Positions 1 through 64,000 of a stretch of 64,000 nucleotides of DNA are shown piece after piece. The stretch's first letter is position 1. Every line of letters begins with the position of its first letter. The DNA lies in contig DAOMPM010000006.1 in NCBI GenBank assembly GCA_035444805.1, positions 1,069 to 65,068 of the forward strand, written 5' to 3'. This DNA is from Luteimonas sp. Lineage in GTDB: Bacteria > Pseudomonadota > Gammaproteobacteria > Xanthomonadales > Xanthomonadaceae. Both the position numbers and the translations under genes were made by a program. The notes beneath the pieces are model-generated. The model saw nothing but the letters and a program-made list of their open reading frames with translations, did not search any database and was not told the DNA's origin.

Positions 1-148
1 TCTTGCCGCAGCCCGAGGCGCCGAGCAGGCAGCCGATCTCGCCGGCGGCCAGCGCCAGCGACAGGCCGTCGACCACCACCTTGATGCCACCGCCGGGCGC
101 CGGATAGCCGACGCGGATGCCCGCGATGTCCAGCAGCGCATCGGTCAC
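1..148 (-). CDS. fbpC: Fe3+ ABC transporter ATP-binding subunit (N-terminal part only; runs off the window)
   Basis: Manual translation from GTG at 148 (GTGA overlap with permease stop): VTDALLDIAGIRVGY...GEIGCLLGASGCGK, a Walker A motif; follows permease and binding protein. Confidence 0.85.
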   Translation of the reverse strand, partial: MTDALLDIAGIRVGYPAPGGGIKVVVDGLSLALAAGEIGCLLGASGCGK

Positions 149-1872
149 GACATCCTCTCCCGACCATAGCGCACGCCGGTGCGCGCCAGCAGCACCACCG
201 GCAGCAGGCCGACCAGCACGATCAGCAGCGCGGCCACGGCGCCCTCCTCATAGGTCCCGCGCGATGCCTCGGCGTAGAGCCAGGTCGCCAGGGTCTCGAA
301 ATTCAGCGGCCGCAGCAGCAGGGTCGCCGGCAGCTCCTTCATCGCGTCGACGAACACCAGCAGCGCCGCCGCGGCCAGCGCCGGGCGCAGCAGCGGCAGG
401 TGGATCCGCCACAGGGTCGAACCCGGTGCGTGGCCGAGGCTGGCTGCGGCCTGGTCGAGGCTGGGCGGGACGCGCGCCAGGCCCGACTCGACGCCACCGG
501 CGGCGATCGCCAGGAAGCGCACGGCGTAGGCCAGCACCAGCGCCGTCGCCGAGCCCATCAGCAGCATCCGCGGCGTCATCCCGAAGCCCGCCAGCAGCGC
601 ATTGGCGCCGTCGTCGAACCAGGCCAGCGGCAGCAGCAGGCCGATCGCCAGCACCGTGCCCGGCACCGCATAACCGAGGCTGCCGCCGCGCAGCGCCAGC
701 AGCGCCCCGGCCGGGCGGCGTCGCCCCTGCGCAAGCCGCATCGACCAGCCCAGCACCAAGCCGGCGGCCAGCGTCACCAGCGTCGCCGCCAGCGCCACGC
801 CCACGGTGTTGCCGACGCTGGCCAGCAGCTGCGGCGACACCCCGTGCTGGCCGATGCGTTCGACTGCTTCCCAGGCCAGATAACCCGCCGGCAGCACGAA
901 GCCGACCAGCACCGGGAACACGCCCAGCGCCAGCGCCAGCAGCGCCGCGCCGCCGCGCAGCCGCTTCGGCCGCATCGGCCGCGGACGTTCGACCGCCGCA
1001 TAGCGCTGCCGCCGCCGCGCGTGCCGCTCCAGCGCCAGCAGCGCGATCACGATCGCCAGCATCGCCAGCGCGATCTGCGCCGCGCCCGGCAGGTCGCTGC
1101 GCGTGACCCATGTCGTATAGACCGCCACGGTCATGGTCTGCACGCCGAGGAACTCGGACGCGCCGATGTCGTTGAGCACCTCCATCAGCGCCAGCGCGGT
1201 GCCGATCGCGATCGCCGGACGCGCCAGCGGCAGGGCCACGCGGCGGAACACCTGGGTCGGGGTCGCGCCCAGCGCGCGCGCGGCTTCCATCAGGCCCGCG
1301 GCCTGGGTCATGAACATCGCCCGCGTGGTCAGGTAGACATAGGGATAGAGCACGAAGCCCAGCAGCACGATGCAGCCGGCCAGGCCGCGGATGTCGGGCA
1401 GGCGGAAGTCACGCGGGCTGTCGTAGCCGAGCAGCGCGCGGATCACGCCCTGCACCGGCCCCAGCGGATGCAGCAGGTCGAGGTAGGCGAAGGCGACGAT
1501 GTAGGTCGGCACCGCCAGCGGCAGCAGCAGCGCCCAGGCCACGGTGCGGCGGCCGGGGAAGTCGAAGGCGGTGACCAGCCAGGCCGCGCCGGTGCCGATC
1601 GCCACCACCAGCACGCCGACGCCGAGCAGCAGCGCCAGCGTGTTGCGTGCCGCGCCCGGCAGCACGTGGCGGGCGACGTGGGTCCACAGCCCGTCCTGCC
1701 CGCCCTGCAGCGCGATCCATGCAAGCGCGGCCAGCGGCAGCAGGACCAGGACCGCAATTGCTGCTGCCGCCCACTGCCACGGACCTTCTGGCAGCAGCCG
1801 GCGCAGGCTGCGGCCGGTGGGGTTGCGGACCACCGGATGCAGCGCGCCTGCGGATGTTCCAGCCGTTGCCAT
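145..1872 (-). CDS. fbpB: Fe3+ ABC transporter permease
   Basis: Multi-TM protein with two EAA loops (EAARALGA; DQAAASLG); probable start MATAG at 1872. Confidence 0.88.
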   Translation of the reverse strand: MATAGTSAGALHPVVRNPTGRSLRRLLPEGPWQWAAAAIAVLVLLPLAALAWIALQGGQDGLWTHVARHVLPGAARNTLALLLGVGVLVVAIGTGAAWLVTAFDFPGRRTVAWALLLPLAVPTYIVAFAYLDLLHPLGPVQGVIRALLGYDSPRDFRLPDIRGLAGCIVLLGFVLYPYVYLTTRAMFMTQAAGLMEAARALGATPTQVFRRVALPLARPAIAIGTALALMEVLNDIGASEFLGVQTMTVAVYTTWVTRSDLPGAAQIALAMLAIVIALLALERHARRRQRYAAVERPRPMRPKRLRGGAALLALALGVFPVLVGFVLPAGYLAWEAVERIGQHGVSPQLLASVGNTVGVALAATLVTLAAGLVLGWSMRLAQGRRRPAGALLALRGGSLGYAVPGTVLAIGLLLPLAWFDDGANALLAGFGMTPRMLLMGSATALVLAYAVRFLAIAAGGVESGLARVPPSLDQAAASLGHAPGSTLWRIHLPLLRPALAAAALLVFVDAMKELPATLLLRPLNFETLATWLYAEASRGTYEEGAVAALLIVLVGLLPVVLLARTGVRYGRERMS

Positions 1873-1885
1873 GGCGCTCGGCGCG

Positions 1886-2962
1886 TCAGTTGTCGAAGCC
1901 GACCTTGTCGACCAGCGCACTGGCCTCGCGGCGGTTGGCGACCACCTCGGTCAGCGGCAGCGGATCGACGTGCAGTTCGCCGAAGCTGGCGACCACCGGA
2001 TCGAGCTCGACCCCGGCCTTGACCGGGTACTCGTAGTTGGCGCGCGCGTACAGGCTCTGCGCCTCGTCCGAGACCAGGTACTCCATCAGCGCCACGGCGT
2101 TGTCGCGGTTGGGCGCGTGGCGGGCCAGCGCGGCGCCGCTGATGTTGACGTGGGTGCCGCCGCCTTCGACGTTGAAGGTCGGGCGGATGACCTTGATCGC
2201 CTCGCCCCACTGGTGCGACTCGGAGCCGGGCTCGGCGTTCTTCATGCGGCCGACGTAGTACGCGTTGGCGATGCCGATGTCGCAGATGCCGGCGAGGATG
2301 TCGCGGGCCACGTCGCGGTCGCCGCCGGCGGCCTTGCGCCCGAGGTTGGCCTTGACGCCGCGCAGCCAGGTCTCGGTGGCCTCGGCGCCGTGGTGGGCGA
2401 TCATCGCCGCGAACAGGCTGGTGTTGTAGGGATGCTGGCCGGAGCGGATGCAGACCCTGCCCTTCCACTTCGGATCGGCGAGGTCCTCGTAGTGGAACGA
2501 GGTGATGTCCAGGTCCTTGTCGGCATAGAGCACGCGGTCGCGCAGCGACATCGCGAACCACTGCCCGTCGGCACCGCGCAGGTGCGCGGGGATGGCCGCC
2601 TCCAGCACCTGCGACTGCAGCGGCTGGGTATGGCCGGCTTCGACCAGGTCGAGCATGTTGCCGGTGTCGACCACCATCAGCACGTCGGCCGGCGAACGCT
2701 CGCCCTCGGCGCCGAGGCGCTCAAGCAGGCCGTCCTTGAGCAGCACGGTGTTGACCTTGATCCCGGAGCTGGCGGTGAAGGCATCGAGCAGCGGCTGGAT
2801 CAGGCCGGGCTCACGGGTGGTGTAGAGGTTGACCTCGCCGGCCGCCGCCGCTGACGCGGCGTCCGATTCCGGGGCGGAAGACGACTGCTGGGCGCAGGCG
2901 GCGAGCAGCAGGGCCACGCCCGACAGCAGCGACAGGCGGGCGACATGGGCGAAGCGCTGCAT
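1886..2962 (-). CDS. fbpA: Fe3+ ABC transporter substrate-binding lipoprotein (FbpA/FutA family)
   Basis: LAAC lipobox; VNLYTTRE, SPADV, GICDIGIANAYY, HVNISGAA, NYEYPV motifs; start MQRFAH at 2962. Confidence 0.88.
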   Translation of the reverse strand: MQRFAHVARLSLLSGVALLLAACAQQSSSAPESDAASAAAAGEVNLYTTREPGLIQPLLDAFTASSGIKVNTVLLKDGLLERLGAEGERSPADVLMVVDTGNMLDLVEAGHTQPLQSQVLEAAIPAHLRGADGQWFAMSLRDRVLYADKDLDITSFHYEDLADPKWKGRVCIRSGQHPYNTSLFAAMIAHHGAEATETWLRGVKANLGRKAAGGDRDVARDILAGICDIGIANAYYVGRMKNAEPGSESHQWGEAIKVIRPTFNVEGGGTHVNISGAALARHAPNRDNAVALMEYLVSDEAQSLYARANYEYPVKAGVELDPVVASFGELHVDPLPLTEVVANRREASALVDKVGFDN

Positions 2963-3030
2963 CGTAACCCCTTGATATGAATGAGAGAACAGGCTCCGGG
3001 CGACGCCAATGGAAACGGCAACCGGAGCGG

Positions 3031-3051
3031 GAATGAGAATTGTACGCATTT
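3031..3051. promoter_or_regulatory. Fur box-like operator upstream of fbpABC
   Basis: GAATGAGAATTGTACGCATTT resembles the AATGAGAAT-N-ATTNTCATT Fur consensus and lies ~70 bp upstream of an iron transporter. Confidence 0.7.
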
Positions 3052-3150
3052 GCCGGCACGCCGCCAAACGATCGCCCGCGGCACGGGCCTGGCCTCGGTC
3101 CGCCGCTGCCGCGCGTGGCGACGCCGTGGACGATGTCGCGCCCACTACCA

Positions 3151-3269
3151 ACTTGCGATCAAGCTTGAAAAGTAGGAGCGGGCCATGCCCGCGACCCACG
3201 CAGCCTGGGCACCGCCGCTCGCCGGTCGCGCCCATGGGGCGCTCCTACACCATGCTGTTGATTGCGAAT
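3151..3269. repeat. GTAG-type REP doublet (77 bp core 3172-3248) with outer inverted flanks
   Basis: GTAGGAGCGGGCCATGCCCGCGAC...GGTCGCGCCCATGGGGCGCTCCTAC, flanked by CTTGCGATCAAG / TTGATTGCGAAT. Confidence 0.9.
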
Positions 3270-3274
3270 GGGGA

Positions 3275-4312
3275 TCAACGATCCGCCTGGCGCGGGAACA
3301 GCAGCATCGCGTCGCCGTAGGAGAAGAAGCGGTAGCGCTCGCGCACCGCGTGCTCGTAGGCGGCGAAGATGCGCTCGCGCCCGGCGAAGGCCGACACCAG
3401 CATCAGCAGGGTCGACTCGGGCAGGTGGAAGTTGGTCAGCAGCGCGTCGACGCTGCGGATGCGGTAGCCAGGGAAGATGAAGATCCGCGTCTCGCCGGCG
3501 AACGGATGCAGCTCGCCGTCCTGCATTGCGCTTTCGAGCGCGCGCACGACGGTGGTGCCGACCGCGACCACGCGCCCGCCCGCCTCGCGCGTGCGCCGCA
3601 CCTGCGCGACCAGTTCGGCACCGACGTTGAGCCACTCGCTGTGCATGTCGTGCGCGTGCAGGTCGTCCACGCGCACCGGCTGGAAGGTGCCCGCGCCGAC
3701 GTGCAGAGTGACATGGCCGAACGCGACCCCGCGCTCGCGCAGGTCGGCCAGCAGCGCATCGTCGAAGTGCAGGCCGGCGGTGGGCGCGGCGACCGCACCG
3801 ATCTCGCGCGCGAACACGGTCTGGTAGCGCTCGGCGTCGTCCTGCCCCGGCTCGCGGCGGATGTAGGGCGGCAGCGGCAGGCGCCCGGCCTTGAGCAACC
3901 ACGACTCCAGCGCACCGTCGACATGGAAGCGCAGGTGGTAGAACTCGCCGTCGCGACCGAGCACCTCGGCCTCGCCGCCGGCGTCGAGCACGATGCGTCC
4001 GCCGGGCCTGGGCGACTTGCTGGCGCCGACCTGCACCCGCGCCTCGTTGCCAGGCAGCAGGCGCTCGACCAGGATCTCCACCCGGCCGCCGCTGTCCTTC
4101 TGTCCGAACAGCCGCGCCGGGATCACCCGGGTGTCGTTGAACACCAGCAGGTCGCCAGGACGCAGCCAGTCGCCGAGTTCGCGCACCTGCGTATCCACGA
4201 ACGCCGCGTCGCCCGGTGGCACCACCAGCATCCGACTGGCCGAACGTTCCGGCAGCGGCGCCTGCGCGATCAGCTCGGGCGGCAGCTGGTAGTGGAAGTC
4301 CGACTTCTTCAT
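3275..4312 (-). CDS. queA: S-adenosylmethionine:tRNA ribosyltransferase-isomerase
   Basis: [55 protein letters not shown] motifs. Confidence 0.98.
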
Positions 4313-4321
4313 CGCGTGATT

Positions 4322-4407
4322 GTAGGGCGGGCCTTGGCCCGCCATGGTGAGGATTCCATGCGCGTCTTTGCGGCGGTATGGCGATGGCGGGCCAAGGCCC
4401 GCCCTAC
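4322..4407. repeat. Second GTAG-type REP doublet family
   Basis: Perfect 24 bp inverted repeat GTAGGGCGGGCCTTGGCCCGCCAT...ATGGCGGGCCAAGGCCCGCCCTAC. Confidence 0.9.
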
Positions 4408-4835
4408 CGCTCGAACTTGGTCGACAGGATCACCGCCGACGTCGTCCGCTCCACCCCGTCGATCGCGCCGATGCGGTCGGTCAGCTCGTCCATGTCCACC
4501 ACCGTCGGCACCACGCCCATCGCCACCAGGTCGTGCGCGCCGCTGACCGAATGCAGGCTGCGCACCTGCGGCATGTCGCGCAGCGCCTGCACCACCGCCG
4601 GCATCTGCTTGGGCAGCACGGTGATCAGGATGTGCGCGCGGATGTGGCCGCGCTCGACTTCCTCGTTCACGCGCACGGTGTAGCCGCGGATCACGTCCTC
4701 GCGCTCGAGCCGCTCGATCCGGCTCTGTACCGTGGTTCGCGACAGGCCCAGCCGGCGCGCGATCTGGGCGGTCGAAGCCCGCGCGTCCTCGCGCAGGGCG
4801 GACAGCAGTTCGGCGTCGGCGGGGGTGATTTTCAT
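4404..4835 (-). CDS. Lrp/AsnC family transcriptional regulator
   Basis: N-terminal HTH ([31 protein letters not shown]) and AsnC ligand domain (SVSGAHDL); divergent from lat. Confidence 0.93.
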
Positions 4836-5012
4836 GATCTGCGCAGATGCTTCGTCGATTCGACGAAATCATACTGAATTTTGCGCAATTCGACCCTGTC
4901 TTGTGCCGACAGGATCGAGATAATAGGCGTCTGGCCGCCGTTCCCGGCGCCCCTTCCACGACCGCCGACGCCGTCCCGACCGCGCCGCGACCCCGTCCCA
5001 GGAGAAGTGCCG

Positions 5013-6509
5013 ATGTCCGTCACCGCCGCCCTCGCCCCCCTGCGCGCCCACGCCGGCCAGCGCCGCACCAGCGGCCTCGACGACGCCACGATCGGGCGCC
5101 TGGCCGATTCGCACCCGGACCTCGTCGCCGCCATCGACGCGGCCGCCGTCGAATACGCGCGGATCAAGGCTGACTTCGCCGAGCTGCTCGACCTCGACGA
5201 AGACGCGCAGGTCGCCGCCACCCAGGCCGGCTACGTCAACTTCTACCCGACCGACGCGGTCAACCCCTACGTCGCGCTCACCGCGCGCGGGCCGTGGATC
5301 GTCACCCTCAAGGGCGCGGTGGTCCATGACTCCGGCGGCTACGGCATGCTCGGCCTCGGCCACGCGCCGCAGGCGGTGATCGAGGCCATGGCCAAGCCGC
5401 AGGCGATGGCCAACGTGATGACGCCGAGCCTGTCGCAGCTGCGCTTCGAACGCGCCATGCGCAAGGAAATCGGCCACACCGCCGGCGGCTGCCCGTTCAC
5501 GCACTTCCTGTGCCTGAACTCCGGCTCCGAATCGGTGGGCCTGGCTGCGCGCATCGCCGACGTCAACACCAAGCTGATGACCGACCCGGGCGCGAAGCAT
5601 GCCGGCCGCGTCGTCAAGCGCATCGTGGTCAAGGGCAGCTTCCACGGCCGCACCGAGCGCCCGGCGCTGTATTCGGATTCCTCGCGCAAGGCCTACCTGC
5701 AGCACCTGGCCAGCTTCCGCGGCGAGGACTCGCTGATCGCGATCGAGCCCTACGACGCCGACGCCCTGCGCCGCGCCTTCGCCGACGCCGAGGTGAACGG
5801 CTGGTTCGTCGAAGCCGTGTTCCTGGAGCCGGTGATGGGCGAAGGCGACCCCGGTCGCGCCCTGCCGCGCGCGTTCTACGACACCGCGCGCGAGCTGACC
5901 AAGGCGCACGGCTCGCTGCTGCTGGTCGACTCGATCCAGGCCGGCCTGCGCGCGCACGGCGTGCTGTCGATCGTCGACTACCCCGGCTTCGAGGGCATCG
6001 ACCCGCCGGACATGGAAACCTATTCCAAGGCGCTCAACGCCGGCCAGTACCCGCTGTCGGTGCTGGCGGTGACCGCGCATGCCGCCGGCCTGTACCGCAG
6101 CGGCATCTACGGCAACACCATGACCACCAACCCGCGCGCGCTCGACGTCGCCTGCGCGGTGCTGGAGGCGATCACGCCGGAACTGCGCGCCAACATCCGC
6201 GAGCGCGGCCGGGAATCGGTGGCCAAGCTCGAAGCGCTCAAGGCCGAACTCGGCGGCCTGATCACCAAGGTCCAGGGCACCGGCCTGCTGTTCTCCTGCG
6301 AACTCGCGCCGCAGTTCAAGTGCTACGGCGCCGGCTCGACCGAGGAATGGCTGCGCGAGCAGGGCATCGGCGTGATCCACGGCGGCGCCAACTCGCTGCG
6401 CTTCACCCCCCGCTTCGGCCTGCAGTCGGACGAGATCGACCTGCTGGTGTCGATGATCGGCAAGGCGCTGCGCGAAGGGCCACGGCAGAAGGTCGCCGCC
6501 GCCGCGTAG
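5013..6509 (+). CDS. lat: L-lysine 6-aminotransferase (class III PLP enzyme)
   Basis: SFHGRT, EPVMGEG, DSIQAG and TYSKALN motifs; SD AGGAG. Closely resembles my recollection of the xanthomonad-type Lat (LAPLRAHAG...CLNSGSE...GNTMTTNPRALDVAC). Confidence 0.8.
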   Translation: MSVTAALAPLRAHAGQRRTSGLDDATIGRLADSHPDLVAAIDAAAVEYARIKADFAELLDLDEDAQVAATQAGYVNFYPTDAVNPYVALTARGPWIVTLKGAVVHDSGGYGMLGLGHAPQAVIEAMAKPQAMANVMTPSLSQLRFERAMRKEIGHTAGGCPFTHFLCLNSGSESVGLAARIADVNTKLMTDPGAKHAGRVVKRIVVKGSFHGRTERPALYSDSSRKAYLQHLASFRGEDSLIAIEPYDADALRRAFADAEVNGWFVEAVFLEPVMGEGDPGRALPRAFYDTARELTKAHGSLLLVDSIQAGLRAHGVLSIVDYPGFEGIDPPDMETYSKALNAGQYPLSVLAVTAHAAGLYRSGIYGNTMTTNPRALDVACAVLEAITPELRANIRERGRESVAKLEALKAELGGLITKVQGTGLLFSCELAPQFKCYGAGSTEEWLREQGIGVIHGGANSLRFTPRFGLQSDEIDLLVSMIGKALREGPRQKVAAAA

Positions 6510-6649
6510 GAGCGGCCGCGCCGCGAAGCACTGGACGATGCGGGATGACAACCGGCATGATCCCGGCGCTGCATCGCCATCCGGTCGCGCCCATGGGGCG
6601 CTCCTACGGGAGTACGGTTTCCTCGTAGGAGCGGGCCATACCCGCGACC
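6506..6649. repeat. Cluster of three GTAG REP arms
   Basis: GTAGGAGCGGCCGCGCCGCGA at 6506 (contains lat stop TAG); GGTCGCGCCCATGGGGCGCTCCTAC ending 6607; GTAGGAGCGGGCCATACCCGCGACC from 6625. Confidence 0.85.
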
Positions 6650-6732
6650 GCGCCGCTAAACCTGGACCGAATCTTGCAAGCACCGACGCGCGTCGGTAAA
6701 AGCCATTTGTGTGGGCAACATCGATCACGCGC

Positions 6733-7200
6733 ATGGCACCCGTTCCTGCCAGGACCTGGAAGTTCTCGGACATTTGTATTGCCACGCTGCTGTTGGCGGT
6801 GGCATTGTTCGGCCTGTTCTACATCGGGATCGCCGAGTTTCGTTGGCGGGACTATACCGCGCCTCCTTTGATGGGCTTCGGACCCCACAGATGGGATCTG
6901 GCAGGCGTAATCGAAGCCGTCGTGCGATCCATCGCGGGCTTGGTTGCGCTTCTCTCCCTGTTCCTGTTCCGCCGCCATCCTCGCTTGTCCCTGACGCTCG
7001 GCATCGCCAGCGCACTAGCGGCCGCCGCGACCAACGCATACCGAATCTACGACGATGTCACGGCATGGGCGCCCTTCGGCGCAGGCGCTCTGGATGTCAC
7101 CCACCCATTCGTGATGATTGACACCCTGATCTGCGTCGTCCTGCTGGCTTGGCTGGGAGTGCGTGCTGCAAGTGAATGCGCTCGAAGTGGATCCGGATGA
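6733..7200 (+). CDS. Hypothetical 4-TM membrane protein, atypical lower-GC codon usage
   Basis: ORF with four hydrophobic stretches; many A/T-ending codons compared with neighbours; start uncertain (6709 or 6733). Confidence 0.55.
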   Translation: MAPVPARTWKFSDICIATLLLAVALFGLFYIGIAEFRWRDYTAPPLMGFGPHRWDLAGVIEAVVRSIAGLVALLSLFLFRRHPRLSLTLGIASALAAAATNAYRIYDDVTAWAPFGAGALDVTHPFVMIDTLICVVLLAWLGVRAASECARSGSG

Positions 7201-7285
7201 AGCAACCGGATCGCCGCTCATCGCGCCTCGGCGACCTGTCTCTCACCGTATGGCGGCAGCGTCAGACCGCCGCCGCCGTCCGGAA

Positions 7286-9349
7286 TCAAGGCTGGCGCAT
7301 CTCCAGGCCCAGCGCCTCGGCGATCGCCTTCCACGACACGATCTTGTAGTTCTGGTTCTCGGCGGGGAGCACGTTGCGCCCGTCCTGCGCGACCATCGCG
7401 CCGTACTCCAGCCCGGGCCCGAGGTTCGCGCTGCTGACGTCCAGGCCATCGGTCTCGGAAATGCCGTCGATGCCGCGCGCCGGATCGGCGACCACGGCGA
7501 ACGAACCCAGATACTCCTGCTCCGCCTCGCGCCGGTACACCGCATAGGTGTCGTTGCCCTGGCTGGACACGATGATGTAGCCGCGGCCTTCGCCGAGGTC
7601 GTACAGACCTACGCCTTCGAAGTCGTCCTTCACCGCGGGGTTGTCCGCGATACGCTCGACGACGGTCTTGTCGTCGCCGCCGTCGGGCTCGGCGGACAGT
7701 TTCCACAGCGCGACGTCCTCCTCGCCGACGTAGAGGATGCCGGTCTCGTCGTCGGCCACGCAGCCCTCGGTCTGGGAGTCGAACTCCAGTTCGCGCACCA
7801 GCTCGGTCCGCACCCGCCCGTTGCCGGCGTCGAGTAGCCGCCACTGCCGCTTCACCGTGTCGTCGCCGTTGATGAAAACGTAGAAGTCGCCGTTGCGCTG
7901 GCTGCGGTACATGCACAGGCCGTACGGGTCGTGCATGCCGGTCGGCTGCACGCCGTCGGCGATTTCCACCAGCTCGCCCTTGCCGGTGTCGAGCCGGTAG
8001 ATGGCGATGGACTTGCGCGTGCGGTCGCTCGCGGTGACCAGCACCACCTTCTCGCCGCCAAGGTCGAAGCCGTCGCGCAGGTCGACGTTGTTCATCTTGC
8101 CGTCGGCCACGTAGTGCTTCACCCGCCCCTGCATGTCGTGCACGTACAGCCCGGACTTCTTGTCGGTCGCCACGATCAGGCTCATCCCCGGTTGCATCGG
8201 ATTGGCCCAGATCGCCGGGTCGTCCGCGGCGTCGCCGTAGCTGGCGACGGGAACCGTTTCCGCCACCGCGACCACGCCGGAACCGGGGCCTGGGGCAGTG
8301 GTCCGCGGGTCCCGCGGCGCGCCCGCGGTGAAGCCGAGCGCCTCGGCGATGGTGCCGATCGACAGCAGCTTGACGTCCGGTCCATCCTCGTCGGTCACCA
8401 GTAGCGCGCCGTCCGGCATGTCCGGGCCGAGTCCGGGCCCTGCGGCGAACATCGGCCCCGGTTCGTCGACGGTGGCGTCATCGCCGGCGGCGATGCGGAA
8501 GCTGCCGATATAGGCCGCGTCGTCCGCGAGGTCGTAGACGTTGACGCTGCCGGCCGAGGCGTTGGACGCGAACAGCCAGCGACCGCCCTCGCCCTCGTGG
8601 ACCGCCAGCCCGCCGACTTCCTCTTCGATGTGTCCGCCGCGCGGCAGGTCGATCAGTGCGGCCGCGACGTCAGACTCCGGATCCGCGTTCAAGCGCCAGA
8701 TGCCGACCGTTTCCTCCGACGCGTAGACGTGGCCCGCGGCATGGTCCACCGCGCACTGCTTCAGCGGCGACGGCACCGAGATCCTGCGCACCTGCGTAGC
8801 CGCGAGCGTGCCATCGCCAGCATCATGGATCACGCGCTGCTCGATCTCGCCGCCGTCGCCGACCACGAACGCGTTGAGCACCCCACTGAGCGGATTGCGG
8901 GACAGGCACAGCCCCTCGCCGGCGAAGCCCAGCGGCACCGGCGGCGCGACCTCGACCAACGTGTCCGCGGCGAAGCGGAACAGACGCAGGCTGTGCGGCG
9001 TGGTGGTGTCGATCGCCGCCACCAGGGTGATGCGGTCGTCGCCGAGACCGATGCCGTAGGCGACGTCCACTGCGGCGACCTCGCCGGCGGCGACCGCCGC
9101 GACACGGCGACCATCGACGGTGTGCAGCTCCAGTCCGCCTCGCGCCGTCGCGGAAACGATCCGGTTCCCGTCCGGACCCTCGCCCAGCAGCAGCGCAGCG
9201 CCGAGGACCTCGCCCGACTCGGCCGCCGCGGTACGCGCCGCCGGCGCCAGCGTCGACAGCGGATCGCCGGCGCCCTGCTGGACCTGGGTGCACCCACCTA
9301 GGCACAGCATGACCGTGGCCAGGCCGCAGAGCGTCCGCATCGTTCCCAT
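7286..9349 (-). CDS. Tandem-domain beta-propeller (alkaline, Ca-dependent) phytase, lipoprotein
   Basis: C-terminal domain has ADDPAIW, NNVD, PYGLCMY, EGCVADD, GEED, EGVGLY, SSQGND, ETDG, QDG motifs; N-terminal half is a degenerate second propeller; LGGC lipobox. Confidence 0.9.
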   Translation of the reverse strand: MGTMRTLCGLATVMLCLGGCTQVQQGAGDPLSTLAPAARTAAAESGEVLGAALLLGEGPDGNRIVSATARGGLELHTVDGRRVAAVAAGEVAAVDVAYGIGLGDDRITLVAAIDTTTPHSLRLFRFAADTLVEVAPPVPLGFAGEGLCLSRNPLSGVLNAFVVGDGGEIEQRVIHDAGDGTLAATQVRRISVPSPLKQCAVDHAAGHVYASEETVGIWRLNADPESDVAAALIDLPRGGHIEEEVGGLAVHEGEGGRWLFASNASAGSVNVYDLADDAAYIGSFRIAAGDDATVDEPGPMFAAGPGLGPDMPDGALLVTDEDGPDVKLLSIGTIAEALGFTAGAPRDPRTTAPGPGSGVVAVAETVPVASYGDAADDPAIWANPMQPGMSLIVATDKKSGLYVHDMQGRVKHYVADGKMNNVDLRDGFDLGGEKVVLVTASDRTRKSIAIYRLDTGKGELVEIADGVQPTGMHDPYGLCMYRSQRNGDFYVFINGDDTVKRQWRLLDAGNGRVRTELVRELEFDSQTEGCVADDETGILYVGEEDVALWKLSAEPDGGDDKTVVERIADNPAVKDDFEGVGLYDLGEGRGYIIVSSQGNDTYAVYRREAEQEYLGSFAVVADPARGIDGISETDGLDVSSANLGPGLEYGAMVAQDGRNVLPAENQNYKIVSWKAIAEALGLEMRQP

Positions 9350-9468
9350 CGTTGCAACTCCTCATTATCTGGCGTGGATCGGTCGGTCGCGGCACCCGGC
9401 CTGCGCGCCGACGGGCTGGCGGCGGGAGACGCGGCCAGGTGGCCACGCTAGCCAAGTAGCCCCCCATT

Positions 9469-9514
9469 TGCAAGAAAAATTCTAATTTAGTTGCATTTTG
9501 GAATCTTTGTTCGT
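9469..9514. promoter_or_regulatory. Pair of candidate IolR operators in phytase/TBDR divergent promoter
   Basis: TGCAA-GAAAAA-TTCTA (9469-9484) and TGGAA-TCTTTG-TTCGT (9499-9514); same TGGAA-N6-TTCCA-like palindrome as at the iol promoters. Confidence 0.55.
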
Positions 9515-9588
9515 AATCTCGGTCCTGGCCGGACCGTCCGGCAATCGCCGGTGTGTGCATCGGAACAGTCCTCGGGAGGGACCGGATC

Positions 9589-12162
9589 ATGCGGAGATTG
9601 CGTCGTAACGCGCTTTTCAAGGCATTGGTGCTCTGCCAATGCGTGGCACTGCCTTCCATCGCGCTCGCACAGGACGCGGCACCCCAGTCGCCACCGGCGT
9701 CCGACCCCACCGAGTTCGACACGATCGTCGTCACCGGCCGCCGCGCCGCCGATCGCCTGGCGATCGACGACAAGCGCAACGCCGACAACCAGGTGGATGC
9801 GATCCGCGCCGACGACGTCGGCCACCTGCCCGACCAGAACGTGGCCGAAGCGGTGCGCCGCCTGCCCGGCGTCACCACGATCAACGACCAGGGCGAGGGC
9901 CGCTACCTCACCGTGCGCGGCGTCTCGCCGGACCTGCTCAACGTCACCCTCAACGGGCAGACCGCGGCCGCGCCGGAACCGGACGGCCGACAGGTCAAGC
10001 TCGACGACATCCCCTCGGCGCTGATCGGCGGCGTCACCGTCGCCAAGACGCTGACGCCGGACATGGACGCCAACGCGATCGCCGGCCAGGTCAACATCGA
10101 GACGGTGTCGGCGTTCGACCGCAACCGTACCTTCGGCTCGGTGCGCGCCGCCTACGGCCGCTACGACATCAACGGCGAGAACCCGTACGAGTTCGATGCG
10201 TCGATCGGCGGCGTGTTCGGCGCCAACCGGCAATTCGGCGCGGTGGTCGCAGTGAACCGCTCCGACCGCAAGATCGGCTCGCAGAACATGCAGAACCCCG
10301 GCGACTGGATCGAGGTCGACGGCGAATGGGTGCCCGAAGGCCTGACGGTGCGCCAGTACAACACCCACCGCCAGCGCACCGGCGCGGTCGCCAACTTCGA
10401 CTGGAAGCCGAACGACAATGCCTTGCTGTACCTGCGCTTCCTGTACTCGAAGTACCAGGACCAGGAGACCCGCGACGGGTTCGCGCTGGAGTTCGACGAC
10501 GACAGCATCTTCCCGACGTCGGCAACCGGCGGCACCTTCGAGGACGCCGAGGCGATCCGCGCGATCCGCACGCGCGAGGAGACCACCAGCTCCTTCACCG
10601 TCTCCGCCGGCGGCGAGTTCGACTTCGGCAGAAACAAGCTGACCGCCGAGGCCGCCTATGCCCGCGCCGACAAGCGCGACCCGAACCGCGACGAGTGGGG
10701 CTTCGTCGCGGAGGACATCACCGGCAGCTATGTGATCGGCCCGCGCGGCTACGACATCTCGTTCGACGACGATGCCGCGTTCGACCCGTCCAACTTCGAG
10801 CCGGATTTCTTCGAGCCCGAATCACGCCGCGCGATCGAGGATCTGTACCAGGCGCGGCTGGACTACGTAATCCCGTTCGGCGAGAACGGCTCCGAGTTCC
10901 AGTTTGGCGTCAAGTACATCAAGCGCGACAAGACCAACGACGAGAGCGGTCGCGCCTGGAAGTACGACGACGGCGACCTGATGATGTCGGACGTGACCAA
11001 CCGGTCGATCGCGACGCTGTTCGGCGGCCGCTACCGGCTGGGCCCGCTGGTGAGCGGCCCGCTGTCGGACGCGTACTTCGCCGCCAACCCGGGCGAATTC
11101 GAGGAGGATGAGGAAGGCACGATCAGCGCTTCGCTGGCCGCCGACTACGCGATCACCGAGGAGATCACCGCAGCCTACGCAATGGCGCGGCTGTGGTTCG
11201 GCAACGTGACTGTGATCCCCGGCGTGCGCATGGAACACACCAAGGGCAGCTACGCCGCGCATGGCTTCGACCTGGAGGACGCCAGCCTCGATCAACCGTT
11301 CAACGTGTTCGGATCGCGCAGCTACACCGATTTCTTCCCGGGTATCAACGTCCGCTGGGACGCCGGCGAGCACTTCGTCGTGCGCGGCGCCATCACCCGT
11401 GCCATCGGCCGGCCGGCCTACGAGTCGCTGGCGCCATTCGTGGAGATCGAAGGCGTCAACAGCATCGAGCCCGAGGTCACGATGGGCAACCCGGACCTCG
11501 AGCCGCTGTACTCGACCAACTTCGACTTCTCGGTCGAGTACTACGTCGGCAACCGCGGCCTGCTCTCCGCCGCCGTGTTCTACAAGGACATCAAGAACCC
11601 GATCTACGAAGTCACCCGCACCGACCAGGACGGCGTGTTCGGCGGCATCAGCCTGACCGGTGCCGAGGTCAGCACCTGGACCAACGCCAGCAAGGCAACG
11701 GTGTCCGGCATCGAGCTCAACGCCCAGTACGAACTGAGCTTCCTGCCCTCGCCGTTCGACGGCTTCAGCGTCGGCGCCAACCTGACCTTCGTCGACTCGG
11801 AGGCCGAGGGCCTGCCGGAGCGCACCGACAAGGTGCCGCTGATGAGCCAGTCCGATCGCGTCGCGTCCGCACAGATCGCCTACGAGAAGTACGGGTTCTC
11901 CGCGCGGCTCGCCTACACCTACCGCTCGGCGATGCTCGACGAGGTGCACGAGGACGACCCGGACGGCGACATCTACTGGGATTCGCTGAAGCAGTGGGAC
12001 ATCAAGTTCGGCTACGAGATCAATCCGCGCTGGTCGGTATTCCTGGAGGGCTCCAACCTCAACGACGCGGCGATGCGCGCCTACGTCGGCCGCCGCGAGC
12101 GCACCATGGAGCGGGAGATCTACGGCTGGTCCGCGCGCATGGGGGTCCAGTTCAAGTTCTGA
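9589..12162 (+). CDS. TonB-dependent receptor (phytase-associated type)
   Basis: Signal peptide; TonB box DTIVVTG; plug motif NVAEAVRRLPG/DQGEGRYLTVRG; GNPDLEP; C-terminal VQFKF. Confidence 0.93.
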   Translation: MRRLRRNALFKALVLCQCVALPSIALAQDAAPQSPPASDPTEFDTIVVTGRRAADRLAIDDKRNADNQVDAIRADDVGHLPDQNVAEAVRRLPGVTTINDQGEGRYLTVRGVSPDLLNVTLNGQTAAAPEPDGRQVKLDDIPSALIGGVTVAKTLTPDMDANAIAGQVNIETVSAFDRNRTFGSVRAAYGRYDINGENPYEFDASIGGVFGANRQFGAVVAVNRSDRKIGSQNMQNPGDWIEVDGEWVPEGLTVRQYNTHRQRTGAVANFDWKPNDNALLYLRFLYSKYQDQETRDGFALEFDDDSIFPTSATGGTFEDAEAIRAIRTREETTSSFTVSAGGEFDFGRNKLTAEAAYARADKRDPNRDEWGFVAEDITGSYVIGPRGYDISFDDDAAFDPSNFEPDFFEPESRRAIEDLYQARLDYVIPFGENGSEFQFGVKYIKRDKTNDESGRAWKYDDGDLMMSDVTNRSIATLFGGRYRLGPLVSGPLSDAYFAANPGEFEEDEEGTISASLAADYAITEEITAAYAMARLWFGNVTVIPGVRMEHTKGSYAAHGFDLEDASLDQPFNVFGSRSYTDFFPGINVRWDAGEHFVVRGAITRAIGRPAYESLAPFVEIEGVNSIEPEVTMGNPDLEPLYSTNFDFSVEYYVGNRGLLSAAVFYKDIKNPIYEVTRTDQDGVFGGISLTGAEVSTWTNASKATVSGIELNAQYELSFLPSPFDGFSVGANLTFVDSEAEGLPERTDKVPLMSQSDRVASAQIAYEKYGFSARLAYTYRSAMLDEVHEDDPDGDIYWDSLKQWDIKFGYEINPRWSVFLEGSNLNDAAMRAYVGRRERTMEREIYGWSARMGVQFKF

Positions 12163-12191
12163 CAACAACAACGATGCGTCGCCTGCCTCCG

Positions 12192-12219
12192 ACGGCGGCC
12201 TCTGGCCGCCGTTCTTTTT
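12192..12219 (+). terminator. Rho-independent terminator after TBDR-1
   Basis: ACGGCGGCC-TCT-GGCCGCCGT followed by TCTTTTT. Confidence 0.8.
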
Positions 12220-12225
12220 CGGTCA

Positions 12226-12440
12226 GGGGTCAGAGTGGCTTTTTCCTGGCGACCTTGTTGCAGCCTGTTAGGGCAACGCTGAGAACCGCTGTCATCCCCG
12301 CGGAGGCGGGGACCCAGTGTCTTCAAGTCTTTGAACAACAAAGACGCTGGGTCCCCGCCTCCGCGGGAATGACGAGCAAAAGCGACTTGATCAGCGTTGC
12401 CTTGGTCTTGATCTGGCGAGGAAAAAGCCACTCTGACCCC
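12226..12440. repeat. Nested palindromic composite element
   Basis: Outer perfect 22 bp IR GGGGTCAGAGTGGCTTTTTCCT / AGGAAAAAGCCACTCTGACCCC; middle IR GGCAACGCTGA / TCAGCGTTGCC; inner GTCATCCCCGCGGAGGCGGGGACCCAG doublet at 12291-12373. Confidence 0.9.
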
Positions 12441-12521
12441 AGCTTTCCTTCCACTTTCCGGTCCGGTCGCAGCCGTATGTGGAGTGCCCCGTCTGGGGAG
12501 AGTCCCCGCAGGAGAAACCAC

Positions 12522-13826
12522 ATGCACCCAAGCCTCCGCATCCGCCCTCTCCTCCGCACCATCGCGACCGTCGCGCTCGCCGCCCTCGCCGCGTCCTGCG
12601 CGCACGCGCCCTCGCCGGACGCGGCCAGCGCGCCGGCCGGCGGCGATTCGCTGCAGCTGGATCGCGTGGTCCTGCTGATGCGCCACGGCGTGCGCCCGCC
12701 GACGCGGATGCCGCCGATCGCCGAGGGGCTGTCGCGCCAACCCTGGGCGGGATGGGACGCCGAGCCCGGGCACTTGACCGCGCACGGCTACGCCGGAACC
12801 GTGCTGGTCGGACGCTGGAGCCGCGGCGCGCTCGCCCATCGCGGACTGTTCGCCGCGGACGGCTGCCCGCCGCCGGGCAGCGTCGCGGTGCGCGCCAACA
12901 CCGACCAGCGCACGCGCGAAAGCGCGCGCGGGTTCCTGGAAGGGTTCGCGCCGGGCTGCGGCATCGCGGTCGCGCACAGCGACGGCCACCGCGACGACCC
13001 GATCTTCCAGTCGATCGACCTCGGGCTGGTGGAGTTCGACCGCGACCTCGCGCGCGCAGCGGTGATGGCGCGCGTCGACGGCGATCTCGGCAACGCCGTG
13101 CGCCCGCTGGCCGACGCATTCGCCCGGCTCGATGCCATCCTCGGATGCTGCGCCCCGCCTGCCTGCGCACAGGCCGGGTTGCCGCCGGACTGCACGCTGT
13201 CCACCTGGCCGACCGGCTGGGCGGACACCGCGCCCGGAAGGCGGGTGAAGTTCGGCGGCGCGCTGGACGCCGGCGGCATCGCCGCGCACACGCTGCTGCT
13301 GGAGTACGTGGAAGGCAAGCCGAGGGACCGGGTCGGCTGGGGTCGCGCCACGGAAGCGGACATCGCGCTGCTGTCGCGGATCCACGCGGTCGAGTTCGAC
13401 CTGCTCTACCGCACGCCCTACATCGCCCACCGCGGCGCCACGCCGATCCTGGAGCGGGTGCTGGCGACGTTCGGCGACGACGCAGCGCCGCGGCTGGACG
13501 TGCTGGTCGGCCATGACACCAACGCCTCCAACGTCGGCGGCGCGCTGGAGCTGCACTGGCACGTGCCCGGCTATGCGCCCGACGATGCCGCGGTCGGCGG
13601 CGCGATCGGTTTCGAGCTGCTGCGCGACGCCGCCGGCGACCGCTTCGTACGCGTGTCTTACCAGGCGCAGGGCGCGCGGCAACTGCGCGAACGGCAGCCG
13701 CTCGATGCCGCCAGCCCGCCCTATTTCGTACATATGGCGCAGCCGCTGTGCGCGCTGCCGTCCGACCCGACGCTGTGCCGCTACGAGGATTTTGCCGACG
13801 CGCTGCGGGCGCGGCTCGTGCGCTGA
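12522..13826 (+). CDS. Histidine acid phosphatase / acid phytase (AppA/Agp-like), probable lipoprotein
   Basis: RHGVRPP and GHDTN catalytic motifs, RT..SA motif, several Cys; LAASC lipobox-like signal; SD AGGAG. Confidence 0.9.
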   Translation: MHPSLRIRPLLRTIATVALAALAASCAHAPSPDAASAPAGGDSLQLDRVVLLMRHGVRPPTRMPPIAEGLSRQPWAGWDAEPGHLTAHGYAGTVLVGRWSRGALAHRGLFAADGCPPPGSVAVRANTDQRTRESARGFLEGFAPGCGIAVAHSDGHRDDPIFQSIDLGLVEFDRDLARAAVMARVDGDLGNAVRPLADAFARLDAILGCCAPPACAQAGLPPDCTLSTWPTGWADTAPGRRVKFGGALDAGGIAAHTLLLEYVEGKPRDRVGWGRATEADIALLSRIHAVEFDLLYRTPYIAHRGATPILERVLATFGDDAAPRLDVLVGHDTNASNVGGALELHWHVPGYAPDDAAVGGAIGFELLRDAAGDRFVRVSYQAQGARQLRERQPLDAASPPYFVHMAQPLCALPSDPTLCRYEDFADALRARLVR

Positions 13827-13842
13827 CGCCAGCCGCGCGCGT

Positions 13843-14820
13843 TCACAGGACCACCACCTCGCCGGTCTTCGCCGACCGCGTTGCCGCCTCGGCCAGCGCC
13901 AGCGCGGCAACGCCGTCGGCGTAGCCCACCAGCGGCGGCGCCCCGCCGAGCATCGCGGCGAAGTGTTCCATCTCGCGTCGGTAGGCCTCGGCGTAGCGGT
14001 CCAGGAAGAAGTTCTGCAGGCGGTCGCTGCCCGCCCCGTCCTCGCCGAACACCTGCACGGTGCTTTCGAGCACGTTGTCCGCGCGCACCATGCCCGCCGA
14101 CGCATAGGCCTCGATGCGCTGGTCGTAGCCGTAGCCGCTGCGCCGTGTGTTGGCGATCACGCACAGCTTGCCGGAGGCGGTCTTCAGCACCGTGCGCGCG
14201 GTGTCGACATCGCCCAGCCGGCCGATCTCCGGATCGACCAGGCAGCTGCCCACGGCCCAGACTTCGGCAATCTCCTCTCCAAGCAGCCAGCGCGCCATGT
14301 CGAAGTCGTGGATCGCCATGTCCTTGAACAGGCCACCCGAGACCGCGACATAGGACGGCGGTGGCGGCGCCGGATCGTTGGAGGTGATCTGCAGGCTCTC
14401 GATGGTGCCGATGGCGCCGCCGTCAAGCCGCGCCTTGAGCGCCTGGAAGTTCGGGTCGAAGCGGCGGTTGAAGGCCAGCAACAGGCGCGCGTCGCGCAGC
14501 GCGCCTGCGGCCGCGCGCGCACGCTGCAGGTCCTGGTCGATGGGCTTCTCGCAGAACACCGCCTTGCCTGCCTGCACCGAGCGGACGCTGTACTCCAGGT
14601 GCGTGTCGGTGGAGCTGGCAATGACCACGCCATCGATCGACGCGTCCGCCATCACCTCGTCCAGCGCCGCCACGCGCGCGCCCCACTCGCCGGCCAGTGC
14701 CTGCGCAGACGCCGCCACCGGGTCCACCACCGCTGCCAGCTCCAGTCCTGGATGCAGCGCGGCGTTGCGGGCGTGGATGCGGCCGATGCGGCCCGCCCCG
14801 ATCAATGCGACCTTGTGCAT
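13843..14820 (-). CDS. iolG: myo-inositol 2-dehydrogenase (Gfo/Idh/MocA)
   Basis: GAGRIG Rossmann motif, FCEKPI, FNRRFDP, SGGLFKDMAIHDFD, YGYDQRIE. Confidence 0.9.
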   Translation of the reverse strand: MHKVALIGAGRIGRIHARNAALHPGLELAAVVDPVAASAQALAGEWGARVAALDEVMADASIDGVVIASSTDTHLEYSVRSVQAGKAVFCEKPIDQDLQRARAAAGALRDARLLLAFNRRFDPNFQALKARLDGGAIGTIESLQITSNDPAPPPPSYVAVSGGLFKDMAIHDFDMARWLLGEEIAEVWAVGSCLVDPEIGRLGDVDTARTVLKTASGKLCVIANTRRSGYGYDQRIEAYASAGMVRADNVLESTVQVFGEDGAGSDRLQNFFLDRYAEAYRREMEHFAAMLGGAPPLVGYADGVAALALAEAATRSAKTGEVVVL

Positions 14821-15818
14821 CAGATTTTCTCCTGCAGGCGGACCGGGCGGCGCTCGCGCACCGACCGCTGGCAGGCCTCGGCCAGCGCCAGCGCGGCAAT
14901 GCCGTCGGCATAGTGGGTGCGCGGCTGCGCGTTGCCGTGCACGACCTCCGCGAAGTGCGCGATCTGCGCGCGATAGGATTCGGCGTAGCGCTCCGGGAAC
15001 GCGTACGCGATTGGCGCCGAGGTCACGCCACGCTCGTCCAGCGACTGCACGGTGTCGCGCGACACGTTGCCGGCGCGCGCCATGCCCTTGGCACCGAAGG
15101 CCTCGATGCGCTGGTCGTAGCCGTAGCCGCTGCGCCGGGTGTTGGAAATCACGCACAGCTTGCCGGAGGCGGTCTTCAGCACCGTGCGCGCGGTATCGAC
15201 ATCGCCCAGCTGGCCGATCTCCGGATCGACCAGGCAGCTGGCGGTCGCGAACACCTCGACCGGCTCCTCGCCCAGCATCCAGCGCGCCATGTCCAGATCG
15301 TGGATGGTGAAGTCCTTGAACAGGCCGCCGCTGGTCGGGATGAAGTGCGGCGGTGGCGCCTCCGGGTCGTGGTTGACGATGTGCAGGCTCTCCAGCGCAC
15401 CGATGACACCTGCGTCCAGCCGCCGCTTCAGGGCGAGGAAATGCGGGTCGTAGCGGCGGTTGAAGCCGAGCACGAAGCGGGCGCCCTCGAACTGCGACCG
15501 GGCGGCGAGCGCCTTGTCCAGGTCCAGGTCGATCGGCTTCTCGCAGAAGACGGCCTTACCGGCCGCGACCGCCTCCAGTGCGTGGGCCAGGTGCTGGTCG
15601 GTGGAGCTGCACACCAGCACGCCGCCAAGGTCGGGGTCGGCCAGCGCCTGCGCCAGGGACGACACCGCTGCACCGGTGGCCGCCGCCGTCGCCGCGGCGG
15701 CCTCGGGACGCGGGTCGACCACGTACTTGAGCCGCAGCCCGGGCATGCCCGCCGCGTTGGGGCCGTGTACCTGGCCCATGCGCCCGGCCCCGATCAGGGC
15801 CACCTCGATCCGTTCCAT
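14820..15818 (-). CDS. iolG: Second inositol dehydrogenase paralog (Gfo/Idh/MocA)
   Basis: GAGRMG, FCEKPI, FNRRYDP, SGGLFKDFTIHDLD; stereoisomer specificity uncertain. Confidence 0.8.
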   Translation of the reverse strand: MERIEVALIGAGRMGQVHGPNAAGMPGLRLKYVVDPRPEAAAATAAATGAAVSSLAQALADPDLGGVLVCSSTDQHLAHALEAVAAGKAVFCEKPIDLDLDKALAARSQFEGARFVLGFNRRYDPHFLALKRRLDAGVIGALESLHIVNHDPEAPPPHFIPTSGGLFKDFTIHDLDMARWMLGEEPVEVFATASCLVDPEIGQLGDVDTARTVLKTASGKLCVISNTRRSGYGYDQRIEAFGAKGMARAGNVSRDTVQSLDERGVTSAPIAYAFPERYAESYRAQIAHFAEVVHGNAQPRTHYADGIAALALAEACQRSVRERRPVRLQEKI

Positions 15819-15844
15819 GCGACCCTCCTGCCGCCGACTACAGA

Positions 15845-15884
15845 TAGAATATGATTTCCAAATTCAAATGCAATAGAATTTCCA
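15845..15884. promoter_or_regulatory. Pair of candidate IolR operators in iolG/iolR divergent promoter
   Basis: TAGAA-TATGAT-TTCCA (15845-15860) and TGCAA-TAGAAT-TTCCA (15869-15884) in an AT-rich patch. Confidence 0.65.
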
Positions 15885-15960
15885 GAAATCTGGCCGCGTT
15901 CCATTTTTTCCCGGACACTGCCACACCACGCAGGACCCAAGGACGACGGAGCGCCGCCGC

Positions 15961-16857
15961 ATGCCCGAGACCAGCAGCACCCCCCCCGCCAGCGCCGAAG
16001 AACTGCGCGCGGCCATCCTCGCCCGCTACGACGGGCTGAGCAAACGGCTCAAGCAGATCGCGCGCTACGTTCTCGACGAGCCCAACGCGGTCGCGCTGGA
16101 GACCCTTGCCGTGCTGTCCGAGCGCTGCGGCGTGCAGCCGTCGGCGATCGTGCGCTTCGCCAAGTCGTTCGGCTTCGATGGCGCCACCCAGATGCAGCGG
16201 CTGTTCCGCGACGGACTGCTGTCGGCCAACACTTCGCTGGGCTACGGCGAGCGCATCCGCGAGTTCAGCAAGGCGGTCGACGGCAAGCGCGTCAGCGACC
16301 CGGCGCAGGTGCTGGCGGAGTTCATCGAGGGCAACCTGCTGGCACTGCGGCACCTGGGCGATGCGATCGACAAGCGGGAGTTGACCGAGGCGGTGAAGCT
16401 GATCAAGCAGGCCGACACCGTGTTCGTGGCCGGGTTCCGGCGCTCGTTCCCGGTCGCCGCCTACCTGGCCTACTCATTGCACCAGGTCGACAAGAAGACG
16501 GTGTTCATCGACAGCCTCGGCGGCATGACCCGGCAGCAGATCCACGGCATCACCCGCAACGACCTGCTGCTGGTGGTGAGCTACCAGCCCTACGCCGAGG
16601 AGGCGGTGCACCTGATCGACGTCGCGGTGGACAACCAGTGCAAGGTGCTGTCGATCAGCGACAGCCCGGTCAGCCCGGTCGCCAAGCCGGCCACGCTGGT
16701 ATTGCAGGTCAAGGAGGCGGAGATCCGCAAGTTCCGCTCGCTGTCGACCTCCATGTGCCTGGCGCAGGCGCTGGTGATCTCCTACGCGTTCTCCACGGCC
16801 ACCGCCACGCGCAACGCCTCGGCCCTTGAGACGCGTCGCGGGCCTGGCGAAAAATGA
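15961..16857 (+). CDS. iolR: RpiR/MurR family regulator IolR
   Basis: HTH (LSKRLKQIARY...VQPSAIVRFAKSFGF) plus SIS domain (GFRRSFPVA, SISDSPVSP); flanked by iol genes. Confidence 0.88.
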   Translation: MPETSSTPPASAEELRAAILARYDGLSKRLKQIARYVLDEPNAVALETLAVLSERCGVQPSAIVRFAKSFGFDGATQMQRLFRDGLLSANTSLGYGERIREFSKAVDGKRVSDPAQVLAEFIEGNLLALRHLGDAIDKRELTEAVKLIKQADTVFVAGFRRSFPVAAYLAYSLHQVDKKTVFIDSLGGMTRQQIHGITRNDLLLVVSYQPYAEEAVHLIDVAVDNQCKVLSISDSPVSPVAKPATLVLQVKEAEIRKFRSLSTSMCLAQALVISYAFSTATATRNASALETRRGPGEK

Positions 16858-16899
16858 AACAAATCTTGCTATTCTCAATAAAATAGAATAGATTTTACA
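16855..16899. promoter_or_regulatory. Pair of candidate IolR operators upstream of iolC
   Basis: TGAAA-CAAATC-TTGCT (16855-16870) and TAGAA-TAGATT-TTACA (16884-16899). Confidence 0.55.
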
Positions 16900-16942
16900 A
16901 AGCAGGGCGATTCCCGCCCGACCCCGGGAGGACCGTCGGCAC

Positions 16943-18880
16943 ATGGCCAAGTCGGAAGGACTGGAACTGGTCACGATCGGGCGCTCCTGCATCGACCTCT
17001 ACGGCGAACAGACCGGCGGCCGCCTGGAGGACATGCTGTCCTTCGCCAAGTACATCGGCGGCAGCCCCACCAACACCGCGGTCGGGGCCTCGCGGCTGGG
17101 TCTGCGGACCGGGCTGCTGACCCGCGTCGGCGAAGACCACTTCGGCCGCTTCATCCGCGAACAGCTGGCGCGCGAACGCGTCGACACGCGCGGCGTGATC
17201 ACCGACCCGGACCGTCTGACCGCACTGGTGTTCCTGGGCATCAGCGACCCCGACACGTTCCCGCTGATCTTCTACCGCGAGAACTGCGCCGACATGGCGC
17301 TGGAGGCCGGCGACGTCGATCCGGACTTCATCGCCTCGGCGAAGGCGGTGCTGATCAACGGCACCCACCTGTCTCAGCCGGGTGTGTTCGCCGCGTCGCT
17401 GAAGGCCTGCGAGTTGGCGCGCGCCGCTGGCGGCAGGGTCGTCTTCGACATCGACTACCGCCCGGTGCTGTGGGGCCTGACCGGCAAGGACGCGGGCGAG
17501 AACCGCTTCGTGGCCAGCGCCGACGTCACCGGGCGGCTGCAGCAGGTGCTGCCGCTGTGCGACCTGGTGGTCGGCACCGAGGAGGAGGTGCACATTCTCG
17601 GCGGCAGCACCGACACCATCGCCGCACTGCGCGAGATCCGCGCCAGGACGCCGGCGCTGCTGGTGTGCAAGCGCGGTGCGCAGGGCTGCTCCGCATTCCC
17701 CGGGGCGATCCCGGATTCACTGGACGAAGGCGTGGTCGGGCGCGGCTTCGCGGTCGACGTGTTCAACGTACTCGGTGCCGGCGACGCGTTCATGGCCGGT
17801 TTCCTGCGCGGCTGGCTGCGCGATGCGCCACTGGCCGAGTGCTGCGCATGGGCCAACGCCTGCGGCGCGATCGTGGTCTCGCGCCACGGCTGTTCGCCGG
17901 CGATGCCGAGCTGGGAGGAGCTGCAGGCGTTCCTGCACGGCGGCGAGCGGCCGTTCCGGCTGCGCGACGATTGCGCGCTGGAGCAACTGCACTGGGCGAC
18001 CACGCGCACCACGGAGTACCCGTCGCTGACCGTGCTGGCGATGGACCACCGCAGCCAGTTCGAGACGCTGTGCAGCCAACTCGGCGCAGACCCTGCACGC
18101 ATCGCCGGATTCAAGTCGCTGGCGCTGCAGGCGGTGGACCGCGTGGCCCGCGGCGATCCGGGCTTCGGCGTACTGCTGGACGGGCGCTACGGCATGCGCG
18201 CGCTCGAGGCCGCCGGCGCCTTCCCGTACTGGATTGGGCGCCCGATCGAACGACCGGGTTCGTGCCCGCTGGAGTTCGAATCCTCCCCTGACGTGGCGAG
18301 CGAGCTGGCAACATGGCCGGCGAACCACGTCGTCAAGTGCCTGGTGCTGTACCACCCGGACGATCCGGCGGAGCTTCGGGAACGCCAGGAGCGCCAGCTG
18401 CTGCGCCTGCAGGACGCGGCGCGCAAGACCCGGCACGAGCTGCTGGTGGAGATCATCGCCTCGCGCAACGGCGTGGTGGCCGAAGACACCGCTTCGCGGG
18501 CGATCCAGCGCCTCTACGAACTCGGCATCCGGCCCGACTGGTGGAAGCTGGAGCCCGACGACCGCGCCGCCGCCTGGCACAACATCGAAGAAGCCATCGT
18601 GCGCAACGACCCGCACTGCCGCGGGGTGGTGCTGCTGGGCCTGTCGGCGCCGCAGGACGAGCTGATCGCGTCGTTCGAGGCCAGCGCGCAAGCGCCGATC
18701 GTCAAGGGCTTCGCAGTGGGGCGCACGATCTTCGCCGATGCCGCGGAGCGATGGCTGACCGGCGCGATCGACGACGAAGCCGCGATCGCTGACCTCGCGC
18801 GGCGTTTCTCGATCCTGGTCGACGCCTGGCGTGATGCGAAGCAGCGGGCAAATCCCGGCGCGATCCGTGAGACTGCCTGA
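16943..18880 (+). CDS. iolC: 5-dehydro-2-deoxygluconokinase fused to C-terminal DUF2090 aldolase-like domain
   Basis: IGRSCIDLY, GGSPTN, PfkB GAGDAF motif; C-terminal LAMDHR, WWKLEP, GFAVGRTIF. Confidence 0.93.
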   Translation: MAKSEGLELVTIGRSCIDLYGEQTGGRLEDMLSFAKYIGGSPTNTAVGASRLGLRTGLLTRVGEDHFGRFIREQLARERVDTRGVITDPDRLTALVFLGISDPDTFPLIFYRENCADMALEAGDVDPDFIASAKAVLINGTHLSQPGVFAASLKACELARAAGGRVVFDIDYRPVLWGLTGKDAGENRFVASADVTGRLQQVLPLCDLVVGTEEEVHILGGSTDTIAALREIRARTPALLVCKRGAQGCSAFPGAIPDSLDEGVVGRGFAVDVFNVLGAGDAFMAGFLRGWLRDAPLAECCAWANACGAIVVSRHGCSPAMPSWEELQAFLHGGERPFRLRDDCALEQLHWATTRTTEYPSLTVLAMDHRSQFETLCSQLGADPARIAGFKSLALQAVDRVARGDPGFGVLLDGRYGMRALEAAGAFPYWIGRPIERPGSCPLEFESSPDVASELATWPANHVVKCLVLYHPDDPAELRERQERQLLRLQDAARKTRHELLVEIIASRNGVVAEDTASRAIQRLYELGIRPDWWKLEPDDRAAAWHNIEEAIVRNDPHCRGVVLLGLSAPQDELIASFEASAQAPIVKGFAVGRTIFADAAERWLTGAIDDEAAIADLARRFSILVDAWRDAKQRANPGAIRETA

Positions 18881-18881
18881 C

Positions 18882-20732
18882 ATGGACGCGCAACCGCCCG
18901 GCACCGTCCGCCTGACCGCCGCCCAGGCCACCGTGCTCTGGCTGTCGGCGCAGCACGTCGTCGTCGACGGCGTGGAAGTGCCGTACTTCGCCGGCGCCTG
19001 GGCGATCTTCGGGCACGGCAACGTCGCCGCGCTGGGCGAGGCGCTGTACGCGGCGCGCGACGCGCTGCCCACCTTCCGCGCGCACAACGAACAGGCGATG
19101 GCACATGCCGCGATCGCCTATGCCAAGCAGATGCGGCGGCGGCGCGCGATGCTCTGCACCACGTCGATCGGACCCGGCGCGACGAACCTGGTCACCGCCG
19201 CCGCGCTCGCCCACGTCAACCGGCTGCCGGTGCTGCTGTTGCCCGGCGACGTCTATGCCAGCCGGCGCCCCGACCCGGTGCTGCAGCAAATCGAGGACTT
19301 CGGCGACGGCAACGTCTCGGCGAACGACTGCCTGCGTCCGGTGTCGCGCTGGTTCGACCGCATCACCCGGCCGGAGCAGATCCTCGACTCGCTGCCCAGG
19401 GCGCTGGCGACGCTGCTCGATCCAGCCGACTGCGGGCCGGCAACGCTGGCGTTCTGCCAGGACGTGCAGGCAGAGGCCTTCGACTATCCCGCGGACTTCT
19501 TCTCGCGCCGGGTCTGGCAGTTCCGCCGACAGCCGGCCGACCCGCGCGAGATCGACGCGCTCGCCGATGCCCTGCGCAACGCCAGGCGTCCGCTGCTGGT
19601 CGCCGGCGGCGGCGTGCTCTACAGCGGCGCGGAATCCTCGCTGACGGCGTTCGCGGAACGTACCGGCCTGGCGGTCGCCGAAACCCAGGCCGGCAAGGGC
19701 GCGCTACCGTGGAATCATGCCGGCGCCCTGGGATCGATCGGCGTAACCGGATCGAGTGCCGCCAACGCCGCCGCCGCGGACGCCGACGTGGTCGTCGGCA
19801 TCGGCACCCGGCTGCAGGACTTCACCACCGGCTCGCGCAGCCTGTTCCCCGACGCGCGACTGTTCCAGGTCAACGTGCAGACGTTCGACGCGCACAAGCA
19901 TGGCGCGACGCCCGTCGTCGGCGACGCACGTGCGGTGCTCGAAGCGCTCGATGCCGCGCTCGACGGCTGGCATTCGCCGCGCGGCGTCGACCGCGCGGCG
20001 GTGTCGCAATGGACCGCGGCGGTCGACGCGGCCACGCGCGGCGACGACACGACCAAGCTGCCCAGCGACGCCCAGGTCATCGGCGCGGTGCAGGCAGCGC
20101 TGGACGACGAGACCATCGTGGTCTGCGCCGCGGGCGGCCTGCCCGGCGAACTGCACAAGCTGTGGCGCACCGCGCGCAGCGACGGTTACCACCTCGAATA
20201 CGGCTACTCGTGCATGGGCTACGAGATCGCCGGCGGCCTTGGCGTGAAGCTGGCCGCACCTGAGCGCGAGGTGGTGGTGATGGTCGGCGACGGCAGCTAC
20301 CTGATGCTGAACTCCGAGCTGGCCACCTCGGTGATGCTTGGCCTGAAGCTGGTGGTGGTGCTGCTGGACAACCGCGGCTTCGGCTGCATCAACCGCCTGC
20401 AGCAGGCGACCGGCAGCCCCGGCTTCAACAACCTGCTGGCCGATGCGCACCACCAGGCGCTGCCCGACATCGACTTCGTCGGGCACGCGCGCAGCCTCGG
20501 CGCGAACGCCGAGAAAGCCGCGAACCTGGGCGAGCTGCGCGCCGCGCTGGCGCGCGCGCGCGACGCCGACCGCAGCACGGTGGTGGTCATCGACACCGAT
20601 CCGCTGAAGACCACCGAAGCCGGGGGCTGGTGGTGGGATGTCGCCATCCCGGAAGTCTCCGACCGCCCCGGCGTGAACGCCGCGCGCCGCGACTACGAGC
20701 AACGCGCGCGCATGAAGAGGAACCTGTCATGA
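18882..20732 (+). CDS. iolD: 3D-(3,5/4)-trihydroxycyclohexane-1,2-dione acylhydrolase
   Basis: IFGHGNVA, HNEQAMAH, TSIGPGATN, EYGYSCMGYEI, GDGSYLM ThDP motif. Confidence 0.95.
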   Translation: MDAQPPGTVRLTAAQATVLWLSAQHVVVDGVEVPYFAGAWAIFGHGNVAALGEALYAARDALPTFRAHNEQAMAHAAIAYAKQMRRRRAMLCTTSIGPGATNLVTAAALAHVNRLPVLLLPGDVYASRRPDPVLQQIEDFGDGNVSANDCLRPVSRWFDRITRPEQILDSLPRALATLLDPADCGPATLAFCQDVQAEAFDYPADFFSRRVWQFRRQPADPREIDALADALRNARRPLLVAGGGVLYSGAESSLTAFAERTGLAVAETQAGKGALPWNHAGALGSIGVTGSSAANAAAADADVVVGIGTRLQDFTTGSRSLFPDARLFQVNVQTFDAHKHGATPVVGDARAVLEALDAALDGWHSPRGVDRAAVSQWTAAVDAATRGDDTTKLPSDAQVIGAVQAALDDETIVVCAAGGLPGELHKLWRTARSDGYHLEYGYSCMGYEIAGGLGVKLAAPEREVVVMVGDGSYLMLNSELATSVMLGLKLVVVLLDNRGFGCINRLQQATGSPGFNNLLADAHHQALPDIDFVGHARSLGANAEKAANLGELRAALARARDADRSTVVVIDTDPLKTTEAGGWWWDVAIPEVSDRPGVNAARRDYEQRARMKRNLS

Positions 20733-21619
20733 GCATACGATTCGGCGTCAGCCCGATCGCCTGGGCCAACGACGACATGCCCGAGCTGGGCGGCGACACG
20801 CCGCTGGACAGCATCCTCGCCGACATCCGCGACGTCGGCTTCGAGGGCGTCGAGCTGGGCGGGAAGTTCCCGCGCGATGCCGCCGCGCTCAAGCCGCTGC
20901 TCGACGGCTACGGCCTCGACCTGATCGGCGGCTGGTACAGCGGCTCGCTGCTGGCGCAGGACGCCGACGCCGAGATCGCTGCACTGCAGCCGCACCTGCA
21001 GCTGCTCAAGGCAATGGGCAGCACCGTGTTCGTGTTCGCCGAGACCAGCAATGCGGTGCACGGCGACCGCAGCGTTGCGCTCACCGGCACGCCGCGCCTC
21101 GCCGAGGGCGACTGGCCCCGGTTCGGCGCGCGAATGACCGCGGTCGCCGACTACATCGCCGCGCAGGGACTGAGGTTCGCCTACCACCACCATCTGGGCA
21201 CGGTGGTCGAGCGCGCTGCGGACATGGACGCCTTCATCCGCCACACCGGGCCCTCGGTCGGCTTCACGCTCGATACCGGCCACGCTGCGCTCGGCGGCGT
21301 CGACTATCTCGGGGTGATCCGCGGGCATCCGAAGCGCATCGCACACGTCCACTGCAAGGACTTCCGTGCCGACACGTATCGCAGGCTGCGCGACAGCGGC
21401 GCTAGCTTCCTCGACGGCGTGCTCGCCGGCATGTTCACCGTGCCCGGCGACGGCGGCATCGACTACGGCGAAGTGATGCGCGCGCTGGCCGGGATCGGCT
21501 ACGAAGGCTGGATCGTGATCGAGGCGGAGCAGGATCCAGCCGCCGCGCCGCCCAAGCCCTACGCGGAGCTTGGCCTGCGCACGCTCAAGGCCGCGGCCAC
21601 GCAGGCGGGGTTGGCCTGA
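20729..21619 (+). CDS. iolE: myo-inosose-2 dehydratase
   Basis: GVSPIAWANDDMPELG, YHHHLGT, DTGH, HVHCKD, FTVPGDG, IEAEQDP. Confidence 0.95.
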   Translation: MSIRFGVSPIAWANDDMPELGGDTPLDSILADIRDVGFEGVELGGKFPRDAAALKPLLDGYGLDLIGGWYSGSLLAQDADAEIAALQPHLQLLKAMGSTVFVFAETSNAVHGDRSVALTGTPRLAEGDWPRFGARMTAVADYIAAQGLRFAYHHHLGTVVERAADMDAFIRHTGPSVGFTLDTGHAALGGVDYLGVIRGHPKRIAHVHCKDFRADTYRRLRDSGASFLDGVLAGMFTVPGDGGIDYGEVMRALAGIGYEGWIVIEAEQDPAAAPPKPYAELGLRTLKAAATQAGLA

Positions 21620-22440
21620 TGTCGCGCCTGCATGTCCGCCCGCACCCGCCCGCCGCCGACGGCACCGTGCTGTCGGTGACGCCGGAAAGCGCCGGCTGGT
21701 CGCACGTCGGCTTCCGGGTCGCGAAGCTGTCCGACGGGCAGCGCCACGACGGCGGCGAGGCCGGGCGCGAAACCTGCCTGGTGCTGGTTGCCGGCAGCGC
21801 GGACATCGTCGCCGGCGAGCATCGCTTCGACGGCGTCGGCGGCCGCGCGTCGCCGTTCGACGACCGCGCCCCGGGCGCGGTGTACGTGCCGGCCGGCGTG
21901 ACCTGGTCGGTACTCGCCCGCGGCGACGCCGAACTCGCGGTCTGCACCGCGCCGGGCAGCGGCGGCCGTGCGCCGCGGCTGATTGGCGACGCCGAGATGC
22001 CGCGCGAGATCCGCGGCAGCGGCACCAACACCCGCCACGTGCGCAACATCCTGCCGGAGACCGAACCGGCCGACGGCCTGCTGGTGGTCGAGGTGATCAC
22101 CCCCGCCGGCCACTGGTCCAGCTATCCGCCGCACAAGCACGACACCGCCACGCCCGGCGAGGAAACCGTGCTTGAGGAAACCTACTACCACCGCACCCGG
22201 CCGCGGCAGGGATTCGCGTTCCAGCGCGTCTACAGCGCCGACCGCGCGCTCGACGAGGCCATCGCGGTCGAGGACGGCGACGTGGTGATGGTGCCGCGCG
22301 GTTACCACCCGGTCGGCGCCGCGCACGGCTACGACCTGTACTACCTCAACGTCATGGCCGGCCCCGAGCGGCGCTGGCTGTTCCGCACCGATCCCGACCA
22401 CGCCTGGATCATCGCGCCTCCCCCAAGCCCCGGATCATGA
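21619..22440 (+). CDS. iolB: 5-deoxy-glucuronate isomerase
   Basis: VEVITPAGHWSSYPPHKHD, LEETYYH, VPRGYHP, YYLNVMAG. Confidence 0.95.
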   Translation: MSRLHVRPHPPAADGTVLSVTPESAGWSHVGFRVAKLSDGQRHDGGEAGRETCLVLVAGSADIVAGEHRFDGVGGRASPFDDRAPGAVYVPAGVTWSVLARGDAELAVCTAPGSGGRAPRLIGDAEMPREIRGSGTNTRHVRNILPETEPADGLLVVEVITPAGHWSSYPPHKHDTATPGEETVLEETYYHRTRPRQGFAFQRVYSADRALDEAIAVEDGDVVMVPRGYHPVGAAHGYDLYYLNVMAGPERRWLFRTDPDHAWIIAPPPSPGS

Positions 22441-23942
22441 GCATGCGCAACATCGAGCACTTCATCGACGGCCGCATCGTCGCCGGAACCTCCGGCCGAC
22501 ACGGCGACGTCTTCGACCCAAACAGCGGCCGCGTGCAGGCGAAGGTGGCGCTGGCTTCAGCGGCGGAACTCGACAAGGCCGTCGCCTGCGCCGCCGCCGC
22601 GCAGCCCGGCTGGGCGGCTGTCAACCCGCAGCGTCGCGCGCGGGTGATGTTCGAGTTCAGGCGCCTGCTCGAGGCGAACATGGAGGAGCTGGCCGCGCTG
22701 CTGTCGTCCGAGCACGGCAAGGTGCTGTCGGACGCGCGCGGCGACCTGCAGCGCGGGCTGGAGGTGATCGAATTCTCGTGCGGCATCCCGCACCTGCTCA
22801 AGGGCGAATACACCCAGGGCGCCGGCCCGGGCATCGACGTGTACTCGATGCGCCAGCCGCTGGGGGTGGTCGCCGGCATCACCCCGTTCAACTTCCCGGC
22901 GATGATCCCGATGTGGATGTTCGGCCCGGCGATCGCGTCGGGCAACGCCTTCATCCTCAAGCCCTCCGAGCGCGACCCGTCGGTCCCGGTCCGCCTCGCC
23001 GAACTGATGATCGAAGCCGGCCTGCCCGAAGGCGTGCTCAACGTGGTCCACGGCGACAAGGAGAGTGTCGACGCGATCCTGCGCCATCCCGGCATCAAGG
23101 CGGTCAGCTTCGTTGGTTCGTCCGACATCGCGCAATACGTCTGTGGACAGGGCGCGGCGCACGGCAAGCGCGTGCAGTGCATGGGCGGCGCCAAGAACCA
23201 CGGCATCGTGCTGCCCGACGCCGACCTCGACCACGCGGTGGCCGACATCATTGGCGCCGCCTACGGCTCCGCCGGTGAACGCTGCATGGCGCTGCCGGTG
23301 GTGGTGGCCGTGGGCGCGGCGACCGCGGACGCGCTGCGCGAGCGGCTGCTCGCCGCCATCGCGAAGCTTCGCTTCGGCGTCTCCACCGATCCGGACGCGC
23401 AGTACGGGCCGGTGGTCACCGCCGCGCACAAGGCGCGGATCGAGCAGTACATCCAGATCGGCGTCGACGAGGGCGCGGAACTGGTGGTTGACGGCCGCGG
23501 CTTCTCGCTGCCGGGGCACGAAGGCGGCTTCTTCCTCGGCCCCACCCTGTTCGACCGGGTCACATCGGACATGCAGACCTGGCGCGAGGAGATCTTCGGC
23601 CCGGTCCTGCAGATCATGCGCGCGGAAACGCTTGAGCAAGCCATCGCGCTGCCGACCACCCACCAGTACGGCAACGGCGTTGCGATCTTCACCCGCAACG
23701 GCGATGCCGCGCGCGAGTTCGCCGACCGGGTCGAGGTCGGCATGGTCGGCATCAACGTGCCGATCCCGGTGCCGGTGGCCTACCACAGCTTCGGCGGCTG
23801 GAAGCGCTCCGGCTTCGCCGACCTCAATCAGTACGGCATGGACGGCGTGCGCTTTTATACGCGCACCAAGGTGGTGACCCAGCGCTGGCCGCGCGACGGG
23901 GCCTCCGTCGGCAGCGCGTTCGTGATCCCGACGATGCAGTAG
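22437..23942 (+). CDS. iolA: Malonate/methylmalonate-semialdehyde dehydrogenase (CoA-acylating)
   Basis: ITPFNFPAMIP, KPSERDP, FVGSS, GGAKNH, GERCMA, EEIFGP, GINVPIP. Confidence 0.93.
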   Translation: MSMRNIEHFIDGRIVAGTSGRHGDVFDPNSGRVQAKVALASAAELDKAVACAAAAQPGWAAVNPQRRARVMFEFRRLLEANMEELAALLSSEHGKVLSDARGDLQRGLEVIEFSCGIPHLLKGEYTQGAGPGIDVYSMRQPLGVVAGITPFNFPAMIPMWMFGPAIASGNAFILKPSERDPSVPVRLAELMIEAGLPEGVLNVVHGDKESVDAILRHPGIKAVSFVGSSDIAQYVCGQGAAHGKRVQCMGGAKNHGIVLPDADLDHAVADIIGAAYGSAGERCMALPVVVAVGAATADALRERLLAAIAKLRFGVSTDPDAQYGPVVTAAHKARIEQYIQIGVDEGAELVVDGRGFSLPGHEGGFFLGPTLFDRVTSDMQTWREEIFGPVLQIMRAETLEQAIALPTTHQYGNGVAIFTRNGDAAREFADRVEVGMVGINVPIPVPVAYHSFGGWKRSGFADLNQYGMDGVRFYTRTKVVTQRWPRDGASVGSAFVIPTMQ

Positions 23943-24017
23943 CGGCATCGCCGGCGCGGCGCCGGGTTCGATCCATACCAGGGCAGGCGCCGTGAGCCGG
24001 TCCGGACACCAGGGGAA

Positions 24018-25373
24018 ATGCATTCCATGGCTTCCAGGCTGCTGAAATTCTTCGCAACCGGCGAGGACAAGCCGTTGATCGCCGACCAGGCGACCGTCGA
24101 CGCCATGTTCCGCAAGCACCGCTTCCGGGTGATGCTGGCGATCACCCTCGGCTACGGCGTGATCTACACCTGCCGCCTGGCGCTGGGGGTGGTGAAGAAG
24201 CCGTTGATCGACGAAGGCATCTTCAGCCCGGTGGAACTGGGCATGATCGGTTCGGCGCTCTACTACGCCTACGCGATCGGCAAGCTGACCAACGGCTTCC
24301 TCGCCGACCACGCCAACATGAAGCGGTTCCTCGCGGTGTCGTTCGTGCTCACGGCACTGTGCAACTTCGCGATGGGCCTGACCACGACCGTGTGGCTGGC
24401 GGTGATGATCTGGGGCCTGAACGGCTGGTTCCAGAGCTTCGGCGCACCGGGCGGCGTGGTCGCGATGACGGCGTGGTTCTCCAACCACGAGCGCGGTCGT
24501 GCCTACGGCATCTGGAGCACCGCGCATTCGATCGGCGAGGGGCTGACCTTCGTCGGCGTGGGCAGCGTGGTGGCTTGGCTGGGATGGCGCTGGGGCTACT
24601 TCGTGCCGGCGATGTTCGGCCTCGCCGCGGCCGCGATGATGTACTGGCTGGTGCAGGACCGGCCGCGCACGATGGGGCTGCCCAACGTCAACGACTGGAA
24701 GAACGACCACTTCCAGGCGAAGCCGAAGGCGGACATCAAGTCGGTCCTCGCCCTGCAGCTCTCGATCCTCAGGATCCCGGCGATCTGGGTGCTGTGCCTG
24801 TCTGCGGCAACGATCTACGTGACCCGCTACGCGATCAACTCGTGGGGCATCCTCTACCTGCAGGAGGAGCACGGCCTGTCGCTGCCGATGGCGGGTACGG
24901 TGCTGATGACCAGCACCCTGGCCGGCATCGCCGGCGCGGTCGCCTACGGGTTCACTTCCGACCTGGTGTTCAAGGCGCGCCGTCCGCCGACCAACCTGCT
25001 GTTCGCGATGCTCGAGATCGCCGGTCTGCTGCTGTTCTTCTACGGCCCCGGCACGATGCCGGCGCTGATCACCGGGATGGTGCTGTTCGGCGTCGGCCTG
25101 ACCGGCCTGGTCACCTCGCTCGGCGGGCTGTTCGCGGTCGACATCGCGCCCAAGCGCGTGGCCGGGGCGGCGATGGGCGTGATCGGCATCTTCGCCTACA
25201 TCGGCGCGGGCGTGCAGGAGTACGTCTCCGGCAAGCTGATCGAGGAAGGCATGACCATGGTCGACGGCGTGCGGGTGTACGACTTCGATCCGGTCATCGT
25301 GTTCTGGGTCGGCGCGTCGGTGGTGTCGATGCTGCTCGCGGCCAGCCTCTGGCGCACCGCACTGAGGGATTGA
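24018..25373 (+). CDS. MFS organophosphate:Pi antiporter (OPA family, GlpT/UhpT/PgtP-like)
   Basis: About 12 TM; YTCR, IGKLTNGFLAD, NGWFQ, ERG..GIWSTAHSIG, YVTRYAINSW align by eye with GlpT motifs. Confidence 0.85.
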   Translation: MHSMASRLLKFFATGEDKPLIADQATVDAMFRKHRFRVMLAITLGYGVIYTCRLALGVVKKPLIDEGIFSPVELGMIGSALYYAYAIGKLTNGFLADHANMKRFLAVSFVLTALCNFAMGLTTTVWLAVMIWGLNGWFQSFGAPGGVVAMTAWFSNHERGRAYGIWSTAHSIGEGLTFVGVGSVVAWLGWRWGYFVPAMFGLAAAAMMYWLVQDRPRTMGLPNVNDWKNDHFQAKPKADIKSVLALQLSILRIPAIWVLCLSAATIYVTRYAINSWGILYLQEEHGLSLPMAGTVLMTSTLAGIAGAVAYGFTSDLVFKARRPPTNLLFAMLEIAGLLLFFYGPGTMPALITGMVLFGVGLTGLVTSLGGLFAVDIAPKRVAGAAMGVIGIFAYIGAGVQEYVSGKLIEEGMTMVDGVRVYDFDPVIVFWVGASVVSMLLAASLWRTALRD

Positions 25374-25380
25374 TCCGGAG

Positions 25381-26202
25381 ATGGCGATCGATGCATCCAG
25401 CGAATTGAAGGCCATGGTCGACGCCGCCCGCGCGGCTGGCGAGGGACTGCTGCGGCATTTTTCGCAGCTCGCCGACCTGGAGGTACAGACTAAGGCCGGC
25501 CCGACCGACCTGGTGTCGATTGCCGATGAAGAGGCCGAACGCACCGTGCGTTCGCTGCTGGCGGCGGCGCGTCCCGCGTACGCGTTCCTCGGCGAGGAGA
25601 GCGGCATCGGCGGCGGCGGTGACCTTTCGCAGTGCTGGATCGTCGACCCGCTCGACGGCACCACCAACTTCCTGTTCGGTGGTCCACTGTGGGGCGTGAA
25701 CGTCGCGCTGGCGCGCGACGGCGAGGTCGTCGCCGGCGTGACCTACCTGCCGGTGCACGATGAACTGTTCGTCGCCGAGCGCGGCAAGGGCGCGTGGCTG
25801 GGCAACCGCCGCATCCGGGTATCGACCCGCCGCACGCTGATCCAGAGCGTGCTCGCCTGCGGCATCCCCTACGCCGACAAGCCCGACCACCCGGTCTTCG
25901 CCAGGGAGATGGCGCTGCTCAGCGCCAAGGTCGCCGGCATCCGGCGCACCGGCGCCTGCTCCATCGACATGGCGTACGTCGCGGCCGGGCGCTGGGACGC
26001 GTACTGGGAACGTGCGCTCAACGCCTGGGACATGGCGCCGGGCGTGATCCTGGTCGAGGAGGCGGGCGGCATCGCGACCTCGGTCACCGGCGCCGCGCTT
26101 GACCTGGACGCAGGCAACGTCTGCGTCAGCAACGGAGCGATCCACACCGCTCTGCTCGACCGGCTCAACGAAGCGCTCCACCCGGGGGAGAACACAACAT
26201 GA
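25381..26202 (+). CDS. Inositol monophosphatase family protein
   Basis: GEESG, WIVDPLDGTTNF, WDMAPG motifs. Confidence 0.93.
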   Translation: MAIDASSELKAMVDAARAAGEGLLRHFSQLADLEVQTKAGPTDLVSIADEEAERTVRSLLAAARPAYAFLGEESGIGGGGDLSQCWIVDPLDGTTNFLFGGPLWGVNVALARDGEVVAGVTYLPVHDELFVAERGKGAWLGNRRIRVSTRRTLIQSVLACGIPYADKPDHPVFAREMALLSAKVAGIRRTGACSIDMAYVAAGRWDAYWERALNAWDMAPGVILVEEAGGIATSVTGAALDLDAGNVCVSNGAIHTALLDRLNEALHPGENTT

Positions 26203-27641
26203 AGCTGCAGCGCCGTACCTTCCTCGCCGCGACCGGACTGGCCGGCATGTTCGGGGCCATGCCCAGGGTGCTGGCCAGGGCGCTCGGCTATCCGCGGGCA
26301 CTTCAGGGCCCGATGCTCGGCGCACCGGGCCCGCACCAGCTGTCGGTCTGGGTGCGCGCCAGCGGCGCCTTCGAAGTCCTGCTGGAAGTCGCGGCCGACC
26401 GCGAGTTCCGGCGCGTGGTGCAGACCGCGAGCGCGGTGGCGTCGCCGGAGGACGACTGCTGCCTGGTGCTGCGCGCCGAAGGCCTGCAGCCCGACACCGA
26501 CTACTGGTACCGCCTGAAGTACGACGGCGTCGGCGACCGCTACCAGTTCCTGCCGCACCGCGCCAGGACCGCGCCGGCGGGCGCGGCTGCGTTCCGGGTC
26601 GCATTCGGCTCCTGCTGCCGCATCCAGTACGACCCGCAGCAGCGCATCTGGAACACCGTCCGCGCGCTCGAACCGGACATGTTCCTGTGGCTCGGCGACA
26701 ACATCTACGCCGACAGCGACCAGCCCGCGGCGATCACCGATCTCTACGCCCGAGGCCGCGTGGTGCCGAACCTGGAGCCGCTGCTGCGCTCGGTGCCACA
26801 GCTGGCCACCTGGGATGACCACGATTTCGGCTACAACGATTCCGACGGCCTCAATCCGGTCAAACGCGAGTCGCTGCGCATCTTCAAACGCTTCTGGGCG
26901 AACCCGTCCTACGGCGAGCGGGACAATCCAGGCATCTACTTCAAGCAGCACTATGGCGGCGTCGATTTCTTCGTGCTCGACGGGCGCTACCATCGCGATC
27001 CGACCGACAGGCCCGACAACGCGGGCAAGACCATGCTCGGCGCCAGGCAGAAGGCCTGGCTCAAGCGCGAGCTCAAGGCCAGCACCGCGCCGTTCAAGGT
27101 GCTCGCGATCGGCGGCGGCTGGTCGTCGGCCGAAAACGAGAAGGGCGGCGATTCGTGGGCGGTCTACATGACCGAGCGCAACGAAATCTTCGACTTCATC
27201 CGCGACCAGGACATCGGCGGCGTAGTCTGCATCTCCGGCGATTCGCACATGGGCGAGCTCAACTGCGTTCCGTGGTCGGAGCGCGGCGGCTACGACATCT
27301 ACGACCTGTGCTCGTCGCCGCTGGCGCAGATGCCCGCGTCCAAGCACACCCGCCAGGCCCCGGAAGTACGCGTGCGCGATGTATGGACGCGGTCGGTGAA
27401 CGTCGGCCTGCTGCACTTCGACCTGACCGGGGCCACGCCAACACTCACCTGCACCCTGCACGACGATCTGAGCGAGGCGGTGTGGGAGCCGCTGGTGCTC
27501 ACCCCCGACGACCTGAAGAACGGCGCCCGCACCTGGGACAGCAAGTCAGACCCAGTGGAACTGCAGCGGCTGGAGCGGTTCAGGCGCGGCGGCGGCTACT
27601 ACGGCTTCGATCCGCCGGAGGGCTGGCCCGGGGCCCGTTAA
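26199..27641 (+). CDS. phoD: PhoD-family alkaline phosphatase with Tat signal
   Basis: RRTFLA twin-arginine signal; FGSC, WLGDNIYAD, TWDDHD, LDGRY, ISGDSH motifs; ATGA overlap with IMPase. Confidence 0.85.
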   Translation: MKLQRRTFLAATGLAGMFGAMPRVLARALGYPRALQGPMLGAPGPHQLSVWVRASGAFEVLLEVAADREFRRVVQTASAVASPEDDCCLVLRAEGLQPDTDYWYRLKYDGVGDRYQFLPHRARTAPAGAAAFRVAFGSCCRIQYDPQQRIWNTVRALEPDMFLWLGDNIYADSDQPAAITDLYARGRVVPNLEPLLRSVPQLATWDDHDFGYNDSDGLNPVKRESLRIFKRFWANPSYGERDNPGIYFKQHYGGVDFFVLDGRYHRDPTDRPDNAGKTMLGARQKAWLKRELKASTAPFKVLAIGGGWSSAENEKGGDSWAVYMTERNEIFDFIRDQDIGGVVCISGDSHMGELNCVPWSERGGYDIYDLCSSPLAQMPASKHTRQAPEVRVRDVWTRSVNVGLLHFDLTGATPTLTCTLHDDLSEAVWEPLVLTPDDLKNGARTWDSKSDPVELQRLERFRRGGGYYGFDPPEGWPGAR

Positions 27642-27678
27642 CCCCTGGAGCATTTTCGACTCAAGTGGCTACAGTCTC

Positions 27679-27781
27679 GTCATTCCCGCGAAAGCGGGAA
27701 TCCAGCTTTTTCTTGCGCAAGGTCCATGGATAACCAGACATCCGTTTGTTGAAAAGCGATTCCCGCTTTGGCGGAAATGAC
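27679..27781. repeat. GTCATTCCCGCG-type palindromic doublet between convergent genes
   Basis: GTCATTCCCGCGAAAGCGGGAATCCA and degenerate inverse GATTCCCGCTTTGGCGGAAATGAC. Confidence 0.8.
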
Positions 27782-27811
27782 GATGTTGTGAGTGTTTGAC
27801 ACGAATTTGCC

Positions 27812-29854
27812 CTAGCCGCCCACACTACGGCGAAGAGTGACCAGCACCTGCCCCGGCGTGCGGTGGCTGCGGGTTTCGCGCTCGTCCAGCGGAACCTGCG
27901 CACGCAGGCCGTCGTACTTGTCGCGCGCCTCGGAGAAGCGGCGCCCGAACAGATCGCGCATTTCGGCGCGCACGCGCCAACCGCCACCCAGGCGCTTTTC
28001 CGCGAACACGTTCCAGGACAGGTCGTCACGCTCGTGCCTGACCTCGTCATGGCTGTATTTGGTCTCGCGCTCGGCCAGCTCCAGTTCAATGCCCCAGGTC
28101 ATGCGCTGGGCAGGCAGGATCTGCGTCAGCCTGATCCGACCTTCCAGCGGTGACTCGCCCGAGATCCCGCGGGTCTCGTTGGTGGTCGGGTCGACCACCG
28201 AGCTGGTCCGCCACAGCATCTTCGAGGAAAGCCGGAACCCGGTCATCCCGATCCTGTCCAGCGATCCCGACAGTTCCAGTTCGAGCGTGTCGCGCCGACC
28301 GTCCCCGATGTTGCCCGGTGCGTCGTACACGTCCTCGCCGGACACCACCGGCACGCGATCGACGACATCGCTGATGCGCTCGTGGGTCCACGTCACGCCG
28401 AGCGCGCCATCCTCGCCGAAGCTCCGCTCCCAGCCGGCGACCAGGCGCCAGGTCTTGTCCGGCTCCAGTTCCGCATTACCGGCGCTGACCACGCCGGTGT
28501 CGAGCGCGGCCGAAGCGACGAAGTCCCCGAAGTCCAGCTGCCCCACCTCGCGCGACAGTCCCAGGTGGAACCCGTTCCGGTCGTCGCGCTCCCAGTACCC
28601 GGTCAGCCGCGGCTTGAAGTAGACGAAGTCACGCTCCATCGGCGTATCGCCGCTTTGGCGCAGGGCGGACGTCTCGACCCTCACGCCGGCCTCGACGGTC
28701 AATGCCTTGGCCGGCTGCCACGCTGCAGCGAGCATCGCCTCCGCCCGCCGCTCCTCGATCCGCACATCCGAACCGGGCAGATCGATCCGCTCGCCGTTCT
28801 CGCTCAGGCGCGCCTGGCTTTCGAGGAAGTTGAACGCACCCTCCAGTCCTGCCGACAGGCGCAGCCGCGGGGACCACTCGCGGCCCAACTCGACCCGCAG
28901 CAGGGTCTCGCCGCTGTCGGTATCTTCCTCGAAGCGCTCCTCGTCGTCGTCCTCGTGCGACAGGGACAATGCCTGCAGTCGCCCCAGCCGCTGGCTGGCC
29001 ATCAGTTCCAGCCGCGAGTGCTCGCCGAGGTGGCGCACGTAGCGCCCGCCGATCTCGAACTCCCGCGTGTCCTCGGTGTCATCCGCGATTTCGGTGCGCG
29101 TGCCGGTGGCGCGATCGAATCGCGTCATGGCCTCGTCGACGCGCTCGCCGCGCAACGCGGCGTTGACCCCGAGGCTGCCGCCAGCCAGCGGCTGCCGCCA
29201 GCTGGCGCTGGATCCGTACACGTCGTTGACCCGGCGGGTCCGGGTGTCCAGGTCTTCCAGCAGCGCACCGTCGGGCGCGAAGGCGCGGATCCTGCCCGGC
29301 CCCGTGTCGTCGTCCAGCTCCCGCTCCGCCGACAGCGCGAATTCCAGCACCCGGTCGTCGCGTCGGCGCCCGTACTCGAATTGCCCTTGCGGACCGGCCC
29401 AGCCATCGCTGGCGATCGCGACGCCAAGCTGCGTCGCCATTTCCGAGGTGGCCGCCCGTTCGCGCACCACGTTCGCCAGCACCGCGTGGCCGCCCATGTC
29501 GATGCCGGGCGCACCGCCACGGATCACTTCGATGCGCTCCACCGAAGCGGCCGGAATCCGCTGCAGCAGGCTGACGATATCCTCGCGCCGACTGGTGGGC
29601 TGGGCACCGTCGATCAGCACGTTGCCGCGCGCGCCCGCGTAGCCGCGCACGTCGGTATCGGCCTCGACGATGCTGAAACCGGGCAGGCGCAGCACCATGT
29701 CATGGGCGTTGGCAGGCGCAGCCGCGGCAAAACTGTCGGCCTCGTATACGGTCACGCCCTGGGTCTCCGGCGCGGACCCATTGTCCTGCGCCGTGCACGG
29801 CGATGCCGCAAGCGCGAGCAAAAGCAGGGGAACAAGGGATAAGCGGTCCGGCAT
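27812..29854 (-). CDS. TonB-dependent receptor-like outer membrane protein
   Basis: Signal peptide; plug-like LRLPGF...RG..GNVLIDG...IPAASVERIEVIRG; GNAELEP; beta-strand patterning. Confidence 0.8.
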   Translation of the reverse strand: MPDRLSLVPLLLLALAASPCTAQDNGSAPETQGVTVYEADSFAAAAPANAHDMVLRLPGFSIVEADTDVRGYAGARGNVLIDGAQPTSRREDIVSLLQRIPAASVERIEVIRGGAPGIDMGGHAVLANVVRERAATSEMATQLGVAIASDGWAGPQGQFEYGRRRDDRVLEFALSAERELDDDTGPGRIRAFAPDGALLEDLDTRTRRVNDVYGSSASWRQPLAGGSLGVNAALRGERVDEAMTRFDRATGTRTEIADDTEDTREFEIGGRYVRHLGEHSRLELMASQRLGRLQALSLSHEDDDEERFEEDTDSGETLLRVELGREWSPRLRLSAGLEGAFNFLESQARLSENGERIDLPGSDVRIEERRAEAMLAAAWQPAKALTVEAGVRVETSALRQSGDTPMERDFVYFKPRLTGYWERDDRNGFHLGLSREVGQLDFGDFVASAALDTGVVSAGNAELEPDKTWRLVAGWERSFGEDGALGVTWTHERISDVVDRVPVVSGEDVYDAPGNIGDGRRDTLELELSGSLDRIGMTGFRLSSKMLWRTSSVVDPTTNETRGISGESPLEGRIRLTQILPAQRMTWGIELELAERETKYSHDEVRHERDDLSWNVFAEKRLGGGWRVRAEMRDLFGRRFSEARDKYDGLRAQVPLDERETRSHRTPGQVLVTLRRSVGG

Positions 29855-29921
29855 GGTGGTATACAGGGATCAGGATCCGGTCATCCTGGACCGGCGCTGC
29901 TGACAACTGGCGCCTGCGCCG

Positions 29922-29938
29922 TGTCAGCCCGTTGTCAG
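29922..29938 (-). promoter_or_regulatory. OmpR-type direct repeat CTGACA-N5-CTGACA
   Basis: + strand TGTCAG-CCCGT-TGTCAG, 11 bp phasing, between divergent TBDR-3 and PepSY genes. Confidence 0.5.
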
Positions 29939-29962
29939 GCCCGCCGCCCCATCATCGCCGCC

Positions 29963-30292
29963 ATGAACACGACCTCCTCCCGTCCCAGGCACGTCCTCCC
30001 GCTCGCGCTTGGCCTCGCGCTCACGGCTCTCTTCGCCCCGGCCATCCAGGCTGGCGACGACGACCACATCGAAGCGCGCCGGCTGCTCCAGCGCGGCGAG
30101 ATCCTGCCGCTCAACCATATCCTCCAGATCGTGCAGCGTCGCGTGCCAGGCGACGTCATCGATGTGGAGCTGGACCGCAGCAGCAAGCACGGCTGGGAGT
30201 ACGAGGTGAAGGTGCTGACCTCGACCGGGCGCGTGCTGGAAGTCGACCTCAACGCCCGCACCGGGGAAATCCGCAAGATCGAGGACGACTGA
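29963..30292 (+). CDS. PepSY domain-containing secreted protein
   Basis: Signal peptide; GEILPL...VPGDVIDVELD...YEVKVL..GRVLEVDLNARTGEI. Confidence 0.88.
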   Translation: MNTTSSRPRHVLPLALGLALTALFAPAIQAGDDDHIEARRLLQRGEILPLNHILQIVQRRVPGDVIDVELDRSSKHGWEYEVKVLTSTGRVLEVDLNARTGEIRKIEDD

Positions 30293-30960
30293 TGCGTTGC
30301 CTCGTCGTCGAGGACGATCCCGACATCCAGGCCGACCTGAGGCACGGGCTCGAGGCTTCGGGTTTCGCAGTCGATACCGCCGGCGACGGCAGGGACGCCT
30401 GGTTCCTCGGCGACACCGAGGACTACGACGCCGTGGTCCTCGACCTCGGCCTGCCGCAGCTCGACGGCCTGTCGGTGCTGCGACGCTGGCGTTCGGCCGG
30501 CCGCGCTTTCCCGGTCATCGTGCTCTCGGCCAGGGGCGACTGGACCGAGAAGGTGGAAGGCATCGAGGCCGGCGCGGACGACTACATGGGCAAGCCGTTC
30601 CAGATGGGCGAACTGCTCGCACGCGTGCGCGGACTGACCCGGCGCGGTGCCGGACGCACCAGCAACGTCGTCGCCGTCGGCAGGCTGCGGTTGGACACGG
30701 CGCGGATGAGCGCCACCTTCGACGGTGCACCGGCGCAGCTGTCGCCGCTGGAATTCCGGCTGCTCGACCACCTCGCCCACTCGCCGGACCGCCCGGTGCC
30801 CGCCGGGGAGCTCGCCGAACAGCTGTATGGCGTCGGTGACGCCGATGCCGGCGACACCAATGCCATCGAGGCCATCGTCGCCCGGCTGCGGCGCAAGTTC
30901 GGCGCCAGGATCATCGCCACCCGGCGCGGATTCGGCTACCTGCCAGGCGATCCGTCGTGA
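30292..30960 (+). CDS. OmpR-family response regulator
   Basis: LVVEDD, DLGLPQLDG, GADDYMGKPF, winged-helix IEAIVARLRRK/TRRGFGY. Confidence 0.93.
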   Translation: MRCLVVEDDPDIQADLRHGLEASGFAVDTAGDGRDAWFLGDTEDYDAVVLDLGLPQLDGLSVLRRWRSAGRAFPVIVLSARGDWTEKVEGIEAGADDYMGKPFQMGELLARVRGLTRRGAGRTSNVVAVGRLRLDTARMSATFDGAPAQLSPLEFRLLDHLAHSPDRPVPAGELAEQLYGVGDADAGDTNAIEAIVARLRRKFGARIIATRRGFGYLPGDPS

Positions 30961-32303
30961 TCACGCGCTCGCTGCACTGGCGTCTGCTGGCGGGCGCCGC
31001 GGCGGCGATCCTGCTGGCGCTGTGCGTGGCCTGGGCGTTGATGACGCTGCTGTTCGAACGGCACCTCGAGCGCAGGCTCGAAAGCGAGCTCACCCGCGAC
31101 GGGCTGCGCCTGGTCGCCGCACTGGAGCTTGATGCCGGCGGCGCACCGCTGGTCGAGCCGGTGCCGATGGACCCGCGCCTGCAGACGCCCGCGGGCGGCT
31201 ACTACTGGCAGGTGTCGACGCCATCCGGCGCCGCACGCTCGCGTTCGCTGTGGGATGCCGACCTGCCCGCGCGCGATACCGCGCCGACCGACGACTGGAA
31301 GCTGCGGCACCAGGACGGTCCGTTCGGCGAACCCATCTCGCTGCTCGAGCGCGTGGTCGCGCCGGACGCCGGCGGACCCGACGTGCTGGTGCAGCTGGCG
31401 CAGGATCGTGCGCCGCTCACCGCCGCACGCGACGAATTCGGCCGCGAGCTGGCGCTGTTCCTGTTCGCGCTGTGGCTGGTGCTGTCGGCGGCTGCGTGGC
31501 TGCAGGTTCGCCTCGGCCTGCGCCCGCTGCGCCGCATCCGCGGCGACCTGGATCGGCTGCGCGACAGCGCACAGGCGCGGCTACCGGAAGCACACCTGCG
31601 CGAGATCCAGCCGCTCACCGAGGCGATCAACTCGCTCGCCGACGCGCGCGAAAACGACCTCGACCTCGCCCGGCGGCGCGCCGGCGACCTCGCGCACGGG
31701 CTGAAGACGCCGCTGTCGGCGATCGCCGCGCAAAGCCGCCGCGCGCGGGAAGACGGTGCCGCCCAGGCAGCCGACGGGCTGGATCGCGCCGTCGCGGCCA
31801 TGCGCCGCACGATCGATTCCGAACTGGCGCGAGCTCGGATCGCCGCAATCAGACGCGGCCCTGGCGGATCGAGCCAGGTGCGAACGACGGTGGAACGCCT
31901 GGTCAACGTGATCGAGCACACGGACCAGGGCGGGCAACTGGCGTTCAGTATCGACATCCCGGGCACGCTGGAGCTCGCCGTGCAACCGGACGACCTGTCC
32001 GAAATCATCGGCGCGGTGCTGGAGAACGCCTCCCGCCATGCCCGGCGACACGTGCGAATCAGCGGAGCCGCCGGTCCCGAATGGACCACGCTGAGCGTGG
32101 AGGACGATGGGCCGGGCATCAGCGACGACCGGCTTGTGCAAGTGATGGAGCGCGGCGGCAGAATGGACGAGAGCGGAACCGGGCTGGGGCTCGCGATCGC
32201 GCGCGACCTGACCGAGGCCACGGGGGGACGCATCCGCCTCTCGCGTTCCGGACTGGGCGGATTCGCCGTCGTCTTCATCTGGGGCCCGGCCTCGCCCGAA
32301 TGA
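30957..32303 (+). CDS. Sensor histidine kinase
   Basis: Two TM helices, HAMP, H-box DLAHGLKTPL, N-box LENA, DDGPG, GTGLGLAI. Confidence 0.93.
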   Translation: MITRSLHWRLLAGAAAAILLALCVAWALMTLLFERHLERRLESELTRDGLRLVAALELDAGGAPLVEPVPMDPRLQTPAGGYYWQVSTPSGAARSRSLWDADLPARDTAPTDDWKLRHQDGPFGEPISLLERVVAPDAGGPDVLVQLAQDRAPLTAARDEFGRELALFLFALWLVLSAAAWLQVRLGLRPLRRIRGDLDRLRDSAQARLPEAHLREIQPLTEAINSLADARENDLDLARRRAGDLAHGLKTPLSAIAAQSRRAREDGAAQAADGLDRAVAAMRRTIDSELARARIAAIRRGPGGSSQVRTTVERLVNVIEHTDQGGQLAFSIDIPGTLELAVQPDDLSEIIGAVLENASRHARRHVRISGAAGPEWTTLSVEDDGPGISDDRLVQVMERGGRMDESGTGLGLAIARDLTEATGGRIRLSRSGLGGFAVVFIWGPASPE

Positions 32304-32349
32304 CCGCCTGCGGCCCGCAACCGCTTCCGGCACCTGTCGCTGCGACTAC

Positions 32350-32367
32350 CTGACATTTTCCTGACAG
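32350..32367 (+). promoter_or_regulatory. OmpR/Pho-type direct repeat CTGACA-N5-CTGACA
   Basis: CTGACATTTTCCTGACAG about 105 bp upstream of the metallophosphoesterase start. Confidence 0.5.
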
Positions 32368-32472
32368 CCTGCGAACGTGGGCTATCAGTCGCCGCGTGCG
32401 ATCTTTCCCTGGACCACCCCCGCATGTATCCGGGGCCGCGGAGTCCAACCACTTCAATCAGGGAGAACCCCC

Positions 32473-33759
32473 GTGCAAGTTGCGTCCACCCTTCTGCTGT
32501 CCATGGCAAGCCTGGGCCTTGTCGCCGCATTGCCGCCCGCTGCCTCCGCGGCGGGGCCCGATGCCCGCGCTCCTTCATTCGTGGTCTTCGGCGACAGCGG
32601 CTACATCCCCTCCTACTACGAACTCGACGACGACGAACCGCCGATGCGCACGATCGGCGAGTACATGGCCATCGAAGTGGAAGAGTGGCTGGAGCGCAAC
32701 CCGTCGCTGGAAGGCTTCACGCCGACGCCGTGGACGTTCGAAACGGCAATGGGCAGCTACTTCCAGGCCAGCGGCATGTACCCGGTGGCCTGGGCCATGG
32801 ACGAGTACTGCAGGACCTGGAACTGCGACTTCGCGGTGATGCTGGGCGACAACATCTATCCCGACGGTGCCACCCTCGGCGCCGATGGCATTTCGGATGA
32901 ACGGCGCTTCAGGCAGATGCTCGATCAGCCGTTCGGCGCGTTCGGTGCCGGCACCCCCGGCTTCACCATCTACTCGATGCTGGGCAACCACGACTGGCGA
33001 ACCTCGCGCGAAGCCGTCTACGCACAGATGCGCTATCTCCAGCAGCATCCCAACTTCCACATGCCCGCCCTGTTCTATCGCGTCATTCCACCGGGGTTCG
33101 AGGGACAGGTGGAGATGTTCGTCATCGACACCGAAGTCCTGCTGGCCGGCACCACGGTGCGCAAGGACGAACTGGACGAGGAAGGCAACGAACTCGATAC
33201 CGGCAGGCTGGAGGAGTGGGATCCGCACATCAAGCCGGCCAACGCCGCCGAACGCAACATGGTTGCCTGGCTGGAAGGAGCGCTGCGCGACTCCACGGCG
33301 AAATGGAAGATCGTGTTGGGGCATCATCCGCTGTGGTCCGGTGCCGGCAGCAAGTACGAAAAGGCCCGCGCGCTGCGCGCCCTGTTCCTGCCGGTGCTGT
33401 GCCGCCACGCCGACGCCTACTTCGCCGGCGACGACCACACCATGGAGGTCTACACCGACGACTGCAGCGGGCCCGACGGCCTCGGCGAGGCCGCCGACCA
33501 GCCGCTACCGCTGCTGGTCAGTGGCGCGGCAGCGAAGTACCGCCCGCTGCACCCGAAGTTCATGGCCCAGCAGGTCGCCAACAATCCGCAGATTCGCAAC
33601 CTGTGGTCGAAGGGCCAAACCTGGGGCTTCATGCACGTCAGCATCGAGGACGACACCATGACGGTGCGCACGCTGACGACGCCCGGCGACTTCAGCGGAC
33701 GTCCCGTACTGGAGGTCGAGCACAGGTTCCCGCATCGCTCGCACGATCCAGGCCCCTGA
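32473..33759 (+). CDS. Secreted metallophosphoesterase, purple/tartrate-resistant acid phosphatase type
   Basis: GDSG, GDNIY, GNHD, GHHP, GDDH motifs; N-terminal signal peptide; GTG start with SD. Confidence 0.82.
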   Translation: MQVASTLLLSMASLGLVAALPPAASAAGPDARAPSFVVFGDSGYIPSYYELDDDEPPMRTIGEYMAIEVEEWLERNPSLEGFTPTPWTFETAMGSYFQASGMYPVAWAMDEYCRTWNCDFAVMLGDNIYPDGATLGADGISDERRFRQMLDQPFGAFGAGTPGFTIYSMLGNHDWRTSREAVYAQMRYLQQHPNFHMPALFYRVIPPGFEGQVEMFVIDTEVLLAGTTVRKDELDEEGNELDTGRLEEWDPHIKPANAAERNMVAWLEGALRDSTAKWKIVLGHHPLWSGAGSKYEKARALRALFLPVLCRHADAYFAGDDHTMEVYTDDCSGPDGLGEAADQPLPLLVSGAAAKYRPLHPKFMAQQVANNPQIRNLWSKGQTWGFMHVSIEDDTMTVRTLTTPGDFSGRPVLEVEHRFPHRSHDPGP

Positions 33760-33859
33760 GCCTGCGCGTTCCGCTCGACGCGGATCCCGCCACCGGTTGC
33801 CGGGGAAGCGCGGCATCGGGAACGGTGCCGCGCCTCGATCGCCGGCGCGCCGGGCCGAA

Positions 33860-34537
33860 TCAGTTGCCGCCGGGCACGCCCGGTTGCACCGCCCGCTGCC
33901 GATGGCCGTCGAGCGCCGCTCGAATCAGCGCCTTCGCTTCCGCTGCATCGCCGAAGCCGTTCAACACCACCGGGTTGCGGCCCTCCGGCAAGTCCTTGTA
34001 GACGCGGAAGAACGCCTCGATGCGATCGCGCTCGATCTCCGGCAGGTCGCCGATGTCGCGGATGCCGGCGTAAGTCGGATCAACCCTGTCGGCCGGCACG
34101 CCAATGATCTTCTCGTCGCGTTCGCCGCCATCGATCATGCGCAGCACGCCGATCGGGCGAAAACGGATCATCGTGCCCGGGTGCATCGGCTCGCGCGTGA
34201 GCACCAGGGCGTCAAGCGGGTCGTCGTCGCCGGCCAGGGTGCGCGGCAGCGAGCCGTAGTTGGCCGGGTACGTCATCGGCATCGACAGGAAGCGATCGAC
34301 ATGCACCAGGCCGTCCTCGCCGATCTCGTACTTGGTGAAGCTGCCCGCCGGGATTTCCACTGCGAGCAGCACTTCCTCCGGCGCAGCGTCCGGCTGTGCC
34401 GCGAGGAAGGGATGGCGGATCCCTTCACCGCGATCGGCCGCGACCGCCGGCAGCACCAGAAGCAGAGCCGGCAGCAGCGCCAACAGCACGGCCGATGCCG
34501 CGCGCGGACGCGCCGCCGGTACCGGCCTTGCCGCCAT
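33860..34537 (-). CDS. ppa: Family I inorganic pyrophosphatase with N-terminal signal peptide
   Basis: EIPAGSFTKYE, YPANYG, DDDPLD, DEKI, FFRVYK; preceded by a hydrophobic leader ending AVA-A. Confidence 0.85.
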   Translation of the reverse strand: MAARPVPAARPRAASAVLLALLPALLLVLPAVAADRGEGIRHPFLAAQPDAAPEEVLLAVEIPAGSFTKYEIGEDGLVHVDRFLSMPMTYPANYGSLPRTLAGDDDPLDALVLTREPMHPGTMIRFRPIGVLRMIDGGERDEKIIGVPADRVDPTYAGIRDIGDLPEIERDRIEAFFRVYKDLPEGRNPVVLNGFGDAAEAKALIRAALDGHRQRAVQPGVPGGN

Positions 34538-35703
34538 CAGCGCGTGCAGGCCGGCAGCGACAGCGCCGTGGCAATCCCGCGCCAGTCGAAGGCCACCGCG
34601 CCCTGGTCGTCGTGCACGGCATACAACACGCCATCGGGGAAGCGCGTGCTCGCGGCCTGGTCCAGCCAGATGCCATCGGTATTGGCAACGGTCGGTCCGG
34701 TCACCGCACCGGCGTGCGCCAGCGAGACGCGGTCGAACAGGTGGAACACCGTGCGGCCCTTGCCCTGCTCGGTGGTGATCCACCAGCCGCTGCCGTCGGC
34801 GCAGTCCTTGAGCATGATCCCTTCCGACTGCGCCTTCAGGAAATCGGCGCCGATGGTGCGCCCGCTGAACCTGCCCTCGAGGTCATAGACCTTGAGTTCG
34901 TTGGCGTACGCCTCGTCTTCCTCGGCGATCATCAGGCGGTTGTGCCCGGGATCGCCCCAGATCGACTCGACCACGCGCAGCGCACCCTCCGGCGAGGTGT
35001 CGCCGAAGGCACCGAGGTGACGCGTGGCGAAGCCTTCGCCCTCGCCCGCCATCGCGAAGCGGTGCACGCGACGGGTCAGCTCGGCCAGCGGCGGCAGGAT
35101 GTCCTCGCCCTGCGCGTCCTCGCCGGCCATGTATGCATCGGTGACGTAAAGCTCGTAGCCCGCGTCCACCTTGTGCGCCCACAGGCCGTAGGGCAGTTCG
35201 AGCACGTCGGCACCGAACATCGCCACCGCCTCCATCCCCGGCAGGCGCAGCACCTGCACCCGGCGGTTGTCGCGCTCGACCACGAACACCAGGTCATCGA
35301 CGATGGCGATGCCGTTGGGGCGGTCGAACTGGCCCGCGCCGGCGCCGCGCTCGCCGACGTGGCGCACGAACTCGCCGGTGTCGCCGTCATAGACCACCAA
35401 CCTGTGCGTGGACTTGGCGGTCGCCAGCAGCAGGATCCCGCCATCGGGCGCGGTCCAGCTGGCGACAGAGTCGATGTTGTCCTCGGGCGTCATCGGCGTG
35501 GCGAAGGCTTCGTCGACGGTCACCGCATCGCTGGTGCCTTCGCCGCGCGCTCCCTCGCGCACGAGGTCGGCGCGGTCTTCGGCGTCCGCGGCCGCTTCCA
35601 CTGTATCGGTATCGCCGGCGCCGCCGCAGGCGGCAAGCGCCAGCGCAAGTGCAGCGGCGGCCAGGACGCGCAAGTGTGCGGGTCGTGCGTGGTCGATGTT
35701 CAT
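34537..35703 (-). CDS. Divergent beta-propeller phytase-like lipoprotein
   Basis: LAAC lipobox; NIDS, RPNG, PYG, EED, SEG, EQG, NTDG, HDD motifs echo propeller phytases; TGATG overlap with ppa. Confidence 0.65.
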   Translation of the reverse strand: MNIDHARPAHLRVLAAAALALALAACGGAGDTDTVEAAADAEDRADLVREGARGEGTSDAVTVDEAFATPMTPEDNIDSVASWTAPDGGILLLATAKSTHRLVVYDGDTGEFVRHVGERGAGAGQFDRPNGIAIVDDLVFVVERDNRRVQVLRLPGMEAVAMFGADVLELPYGLWAHKVDAGYELYVTDAYMAGEDAQGEDILPPLAELTRRVHRFAMAGEGEGFATRHLGAFGDTSPEGALRVVESIWGDPGHNRLMIAEEDEAYANELKVYDLEGRFSGRTIGADFLKAQSEGIMLKDCADGSGWWITTEQGKGRTVFHLFDRVSLAHAGAVTGPTVANTDGIWLDQAASTRFPDGVLYAVHDDQGAVAFDWRGIATALSLPACTR

Positions 35704-35741
35704 CAGGTCTTCCCTCGGTAACAGCGCGCCATTCTCGGGCG

Positions 35742-35770
35742 CTGACATTTCGCTGTCATGACAATGACTC
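35742..35770. promoter_or_regulatory. Three 11-bp-phased Pho-box-like half sites
   Basis: + strand CTGACAT-TTCG-CTGTCAT; - strand reads GAGTCAT-TGTC-ATGACAG-CGAA-ATGTCAG. Confidence 0.5.
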
Positions 35771-35816
35771 ATCAGGGACACCAGGCCGCCAAGCGCCCTG
35801 CACAAGAACCTAGCAA

Positions 35817-35850
35817 CAGTCATATCCATGTAACGTCTCGATCACAAGAT
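35817..35850 (+). promoter_or_regulatory. Pho-box-like promoter of TBDR-2
   Basis: CAGTCAT-ATCC-ATGTAAC, 10 nt spacer, then weak -10 CAAGAT: canonical PhoB promoter geometry. Confidence 0.5.
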
Positions 35851-35907
35851 CCGATTCCGACGCGGACCGCAGCAGCGGCCGCACTCCGTCCGGACTCGAG
35901 AATCAAA

Positions 35908-38751
35908 ATGCCCTTCCAACGCTCACTGATCGCCGCCGCGATCGTCTCAGCGCTGTCCCTTTCGCTTGCCCAGAACGCCTCCGCCACCAGCGACCAGAGC
36001 ACCACGGTCACCGCCAGTGACAGTGCGGGCACCGTCCATGGCCAAGTCCGCGCCTCCAACGTGGGCGTCGCCCTCGACGGCGCGATCGTCACCTTGGGGA
36101 ACCGCCAGGTCGCCACCTCGGGCAACGGCAACTTCCGCCTGACCGGCGTCAGTCCCGGCCACCACCTGGTCCGCGTCGACTACCTCGGCTATGTGGCCCA
36201 GGAACTCGAGATCGAGGTCGTTGCCAACCGCGGCGCGCGCGTGGACGTGATCCTGGCCAGCACCGTCGGCGTCACCGATCTGGATACGCTCGATGTCCGC
36301 ACCGCCCGCGACGCCCAGGCCCTGGCCCTGAACCAGCAGCGCGCCTCCACCAACTACGTCAACGTGGTCTCGGCCGACCTGCTGGGCCAGTTCCCGGACA
36401 ACAATATCGCCGAGTCCACCCAGCGCATCCCCGGCGTATCGATCGAGCGCGACCAGGGCGAAGGCCGCTACGTGACCGTGCGCGGCGCGCCCAAGGAATT
36501 CACCACCGTCACCATGGACGGCGTGCAGCTGGCCAACCCGGACAACAGCAGCCGCGGCGTGGAGCTGGACACCATCCCGTCCGACGCGATCGCGGCGCTC
36601 GAGGTCACCAAGGCGCTGACTCCGGACATGGACGGTGACGCCATCGCCGGCAACATCAACATCCGCACGCAGAGCGCGCTGGACCGCGAGGGCCTGACCT
36701 TGCGCGCCTCGGCGGCCATGGGCGAGTTCGAGCTCGGCAGCGGCGCCAACGAGCGCTACAACGCCACCATCGGCAACCGCTTCGGGCCTGATGGCAACAT
36801 CGGCGTGATCATTTCCGCCTCGCGCAGCAAGCAGGAGCGCTTCACCGACAACGTCGAGGCGACGTTCGCCGACTTCGACGGCGAGATCATGCCCGAGGTG
36901 GTCGAGATCAAGGACTATGAGGGCACCCGCACCCGCACCGGGCTCACCGGCCGCTTCGACTTCCGGATCAATCCGGACCACCTCGTCTACTTCATCGCCT
37001 CCGATTCGAACTTCAAGGACCGCGAGTTCCGCGACACGCTTGCCATCGAGCTGGAGCGCCACGAAGCCGGATCGAACGACGTCAGCGGCGTCGCCGGCCG
37101 CGCCACCTTCGACAAGGAGCTGCGCGAGCGCACCTACGACAAGACGATCCGCACCTACAACCTGGGCGGCGAGCACTGGGTGGGCCAGGACTGGAAGCTC
37201 GACTGGCAGGTCGCGCAGAGCACCGCCGAGAAGACCACCAGCCCGCGCGACCAGTTCATCTTCCGCTCCACGGTGCGGCCGCGGATGGCCTACGACTACA
37301 GCAATCCCGACTTCCCGGTGTGGACGATCCTGGGCAGGGCCGACGCTCCGGCCACCGGCGTCAACCTGCCGGAGGACTGGTACGCATTCCGCCGCCTCAA
37401 CCAGCGTTACGAGTACAGCGAGGAAGAAGAGACCAGCTTCAGGCTCGACCTGGGCCGGGCGCAGACCTTCCTCGGCGAGAGCGGCGACATCAAGTTCGGC
37501 GTGCGCGCGCGCCTGCGCGACAAGATGTTCGACGACGAGCGCAGGCGCAACGGCAACGCGGGTGATTTCAACGCGCTGGGCGTCAGCTATGCCGACATGC
37601 TGCAGGACAGCTGGTCGAACAACTTCGACTACTTCCTGACCGGCCGCCGCTTCAGCCGCTACATCTTCGGCAACTACGCCGGTCCGCTGCAGCAGAGCAG
37701 CAACCACCAACTGCTGCTGGCCGATTCCACCACCGCCGACTACAGGGCCTCCGAAGACGTCTACGGCGCCTATTTCCGCATCGACGCGACCTGGGGCAAA
37801 CTGACCCTGGTCGGCGGCGCCCGCTACGAGCGCACCGAGCTGGACGGCAGTGCCGCCGAATTCAACGAGGAGACCGAAGAGTTCACCCAGCTGCACGCGA
37901 GCCGCAGCTACGGCCACTTCCTGCCGAGCGTGCACCTGCGCTACGAGATCGACCGGGACACCATCCTGCGCACCTCGTACTCCACCGGCATCAACCGCCC
38001 CGACTTCATGCACACCGCTCCCTACCGGATCATCGGCGAGAATCCGTGGGACGACATCACGGTGGGCAATCCGGACGTGGAAGCGGCCTATGCACACAAC
38101 TTCGACGTGTCGTTCGAGCGCTACCTGCGTCCGCTGGGCCTGCTCTCGGCCGCGGCCTTCTACAAGCGCATCAACGATCCGCTGTTCATTGCCAACAGCG
38201 TCGAGAGTTGGGAGGTGGTGGATCCCGACGACGGCTCGGTGGAAATCGTCAACCAGCGGATCACCCGTCCTGAGAATGGCGACAAGGGCAGCATCTATGG
38301 CCTTGAGCTGACCTGGCAGCAGACCTTCGACAAGCTGCCCGGCGCACTCAGCGGCCTGGGCATCTACGCCAACTACACCTGGGCCAAGTCCAAGGCGGAC
38401 CTGCCGTTCGGCCTGGGCGAAACCGAGCTGCCCGGCACCTCGCGCCACAACTACAACCTGGCGCTGACCTACGAGAAGGCCGGCTTCAACGCGCGCCTGG
38501 CGTACAACCGCCGCTCCGAATTCATCCAGGAGTTCAACATCACCAACCCGGAGCTCAACATCCTTTGGGATGGACGTTCGAGCCTGGACTTCACCACCAG
38601 CTACCGCTTCAGCAACGGCCTGGGCATCTTCGGCGAGGTCAACAACATCAACGACAGCCGCCAGGTCCGCTACCAGGGCGAACGCAACCGCGTGCTGGAA
38701 ATGGAGGGCTTCGGCCGCTCCTGGCTGGTCGGACTGCGCTACGACTACTGA
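35908..38751 (+). CDS. TonB-dependent receptor with N-terminal carboxypeptidase-regulatory-like extension (phytase-associated type)
   Basis: NIAESTQRIPG, DQGEGRYVTVRG, KALTPDMDGDAIAG, GNPD, C-terminal LRYDY. Confidence 0.92.
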   Translation: MPFQRSLIAAAIVSALSLSLAQNASATSDQSTTVTASDSAGTVHGQVRASNVGVALDGAIVTLGNRQVATSGNGNFRLTGVSPGHHLVRVDYLGYVAQELEIEVVANRGARVDVILASTVGVTDLDTLDVRTARDAQALALNQQRASTNYVNVVSADLLGQFPDNNIAESTQRIPGVSIERDQGEGRYVTVRGAPKEFTTVTMDGVQLANPDNSSRGVELDTIPSDAIAALEVTKALTPDMDGDAIAGNINIRTQSALDREGLTLRASAAMGEFELGSGANERYNATIGNRFGPDGNIGVIISASRSKQERFTDNVEATFADFDGEIMPEVVEIKDYEGTRTRTGLTGRFDFRINPDHLVYFIASDSNFKDREFRDTLAIELERHEAGSNDVSGVAGRATFDKELRERTYDKTIRTYNLGGEHWVGQDWKLDWQVAQSTAEKTTSPRDQFIFRSTVRPRMAYDYSNPDFPVWTILGRADAPATGVNLPEDWYAFRRLNQRYEYSEEEETSFRLDLGRAQTFLGESGDIKFGVRARLRDKMFDDERRRNGNAGDFNALGVSYADMLQDSWSNNFDYFLTGRRFSRYIFGNYAGPLQQSSNHQLLLADSTTADYRASEDVYGAYFRIDATWGKLTLVGGARYERTELDGSAAEFNEETEEFTQLHASRSYGHFLPSVHLRYEIDRDTILRTSYSTGINRPDFMHTAPYRIIGENPWDDITVGNPDVEAAYAHNFDVSFERYLRPLGLLSAAAFYKRINDPLFIANSVESWEVVDPDDGSVEIVNQRITRPENGDKGSIYGLELTWQQTFDKLPGALSGLGIYANYTWAKSKADLPFGLGETELPGTSRHNYNLALTYEKAGFNARLAYNRRSEFIQEFNITNPELNILWDGRSSLDFTTSYRFSNGLGIFGEVNNINDSRQVRYQGERNRVLEMEGFGRSWLVGLRYDY

Positions 38752-38775
38752 CCACCGCGGTCGGCAGGACGGACA

Positions 38776-38798
38776 GGCCGGGGAAACCCGGCCCTTTC
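38776..38798 (+). terminator. Probable terminator hairpin after TBDR-2
   Basis: GGCCGGG-GAAA-CCCGGCC followed by CTTTC. Confidence 0.6.
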
Positions 38799-38805
38799 GT
38801 TGGAT

Positions 38806-38887
38806 AAAACCGGGGTCAGAGTCGATTTTCCCCTGGAGCCGCCAGCTGCCGACTGGTGCCGGGAAAATCGACTCTGACCCCGGTTTT
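38806..38887. repeat. GGGGTCAGAGT-type inverted repeat element
   Basis: Perfect 27 bp IR AAAACCGGGGTCAGAGTCGATTTTCCC / GGGAAAATCGACTCTGACCCCGGTTTT. Confidence 0.9.
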
Positions 38888-38939
38888 GGCGAGCCTCCGG
38901 ATTTGATGCAGACTTCCGGCATCGCAGGCCGGAGCCACC

Positions 38940-39572
38940 ATGAAGATCGTCGAAGTCCGGCACCCGCTGGTGCAGCACAAGATCGGCCTGCTGCGCGATG
39001 CCTCGCTCAGCACCAAGGGCTTCCGCGAGCTGGTGACCGAACTGGGCACCCTGCTCGCCTACGAGGCGACCGCCGACCTGGCCACCGAACCGGCGCTGGT
39101 GCCCGGCTGGGCCGGCGAGGTGCCGGTGCGGCGCATCGCCGGCGCCAAGGTGACCCTGGTGCCGATCCTGCGCGCGGGCCTTGGCATGCTGCCGGGCGTG
39201 CTGGCGCTGATCCCGGCGGCGAAGGTGAGCGTGGTCGGCCTGCAGCGCGACGAGGAAACGCTGCAGCCGGTGCCCTACTTCGAGAAGCTGACCGGCCGCC
39301 TTGACGAGCGCGACGCGCTGATCCTCGACCCGATGCTCGCCACCGGCGGCACCCTGGTCGCCACCATCGACATGCTCAAGCGCGCCGGCGCGCGCCGGAT
39401 CCGTGGCATCTTCCTGGTCGCCGCGCCGGAAGGGCTGCAGGCGCTGGAGGCCGCGCATCCGGACGTGGCGGTCTACACCGCCGCGATCGACGAGCGGCTC
39501 AACGAGAAGGGCTACATCCTGCCGGGCCTGGGCGACGCCGGGGACCGCATCTTCGGCACGCGCATCGGCTGA
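38940..39572 (+). CDS. upp: Uracil phosphoribosyltransferase
   Basis: [39 protein letters not shown]. Confidence 0.98.
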
Positions 39573-39841
39573 ACCAGCGGCGCCGCTCGTGCCTTCCGGG
39601 GCCGACGGAACGATCCTGCCGTCCCGGATAAGCCGTGTGGTGCCCGTCGTGGGGGAGGGCCTGGGGCAGACGGTGCGGCTGGATCGACGGGAACCGCCGA
39701 CCCAGCCGAACCTGCGCATGCTCCCAGCGTTTCCTTGCGAGACCGCTCCTGAAGGCATCCATCCGTGAAGCCGACGCGACCACTTGTCGAAGACTCGGCC
39801 ATGAATGCCCCTCGCGCAACGGGTCAACACCGGCACGGGAC

Positions 39842-39955
39842 GTCAGCATCACTGACAACGCCAGAATTTGCCTCATCATTCCAGATACCTGCCGAATCTT
39901 GTCAACAAGGCTGGACAAGCGTTGCCAGTATTGCTGACAGGTCAGCATCGCTGAT
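39842..39955. promoter_or_regulatory. Two copies of palindromic operator GTCAG-N5-CTGA(C/T)
   Basis: GTCAGCATCACTGAC (39842-39856) and GTCAGCATCGCTGAT (39941-39955), upstream of an XRE regulator and flanking a leftward TTGACA (39900-39905). Confidence 0.55.
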
Positions 39956-40006
39956 AACATGGCCACGTCCGGTCGCATGGAGCCTCCGGACCACAGGGGA
40001 CAAGGC

Positions 40007-40390
40007 ATGAGGCTGAGTACACGCATCCGGACCGCGCGGGTCCGCGCCGGCCTGTCGCAGGCGGGACTGGCCGAGGCGCTCGGCGTCAGCCGCAGCGCGG
40101 TCGGCAACTGGGAAAGCGCCAAGACGCGCGTGTTCCCGTCCACCGAGCGCCTGTCCGAGCTGGCCCTGGCCACCGGGGTGTCGTACGAATGGCTGGCCAC
40201 CGGCCGCGGGCTGCCGCAGGCGTCCTACGACGGCATTCCCGCCGCAGACGCCGAGTTCGTGGACGACCCGGTCGAGCGGCGCCTGCTGGAGGGCTTCCGC
40301 GCCTGCAGCGAATCCTTCCAGCAGGCGATCCTCACCGTGATCGAAGCGCAGTCGCCACAGCGCACGCGCCGGCCGCGTTCGGCGGGTTGA
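40007..40390 (+). CDS. XRE-family helix-turn-helix regulator
   Basis: RIRTARVRAGLSQAGLAEALGVSRSAVGNWE...GVSYEWLATGRG. Confidence 0.9.
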   Translation: MRLSTRIRTARVRAGLSQAGLAEALGVSRSAVGNWESAKTRVFPSTERLSELALATGVSYEWLATGRGLPQASYDGIPAADAEFVDDPVERRLLEGFRACSESFQQAILTVIEAQSPQRTRRPRSAG

Positions 40391-40403
40391 GCCGATCCCG
40401 CAT

Positions 40404-40481
40404 GCAGGAGCGGGCGATGCCCGCGACCCGCCGCGACCGGTGCATCATCGCCGTCCGGTCGCGCCCATGGGGCGCTCCTAC
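40404..40481. repeat. GTAG-type REP doublet (78 bp)
   Basis: GCAGGAGCGGGCGATGCCCGCGAC...GGTCGCGCCCATGGGGCGCTCCTAC. Confidence 0.88.
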
Positions 40482-40517
40482 GCGAGCGCACCTGCGCGCA
40501 GCCAGCCACCCCTCTCA

Positions 40518-40913
40518 TCAACCGCCGGCCAGCACCCGCCACAGGCCGGTCACCGCCATCGCCAGCAGCACGGCAAAGGTCAGCAGCGCACCGGAGAAGC
40601 GGCCGACCGAATAGCCGGCCGAGCCGGACAGGCCGATCGCGTGCAGCACGCGCGCAGCCAGCAGCGCCAGGCCGAAGGTCCACAGCAGGCCGGCGCCAAC
40701 GCCCGACAGCTCCAGCAGGGCCAGCATCAGCAGCGCCAGCGGCACGTACTCGCCGAAGTTCGCGTGCACGCGCACCTTTCGGGTCATTGCGGCATCGTCA
40801 CCGGTGCCGACGCCGATGTGGTGCGCGCGCCGGTGCAGCGAGACCCGCAGCGACAGCGCGACATACAGCAGCACGTGCAGCGAAGCGACCAGCAAGGTGA
40901 TGCGAGGCGTCAT
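40518..40913 (-). CDS. MAPEG family membrane protein (YecN-like)
   Basis: GVGTGDD...[11 protein letters not shown]...ARVLHAIG; four TM helices. Confidence 0.88.
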
Positions 40914-41812
40914 GCGCGATCCTCCCCGTGCAGCGGCCGCGCGGAGAGGCGCGGTACCTGGTGGGCGGCAACGTAGCGGCCCTTGTCGTCGCGCCCGATG
41001 CGGACCAGCGCGGTTCCCGGATCGTGGGTCAGGAACAGGTGCACGTCGCGCGCCAGCTTGTCCGCGAGGAAGTCCTGCTTCTCGTCGATCAGCAGCTCCG
41101 GGCAGCGGTCGTAGCCCATGGTGATCGGCACGTGCAGCCAGGGCAGGCCGGGCACGAGGTCGGCGCAGAACACCACGCCGCCATGTGGCCGGCCGTTTCG
41201 CAGGTCCGGGCCGAGGATCTCGGCCAGCATCATCCCCGGCGTGTGCCCGTCGCTGTAGTGGAAGCGCACCGCGTCGCCGAGCGACGGCGTGCGGTCGCCG
41301 TCGACGAACTCGATGCGGCCGCTGGCCTCCAGCAGGTCCGGCAATTCCGGGATGAAGCTGGCGCGGTCGCGCGGATGCGGATTCCGCGCACGCTGCCAGT
41401 GGCGGCGTCCGAGCACGAAGGTCGCGTTGGGAAACAGCAGCTCCGGCGCAGCGCCCTCGCGCCATGGCGCCAGCAGGCCGCCAGCGTGGTCGAAATGCAG
41501 GTGGCTGAGCACGACCACGTCGATGTCGGTGTGCTCGAAGCCGGCCTCGCGCAGCGAGTCGAGCAGCACGTGCTGCCCTTCGGCCACGCCGTAGCGTTCG
41601 CGCAGCTTCGGATCGAAGAACGCGCCGATGCCGGTTTCGAACAACACGGTCTTGCCGTTGAGCGGCGTGGCCAGCAGGCCGCGCGTGGCGAGGTGGATGC
41701 GGTTGAGTGCGTCGGGTTCGGCCCACTGCGTCCACATCGCGCGCGGCGCATTGCCGAACATCGAGCCGCCATCGAGCCGCTGCGAGTTGCCTTCGATCGA
41801 CCAGAGTTTCAT
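40910..41812 (-). CDS. MBL-fold metallo-hydrolase
   Basis: [29 protein letters not shown]. Confidence 0.92.
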
Positions 41813-41899
41813 GGCTGGGCTCCTGGCGTCATCCTGGATGACGATATCCCTGCAAGCGGCATTCCCGCAAAGCCTGCCCCCGCGGGCCACCGCGTATCC

Positions 41900-42024
41900 A
41901 TTCACGATCAAGGCGACAAGCGTAGGAGCGGGCCATGCCCGCGACCCGCGGCGGCCGGGGCATCACGCGACCCGGTCGCGCCCATGGGGCGCTCCTACAC
42001 CATTGCATTTTCTTGATCGCGCGT
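41900..42024. repeat. GTAG-type REP doublet (77 bp core 41922-41998) with outer inverted flanks
   Basis: Core as at 3172; flanks ATTCACGATCAAG / TTGATCGCGCGT. Confidence 0.9.
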
Positions 42025-42029
42025 TGGCC

Positions 42030-44585
<2,556 letters not shown>

Positions 44586-44595
44586 GGTCGTCACG

Positions 44596-45084
44596 TCACT
44601 TGGCTTCGACGAAGACGTAGTCGACGCCGGCCGGTTCGACTGCGGCCTTGACACGCTCGTTGTTGGCGGTGTCACCGATGAACAGCACGCGCACACCCTT
44701 CATCGTGTTGGCGGGCACGCTCTCGAAGGCGGCGACGACCATGTCGGCGGTCTTGGTCGGGTCGAGGCCGGCGTAGGCCAGCATGTTGCCCTTCACGATG
44801 CCGCGGCCGACGTCAGACTTGGCCTTGTCCTCCAGCCGTTCGTACTCGCCCGGATCGCTCTCGTTGACCAGCGCCGGCACGCGGTAGACATACAGATTGC
44901 TGGACGGGATGTCGCCCAGGTGGCGCGGCACCTGGTCGCTGAGGTAGTCGTTCCACGCCGCCTTGTCGTCGGTGGTCGGCACCGCGACCGGCGCCTTCTC
45001 GACCTGCGCGGCCTCTTCCTTCTTGCATGCCGCGAACGGCAGCACCAGACAGGCGGCCAGCGCCAGGCGGTTGATCAGTTTCAT
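44596..45084 (-). CDS. Hypothetical lipoprotein
   Basis: FAAC lipobox-like signal; normal codon usage; SD GGAG. Confidence 0.8.
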   Translation of the reverse strand: MKLINRLALAACLVLPFAACKKEEAAQVEKAPVAVPTTDDKAAWNDYLSDQVPRHLGDIPSSNLYVYRVPALVNESDPGEYERLEDKAKSDVGRGIVKGNMLAYAGLDPTKTADMVVAAFESVPANTMKGVRVLFIGDTANNERVKAAVEPAGVDYVFVEAK

Positions 45085-45123
45085 CTCGGTACTCCGTGGT
45101 GTGATGTGGTGTGGTGGACGATA

Positions 45124-46267
<1,144 letters not shown>

Positions 46268-46332
46268 CGGGGCGGAAGGGGCGCGGGTGCTAGCATGGCG
46301 CCATTCTCGCGCACTGCCGACGCTCCCCACGC

Positions 46333-47489
<1,157 letters not shown>

Positions 47490-47493
<4 letters not shown>

Positions 47494-48818
47494 ACGCCAC
47501 GCCAGGCCAGGCCGGAGCCCCGCGGGCGCGCCGGCGCTGGCTGCGCTGGCTGCTCGTGCTGTGCGCCATCCCCGTGGTGCTGGTCGCGCTGCTGTGGCTG
47601 GTGGTGTGGCTCGTGCTGCCGCCCGAACGCATGGTGCCGATGGTGCTGGCGCAGATCGGTTCCTCGCTGAACCTCGAGATCAGCGCCGAGGGCGATCCGG
47701 CCTCGCACCTTGGCGACAGCCCCACCTTCGTCGTGCGCAACGTGGTCGCGCGCGAGCCTGGCGCGGAGCGGCCGCTGCTGGAGGCGCGACGCGTCCTCGT
47801 CGCCCTGCCCTGGCACACGATCCGCAGCCTTGGCGACACGCTCAACCTGGTGCGCATCGAACTCGAAGCCCCGGTGCTGGACCTGCCCGCGCTGCAGCAC
47901 TGGCTGGCCACGCGCCCGCCGGGCACGGGCCGGCTGCCGACGCTCTCGGACGGGCTGCGCGTGCACGCCGGTCGCGTCGAAGGCGGAACATGGCGGATCG
48001 AGGCATTGGACCTGAGCCTGCCGCAGCTGCATCCGGACCAGCCGCTGCGCGCACGCGCCGAAGGCCGCTACGACGACGGCGCGACGCAGGCACCGTTCCT
48101 GTTCGCCGCCACCCTGATGCGCCCGTCCAGCGGACGCGGCTTCGGCCTTGCCGGCACGGTGGCGCCCACGCGCGAGGACTGGCGGCTGCCGGCGTGGATC
48201 ACCCTGTCCGGCGCGCTGCACTGGGACGAGGGCCTGCGCCTGCTGCCGGCGACGTTCGGCGCCAGCGCGCGCTATCAATCGCCCAATACCGATCTGCCCT
48301 TCTCGCTCGGCCTGCACGGCCCGCTGCGCCGGCACGACGGCGCCTGGACCCTGTACCCCGCCGGCCTCGTGCTGCGCGGCGGCGGCCGGGTGCCCACGCT
48401 CGACGCGCACGGCAGGATCGCGCTCGGCCAACGCCTGCTGTTCGAACTCGACGGCGACATCGCGCAGTGGCCGGCGGACTGGCCGGCCCTGCCGCCGCCG
48501 CTGGGCGACTCGCGCGAACCGCTGGCGCTTTCCGCCAGCTACCTCGGCGCACCGGACCTCACCGACCCGCTGGCCCTGCGCGTGACTCGCCACGACCCCT
48601 TGTCAAGTACGGGGCAGGATTTGAGCTTCGACGGCCGCCTCGACGTCCCCGCGCTGGCCGCGTGGATCGCCACGGACGAGCGCGATTCCCTGCTGCCCCC
48701 GCTCAGCGGCCGGCTGCAGGCGCCGCGCGTCGAGATCTCGGGCGCGCAGCTGGAGGGCGTGGTGATCGATTTCGACGATGACGATGACGCCGGCGCAACG
48801 GACGCATCGCCACCATGA
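47490..48818 (+). CDS. AsmA-like envelope protein
   Basis: N-terminal TM anchor then extended beta-rich domain; GTGA-coupled to ftsY and ATGA-coupled to mutY. Confidence 0.6.
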
Positions 48819-49885
48819 GCGCGATGCCGCCCACCGATTCCTTCGCGTCGCGCCTGCTGCAGTGGTTCGACGTCTCCGGCCGCCACGACCTGCCCTGGCA
48901 GCATCCGCGCACGCCGTATCGCGTCTGGCTGTCGGAAATCATGCTGCAGCAGACCCAGGTGCGGGTGGTGATCCCCTACTTCGAGCGCTTCACCGGCGCC
49001 CTGCCCGACGTGCCCGCGCTCGCCGCCGCCTCGCTCGACGAGGTGCTGGCGCTGTGGTCGGGCCTGGGCTACTACGCCCGCGCGCGCAACTTGCACGCCG
49101 CCGCGAAGCTGTGCGTGGAATGGCATCGCGGCGACCTGCCGCGCGACTTCGACGCACTCGTCGCCCTGCCCGGCATCGGCCACAGCACCGCCGGCGCGAT
49201 CCTGGCGCAGGCCTGGGGCGAGCGGTTCGCGATCCTCGACGGCAACGTCAAGCGCGTGCTGTGCCGCGTGCACGGCGTCGAAGGCTGGCCCGGCTCGCCG
49301 CGGGTCGAGAAGCGACTGTGGACGATCGCCCGCGACCACGTCGACGGCGTGCCCGCCGGACGCATGGCCGACTACACCCAGGCGCAGATGGATTTCGGCG
49401 CGACCCTGTGCACCCGCCACGATCCGGCCTGCGTGCTGTGCGTGCTGCAGGACGATTGCGTCGCGCTGCAGACCGGCCGCGTCGAAGCGCTTCCCACGCC
49501 CAAGCCGGCCAAGCCCCTGCCCGAACGCCAGGCACTTGCGCTGCTGCTGCGCGACGCCGATGGCCGCGTGCTGCTGCAGCGGCGCCCGCCCACCGGCATC
49601 TGGGCCGCGCTGTGGTCGCTGCCCGAACACCCCGACCACGACGCCGCGCGCGCATGGTTCGGCAGCCACGTCGGCGATGGCTACGACGACTCCGAAGCCC
49701 TCGACGTCATCGCCCACGGCTTCACCCACTACCGGCTCACCCTGCAGCCGCTGGCGTGGCGCGGCGTCACGCTGAAGGCGGCGGTGCGCGATGGCGACGA
49801 CCAGCGCTGGATCGATGCCTCCGACCTTTCCGCCCTCGGCATCCCCGCCCCGATCCGCACGCTGCTGGAGCAGCAACTCGCGTAG
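48815..49885 (+). CDS. mutY: A/G-specific adenine glycosylase
   Basis: WLSEIMLQQTQV, GLGYYARARN, LPGIG, DGNVKRV, CTRHDPACVLCVLQDDC Fe-S motif. Confidence 0.97.
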   Translation: MSAMPPTDSFASRLLQWFDVSGRHDLPWQHPRTPYRVWLSEIMLQQTQVRVVIPYFERFTGALPDVPALAAASLDEVLALWSGLGYYARARNLHAAAKLCVEWHRGDLPRDFDALVALPGIGHSTAGAILAQAWGERFAILDGNVKRVLCRVHGVEGWPGSPRVEKRLWTIARDHVDGVPAGRMADYTQAQMDFGATLCTRHDPACVLCVLQDDCVALQTGRVEALPTPKPAKPLPERQALALLLRDADGRVLLQRRPPTGIWAALWSLPEHPDHDAARAWFGSHVGDGYDDSEALDVIAHGFTHYRLTLQPLAWRGVTLKAAVRDGDDQRWIDASDLSALGIPAPIRTLLEQQLA

Positions 49886-49958
49886 GAGCGGCCCATGGCC
49901 GCGACCCGGGCGGCATCGCTCATCGGAATTGCGGGTCGCGCGCATGGCGCGCTCCTAC
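49882..49958. repeat. GTAG-type REP doublet (77 bp), variant arms
   Basis: GTAGGAGCGGCCCATGGCCGCGACC...GGTCGCGCGCATGGCGCGCTCCTAC; contains mutY stop TAG. Confidence 0.88.
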
Positions 49959-49990
49959 AATAGGCGTTCCGTACTTTCCGGATGGCAGCG

Positions 49991-50272
49991 ATGAGCCGCA
50001 CCGTTTTCTGCGAATACGAGCAGCGCGACACCGAGGGCCTCGCTTTCGTGCCCTGGCCCGGCGACCTGGGCAAGCGCGTGTTCGCGCACATCGGCAAGGC
50101 CGGCTGGGCCGCGTGGCTGGCGCACCAGACCATGCTGATCAACGAGAACCGGCTCTCGCCGCTCGATCCCAAGCACCGCGCCTTCCTCGAAGAGGAGATG
50201 CAGAAGTTCCTGTTCGGCGGCGGCGCGGACAAGCCCGCCGGCTACGTGCCGACGATCGACGGGAATCCGTAG
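49991..50272 (+). CDS. yggX: Fe(II)-trafficking / oxidative damage protection protein
   Basis: MSRTVFC...PGDLGKR...[11 protein letters not shown]...[11 protein letters not shown]. Confidence 0.95.
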
Positions 50273-50299
50273 GGCCGCCCGGCTCCGACCGAGGGCGTC

Positions 50300-50764
50300 C
50301 TACTCCTCCGGCACCTCGGCTTCGCGCTCCTCGACGCGCGCCGCGCGCAGCTCGTTCTCCGACGCACGCAGCGCCTTGACGTCGAGCGGACGGATCTGCG
50401 CGATGTGGCAGGGGAAATTGATCGAACCCTGGCTGCGGACGAGGACCTTGTCGAACCGCGCGTAGACGCTGCTCATGTTGCTGGTCAGGCCGATCGCGGG
50501 CGTGAACCGGAGGTCCTGGCAGGGCCCCGTCAGGTCGAGCAGCCATGCTTCCCCCGGCCGCGTCCACACCGCGAGCGCGCTGTCGCCCAGCGGAGTCCAG
50601 CCGTTGAGGCTGCCGAAGAACCTGAAGCTGTTCACCGGCTCGCCGGCATGCGAGTCGTACAGGGACAGCTTCTCCTGGTCGCTGAGCTTCGCGCCAGTGG
50701 CGCAGCCGGCCAGGGCCAGGACCGCCGCCAGCGCCGCGACCATCGTCGACTTCATGGCGTTCAT
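50300..50764 (-). CDS. Conserved lipoprotein (DUF6491-like)
   Basis: LAGC lipobox; WTPL...LLDL..PC..L.F...IGLT...D.V...C.I..I pattern; SD GGAGG. Confidence 0.7.
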   Translation of the reverse strand: MNAMKSTMVAALAAVLALAGCATGAKLSDQEKLSLYDSHAGEPVNSFRFFGSLNGWTPLGDSALAVWTRPGEAWLLDLTGPCQDLRFTPAIGLTSNMSSVYARFDKVLVRSQGSINFPCHIAQIRPLDVKALRASENELRAARVEEREAEVPEE

Positions 50765-50892
50765 CGTTGTCTCCTCCCGCCTTTGGCGGCAGCTTGCGGA
50801 CATGCCCGCATGATGCGCCCGCGGTGGTCGCGCTCAAGCGGAGGAGCGTCGGCGGTTCAGCCCATGGTGGGCATCGCCGCGCGGATGCGACA

Positions 50893-52314
50893 ATGGCGCA
50901 TGACCTGTCGCCATCCGAACCCTTGAGCACGGCCACGTCCCCGGGGGACGCCGGATACGACGTGGCCATCGTCGGCGGCGGCGCGGCCGGCGCGCTGGTC
51001 GCGATCCGACTGCTGATGCGCGACCGGCCACCGCCGCGCATCGCGGTCATCGAGCCGGATGCGCAGCTCGCGCGCGGCGCGGCGTACTCGACCGGTCGCC
51101 CGGAACACCTGCTCAACGTGATCGCCTCGCGCATGAGCGCGATCACGGAGGATCCCGGCCACTTCGTGCGCTTCCTCGCCGCGGACGGACAGGTGCCGGG
51201 AGAAGCGCTGGACGCCAGCTTCGCCCGCCGCCGCGACTACGGCCGCTACCTGCGGCATACGCTCGACTCGCTGCCCGGGCGCGATGCGCTGGAGCACGTG
51301 CGCGAGCGCGCGGTCGACGTCGAGCGCGGCGACGAAGGCTTCGTCGTGCACCTCGCCTCCGGCGCACGGCTGCATGCCGGCCACGTCGTGCTCGCGATCG
51401 GCAACGCGCCGCGCAGCCTGCCCGCCTTCCTGCGCCACCCGGGCGCACGCATCGCCGAGGCCTGGGACTACGACGCGGTCGCCGGCATCGACACCGATGC
51501 CGGGATATGCATCCTCGGCTCGGGCCTGAGCATGGTCGATGCCGCGCTCAGCCTCGCGCAGGCGGGACATCGCGGGCGCATCCACGTGCTTTCGCGCCAT
51601 GGGCTGGTGCCGCTGCCGCATGCAGATGCGGGATCGCAGCACGGCGACGGGGCGGATGACCTGCTGCCGCTGGGCATGCGCGAACGCTGGCGGCGCGTGC
51701 GGCAGCGCGTCGAAGCCGCAGTGGCATCGGGCGAACCCTGGCAGTGGAGTTTCGACCGCCTGCGCCACCACGGCGAAGCCATGTGGCGTTCGCTTGGCGA
51801 GGGCGAACGCCGCCGGTTCCTGCGCCATGCCGTGCGCTACTGGGACATCCACCGCCACCGCATCGCTCCGCAGGCCGCGGCGACGCTCGCCGGACTGCAG
51901 GCCGCGGGGCAACTGGTCGTCATCCCCGGCCGCCTGCGCTCGATCGCCGCCGACCCCGCCGGCGGCAGCCGCCTCCACTACCGCCCGCGCCACGCCGCGC
52001 ATGACCGCACGCTGCACGCGGACTGGATCGTCAACGCCACCGGCGTGGAAACCAGCATCGAACTGCGCCCCGGCGAACTGCTGCAGGCGCTGCGCGCACG
52101 CGGCCTGGTCCTGCCCGGCCCGCTGGGGCTGGGCGTCGCCAGCGAAGGCATCGGCCACGTCCTCGACGGCCGCGGCCGCCCCGACCCGCGCCTGTTCGTC
52201 CTCGGCGCACTGCGCATCGGCGACCTGTGGGAAAGCATCGCCATCCCCGAACTGCGCGTGCAGGCGCAGCGGATCGCCGACGCCATCCCCGATGCCGGGC
52301 CCATCGCGTGCTGA
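50893..52314 (+). CDS. FAD/NAD(P)-binding oxidoreductase (YdhS-like)
   Basis: GGGAAG, GAAYST..HLLNV, GSGLSMVDA, SRHG, WDIHRHR, LWESIAIPELR. Confidence 0.85.
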   Translation: MAHDLSPSEPLSTATSPGDAGYDVAIVGGGAAGALVAIRLLMRDRPPPRIAVIEPDAQLARGAAYSTGRPEHLLNVIASRMSAITEDPGHFVRFLAADGQVPGEALDASFARRRDYGRYLRHTLDSLPGRDALEHVRERAVDVERGDEGFVVHLASGARLHAGHVVLAIGNAPRSLPAFLRHPGARIAEAWDYDAVAGIDTDAGICILGSGLSMVDAALSLAQAGHRGRIHVLSRHGLVPLPHADAGSQHGDGADDLLPLGMRERWRRVRQRVEAAVASGEPWQWSFDRLRHHGEAMWRSLGEGERRRFLRHAVRYWDIHRHRIAPQAAATLAGLQAAGQLVVIPGRLRSIAADPAGGSRLHYRPRHAAHDRTLHADWIVNATGVETSIELRPGELLQALRARGLVLPGPLGLGVASEGIGHVLDGRGRPDPRLFVLGALRIGDLWESIAIPELRVQAQRIADAIPDAGPIAC

Positions 52315-52371
52315 TGCCCTTCGACTACAGCCTGGCCAGCGACATCCAGACGCAGGCGCCGACCCCGATGC

Positions 52372-52596
52372 TCAGCCGCAGGCGCCGATGATCACGGACC
52401 TTCCGTCGGGCATCGGCACGCGGACCGCGGTCGGCCGCAGCGTCTCCGCGTAGCGGCGCGACGCCAGCGCGTGCGCCTGCTCCATCGCCTGCAGCTTGGT
52501 CGCGCAGGCCACATACCAGCCGTCAGCGCGCACCAGCCAACCGTCGTCCGACGCCTCGATCTCGACCAGTTCGCGAACCATGGCGGGCACCTTCAC
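52372..52596 (-). CDS. Small hypothetical protein (DUF2188-like)
   Basis: DGWLVR...ATKLQAMEQAHALA pattern; start uncertain (52596 or 52581). Confidence 0.5.
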   Translation of the reverse strand: MKVPAMVRELVEIEASDDGWLVRADGWYVACATKLQAMEQAHALASRRYAETLRPTAVRVPMPDGRSVIIGACG

Positions 52597-52828
52597 GATG
52601 GGAGGTGCCCCGGCTTGAACCGCGAGAACAGGTGAATCCGCGGTCGGCGTCCGTGCAGCGGCATCGTTCGATGCGCTACCGGGGCAGGCTCAGGTTGCGC
52701 GCAAGCACTCGACTGCGCCGTCAGCGGGTGACGGACGGGCGTGTAGGAAAACTCCGTATCGGGCGCTCGGGGATCCGGACCCGAAACCCGGAGCGACCGC
52801 CTGCTCCGGTCGTGGCGTGCCCGTGCCC

Positions 52829-53194
52829 TCAGTAGAGCCGCAAGGGAATGCCGCGCGCGTTGCGTTCGCTGTAGTCGGCGCGAATCTCGCGGCAGTAGGG
52901 GCCGGCCATCACGAATCTCCGACAGACCTGCGGGCGGACCTCGTAGATGGAACAGCTCATGCGCGCGGCATCGACGGCGACACACCAGCCTTCGGCGTCC
53001 CGCGCCATGACATTGAGGCCGGCGGCAGTGGTATCGGTGTAGTGGCTTGGAATGCGGTCTTCCGGTTGAAGCACCACGGTCAGGCGGCAGCACACGGCAT
53101 CACAGCGTCCGCACAACGGAGCCTCGGGTTCTCCATCCGTCGTCGTGTGCGCAACTCCCTGTGGCAAAGCCGAAGGAGCGGGTTGGATGCCCAT
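52829..53194 (-). CDS. YkgJ family cysteine-cluster protein
   Basis: CGRCDAVCC...GWCVA...CSIYEVRPQVCR.F; probable start MGIQP at 53194. Confidence 0.82.
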   Translation of the reverse strand: MGIQPAPSALPQGVAHTTTDGEPEAPLCGRCDAVCCRLTVVLQPEDRIPSHYTDTTAAGLNVMARDAEGWCVAVDAARMSCSIYEVRPQVCRRFVMAGPYCREIRADYSERNARGIPLRLY

Positions 53195-53506
53195 GATGCT
53201 GATTCCTGGAGGTGGATTCGCGGTTCGCGAATCCCGGGATGGCCAAAGCCAAGTACCTCGCCGGGACGAGGCAAGATGCTCGGTGCGGAGCGTGGGAAAG
53301 TGCGGCGTGGCTGAGTGGCCGTCGCGACATTGCGTCGTGCCGCAGATGCAGCGTGCGCCTTTCGCCGTTATCTGGATGTAACAACTCCTTGTCAGGCCCG
53401 CACGCGCCGCGTGCCTGGCGGACCGTGCCAGCGGCATCAGGTGCTCACCACGGCTGCATGGCTGGCACAGGAACAACCCGAAGCACAGGAGAACTGACGG
53501 ACAAGG

Positions 53507-53528
53507 AAAAGGCACCCGGAGGCGCCTT
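53507..53528 (-). terminator. Terminator downstream of tRNA-Phe
   Basis: - strand AAGGCGCC-TCCG-GGTGCCTTTT. Confidence 0.75.
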
Positions 53529-53550
53529 CGTCTGGATCACTTGATCCCAA

Positions 53551-53626
53551 TGGTGGCCGGGGAGGGAATCGAACCCCCGACACGGGGATTTTCAATCCCC
53601 TGCTCTACCAACTGAGCTACCCGGCC
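53551..53626 (-). tRNA. tRNA-Phe (GAA)
   Basis: GGCCGGGTAGCTCAGTTGGTAGAGCAGGGGATTGAAAATCCCCGTGTCGGGGGTTCGATTCCCTCCCCGGCCACCA; cloverleaf, 76 nt, encoded CCA. Confidence 0.98.
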
Positions 53627-53659
53627 AAACGCTGCGGCGCTGGGCCGTGCGAGCCCGGC

Positions 53660-53688
53660 ATGATACGGGTGGGCGGTCCGGCGGGCAA
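53660..53688 (-). promoter_or_regulatory. Sigma70 promoter of tRNA-Phe
   Basis: TTGCCC-N17-TATCAT on the - strand. Confidence 0.65.
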
Positions 53689-53828
53689 GCCGGGCCGGGT
53701 CCGCCGGTCGTGTCCCGGCCGCCTTCAGCCAGTGGTGCGCCTGTGCGCGAGCGCCCTGCAGGCCGGCCGGCGGCCGTGCTCCGTACGTCGTAGTATGCTC
53801 CCCGCTCCCCTCGACACACGGGTTCGAC

Positions 53829-54311
53829 ATGATGCGTGGATGGCATGTGGCGGTGGCGATGCTGCTGGTGGTGGCCCTGGTGGCCTGTTCGAGCAGCGGC
53901 ATACCGCGCAGGATCTCGGATCCGGCGGCCAGCCTGCAGCAGCTGACGGTGCAGGCCGACGGCCGCTGGTCGATCGAGCTGCGGCTGCAGAACTACAGCA
54001 GCATCGCGATGCGCTTCGACAGCGTGTCGTTTGCGCTCGCCATCGACGAAGAGGACGCCGGCACGCTGGCGGCACAGCCGACGCTGACGATCGGGCCGGA
54101 GTCGGCGGACGTGGTGACGGTGGAGTTCGATCCTTCCGCCAATGCGCGCCTGCTGATGGCCGGCCGCCTCGCCGACGGCCGCGGCGTCGGCTACCGCCTC
54201 GAGGGCACGATCAATGCCGCGCCGACCGACCGCGGCAAGGCCCGCGACTACAAGGTCAAGCGCGACAGCCAGCTCAGCCCGGTGCCCGGCCTGGCCGGCG
54301 TGCTGCGCTGA
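53829..54311 (+). CDS. LEA type 2 / WHy domain lipoprotein
   Basis: LVAC lipobox; IELRLQNYS...F.S.SF.L...G...YRLEG pattern. Confidence 0.72.
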   Translation: MMRGWHVAVAMLLVVALVACSSSGIPRRISDPAASLQQLTVQADGRWSIELRLQNYSSIAMRFDSVSFALAIDEEDAGTLAAQPTLTIGPESADVVTVEFDPSANARLLMAGRLADGRGVGYRLEGTINAAPTDRGKARDYKVKRDSQLSPVPGLAGVLR

Positions 54312-54345
54312 CCCCCACCTCTCCGCACTCCCCGGGACTGCATCG

Positions 54346-56136
54346 ATGAGCACCTATGCCGCGCCGCTGCGCGACGTCCGCTTCGCGCTGTTCGACGTGC
54401 TCGACGTCGAATCGGCCTTCCGCCGCCTCGGCTTCGACGACACCGGCCGCGACACCGTCGACGCCGTGCTCGACGAGGCCGCGCGCTTCAGCGAGACGGT
54501 GCTGGCGCCGCTCAACAAGGTCGGCGACACGCACGGCGCGGCCTACGACAAGGACAGCGGCAGCGTCACCACCTCGCCGGGCTTCAAGGAGGCCTACGTG
54601 CAGTTCGCCGAGGGCGGCTGGGGCGGGCTGGGGGCACCGGCCGAATACGGCGGCATGGGCCTGCCGCACGTGCTGGGCATGCCGCTGGAGGAAATGATCG
54701 ACGCGGCCAACCTCGCCTGGGGCAACTTCCCGCTGCTCTCGCATGGCGCCGTCAACGCGCTGCTGCACCACGGCGAGGACTGGCAGCGCGAGGTGTTCCT
54801 GACGAAGATGGTGTCGGGCGAATGGACCGGCACCATGTGCCTGACCGAGCCGCACTGCGGCACCGACCTGGGCCTGCTCAAGACCCGCGCCGAGCCCAAC
54901 GGCGACGGCAGCTTCGCGATCACCGGCACCAAGATCTTCATCACCGCCGGCGAGCACGATCTCACGCCGAACATCATCCACCTGGTGCTGGCGCGCCTGC
55001 CGGACGCGCCCGCGGGCAGCAAGGGCATCTCGCTGTTCATCGTGCCGAAGCTGCAGGTGGCGCGCGACGGCAGCGTCGGCGGGCGCAATGCGGTGCGCTG
55101 CGGCGCGATTGAGCACAAGATGGGCATCCACGGCTCGGCCACCTGCGTGATGAACTTCGACGGCGCCCAGGGCTACCTCATCGGCCAGCCGCACAAGGGC
55201 CTGATGGCGATGTTCACCATGATGAACACCGCCCGCCTCGGCGTCGGCATGCAGGGCCTGGGACTGTCCGAACGCGCCTACCAGAACGCGCTGCGCTATG
55301 CGCGCGAGCGGCTGCAGTCGCGTGCGCTGTCGGGCGCGAAGTACCCCGACAAGCCGGCCGATCCGATCATCGTGCAGCCGGACGTGCGGCGCATGCTGCT
55401 CACCTGCAAGGCGCTGGTCGAAGGCGGCCGCGCGCTGGCCTACCACGCGGGGCTGCAGGTCGACTTCGCGGCGCACGCTGAGGACGCGGCCGAACGCCAG
55501 CAGGCAGACGACCTGCTCGGCTTCCTCACCCCGATCGTCAAGGCCTGCCTGACCGAATGGGGCAACGAGTGCACCTACCACGCGCTGCAGTGCTTCGGCG
55601 GACACGGCTACATCGCCGAACACGGCATGGAGCAGCTCGCGCGCGATGCGCGCATCACCACCCTGTACGAAGGCACCACCGGCATCCAGGCGCTGGACCT
55701 GATGGGTCGCAAGACCATGCAGCTGCAGGGCGCGGGGCTGAAGGTGTTCCTCGGCCTGGTGCAGGCCCTGTGCGAAGAGCACGCGGGCAACGAAGCGTTG
55801 GCCGAGTTCATCGGACCGCTGCGCGAGAAGGCCGGCGAGTGGCAGGCGCTGACGCTGTCGATCGGCAAGCGCGCCGCGGCCGATCCCGAGGAGATCGGCG
55901 CAGCGGCGTACGACTACCTGTTCTACTCGGGCTACGTGGCGCTGGCCTACTGGTGGGCGCGCAGCGTCGCCGCGGCCGATGCCTCGTCACAGCCGCAGGC
56001 GTTCAGGGACGGCAAGCGCGAGACGGCACGCTTCTACTTCGCCCGCATCCTGCCGCGCACGCTGGCGCACAAGGCGGCGATCGACAGCGGCACGGCGCCG
56101 TTGCTGGCGCTGGCGGATGAGGGCTTCGACGCGTAG
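54346..56136 (+). CDS. Acyl-CoA dehydrogenase
   Basis: GTMCLTEPHCGTDL, GTKIFIT, EHKMGIHGSATC, FGGHGYI, YEGTTGIQA. Confidence 0.95.
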   Translation: MSTYAAPLRDVRFALFDVLDVESAFRRLGFDDTGRDTVDAVLDEAARFSETVLAPLNKVGDTHGAAYDKDSGSVTTSPGFKEAYVQFAEGGWGGLGAPAEYGGMGLPHVLGMPLEEMIDAANLAWGNFPLLSHGAVNALLHHGEDWQREVFLTKMVSGEWTGTMCLTEPHCGTDLGLLKTRAEPNGDGSFAITGTKIFITAGEHDLTPNIIHLVLARLPDAPAGSKGISLFIVPKLQVARDGSVGGRNAVRCGAIEHKMGIHGSATCVMNFDGAQGYLIGQPHKGLMAMFTMMNTARLGVGMQGLGLSERAYQNALRYARERLQSRALSGAKYPDKPADPIIVQPDVRRMLLTCKALVEGGRALAYHAGLQVDFAAHAEDAAERQQADDLLGFLTPIVKACLTEWGNECTYHALQCFGGHGYIAEHGMEQLARDARITTLYEGTTGIQALDLMGRKTMQLQGAGLKVFLGLVQALCEEHAGNEALAEFIGPLREKAGEWQALTLSIGKRAAADPEEIGAAAYDYLFYSGYVALAYWWARSVAAADASSQPQAFRDGKRETARFYFARILPRTLAHKAAIDSGTAPLLALADEGFDA

Positions 56137-56141
56137 TACCG

Positions 56142-56266
56142 ATTCTCGGTCAAAGCGATGAATGTAGGAGCGGGCCATGCCCGCGACCCGCGCAGCCCGG
56201 ATACGGTCGCTCGCCGGTCGCGCCCATGGGGCGCTCCTACACCATCCCGTACTTTTGATCGCGAAT
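56142..56266. repeat. GTAG-type REP doublet (77 bp core 56164-56240) with outer inverted flanks
   Basis: Core as at 3172; flanks ATTCTCGGTCAAA / TTGATCGCGAAT. Confidence 0.9.
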
Positions 56267-56398
56267 AGGTACAGGAACCGCCGGGCAAGTCGAAACTGTC
56301 GTTCGCGGGAAGGACGCATCCGCTGTCCGCCGGCGGCCGGTTTCCGCGTCCGCAGGGACGATCCCCCTGCAATCGCCGCGACCCGGCCGGAGCCTGCC

Positions 56399-57712
56399 AT
56401 GTCCCTGAGTCGACGTGAATTCCTGGCGACGCCCTCGCTGGGCGCGCTTGGCCTGCTTCCCGGCAGCCTGCTCGCGGCCGTCGCCGCGCAGACCCCGCCA
56501 CCGCCCGACCTGTCCGACTGGGAGGGCGTGCGCGCGCAGTTCTCGCTCGACCCGTCGCTGGCGCACTTCGCCAGCTTCTTCATCGCCAGCCACCCGGCGC
56601 CGGTGCAGGCCGCGATCGACGGCTACCGGCGCGCGATCGACCGCGACCCCTTCCACGTCGTCGAGCAAAGCATGTTCGAGGACGATGCACACAACCTGCC
56701 GCTGCAGGTGTGCAGGCAGATCGGCGACTACCTGGGCGCGCGCGCCGACGACATCTGCCTCACCGGCAACACCACCACCGGCCTGGCGCTGGTCTACCAC
56801 GGCCTGCCGCTGCAGGCGGGCGACGAGGTGCTGTGCACCACCCACGACCACTATTCGCACCACGAATCGATCCGCCTGGCCACCGCGCGCTGCGGCGCGA
56901 CGATGCGCAAGCTCAAACTGTTCGACGAGGCGGCGACCGCCAGCACCGAGTCGATCATCGACGCCCTGCTCGCGGGCATCGGGCCGAAGACGCGCGTGGT
57001 CGGCCTGACCTGGGTGCACTCGAGCAGCGGCATCCGCCTTCCGATCCGCGAGATCGCCGCCGCGCTGCGCGCGCGCAGCGAAACACCGCCGCTGCTGGTC
57101 GTCGATGGCGTGCACGGCCTCGGCGCGGTCGATGACATCGTCGCCACGCTCGGTTGCGACTACTTCTGCGCCGGCACGCACAAGTGGATGTTCGCGCCGC
57201 GCGGCACCGGCCTGGTCTGGGCCAATGCCGACAACTGGGCACGACTGCGGCCGATCGTCCCCAGCTTCAGCGACGCCGACCAGTACACCGCCTGGGAGCA
57301 GGGTCGCGACCCGGCCACGCCCACCAACGCCAACCGCATGACCCCCGGCGGCTTCCACGCCTACGAGCACCAGTGGGCCACCGCCGCCGCGTTCGCCATG
57401 CACAAGGCGATGGGCCGTGCGCGCGTGGCCGCGCGCATCCGCGCGCTCAACGACCAGTGCAAGGCGGGGCTGGCCGATAATCCGAAGGTCAAGCTGCACA
57501 CGCCGACGTCGGGGGAGTTGTCCGCAGGCCTGGTGTCGTTCGAAGTCGCGGGCCTGGCACCGGCGGAAGTGGTCAGGCAACTGCTGGCGAAGCGCATCAT
57601 CGCCAGCACCAGTCCGTATGCCATCACTTACGCACGGCTCGCGCCCAGCCTGGTGAACACGCCCGGGCAGGTCGACGACGCGGTGCGTGCGGTGCGCGAG
57701 ATCTCCGGTTGA
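56399..57712 (+). CDS. Tat-exported class V PLP enzyme (PvdN / isopenicillin N epimerase-like)
   Basis: SRREFL twin-arginine signal; NTTTGL, HDHYS, VDGVHG, AGTHKWMFAPRGTG (PLP lysine). Confidence 0.82.
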   Translation: MSLSRREFLATPSLGALGLLPGSLLAAVAAQTPPPPDLSDWEGVRAQFSLDPSLAHFASFFIASHPAPVQAAIDGYRRAIDRDPFHVVEQSMFEDDAHNLPLQVCRQIGDYLGARADDICLTGNTTTGLALVYHGLPLQAGDEVLCTTHDHYSHHESIRLATARCGATMRKLKLFDEAATASTESIIDALLAGIGPKTRVVGLTWVHSSSGIRLPIREIAAALRARSETPPLLVVDGVHGLGAVDDIVATLGCDYFCAGTHKWMFAPRGTGLVWANADNWARLRPIVPSFSDADQYTAWEQGRDPATPTNANRMTPGGFHAYEHQWATAAAFAMHKAMGRARVAARIRALNDQCKAGLADNPKVKLHTPTSGELSAGLVSFEVAGLAPAEVVRQLLAKRIIASTSPYAITYARLAPSLVNTPGQVDDAVRAVREISG

Positions 57713-57806
57713 GTCCACGCTGCACGCACCGCGTCGCGTCGCGGGCCAGGGAAACGCGCGCCTGCCTACACAAAACGTAAACAAAGGCGTATAAGCTGTT
57801 TCTCCA

Positions 57807-58484
57807 ATGGAGTCTGACAGAGCGCAGCTTCGCGTGATTCATACCGGAGTCCCACGGACCCCGGACGGCATCGTCGCCGCCGAATCCCCACCGCCCAACG
57901 CCATGCCGCACCGGATCGATTCGGTGCGCCTGCTCTCGCTCGATGCCCACGGTCGTGCGCTGAACTGGATCAGCTGGCAGGACGCGGCCTGCCTGTACGC
58001 GCGCGAAGCGGTCGCCTGGACCCTCGGCGAGCCCTGCCTGAGCATCCGCGGCGGCATGAGCCGCATGACCGGCGCGCGCAGCACCCTCGACCTGCACCCG
58101 ATCATCGCCGCGCGCGGCCACGTGCGCCCGCAGGCGCTCGACCCGACGCCGGCGCTGACCAACGCCTCGCTGTTCGCCCGCGACCAGCACCTGTGCATGT
58201 ACTGCGGCAAGAGCTACAGCCGGCAGCTGCTCACCCGCGACCACGTCATGCCGCTGTCGCGCGGCGGCCGCGACATCTGGGAAAACGTGGTCTGCGCCTG
58301 CTTCCACTGCAACTCGCGCAAGGGCGGGCGCACGCCGCAGCAGGCGTCGATGCCGCTGCTGGCGGTGCCGTACCGGCCGAGCTGGATCGAGCACCTGATC
58401 CTGAGCAACCGCAACATCCTTGCGGACCAGATGGCGTTCCTGAAGTCGCACCTGCCCAAGCGCAAGGATCGTCGTCCCCAGTAG
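57807..58484 (+). CDS. HNH endonuclease family protein
   Basis: LFARDQHLCMYCG...TRDHVMPLSRGG..WENVVCACFHCNSRKG. Confidence 0.9.
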   Translation: MESDRAQLRVIHTGVPRTPDGIVAAESPPPNAMPHRIDSVRLLSLDAHGRALNWISWQDAACLYAREAVAWTLGEPCLSIRGGMSRMTGARSTLDLHPIIAARGHVRPQALDPTPALTNASLFARDQHLCMYCGKSYSRQLLTRDHVMPLSRGGRDIWENVVCACFHCNSRKGGRTPQQASMPLLAVPYRPSWIEHLILSNRNILADQMAFLKSHLPKRKDRRPQ

Positions 58485-58496
58485 CTGCCGGTCGCC

Positions 58497-58573
58497 GCAG
58501 GAGCGGGCCATGCCCGCGACAGGCATCTGCTGGCAACGGTGTGCCCCCGGTCGCGCCCATGGGGTGCTCCTGC
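58497..58573. repeat. GTAG-type REP doublet (77 bp, GCAG feet)
   Basis: GCAGGAGCGGGCCATGCCCGCGAC...GGTCGCGCCCATGGGGTGCTCCTGC. Confidence 0.88.
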
Positions 58574-58666
58574 GAACGCAGACATGCCCGCGATACGCTC
58601 CCGCAGGCCGCCTTCGCGCGCAGCACTGGTTTACACTCACACGATCTTCACGACCGAAGCTGCGCC

Positions 58667-59803
58667 ATGTCCCTGACCATCGGCCTGGCCGGGATGGATC
58701 CGGCCACCGAAGCCGCGCTCAAGGCGGCGTTCCACGAAGCCAACGAGCGCCTCGCCGGGCGCTTCCAGCTGCTCGCCGAGACCCAGGCCGAGCATGTCGT
58801 GGTCGACATGGACAGCATGTACGGGCCGATGAGCTGGCTGCGCCTGCATGCCTCCGGCAAGCGCGTGATCGGGCTCACAGCGGCGACACGCTCGCAGACA
58901 GACTTCCGCCTTGGCCGCCCCTTCAGCGTCGACGCGGTGGCGGCCCTGCTGCAGGAGATCGCCGGCGAGGGCGTCGCCCCCGCCGTGGTCGAAGCAACGC
59001 CCGAACCCGAAGCCGCGACCAAGGCCACCGAGGCCATCGTCGAGGCCGAGCCGCCCGCGCCGGACGCAATCGCGGACCCCGCCCCCCCGGCGCCGCTGGC
59101 ACCGCCGGAGCCACCCGCGCCGGCACAGGTTCCCGAACCGACACCCGCGCCGACGCCCGCGCCGACGCCCGCAACCGCCTCCACACCCGAGCCGGCGCCG
59201 ACCGACATCCCGGCAGCCACGCCCGCGGACATCGCGCCGCCGGGCACACTCTTCGGCTGGCTCTCCAGCGGCACCCTGCGCGGTCGCCTGCGCTATCGCC
59301 GCCCGAGCGGGCCCAACCTGCTGATCGACGCCGACGCGCGCAGCTACCACGGCCCGGCCGCGCTCAAGCCGCTGGCCCAGTATTTCGAGGGCGAGGTCGC
59401 GCTGGAGGATTTCGAGACGCTCGACGCCGCCACCTGGGAGCGGGAAGCCGGCGAAGCCGGCGAGGCCCAGTCGCTGTCGCGACTGCTGTGGCTGGGCGCC
59501 CTGCTCACCGGCAAGGGCCAACTGCTGCCGGGCCTGGACCCGGAGGCCAGGTACCAGCTCACCCGCTGGCCGCAGACCGAGCGCGAGTTCCCGCGCCACT
59601 TCCGCATCGCCACGGCGATGATGAAGGGGCCGGCGGTGCTGGCCGACGTCGCCGAGGCCAGCGGCATCGCGCTGGAGGAGATCATCGACTTCGTCAACGC
59701 CAGCCTGGCCACCGGCGTCGCCGAAGTGGTGCCCGAGCCGCCGCCGGAGCCGGTCGCGCCGCCCAGGTCCGGCGGCCTGCTGGGCCGGCTGCGCGGACGC
59801 TGA
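58667..59803 (+). CDS. Hypothetical two-domain protein with Pro/Ala/Thr-rich linker
   Basis: Typical codon usage; globular N- and C-terminal parts joined by a (PTPA)n-rich linker. Confidence 0.75.
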   Translation: MSLTIGLAGMDPATEAALKAAFHEANERLAGRFQLLAETQAEHVVVDMDSMYGPMSWLRLHASGKRVIGLTAATRSQTDFRLGRPFSVDAVAALLQEIAGEGVAPAVVEATPEPEAATKATEAIVEAEPPAPDAIADPAPPAPLAPPEPPAPAQVPEPTPAPTPAPTPATASTPEPAPTDIPAATPADIAPPGTLFGWLSSGTLRGRLRYRRPSGPNLLIDADARSYHGPAALKPLAQYFEGEVALEDFETLDAATWEREAGEAGEAQSLSRLLWLGALLTGKGQLLPGLDPEARYQLTRWPQTEREFPRHFRIATAMMKGPAVLADVAEASGIALEEIIDFVNASLATGVAEVVPEPPPEPVAPPRSGGLLGRLRGR

Positions 59804-59857
59804 CCGGCCCCGCCCTGCCTGCACACCCCGCCGGCGGCGCGGGCTTACAATGCGCAG

Positions 59858-61786
59858 ATGATCGATTCCACCCGCTACCCGCGCCTCTCGCGCATCGGCA
59901 GCCCGGCCGAACTGCGCCAGTTCGACGAGGCCGAACTGCCCGCCATCGCCGACGAACTGCGTGCCTACCTGATCGAATCGGTCGGCAAGTCGGGCGGCCA
60001 TTTCGGCGCCGGCCTCGGCGTGGTCGAGCTGACCACCGCCCTGCACTACCTGTACGACACGCCCGAGGACCGCATTGTCTGGGACGTCGGCCACCAGGCC
60101 TACCCGCACAAGATCCTCACCGGCCGCCGCGACAGCATCCACACGGTCAAGCAATCGGGCGGCGTGGCGCCGTTCCCCAAGCGCGAGGAATCCGAGTACG
60201 ACACTTTCGGCGTCGGCCACTCCTCGACCTCGATCTCGGCCGCGCTCGGCATGGCCGTTGCCAACGCCGCACTCGTCAAAGAAGGCAAGGCAGCTTCCAG
60301 GCAGATCGTTGCGGTGATCGGCGACGGCGCGATGACCGCGGGCATGGCCTACGAGGCGCTCAACCACGCCGGCGGCATGGACGAGGAGCCGGACCTGCTG
60401 GTGATCCTCAACGACAACCGCATGTCGATCAGCGAAGCGGTCGGCGGCGTCACCCGCATGCTCGGCCGCATGACCGGCAGCAAGACGCTCAACGCCCTGC
60501 GCGAGGGCGGCAAGAAGCTGCTCGGCGACAAGAACAAGCCGCCGGCGCGCTTCGTCAAGCGCTGGGAAGAACACTGGAAGGGCATGTTCGTGCCGTCCAC
60601 GCTGTTCGAGGAAATGGGCTTCCACTACACCGGCCCGATCGACGGCCATGACGTCAAGGCGCTGGTCGACACGCTGAAGATGCTCAAGGGCCTCAAGGGG
60701 CCGCAGCTGCTGCACGTCATCACCACCAAGGGCAAGGGCTACGAACTGGCCGAAGGCGACCAGATCGGCTACCACGCGGTGTCGCCGTTCGATCCGAGCA
60801 AGGGCCTGGTCAGCAAGGGCGGGCCGAAGAAGCCGACCTATACCGACGTCTTCGGCGACTGGCTGTGCGACATGGCGGCGGCCGATCCGACCTTGATGGG
60901 CATCACCCCGGCAATGCGCGAGGGCTCGGGCCTGGTGCGTTTCTCGAAGGAATATCCCGAGCGCTATTTCGACGTCGCCATCGCCGAGCAGCACGCGGTG
61001 ACGCTCGCCGCCGGCATGGCCTGCGAGGGTGCGAAGCCGGTCGTGGCGATCTACTCGACCTTCCTGCAGCGCGCATACGACCAGCTGGTGCACGACGTCG
61101 CGATCCAGAAGCTCGACGTGCTGTTCGCGATCGACCGCGGCGGCGTGGTCGGACCGGACGGCGCCACCCACGCCGGCAACCTCGACCTGAGCTACCTGCG
61201 CTGCGTCCCGAACATGCTGGTGATGGCGCCGGCCGACGAACGCGAATGCCGGCAGATGCTGTCCACAGGCTTCCGGCACGAAGGCCCGGCCGCGGTGCGC
61301 TACCCGCGCGGCAGCGGCCCCGGCGTACCCGCGGGCCACGAACTCGACACGTTGCCGATCGGCAAGGCCGAGCTGCGCCGCAAGGGCGCGCGCCTCGCCC
61401 TGCTCGCCTTCGGCGCGCTGGTGCCCGCAGCAGAGCAGGTCGGCGAAGAGCTCGGCCTGAGCGTGGTCAACATGCGCTTCGTCAAGCCGCTCGACCGCGC
61501 GCTGTTGCTGGAGCTTGCGAAGACGCACGAGGGCTTCGTCACGCTCGAGGACAACGTCGTCGCCGGCGGCGCCGGCTCGGGCGTGCTCGAACTGCTGCAG
61601 GCCGAGGGCATCACTGTGCCGGTGCTGCAGCTCGGCCTGCCCGACGCCTTCCAGCACCACGCCAGCCGCGAGGACCTGCTCGCCGAGGCCGGGCTGGACG
61701 TGGCCGGCATCCGCACGGCGGTCCTGGCGCGCTGGCCGGGGCTGGGCATCGCAGCAACGACGACGCGCTCGGCGGCATCCGCGTAG
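59858..61786 (+). CDS. dxs: 1-deoxy-D-xylulose-5-phosphate synthase
   Basis: [28 protein letters not shown]...[35 protein letters not shown]. Confidence 0.98.
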
Positions 61787-61805
61787 CCGCATACCGGAAC
61801 ATGGT

Positions 61806-61905
61806 GCAGGAGCGCCCCATGGGCGCGACCGAATCGCGACGTTGTCCCTGCCGCCGTGGGTCGCGGGCATGGCCCGCTCCTGCAGTCATCTTTCCGATCG
61901 CGAAT
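61806..61905. repeat. GTAG-type REP doublet (78 bp core 61806-61883, reversed) with one outer flank
   Basis: GCAGGAGCGCCCCATGGGCGCGACC...GGTCGCGGGCATGGCCCGCTCCTGC then CCGATCGCGAAT. Confidence 0.85.
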
Positions 61906-62974
61906 CGGCATCAACCTCCGGCCCCGCTTCCACCGGGGATATGACCGGCGCAACCGCTGGTACCTCGACGAGGTAACCCTTCGCTTCCAGCCGCGCCAGG
62001 TAGCCGTCGGACGCCAGTATCAGTCCGATCGGCAGCATGGCGACGGCCGACGCATGCTCGTCCAGCGCCTCCTCAGCCGCAGCCAGCCACAGGTCCATCA
62101 CCCGCGGGCGCAGGTCGCCCATGCCCAGCCGCTGCGCGAGGCCGGTCTCGGTGACCGCGCGGATGCAGGCGGAGTACTGGGTCTCGACCGGCAGCGCGCG
62201 CAAGGCCTCGACGTCGCCCACGGCCCAGGCGTTGGCGCGCTGGCGCATGGTCTCCAGGTCGTGCTCGATCCGCGACAGGGTCTTGCCGAAGCAGTCGGTG
62301 TCGGCGAGCGTGGTCTCGCGGAACTCGCGCAACGCCGCCTTCGGATCTTCGATCTGCATGCGCAGGTTGACCGCCTTCTGCGGCACGTCGTGGCGCCTGG
62401 CCATGCGCCTGACCGCCTTGCCGACGATGTCGTCCTGCTCGAGGCCGGACTTGCGCATCGCCGCTTCGTACAGTTCCTGCGCGGCGAAGATCGGCCGCCA
62501 CTGCTCCACGCCGCGATCGTTGCCGAGGTAGCGCTGCTTCAGCGGTTGCCAGCGCGCGTACAGCTCCGGCGACACCGCTTGCTCCAGCGCCTTGCCATCC
62601 GGGTTCCGCCGCGCCTTGAGCAGCGACGGCAGCAGCATCATGCCGCGGAACACGCCGATGTCGGAGTCCAGCGTGAACGACGGCGGCAACAGCACCTGCT
62701 GCGAACGCGCGACCAGCGATTCGACGCCCGCCGACTCCCACTGCATGCGCTTGGGCAACGGCGACAGCGTGGCCAGCACGTACAGCGTGTGCTCGCCCTT
62801 GCGCACCTTCCACAGGCCCGGCCCCGGCAGCACGCCGGAGACGACCACAGTCTCGTGGTCGACGATGCCCGGCGTGGCCTGCGGCTGCGTTTGCTCTGTG
62901 GGCGCTGGATCCTGCGCGGCGGCGAAGGCGGGCGCGACGAGCAGCAGGCAGGACAGCAGCCAGATCCGGCGCAT
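61886..62974 (-). CDS. TraB/GumN family secreted protein
   Basis: Signal peptide; PGLWKV...LYVLAT...; AWAVGD; YLARLEAKGYLVE. Confidence 0.8.
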   Translation of the reverse strand: MRRIWLLSCLLLVAPAFAAAQDPAPTEQTQPQATPGIVDHETVVVSGVLPGPGLWKVRKGEHTLYVLATLSPLPKRMQWESAGVESLVARSQQVLLPPSFTLDSDIGVFRGMMLLPSLLKARRNPDGKALEQAVSPELYARWQPLKQRYLGNDRGVEQWRPIFAAQELYEAAMRKSGLEQDDIVGKAVRRMARRHDVPQKAVNLRMQIEDPKAALREFRETTLADTDCFGKTLSRIEHDLETMRQRANAWAVGDVEALRALPVETQYSACIRAVTETGLAQRLGMGDLRPRVMDLWLAAAEEALDEHASAVAMLPIGLILASDGYLARLEAKGYLVEVPAVAPVISPVEAGPEVDADSRSER

Positions 62975-63012
62975 GGATGACGATCGAGGTGGGGGAAACG
63001 GATGATGCCCGA

Positions 63013-63495
63013 TCACGGATGAAGCGCACCCAGTCGCGCGAGTTCCCACGCGACCTCACTCGCGGCATCCAGCAGTTCGAAGCCTTCCCACACGAATCCC
63101 GGCGCCACCGTGCACGTCACCAGCACCGCCTCGTCCGCCGCGATCGCCGACTGCCAGGTGCCCGCCGGCACGATGCAGGACAAGGCGCGTTCACCGCCCG
63201 CCGACGGCCCCAGTCGCGTGCGCGACAGCTTGCCGCCCGCCGCATCGAACTGCAGCAGCTCCAGCGCCCCGCCCTGCTGCCAGTGCCAGGCCTCGTCGGC
63301 GTCGACCCGGTGCCAGCGGCTGCGTCCTCCGGCATCAAGCAGGTAATCGACCGCCGTCATCGCCGGGCGGCGATGGCCGTTCCATTCGACCTGCGCGCGC
63401 GAGGCGTGGATGCGGCGGTACCAGCCGCCTTCGGGGTGCGGCTCGAGTCCGAGTGACGCGATCCACCGTGCGCTGTCATCGATGTCCCTGGCCAC
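63013..63495 (-). CDS. Cupin_5 (DUF985) family protein
   Basis: LGLEPHPEGGWYR, WHRVDADEAWHW, VPAGTWQ, CTVAPGF.W.GFE; probable GTG start. Confidence 0.9.
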   Translation of the reverse strand: MARDIDDSARWIASLGLEPHPEGGWYRRIHASRAQVEWNGHRRPAMTAVDYLLDAGGRSRWHRVDADEAWHWQQGGALELLQFDAAGGKLSRTRLGPSAGGERALSCIVPAGTWQSAIAADEAVLVTCTVAPGFVWEGFELLDAASEVAWELARLGALHP

Positions 63496-63566
63496 GACGC
63501 GGTTCCTTCTTCCGGGGCGGGCATCATGCGCCGCCTGGCGGCAGCGTGGCGTCGGGCCGCATCGTT

Positions 63567-63591
63567 CCCGGCCCGGCCCGGCCCGGCCCGG
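63567..63591. repeat. (CCCGG)5 microsatellite
   Basis: Five exact CCCGG units in the cupin / small-ORF divergent intergenic region. Confidence 0.85.
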
Positions 63592-63736
63592 CGCGATGCG
63601 AACCGCGGCCGCGGCCACTGGTGTACTGCGTTGGACTCGATGACGACATCGCCTTGACGCCCCCGTTCGCAACATGTGCCCGGGCGGCCGCTGCAGGCGC
63701 GTCGTCCGGCCATGACCCGTCACTGAGGAGAACGCA

Positions 63737-63940
63737 ATGGATATCGCTTCCCTGTTCACCCAGCGCATGCGCCTGACCCCGGCGGAGCAACAGGCCGAGG
63801 CCCTGCTGTCGCTGGAGAACCTCCAGCGTTACTTCGAACAGTCCGCCAGGACGACCGTGAACAACCCCGCGCCGCTGCCACCCCGCCCGAGGGTCGACCT
63901 CGACGCCCTGTACGCAGGAACGGCAGTCATGAGGGCCTGA
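63737..63940 (+). CDS. Small hypothetical protein (67 aa)
   Basis: Strong SD GAGGAG; typical codon usage; ends just before a terminator hairpin. Confidence 0.65.
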   Translation: MDIASLFTQRMRLTPAEQQAEALLSLENLQRYFEQSARTTVNNPAPLPPRPRVDLDALYAGTAVMRA

Positions 63941-63965
63941 CGCGCCAAGCTGCAATGCGCGCAGG

Positions 63966-63997
63966 AAAAAAAGGGCCCGCGGATCACCGCGGGCCCT
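63966..63997 (-). terminator. Rho-independent terminator (for a gene entering from the right; possibly bidirectional)
   Basis: AAAAAAA-GGGCCCGCGG-ATCA-CCGCGGGCCC. Confidence 0.8.
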
Positions 63998-64000
63998 GGA

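What the first reader, a model, noticed from the sequence alone, without database searches (positions are those of the whole stretch)
34537..38751. Second phytase/TBDR module carries Pho-box geometry: a phosphate-starvation twin of the inositol-controlled module
Seen: a second divergent phytase-like/TBDR pair mirrors 7286-12162. The two receptors share plug motifs (DQGEGRY.TVRG, K.LTPDMD..AIAG). This intergenic region lacks the IolR-like palindrome. It instead has CAGTCAT-N4-ATGTAAC + 10 nt + CAAGAT (35817-35850) and three 11-bp-phased half sites (35742-35770). Established: PhoB binds CTGTCAT-N4-CTGT(C/A)A(C/T) about 10 bp upstream of -10. Inference: the same substrate class is accessed by paralogous modules, one for carbon and one for phosphorus.
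Basis: partly seen in the sequence, partly recalled or inferred. Interest (0 to 1): 0.62.

Follow-up and report, generated by a model that had tools for sequence, protein, structure and literature searches.

The report
Phosphate-controlled receptor beside phytase-like gene
A Luteimonas-like bacterium has an outer-membrane receptor gene with a conserved phosphate-starvation (PhoB) promoter, back to back with a phytase-like gene whose promoter site fits a neighbouring two-component system better than PhoB; this is a solid regulon prediction, not a new kind of system.

Summary
The real intergenic region is 35704-35907. It lies between a lipoprotein gene (34537-35703, -) and a TIGR01782 TonB-dependent receptor gene (35908-38751, +).

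I built a Pho-box matrix from phoB and pstS promoters of relatives only. With it, 35817-35834 ranks 5th and 35742-35759 ranks 10th of 6.6 million genome positions.

The proximal site (box, 10 nt, CAAGAT) has the clade's PhoB promoter geometry. It has positional counterparts upstream of most receptor orthologues. PhoB activation of the receptor is therefore well supported.

The distal site reads ATGACAGcgaaATGTCAG on the minus strand. That is one mismatch from TGTCAG-N5-TGTCAG. This operator precedes all four copies of a PepSY/response-regulator/kinase operon. It also precedes the phytase-like gene in every complete locus that has that system, and in none without it. The phytase-like gene and its coupled secreted pyrophosphatase are therefore more likely controlled by the local regulator (30292-30960).

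Module 1 has no Pho box. The lipoprotein is a six-bladed propeller whose best fold match is Bacillus phytase. It scores below Pfam's phytase threshold.

Verdict: partly supported; a new member or variant of known kinds.

The parts
35908..38751 (+). TonB-dependent receptor P0004 (947 aa): signal peptide, CarboxypepD_reg domain, plug and barrel
   Evidence: TIGR01782 at 596.6 bits (cut-off 310). Pfam Plug, TonB_dep_Rec_b-barrel and CarboxypepD_reg. 31% identical to the module-1 receptor.
35817..35834 (+). Proximal Pho box CAGTCAT-ATCC-ATGTAAC; predicted PhoB site of the receptor promoter
   Evidence: 18.3 bits, rank 5 of 6.59 million positions, using a matrix from relatives' phoB and pstS promoters. 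Positional counterparts lie upstream of orthologous receptors.
35845..35850 (+). -10-like hexamer CAAGAT, 10 nt after the proximal box
   Evidence: Box, 10 nt, then -10 is the geometry of the clade's phoB and pstS promoters. Orthologues have CAGACT, CAAGGT, CAGGCT or AAAGAT at the same offset. The start of transcription near 35857 is inferred.
35742..35759 (-). Distal site. Minus strand: ATGACAG-CGAA-ATGTCAG, operator type TGTCAG-N5-TGTCAG with 1 mismatch. Plus strand: CTGACAT-TTCG-CTGTCAT, Pho box with 1 mismatch.
   Evidence: Plus-strand score 16.4 bits, rank 10. Exact operator copies face the orthologous gene only in loci that have the PepSY/RR/HK system and precede all four copies of that operon.
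35764..35770 (+). Third 11-bp-phased half-site ATGACTC (weak)
   Evidence: Together with the second half-site it scores only 10.7 bits.
35731..35759 (-). Sigma-70-like promoter ATGACA-17 nt-GAGAAT facing the phytase-like gene and overlapping the distal site
   Evidence: It is the only promoter-like match in 33700-39000, with 9 of 12 positions. The spacing from operator to -10 is 5 nt here, against 11 nt in orthologues.
34537..35703 (-). P0003, a 388-aa lipoprotein (lipobox LAAC) and six-bladed beta-propeller; NCBI names its orthologues 'phytase'
   Evidence: AlphaFold model with pLDDT 85. Highest query TM-score, 0.63-0.64, is to Bacillus phytase 1qlg and 1poo.
33860..34537 (-). Family I inorganic pyrophosphatase with a signal peptide; its start overlaps the P0003 stop (TGATG)
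   Evidence: Pfam Pyrophosphatase, E = 1.6e-47. Sequence read. The same gene order is seen in nearly all relatives.
38776..38793 (+). Terminator-like hairpin after the receptor gene
29963..32303 (+). PepSY (29963-30292), OmpR-family response regulator (30292-30960) and histidine kinase (30957-32303): the candidate regulator of the distal site
   Evidence: The RR scores nearest to QseB, PmrA, TctD and PhoP, all below their cut-offs; its PhoB score is 134.8 bits against a cut-off of 296.
29922..29938 (+). TGTCAGcccgtTGTCAG, 24 nt upstream of the PepSY start codon: the putative autoregulatory operator
   Evidence: The same arrangement is found at C40:7887 and in genomes G008 and G009.
32350..32366 (-). 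TGTCAGgaaaaTGTCAG, in the gap before the secreted metallophosphoesterase gene (32473-33759, +)

Best explanation
The 204-bp region between the two divergent genes holds two promoters, each controlled by a different OmpR-family regulator.

(1) Receptor promoter. Phosphorylated PhoB binds the proximal Pho box (35817-35834) in place of a -35 element, 10 nt upstream of CAAGAT. It recruits RNA polymerase to transcribe the TonB-dependent receptor gene when phosphate is scarce.

(2) Phytase-like gene promoter. The phytase-like lipoprotein gene and its translationally coupled secreted pyrophosphatase gene are read from a promoter overlapping the distal site (35742-35759). That site is an operator of the neighbouring PepSY/RR/HK system (RR at 30292-30960). 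The same system also marks its own operon and other secreted phosphoesterase genes.

Shown:
- motif ranks in the genome;
- promoter geometry;
- conservation of the proximal box upstream of receptor orthologues;
- strict co-occurrence of the operator with the two-component system.

Inferred:
- which protein binds which site;
- whether each acts as activator or repressor;
- the signal sensed by the kinase;
- the substrates of the enzyme and of the receptor.
For: PhoB and its regulon in this genome:
- PhoB is present at 369 bits against a cut-off of 296.
- The clade's phoB and pstS promoters share the layout box, 10 nt, -10.
- Other top matrix hits lie upstream of pstS, the OprO/P-type porin gene, a PiT operon and phoB itself, which validates the matrix.

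Proximal site:
- It ranks 5th genome-wide with an independent matrix.
- Boxes stand at -81 to -139 from the start codon, followed by 10 nt and CAnnnT, in about 17 of 25 distinct orthologous receptor upstream regions. The chance rate is about 0.05 hits per kb per strand.

Distal site:
- Exact CTGACA-N5-CTG[AT]CA occurs 6 times in the genome against 0.3 expected. All six are in the window island or its paralogous copy on contig C40.
- Among 41 related genomes, kinase orthologues occur only in G000 (two copies), G008 and G009. Each operon is preceded by an exact site.
- Among the 81 P0003 loci compared, exact sites facing that gene occur in L013, L014, L024 and L025. These are the four complete loci with the RR and HK next door. 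None occurs in about 70 loci without them.
- In those orthologues the operator is followed by 11 nt and TAnnnT.
- Position 7 of the repeat is G in every one of these sites. G is essentially absent at that position in the 41 training Pho boxes.
Against: - The distal site is equally one mismatch from the canonical Pho box on the plus strand (16.4 bits, rank 10). PhoB binding there cannot be excluded.
- In the window the spacing from operator to -10 is 5 nt, not the 11 nt of orthologues. The local promoter looks like an ordinary sigma-70 promoter overlapping the site, so the regulator could repress here, or the site could be decaying.
- The -10 of the receptor promoter, CAAGAT, matches only 3 of 6 consensus positions.
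- The operator before the metallophosphoesterase gene points away from that gene.
- No expression or binding data could be obtained.
Confidence: 0.55

Rival explanations
1. Both sites are PhoB boxes, and the whole divergent pair (receptor, phytase-like gene and pyrophosphatase) is one PhoB-activated phosphate-starvation module. The distal box serves as an upstream or divergent PhoB site.
For: - Both sites score in the genome's top 10 on the same strand.
- Orthologues of the phytase-like gene in genomes without the local two-component system carry canonical PhoB-type boxes facing them, with box, 10 nt, then CACAAT or CAGAAT.
- Alternatively they are co-transcribed behind a receptor whose promoter has a Pho box, in 38 of 50 loci.
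- The OprO/P-type porin Pho box in this genome also contains a CTGTCAG half-site.
Against: - On the plus strand the distal box has no -10 at the right distance. It lies 149 nt from the receptor start codon and only 38 nt from the other gene's start.
- Its positional counterparts in loci with the two-component system are exact TGTCAG-N5-TGTCAG sites.
- That motif is otherwise confined to the two-component operons and their islands.
Confidence: 0.28
2. All the direct repeats in the region, including the proximal one, belong to the local PepSY/RR/HK regulon. PhoB plays no part, and the island is a self-contained unit responding to some other cue.
For: - The operator and the Pho box share the TGTCA core and the 11-bp period, so cross-recognition is conceivable.
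- The island carries its own regulator and several secreted phosphoesterase genes.
Against: - The proximal site has T and C at position 7 of its two repeats, as PhoB boxes do. It resembles the pstS-type box CTGTCAT-N4-ATGTAAC of relatives.
- Counterparts of the proximal site are present upstream of receptor orthologues in genomes that lack the two-component system altogether.
Confidence: 0.1
3. The matches are chance or relic sequences with no regulatory role. The genes are expressed constitutively or under unrelated control.
For: - The -10 elements are weak.
- The spacing at the distal site departs from that of orthologues.
Against: - Two top-10 genome-wide hits fall within 93 bp of each other on one strand.
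- The window-wide expectation is 0.54 matches.
- The sites are conserved in position across many orthologous loci whose intergenic DNA is otherwise unalignable.
Confidence: 0.05

Closest known systems
PhoB-dependent promoters of the Pho regulon (E. coli pstS, phoA and phoB; Pho box CTGTCAT-N4-CTGTCAT lying 10 bp upstream of the -10)
   Same: - Two 7-bp direct repeats with a 4-bp spacer, and a 10-nt gap to a -10-like hexamer with no -35.
- A PhoB orthologue is present.
- The same layout is seen in this clade's own phoB and pstS promoters.
   Different: - The second repeat is ATGTAAC, as in the clade's second pstS copy, rather than CTGTCAT.
- The -10 is CAAGAT.
- The target is a TonB-dependent receptor gene.
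- Binding and induction are untested.
Caulobacter crescentus PhoB regulon, which includes several TonB-dependent receptors and a phytase (PMC11208175)
   Same: PhoB controls outer-membrane receptors and phosphoesterases, including a phytase, for alternative phosphorus sources.
   Different: - Different lineage and different proteins.
- Here the enzyme gene appears to have passed to a second regulator in a subset of genomes.
Beta-propeller phytases (Bacillus PhyC/TS-Phy, PDB 1qlg and 1poo; Pfam PF02333) and Xanthomonas oryzae PhyA (Chatterjee et al. 2003, cited in PMC9403785)
   Same: - Six-bladed propeller; the best query TM-score, 0.63-0.64, is to Bacillus phytase.
- Many invariant acidic residues.
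- The protein is exported.
- Databases name the orthologues phytase.
   Different: - About 18% identity to Bacillus phytase.
- Pfam Phytase score below its cut-off.
- A profile search of PDB sequences finds only NHL repeats.
- Orthology to Xoo PhyA rests on my memory and was not tested.
- No activity data.
Autoregulated OmpR/PhoB-family two-component systems with tandem hexamer operators (such as PmrA/PmrB, PhoP/PhoQ and QseB/QseC)
   Same: - An OmpR-family RR with a sensor kinase.
- A direct-repeat operator with 11-bp period in front of its own operon and of a small local regulon.
   Different: - No family model reaches its cut-off.
- The operator core TGTCA mimics the Pho box.
- A PepSY protein leads the operon.
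- The signal is unknown.
- The regulon consists of secreted phosphoesterases.

Membership tests
PhoB-dependent (Pho box) promoter | Two 7-bp direct repeats, 4-bp spacer, matching the Pho box of the organism's own clade | tested here: met
   With a matrix built from relatives' phoB and pstS promoters, the sites score 18.3 bits (rank 5) and 16.4 bits (rank 10) of 6.59 million positions.
PhoB-dependent (Pho box) promoter | Box lies about 10 bp upstream of a -10 hexamer and replaces the -35 | tested here: met
   Met for the proximal site: 10 nt, then CAAGAT, and the same offset in orthologues. Not met for the distal site on the plus strand.
PhoB-dependent (Pho box) promoter | The genome encodes PhoB | tested here: met
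   TIGR02154 at 369 bits, cut-off 296, at C54:13166-13840, with a Pho box upstream of the gene itself.
PhoB-dependent (Pho box) promoter | The site is conserved in orthologous promoters | tested here: met
   About 17 of 25 receptor-orthologue upstream regions have a box on the coding strand at -65 to -139 from the start codon. All 18 divergent intergenic regions have at least one hit of 11 bits or more.
PhoB-dependent (Pho box) promoter | PhoB~P binding and induction on phosphate limitation | not testable with these tools
Beta-propeller phytase (PF02333) | Pfam Phytase score above the gathering cut-off | tested here: not met
   18.9 bits against a cut-off of 21, E = 8.4e-4, covering residues 246-327 only. 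Some orthologues do carry a precomputed PF02333 hit.
Beta-propeller phytase (PF02333) | Six-bladed propeller fold like Bacillus phytase | tested here: met
   Model pLDDT 85. Against 1qlg and 1poo: E about 1e-11 to 1e-12, TMq 0.63-0.64, the highest TMq in the list. NHL propellers score similar E-values.
Beta-propeller phytase (PF02333) | Calcium-binding catalytic residues and phytate hydrolysis | not tested
   I only noted that many acidic residues are invariant across the family. No residue-by-residue mapping and no assay.
TonB-dependent receptor, TIGR01782 subfamily | Plug and 22-strand barrel, with subfamily model above cut-off | tested here: met
   TIGR01782 at 596.6 bits (cut-off 310). Pfam Plug and TonB_dep_Rec_b-barrel.
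Regulon of the local PepSY/RR/HK system (operator TGTCAG-N5-TGTCAG) | The operator precedes the system's own operon wherever the system occurs | tested here: met
   4 of 4 operons: window 29922, C40:7887, G008 and G009. The kinase is absent from the other 38 related genomes, which lack the pattern apart from five single hits.
Regulon of the local PepSY/RR/HK system (operator TGTCAG-N5-TGTCAG) | The operator faces the phytase-like gene only where the system is present | tested here: met
   Exact sites in L013, L014, L024 and L025, all with the RR and HK adjacent, and none in about 70 loci without them. The window's site has 1 mismatch.
Regulon of the local PepSY/RR/HK system (operator TGTCAG-N5-TGTCAG) | Operator at the spacing seen in orthologues (11 nt to TAnnnT) | tested here: not met
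   In the window the -10-like GAGAAT lies 5 nt after the operator.

The most novel reading that the evidence does not exclude
In a subset of Luteimonas and Pseudoxanthomonas genomes, a PepSY-led two-component system has taken over the promoter of a phosphorus-scavenging operon. Its operator copies the TGTCA core and the 11-bp period of the Pho box, but has G at position 7. The operon (phytase-like propeller, purple-acid-phosphatase-like enzyme, secreted pyrophosphatase) is PhoB-controlled in most Lysobacteraceae. The neighbouring receptor gene stays under PhoB. This would be a natural case of regulon hand-over between paralogous response regulators through a one-base change in operator specificity. 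It would add a second, still unknown signal to phosphate-starvation control.
Probability: 0.4. Interest if true: 0.6.

Novelty: new member of a known kind. Interest (0 to 1): 0.42.

Why it matters
The result gives a concrete, testable promoter map for how a soil bacterium of the Lysobacteraceae switches on uptake and breakdown of organic phosphorus.

- One gene of a divergent pair is predicted to answer to PhoB, the other to a local two-component system.
- The phytase-like gene with a linked TonB-dependent receptor is predicted to be a widespread Pho-regulon member in Lysobacteraceae, including Stenotrophomonas.
- The receptor partner has been swapped repeatedly during evolution.
- If the hand-over between regulators is real, it offers a small natural system for studying how closely related response regulators keep their regulons apart.

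Tried and rejected
- A first matrix refinement slid by one half-site onto the A-rich spacer and pseudo-third repeat of the phoB and pstS promoters. It gave misleading minus-strand scores. I rebuilt it in register and left out this genome's own promoters.
- A plain consensus-mismatch scan missed most boxes in orthologous loci. The matrix found them.
- I looked for a canonical layout (box, 10 nt, -10) facing the phytase-like gene in the window and found none. Only ATGACA-17 nt-GAGAAT overlaps the site.
- I considered that the HK and RR at 30292-32303 might be PhoR and PhoB. Rejected: the true PhoB is on contig C54, and the local RR scores 134.8 bits against the cut-off of 296.
- I considered that the plug motifs are generic to this receptor subfamily. 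Rejected for this genome, where only three receptors carry them. The third receptor type linked to this gene in relatives does not match them.
- A profile search of PDB sequences did not link the lipoprotein to phytases; it found NHL repeats only.
- Literature searches found no paper on this module in Lysobacteraceae.
Full report
**What is there.** The genome is Luteimonas-like: 3.3 Mb, 69.5% G+C, and the closest named match of the lipoprotein is L. arsenica at 91% identity over the aligned part. The finding's coordinates are the limits of two maximal ORFs. Signal peptides fix the real starts. The lipoprotein P0003 runs 34537-35703 on the minus strand (MNIDHARP...LALAAC). The receptor P0004 runs 35908-38751 on the plus strand (MPFQRSLIAAAIVSA...). 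The intergenic region is therefore 35704-35907. P0004 is a TIGR01782 TonB-dependent receptor (596.6 bits, cut-off 310) with an N-terminal CarboxypepD_reg domain. A secreted family I pyrophosphatase gene (33860-34537) starts inside the P0003 stop codon (TGATG), so the two are co-translated.

**Is P0003 a phytase?** By sequence, only weakly.
- Pfam Phytase gives 18.9 bits, below the 21-bit cut-off.
- BLASTP against phytase-1 finds a 25% match over 114 residues.
- A family profile searched against PDB sequences finds NHL repeats only.

The fold supports the label better. An AlphaFold model built on 30 homologues has pLDDT 85 and is a six-bladed propeller. Its highest query TM-scores, 0.63-0.64, are to Bacillus phytase 1qlg and 1poo, although NHL propellers score similar E-values. 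NCBI names the orthologues 'phytase'. I call it phytase-like. Its activity, and its orthology to Xanthomonas oryzae PhyA (Chatterjee 2003, cited in PMC9403785), are untested.

**The 'mirror' claim.** Module 1 holds a true two-domain phytase (PF02333, E = 7e-126) and a receptor, next to iolG, an RpiR-type regulator, iolC, iolD, iolB, iolA and an MFS carrier. The two receptors are 31% identical. In relatives, a third receptor type linked to the same gene is equally distant from both, at about 31-32% identity. The two modules are thus related in kind, not recent twins.

**Pho boxes: the test.** The genome has a bona fide PhoB (369 bits against a cut-off of 296). A scan for CTGTCAT-N4-CTGTCAT found only three sites with up to one mismatch:
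- one upstream of a secreted alpha/beta-hydrolase-like gene;
- one upstream of the OprO/P-type porin gene, which is divergent from pstS;
- window 35742-35759.

I then collected phoB and pstS upstream regions from 40 relatives. They share a clear layout: repeat 1 (7 bp), 4 bp, repeat 2 (7 bp), 4 bp (often AAAA), a pseudo-third repeat, then the -10. In short, the box is followed by 10 nt and TxxAAT. A matrix from 41 unique sites, leaving out this genome's own promoters, ranks 35817-35834 fifth (18.3 bits) and 35742-35759 tenth (16.4 bits) of 6.59 million positions. Both are on the receptor's coding strand. Other top hits lie before the second pstS copy, the porin gene, a PiT operon, a glycosyltransferase gene near phoB, and phoB and pstS themselves, so the matrix finds real phosphate genes. 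Module 1's intergenic region scores at most 4.3 bits.

**The proximal site is a PhoB promoter for the receptor.** The sequence CAGTCAT-ATCC-ATGTAAC, GTCTCGATCA, CAAGAT has exactly the clade's geometry. It closely resembles a relative's pstS box, CTGTCAT-CGGG-ATGTAAC. Upstream of distinct receptor orthologues (52-85% identity) whose intergenic DNA is otherwise unalignable, about 17 of 25 have a box on the coding strand. Most lie 91-105 or 128-139 nt from the start codon. Each is followed after 10 nt by CAGACT, CAAGGT, CAGGCT, CACAGT or AAAGAT. The chance rate is about 0.05 hits per kb per strand.

**The gene family as a whole.** I examined 80 Lysobacteraceae loci carrying the P0003 family.
- 18 loci, counting the window, have the divergent P0004-type receptor. 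All 18 intergenic regions have at least one hit of 11 bits or more.
- 50 loci have a different receptor upstream on the same strand. In 38 of them a box lies before that receptor, against 0.5 expected.

A tree shows that the receptor partner switched at least eight times. The flanking upp and pyrophosphatase genes stay in place.

**The distal site fits another regulator better.** I tested this.
- The exact pattern occurs six times in the genome against 0.3 expected. Three copies are in the window (29922, 32350, 35742). Three are on C40, which carries a paralogous copy of the island: the MFS, inositol monophosphatase (IMPase) and PhoD-like genes, PepSY-RR-HK, two purple-acid-phosphatase-like genes and a secreted pyrophosphatase gene.
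- Read towards the target, the motif is TGTCAG-N5-TGTCAG. It shares the Pho-box core, but position 7 is always G. That base is essentially absent at this position in the training Pho boxes.
- Among 41 genomes, kinase orthologues exist only in this genome (twice), G008 and G009. Each of the four operons has an exact site just upstream of the PepSY gene.
- Among the 81 loci, exact sites facing P0003 occur in L013, L014, L024 and L025. These are the four complete loci with the RR and HK adjacent. No exact site occurs in about 70 loci without them. L012, whose contig ends before that position, has a one-mismatch copy.
- In those loci the site is followed by 11 nt and TAnnnT.
- Loci without the system have PhoB-type boxes facing P0003 (box, 10 nt, CACAAT), or P0003 is co-transcribed behind the other receptor.
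- The window's site, ATGACAGcgaaATGTCAG, is the positional counterpart with one mismatch.
- The local RR (30292-30960) is an OmpR-family protein nearest to QseB, PmrA, TctD and PhoP, with none above cut-off. It is not PhoB.

**Caveats.** The distal site is also one mismatch from the Pho box on the other strand, so binding by PhoB, or by both regulators, remains possible. In the window a sigma-70-like promoter, ATGACA-17 nt-GAGAAT (35759-35731), overlaps the site. It is the only such match in 5.3 kb. It puts the -10 only 5 nt after the operator, not 11 nt, so the regulator's effect here (activation or repression) cannot be read from geometry. The operator at 32350 points away from the metallophosphoesterase gene it precedes. 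No expression data were available.

**Comparison with what is known.** PhoB control of TonB-dependent receptors and a phytase is established in Caulobacter (PMC11208175). From my own knowledge, adjacency of beta-propeller phytase genes and receptor genes has also been noted before (Lim et al. 2007). The receptor promoter is therefore a new member of a known kind. The apparent split of a divergent pair between PhoB and a look-alike local regulator is a variant worth testing. I found no paper describing it.

**Verdict.** Phosphate-starvation control of the receptor is likely; my confidence in PhoB at the proximal site is about 0.8. The phytase-like gene is probably under the local two-component system rather than PhoB. 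My confidence in the full two-regulator model is about 0.55.

Noticed in passing
genome contig C40:1-12000 (outside the window): A paralogous copy of the window island. It holds the MFS, inositol monophosphatase (IMPase) and PhoD-like genes, PepSY-RR-HK (78-87% identical to the window's), two purple-acid-phosphatase-like genes and a second secreted pyrophosphatase gene. Three exact TGTCAG-N5-TGTCAG sites lie at 3218, 3311 and 7887.
   Followed up: partly
loci L001-L080 compared with window 33860-35703: In most relatives a gene of about 1.5 kb for a purple-acid-phosphatase-like protein sits between the phytase-like gene and the pyrophosphatase gene. I identified it in G009 (locus L186); elsewhere I only saw the gap. 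In the window that gene is missing and the two genes overlap (TGATG).
   Followed up: partly
loci L001-L080: The receptor next to the phytase-like gene has switched between a divergent P0004-type and a co-directional, unrelated TIGR01782 type at least 8 times on the gene tree. The flanking upp and pyrophosphatase genes stay fixed.
   Followed up: partly
genome C12:33841-33858: The only perfect CTGTCAT-N4-CTGTCAT in the genome lies 70 nt upstream of a secreted protein I read as alpha/beta-hydrolase-like (361 aa). It is a likely uncharacterised Pho-regulon member.
   Followed up: no
genome C54:7901-7918: A Pho-box-like site, CCGTCATCGCGCCGTCAT, lies upstream of a glycosyltransferase-like gene a few kb from phoB. 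This may reflect phosphate-sparing lipid remodelling.
   Followed up: no
genome C97 end and C74 start: The two contigs share their terminal sequence and so join. Joined, they give a divergent pair, OprO/P-type porin gene and pstS, with separate Pho boxes for each direction. A second pstS copy with its own box follows.
   Followed up: partly
window 53365-53382 (+): A Pho-box-like site, CCGTTATCTGGATGTAAC (14.1 bits), about 300 nt upstream of the ORF at 53664-54311. The gene was not identified.
   Followed up: no
window 9460-9520: The module-1 intergenic region has an A+T-rich stretch with AGAAAAATTCT and GGAATCTTTGTTCG (close to GGAA-N6-TTCC).
   Followed up: no
window 27812-29854 (-) and 26103-27641 (+): A third TonB-dependent receptor gene and a PhoD-like phosphatase gene flank the PepSY operon. 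The same order is seen in genome G008.
   Followed up: partly
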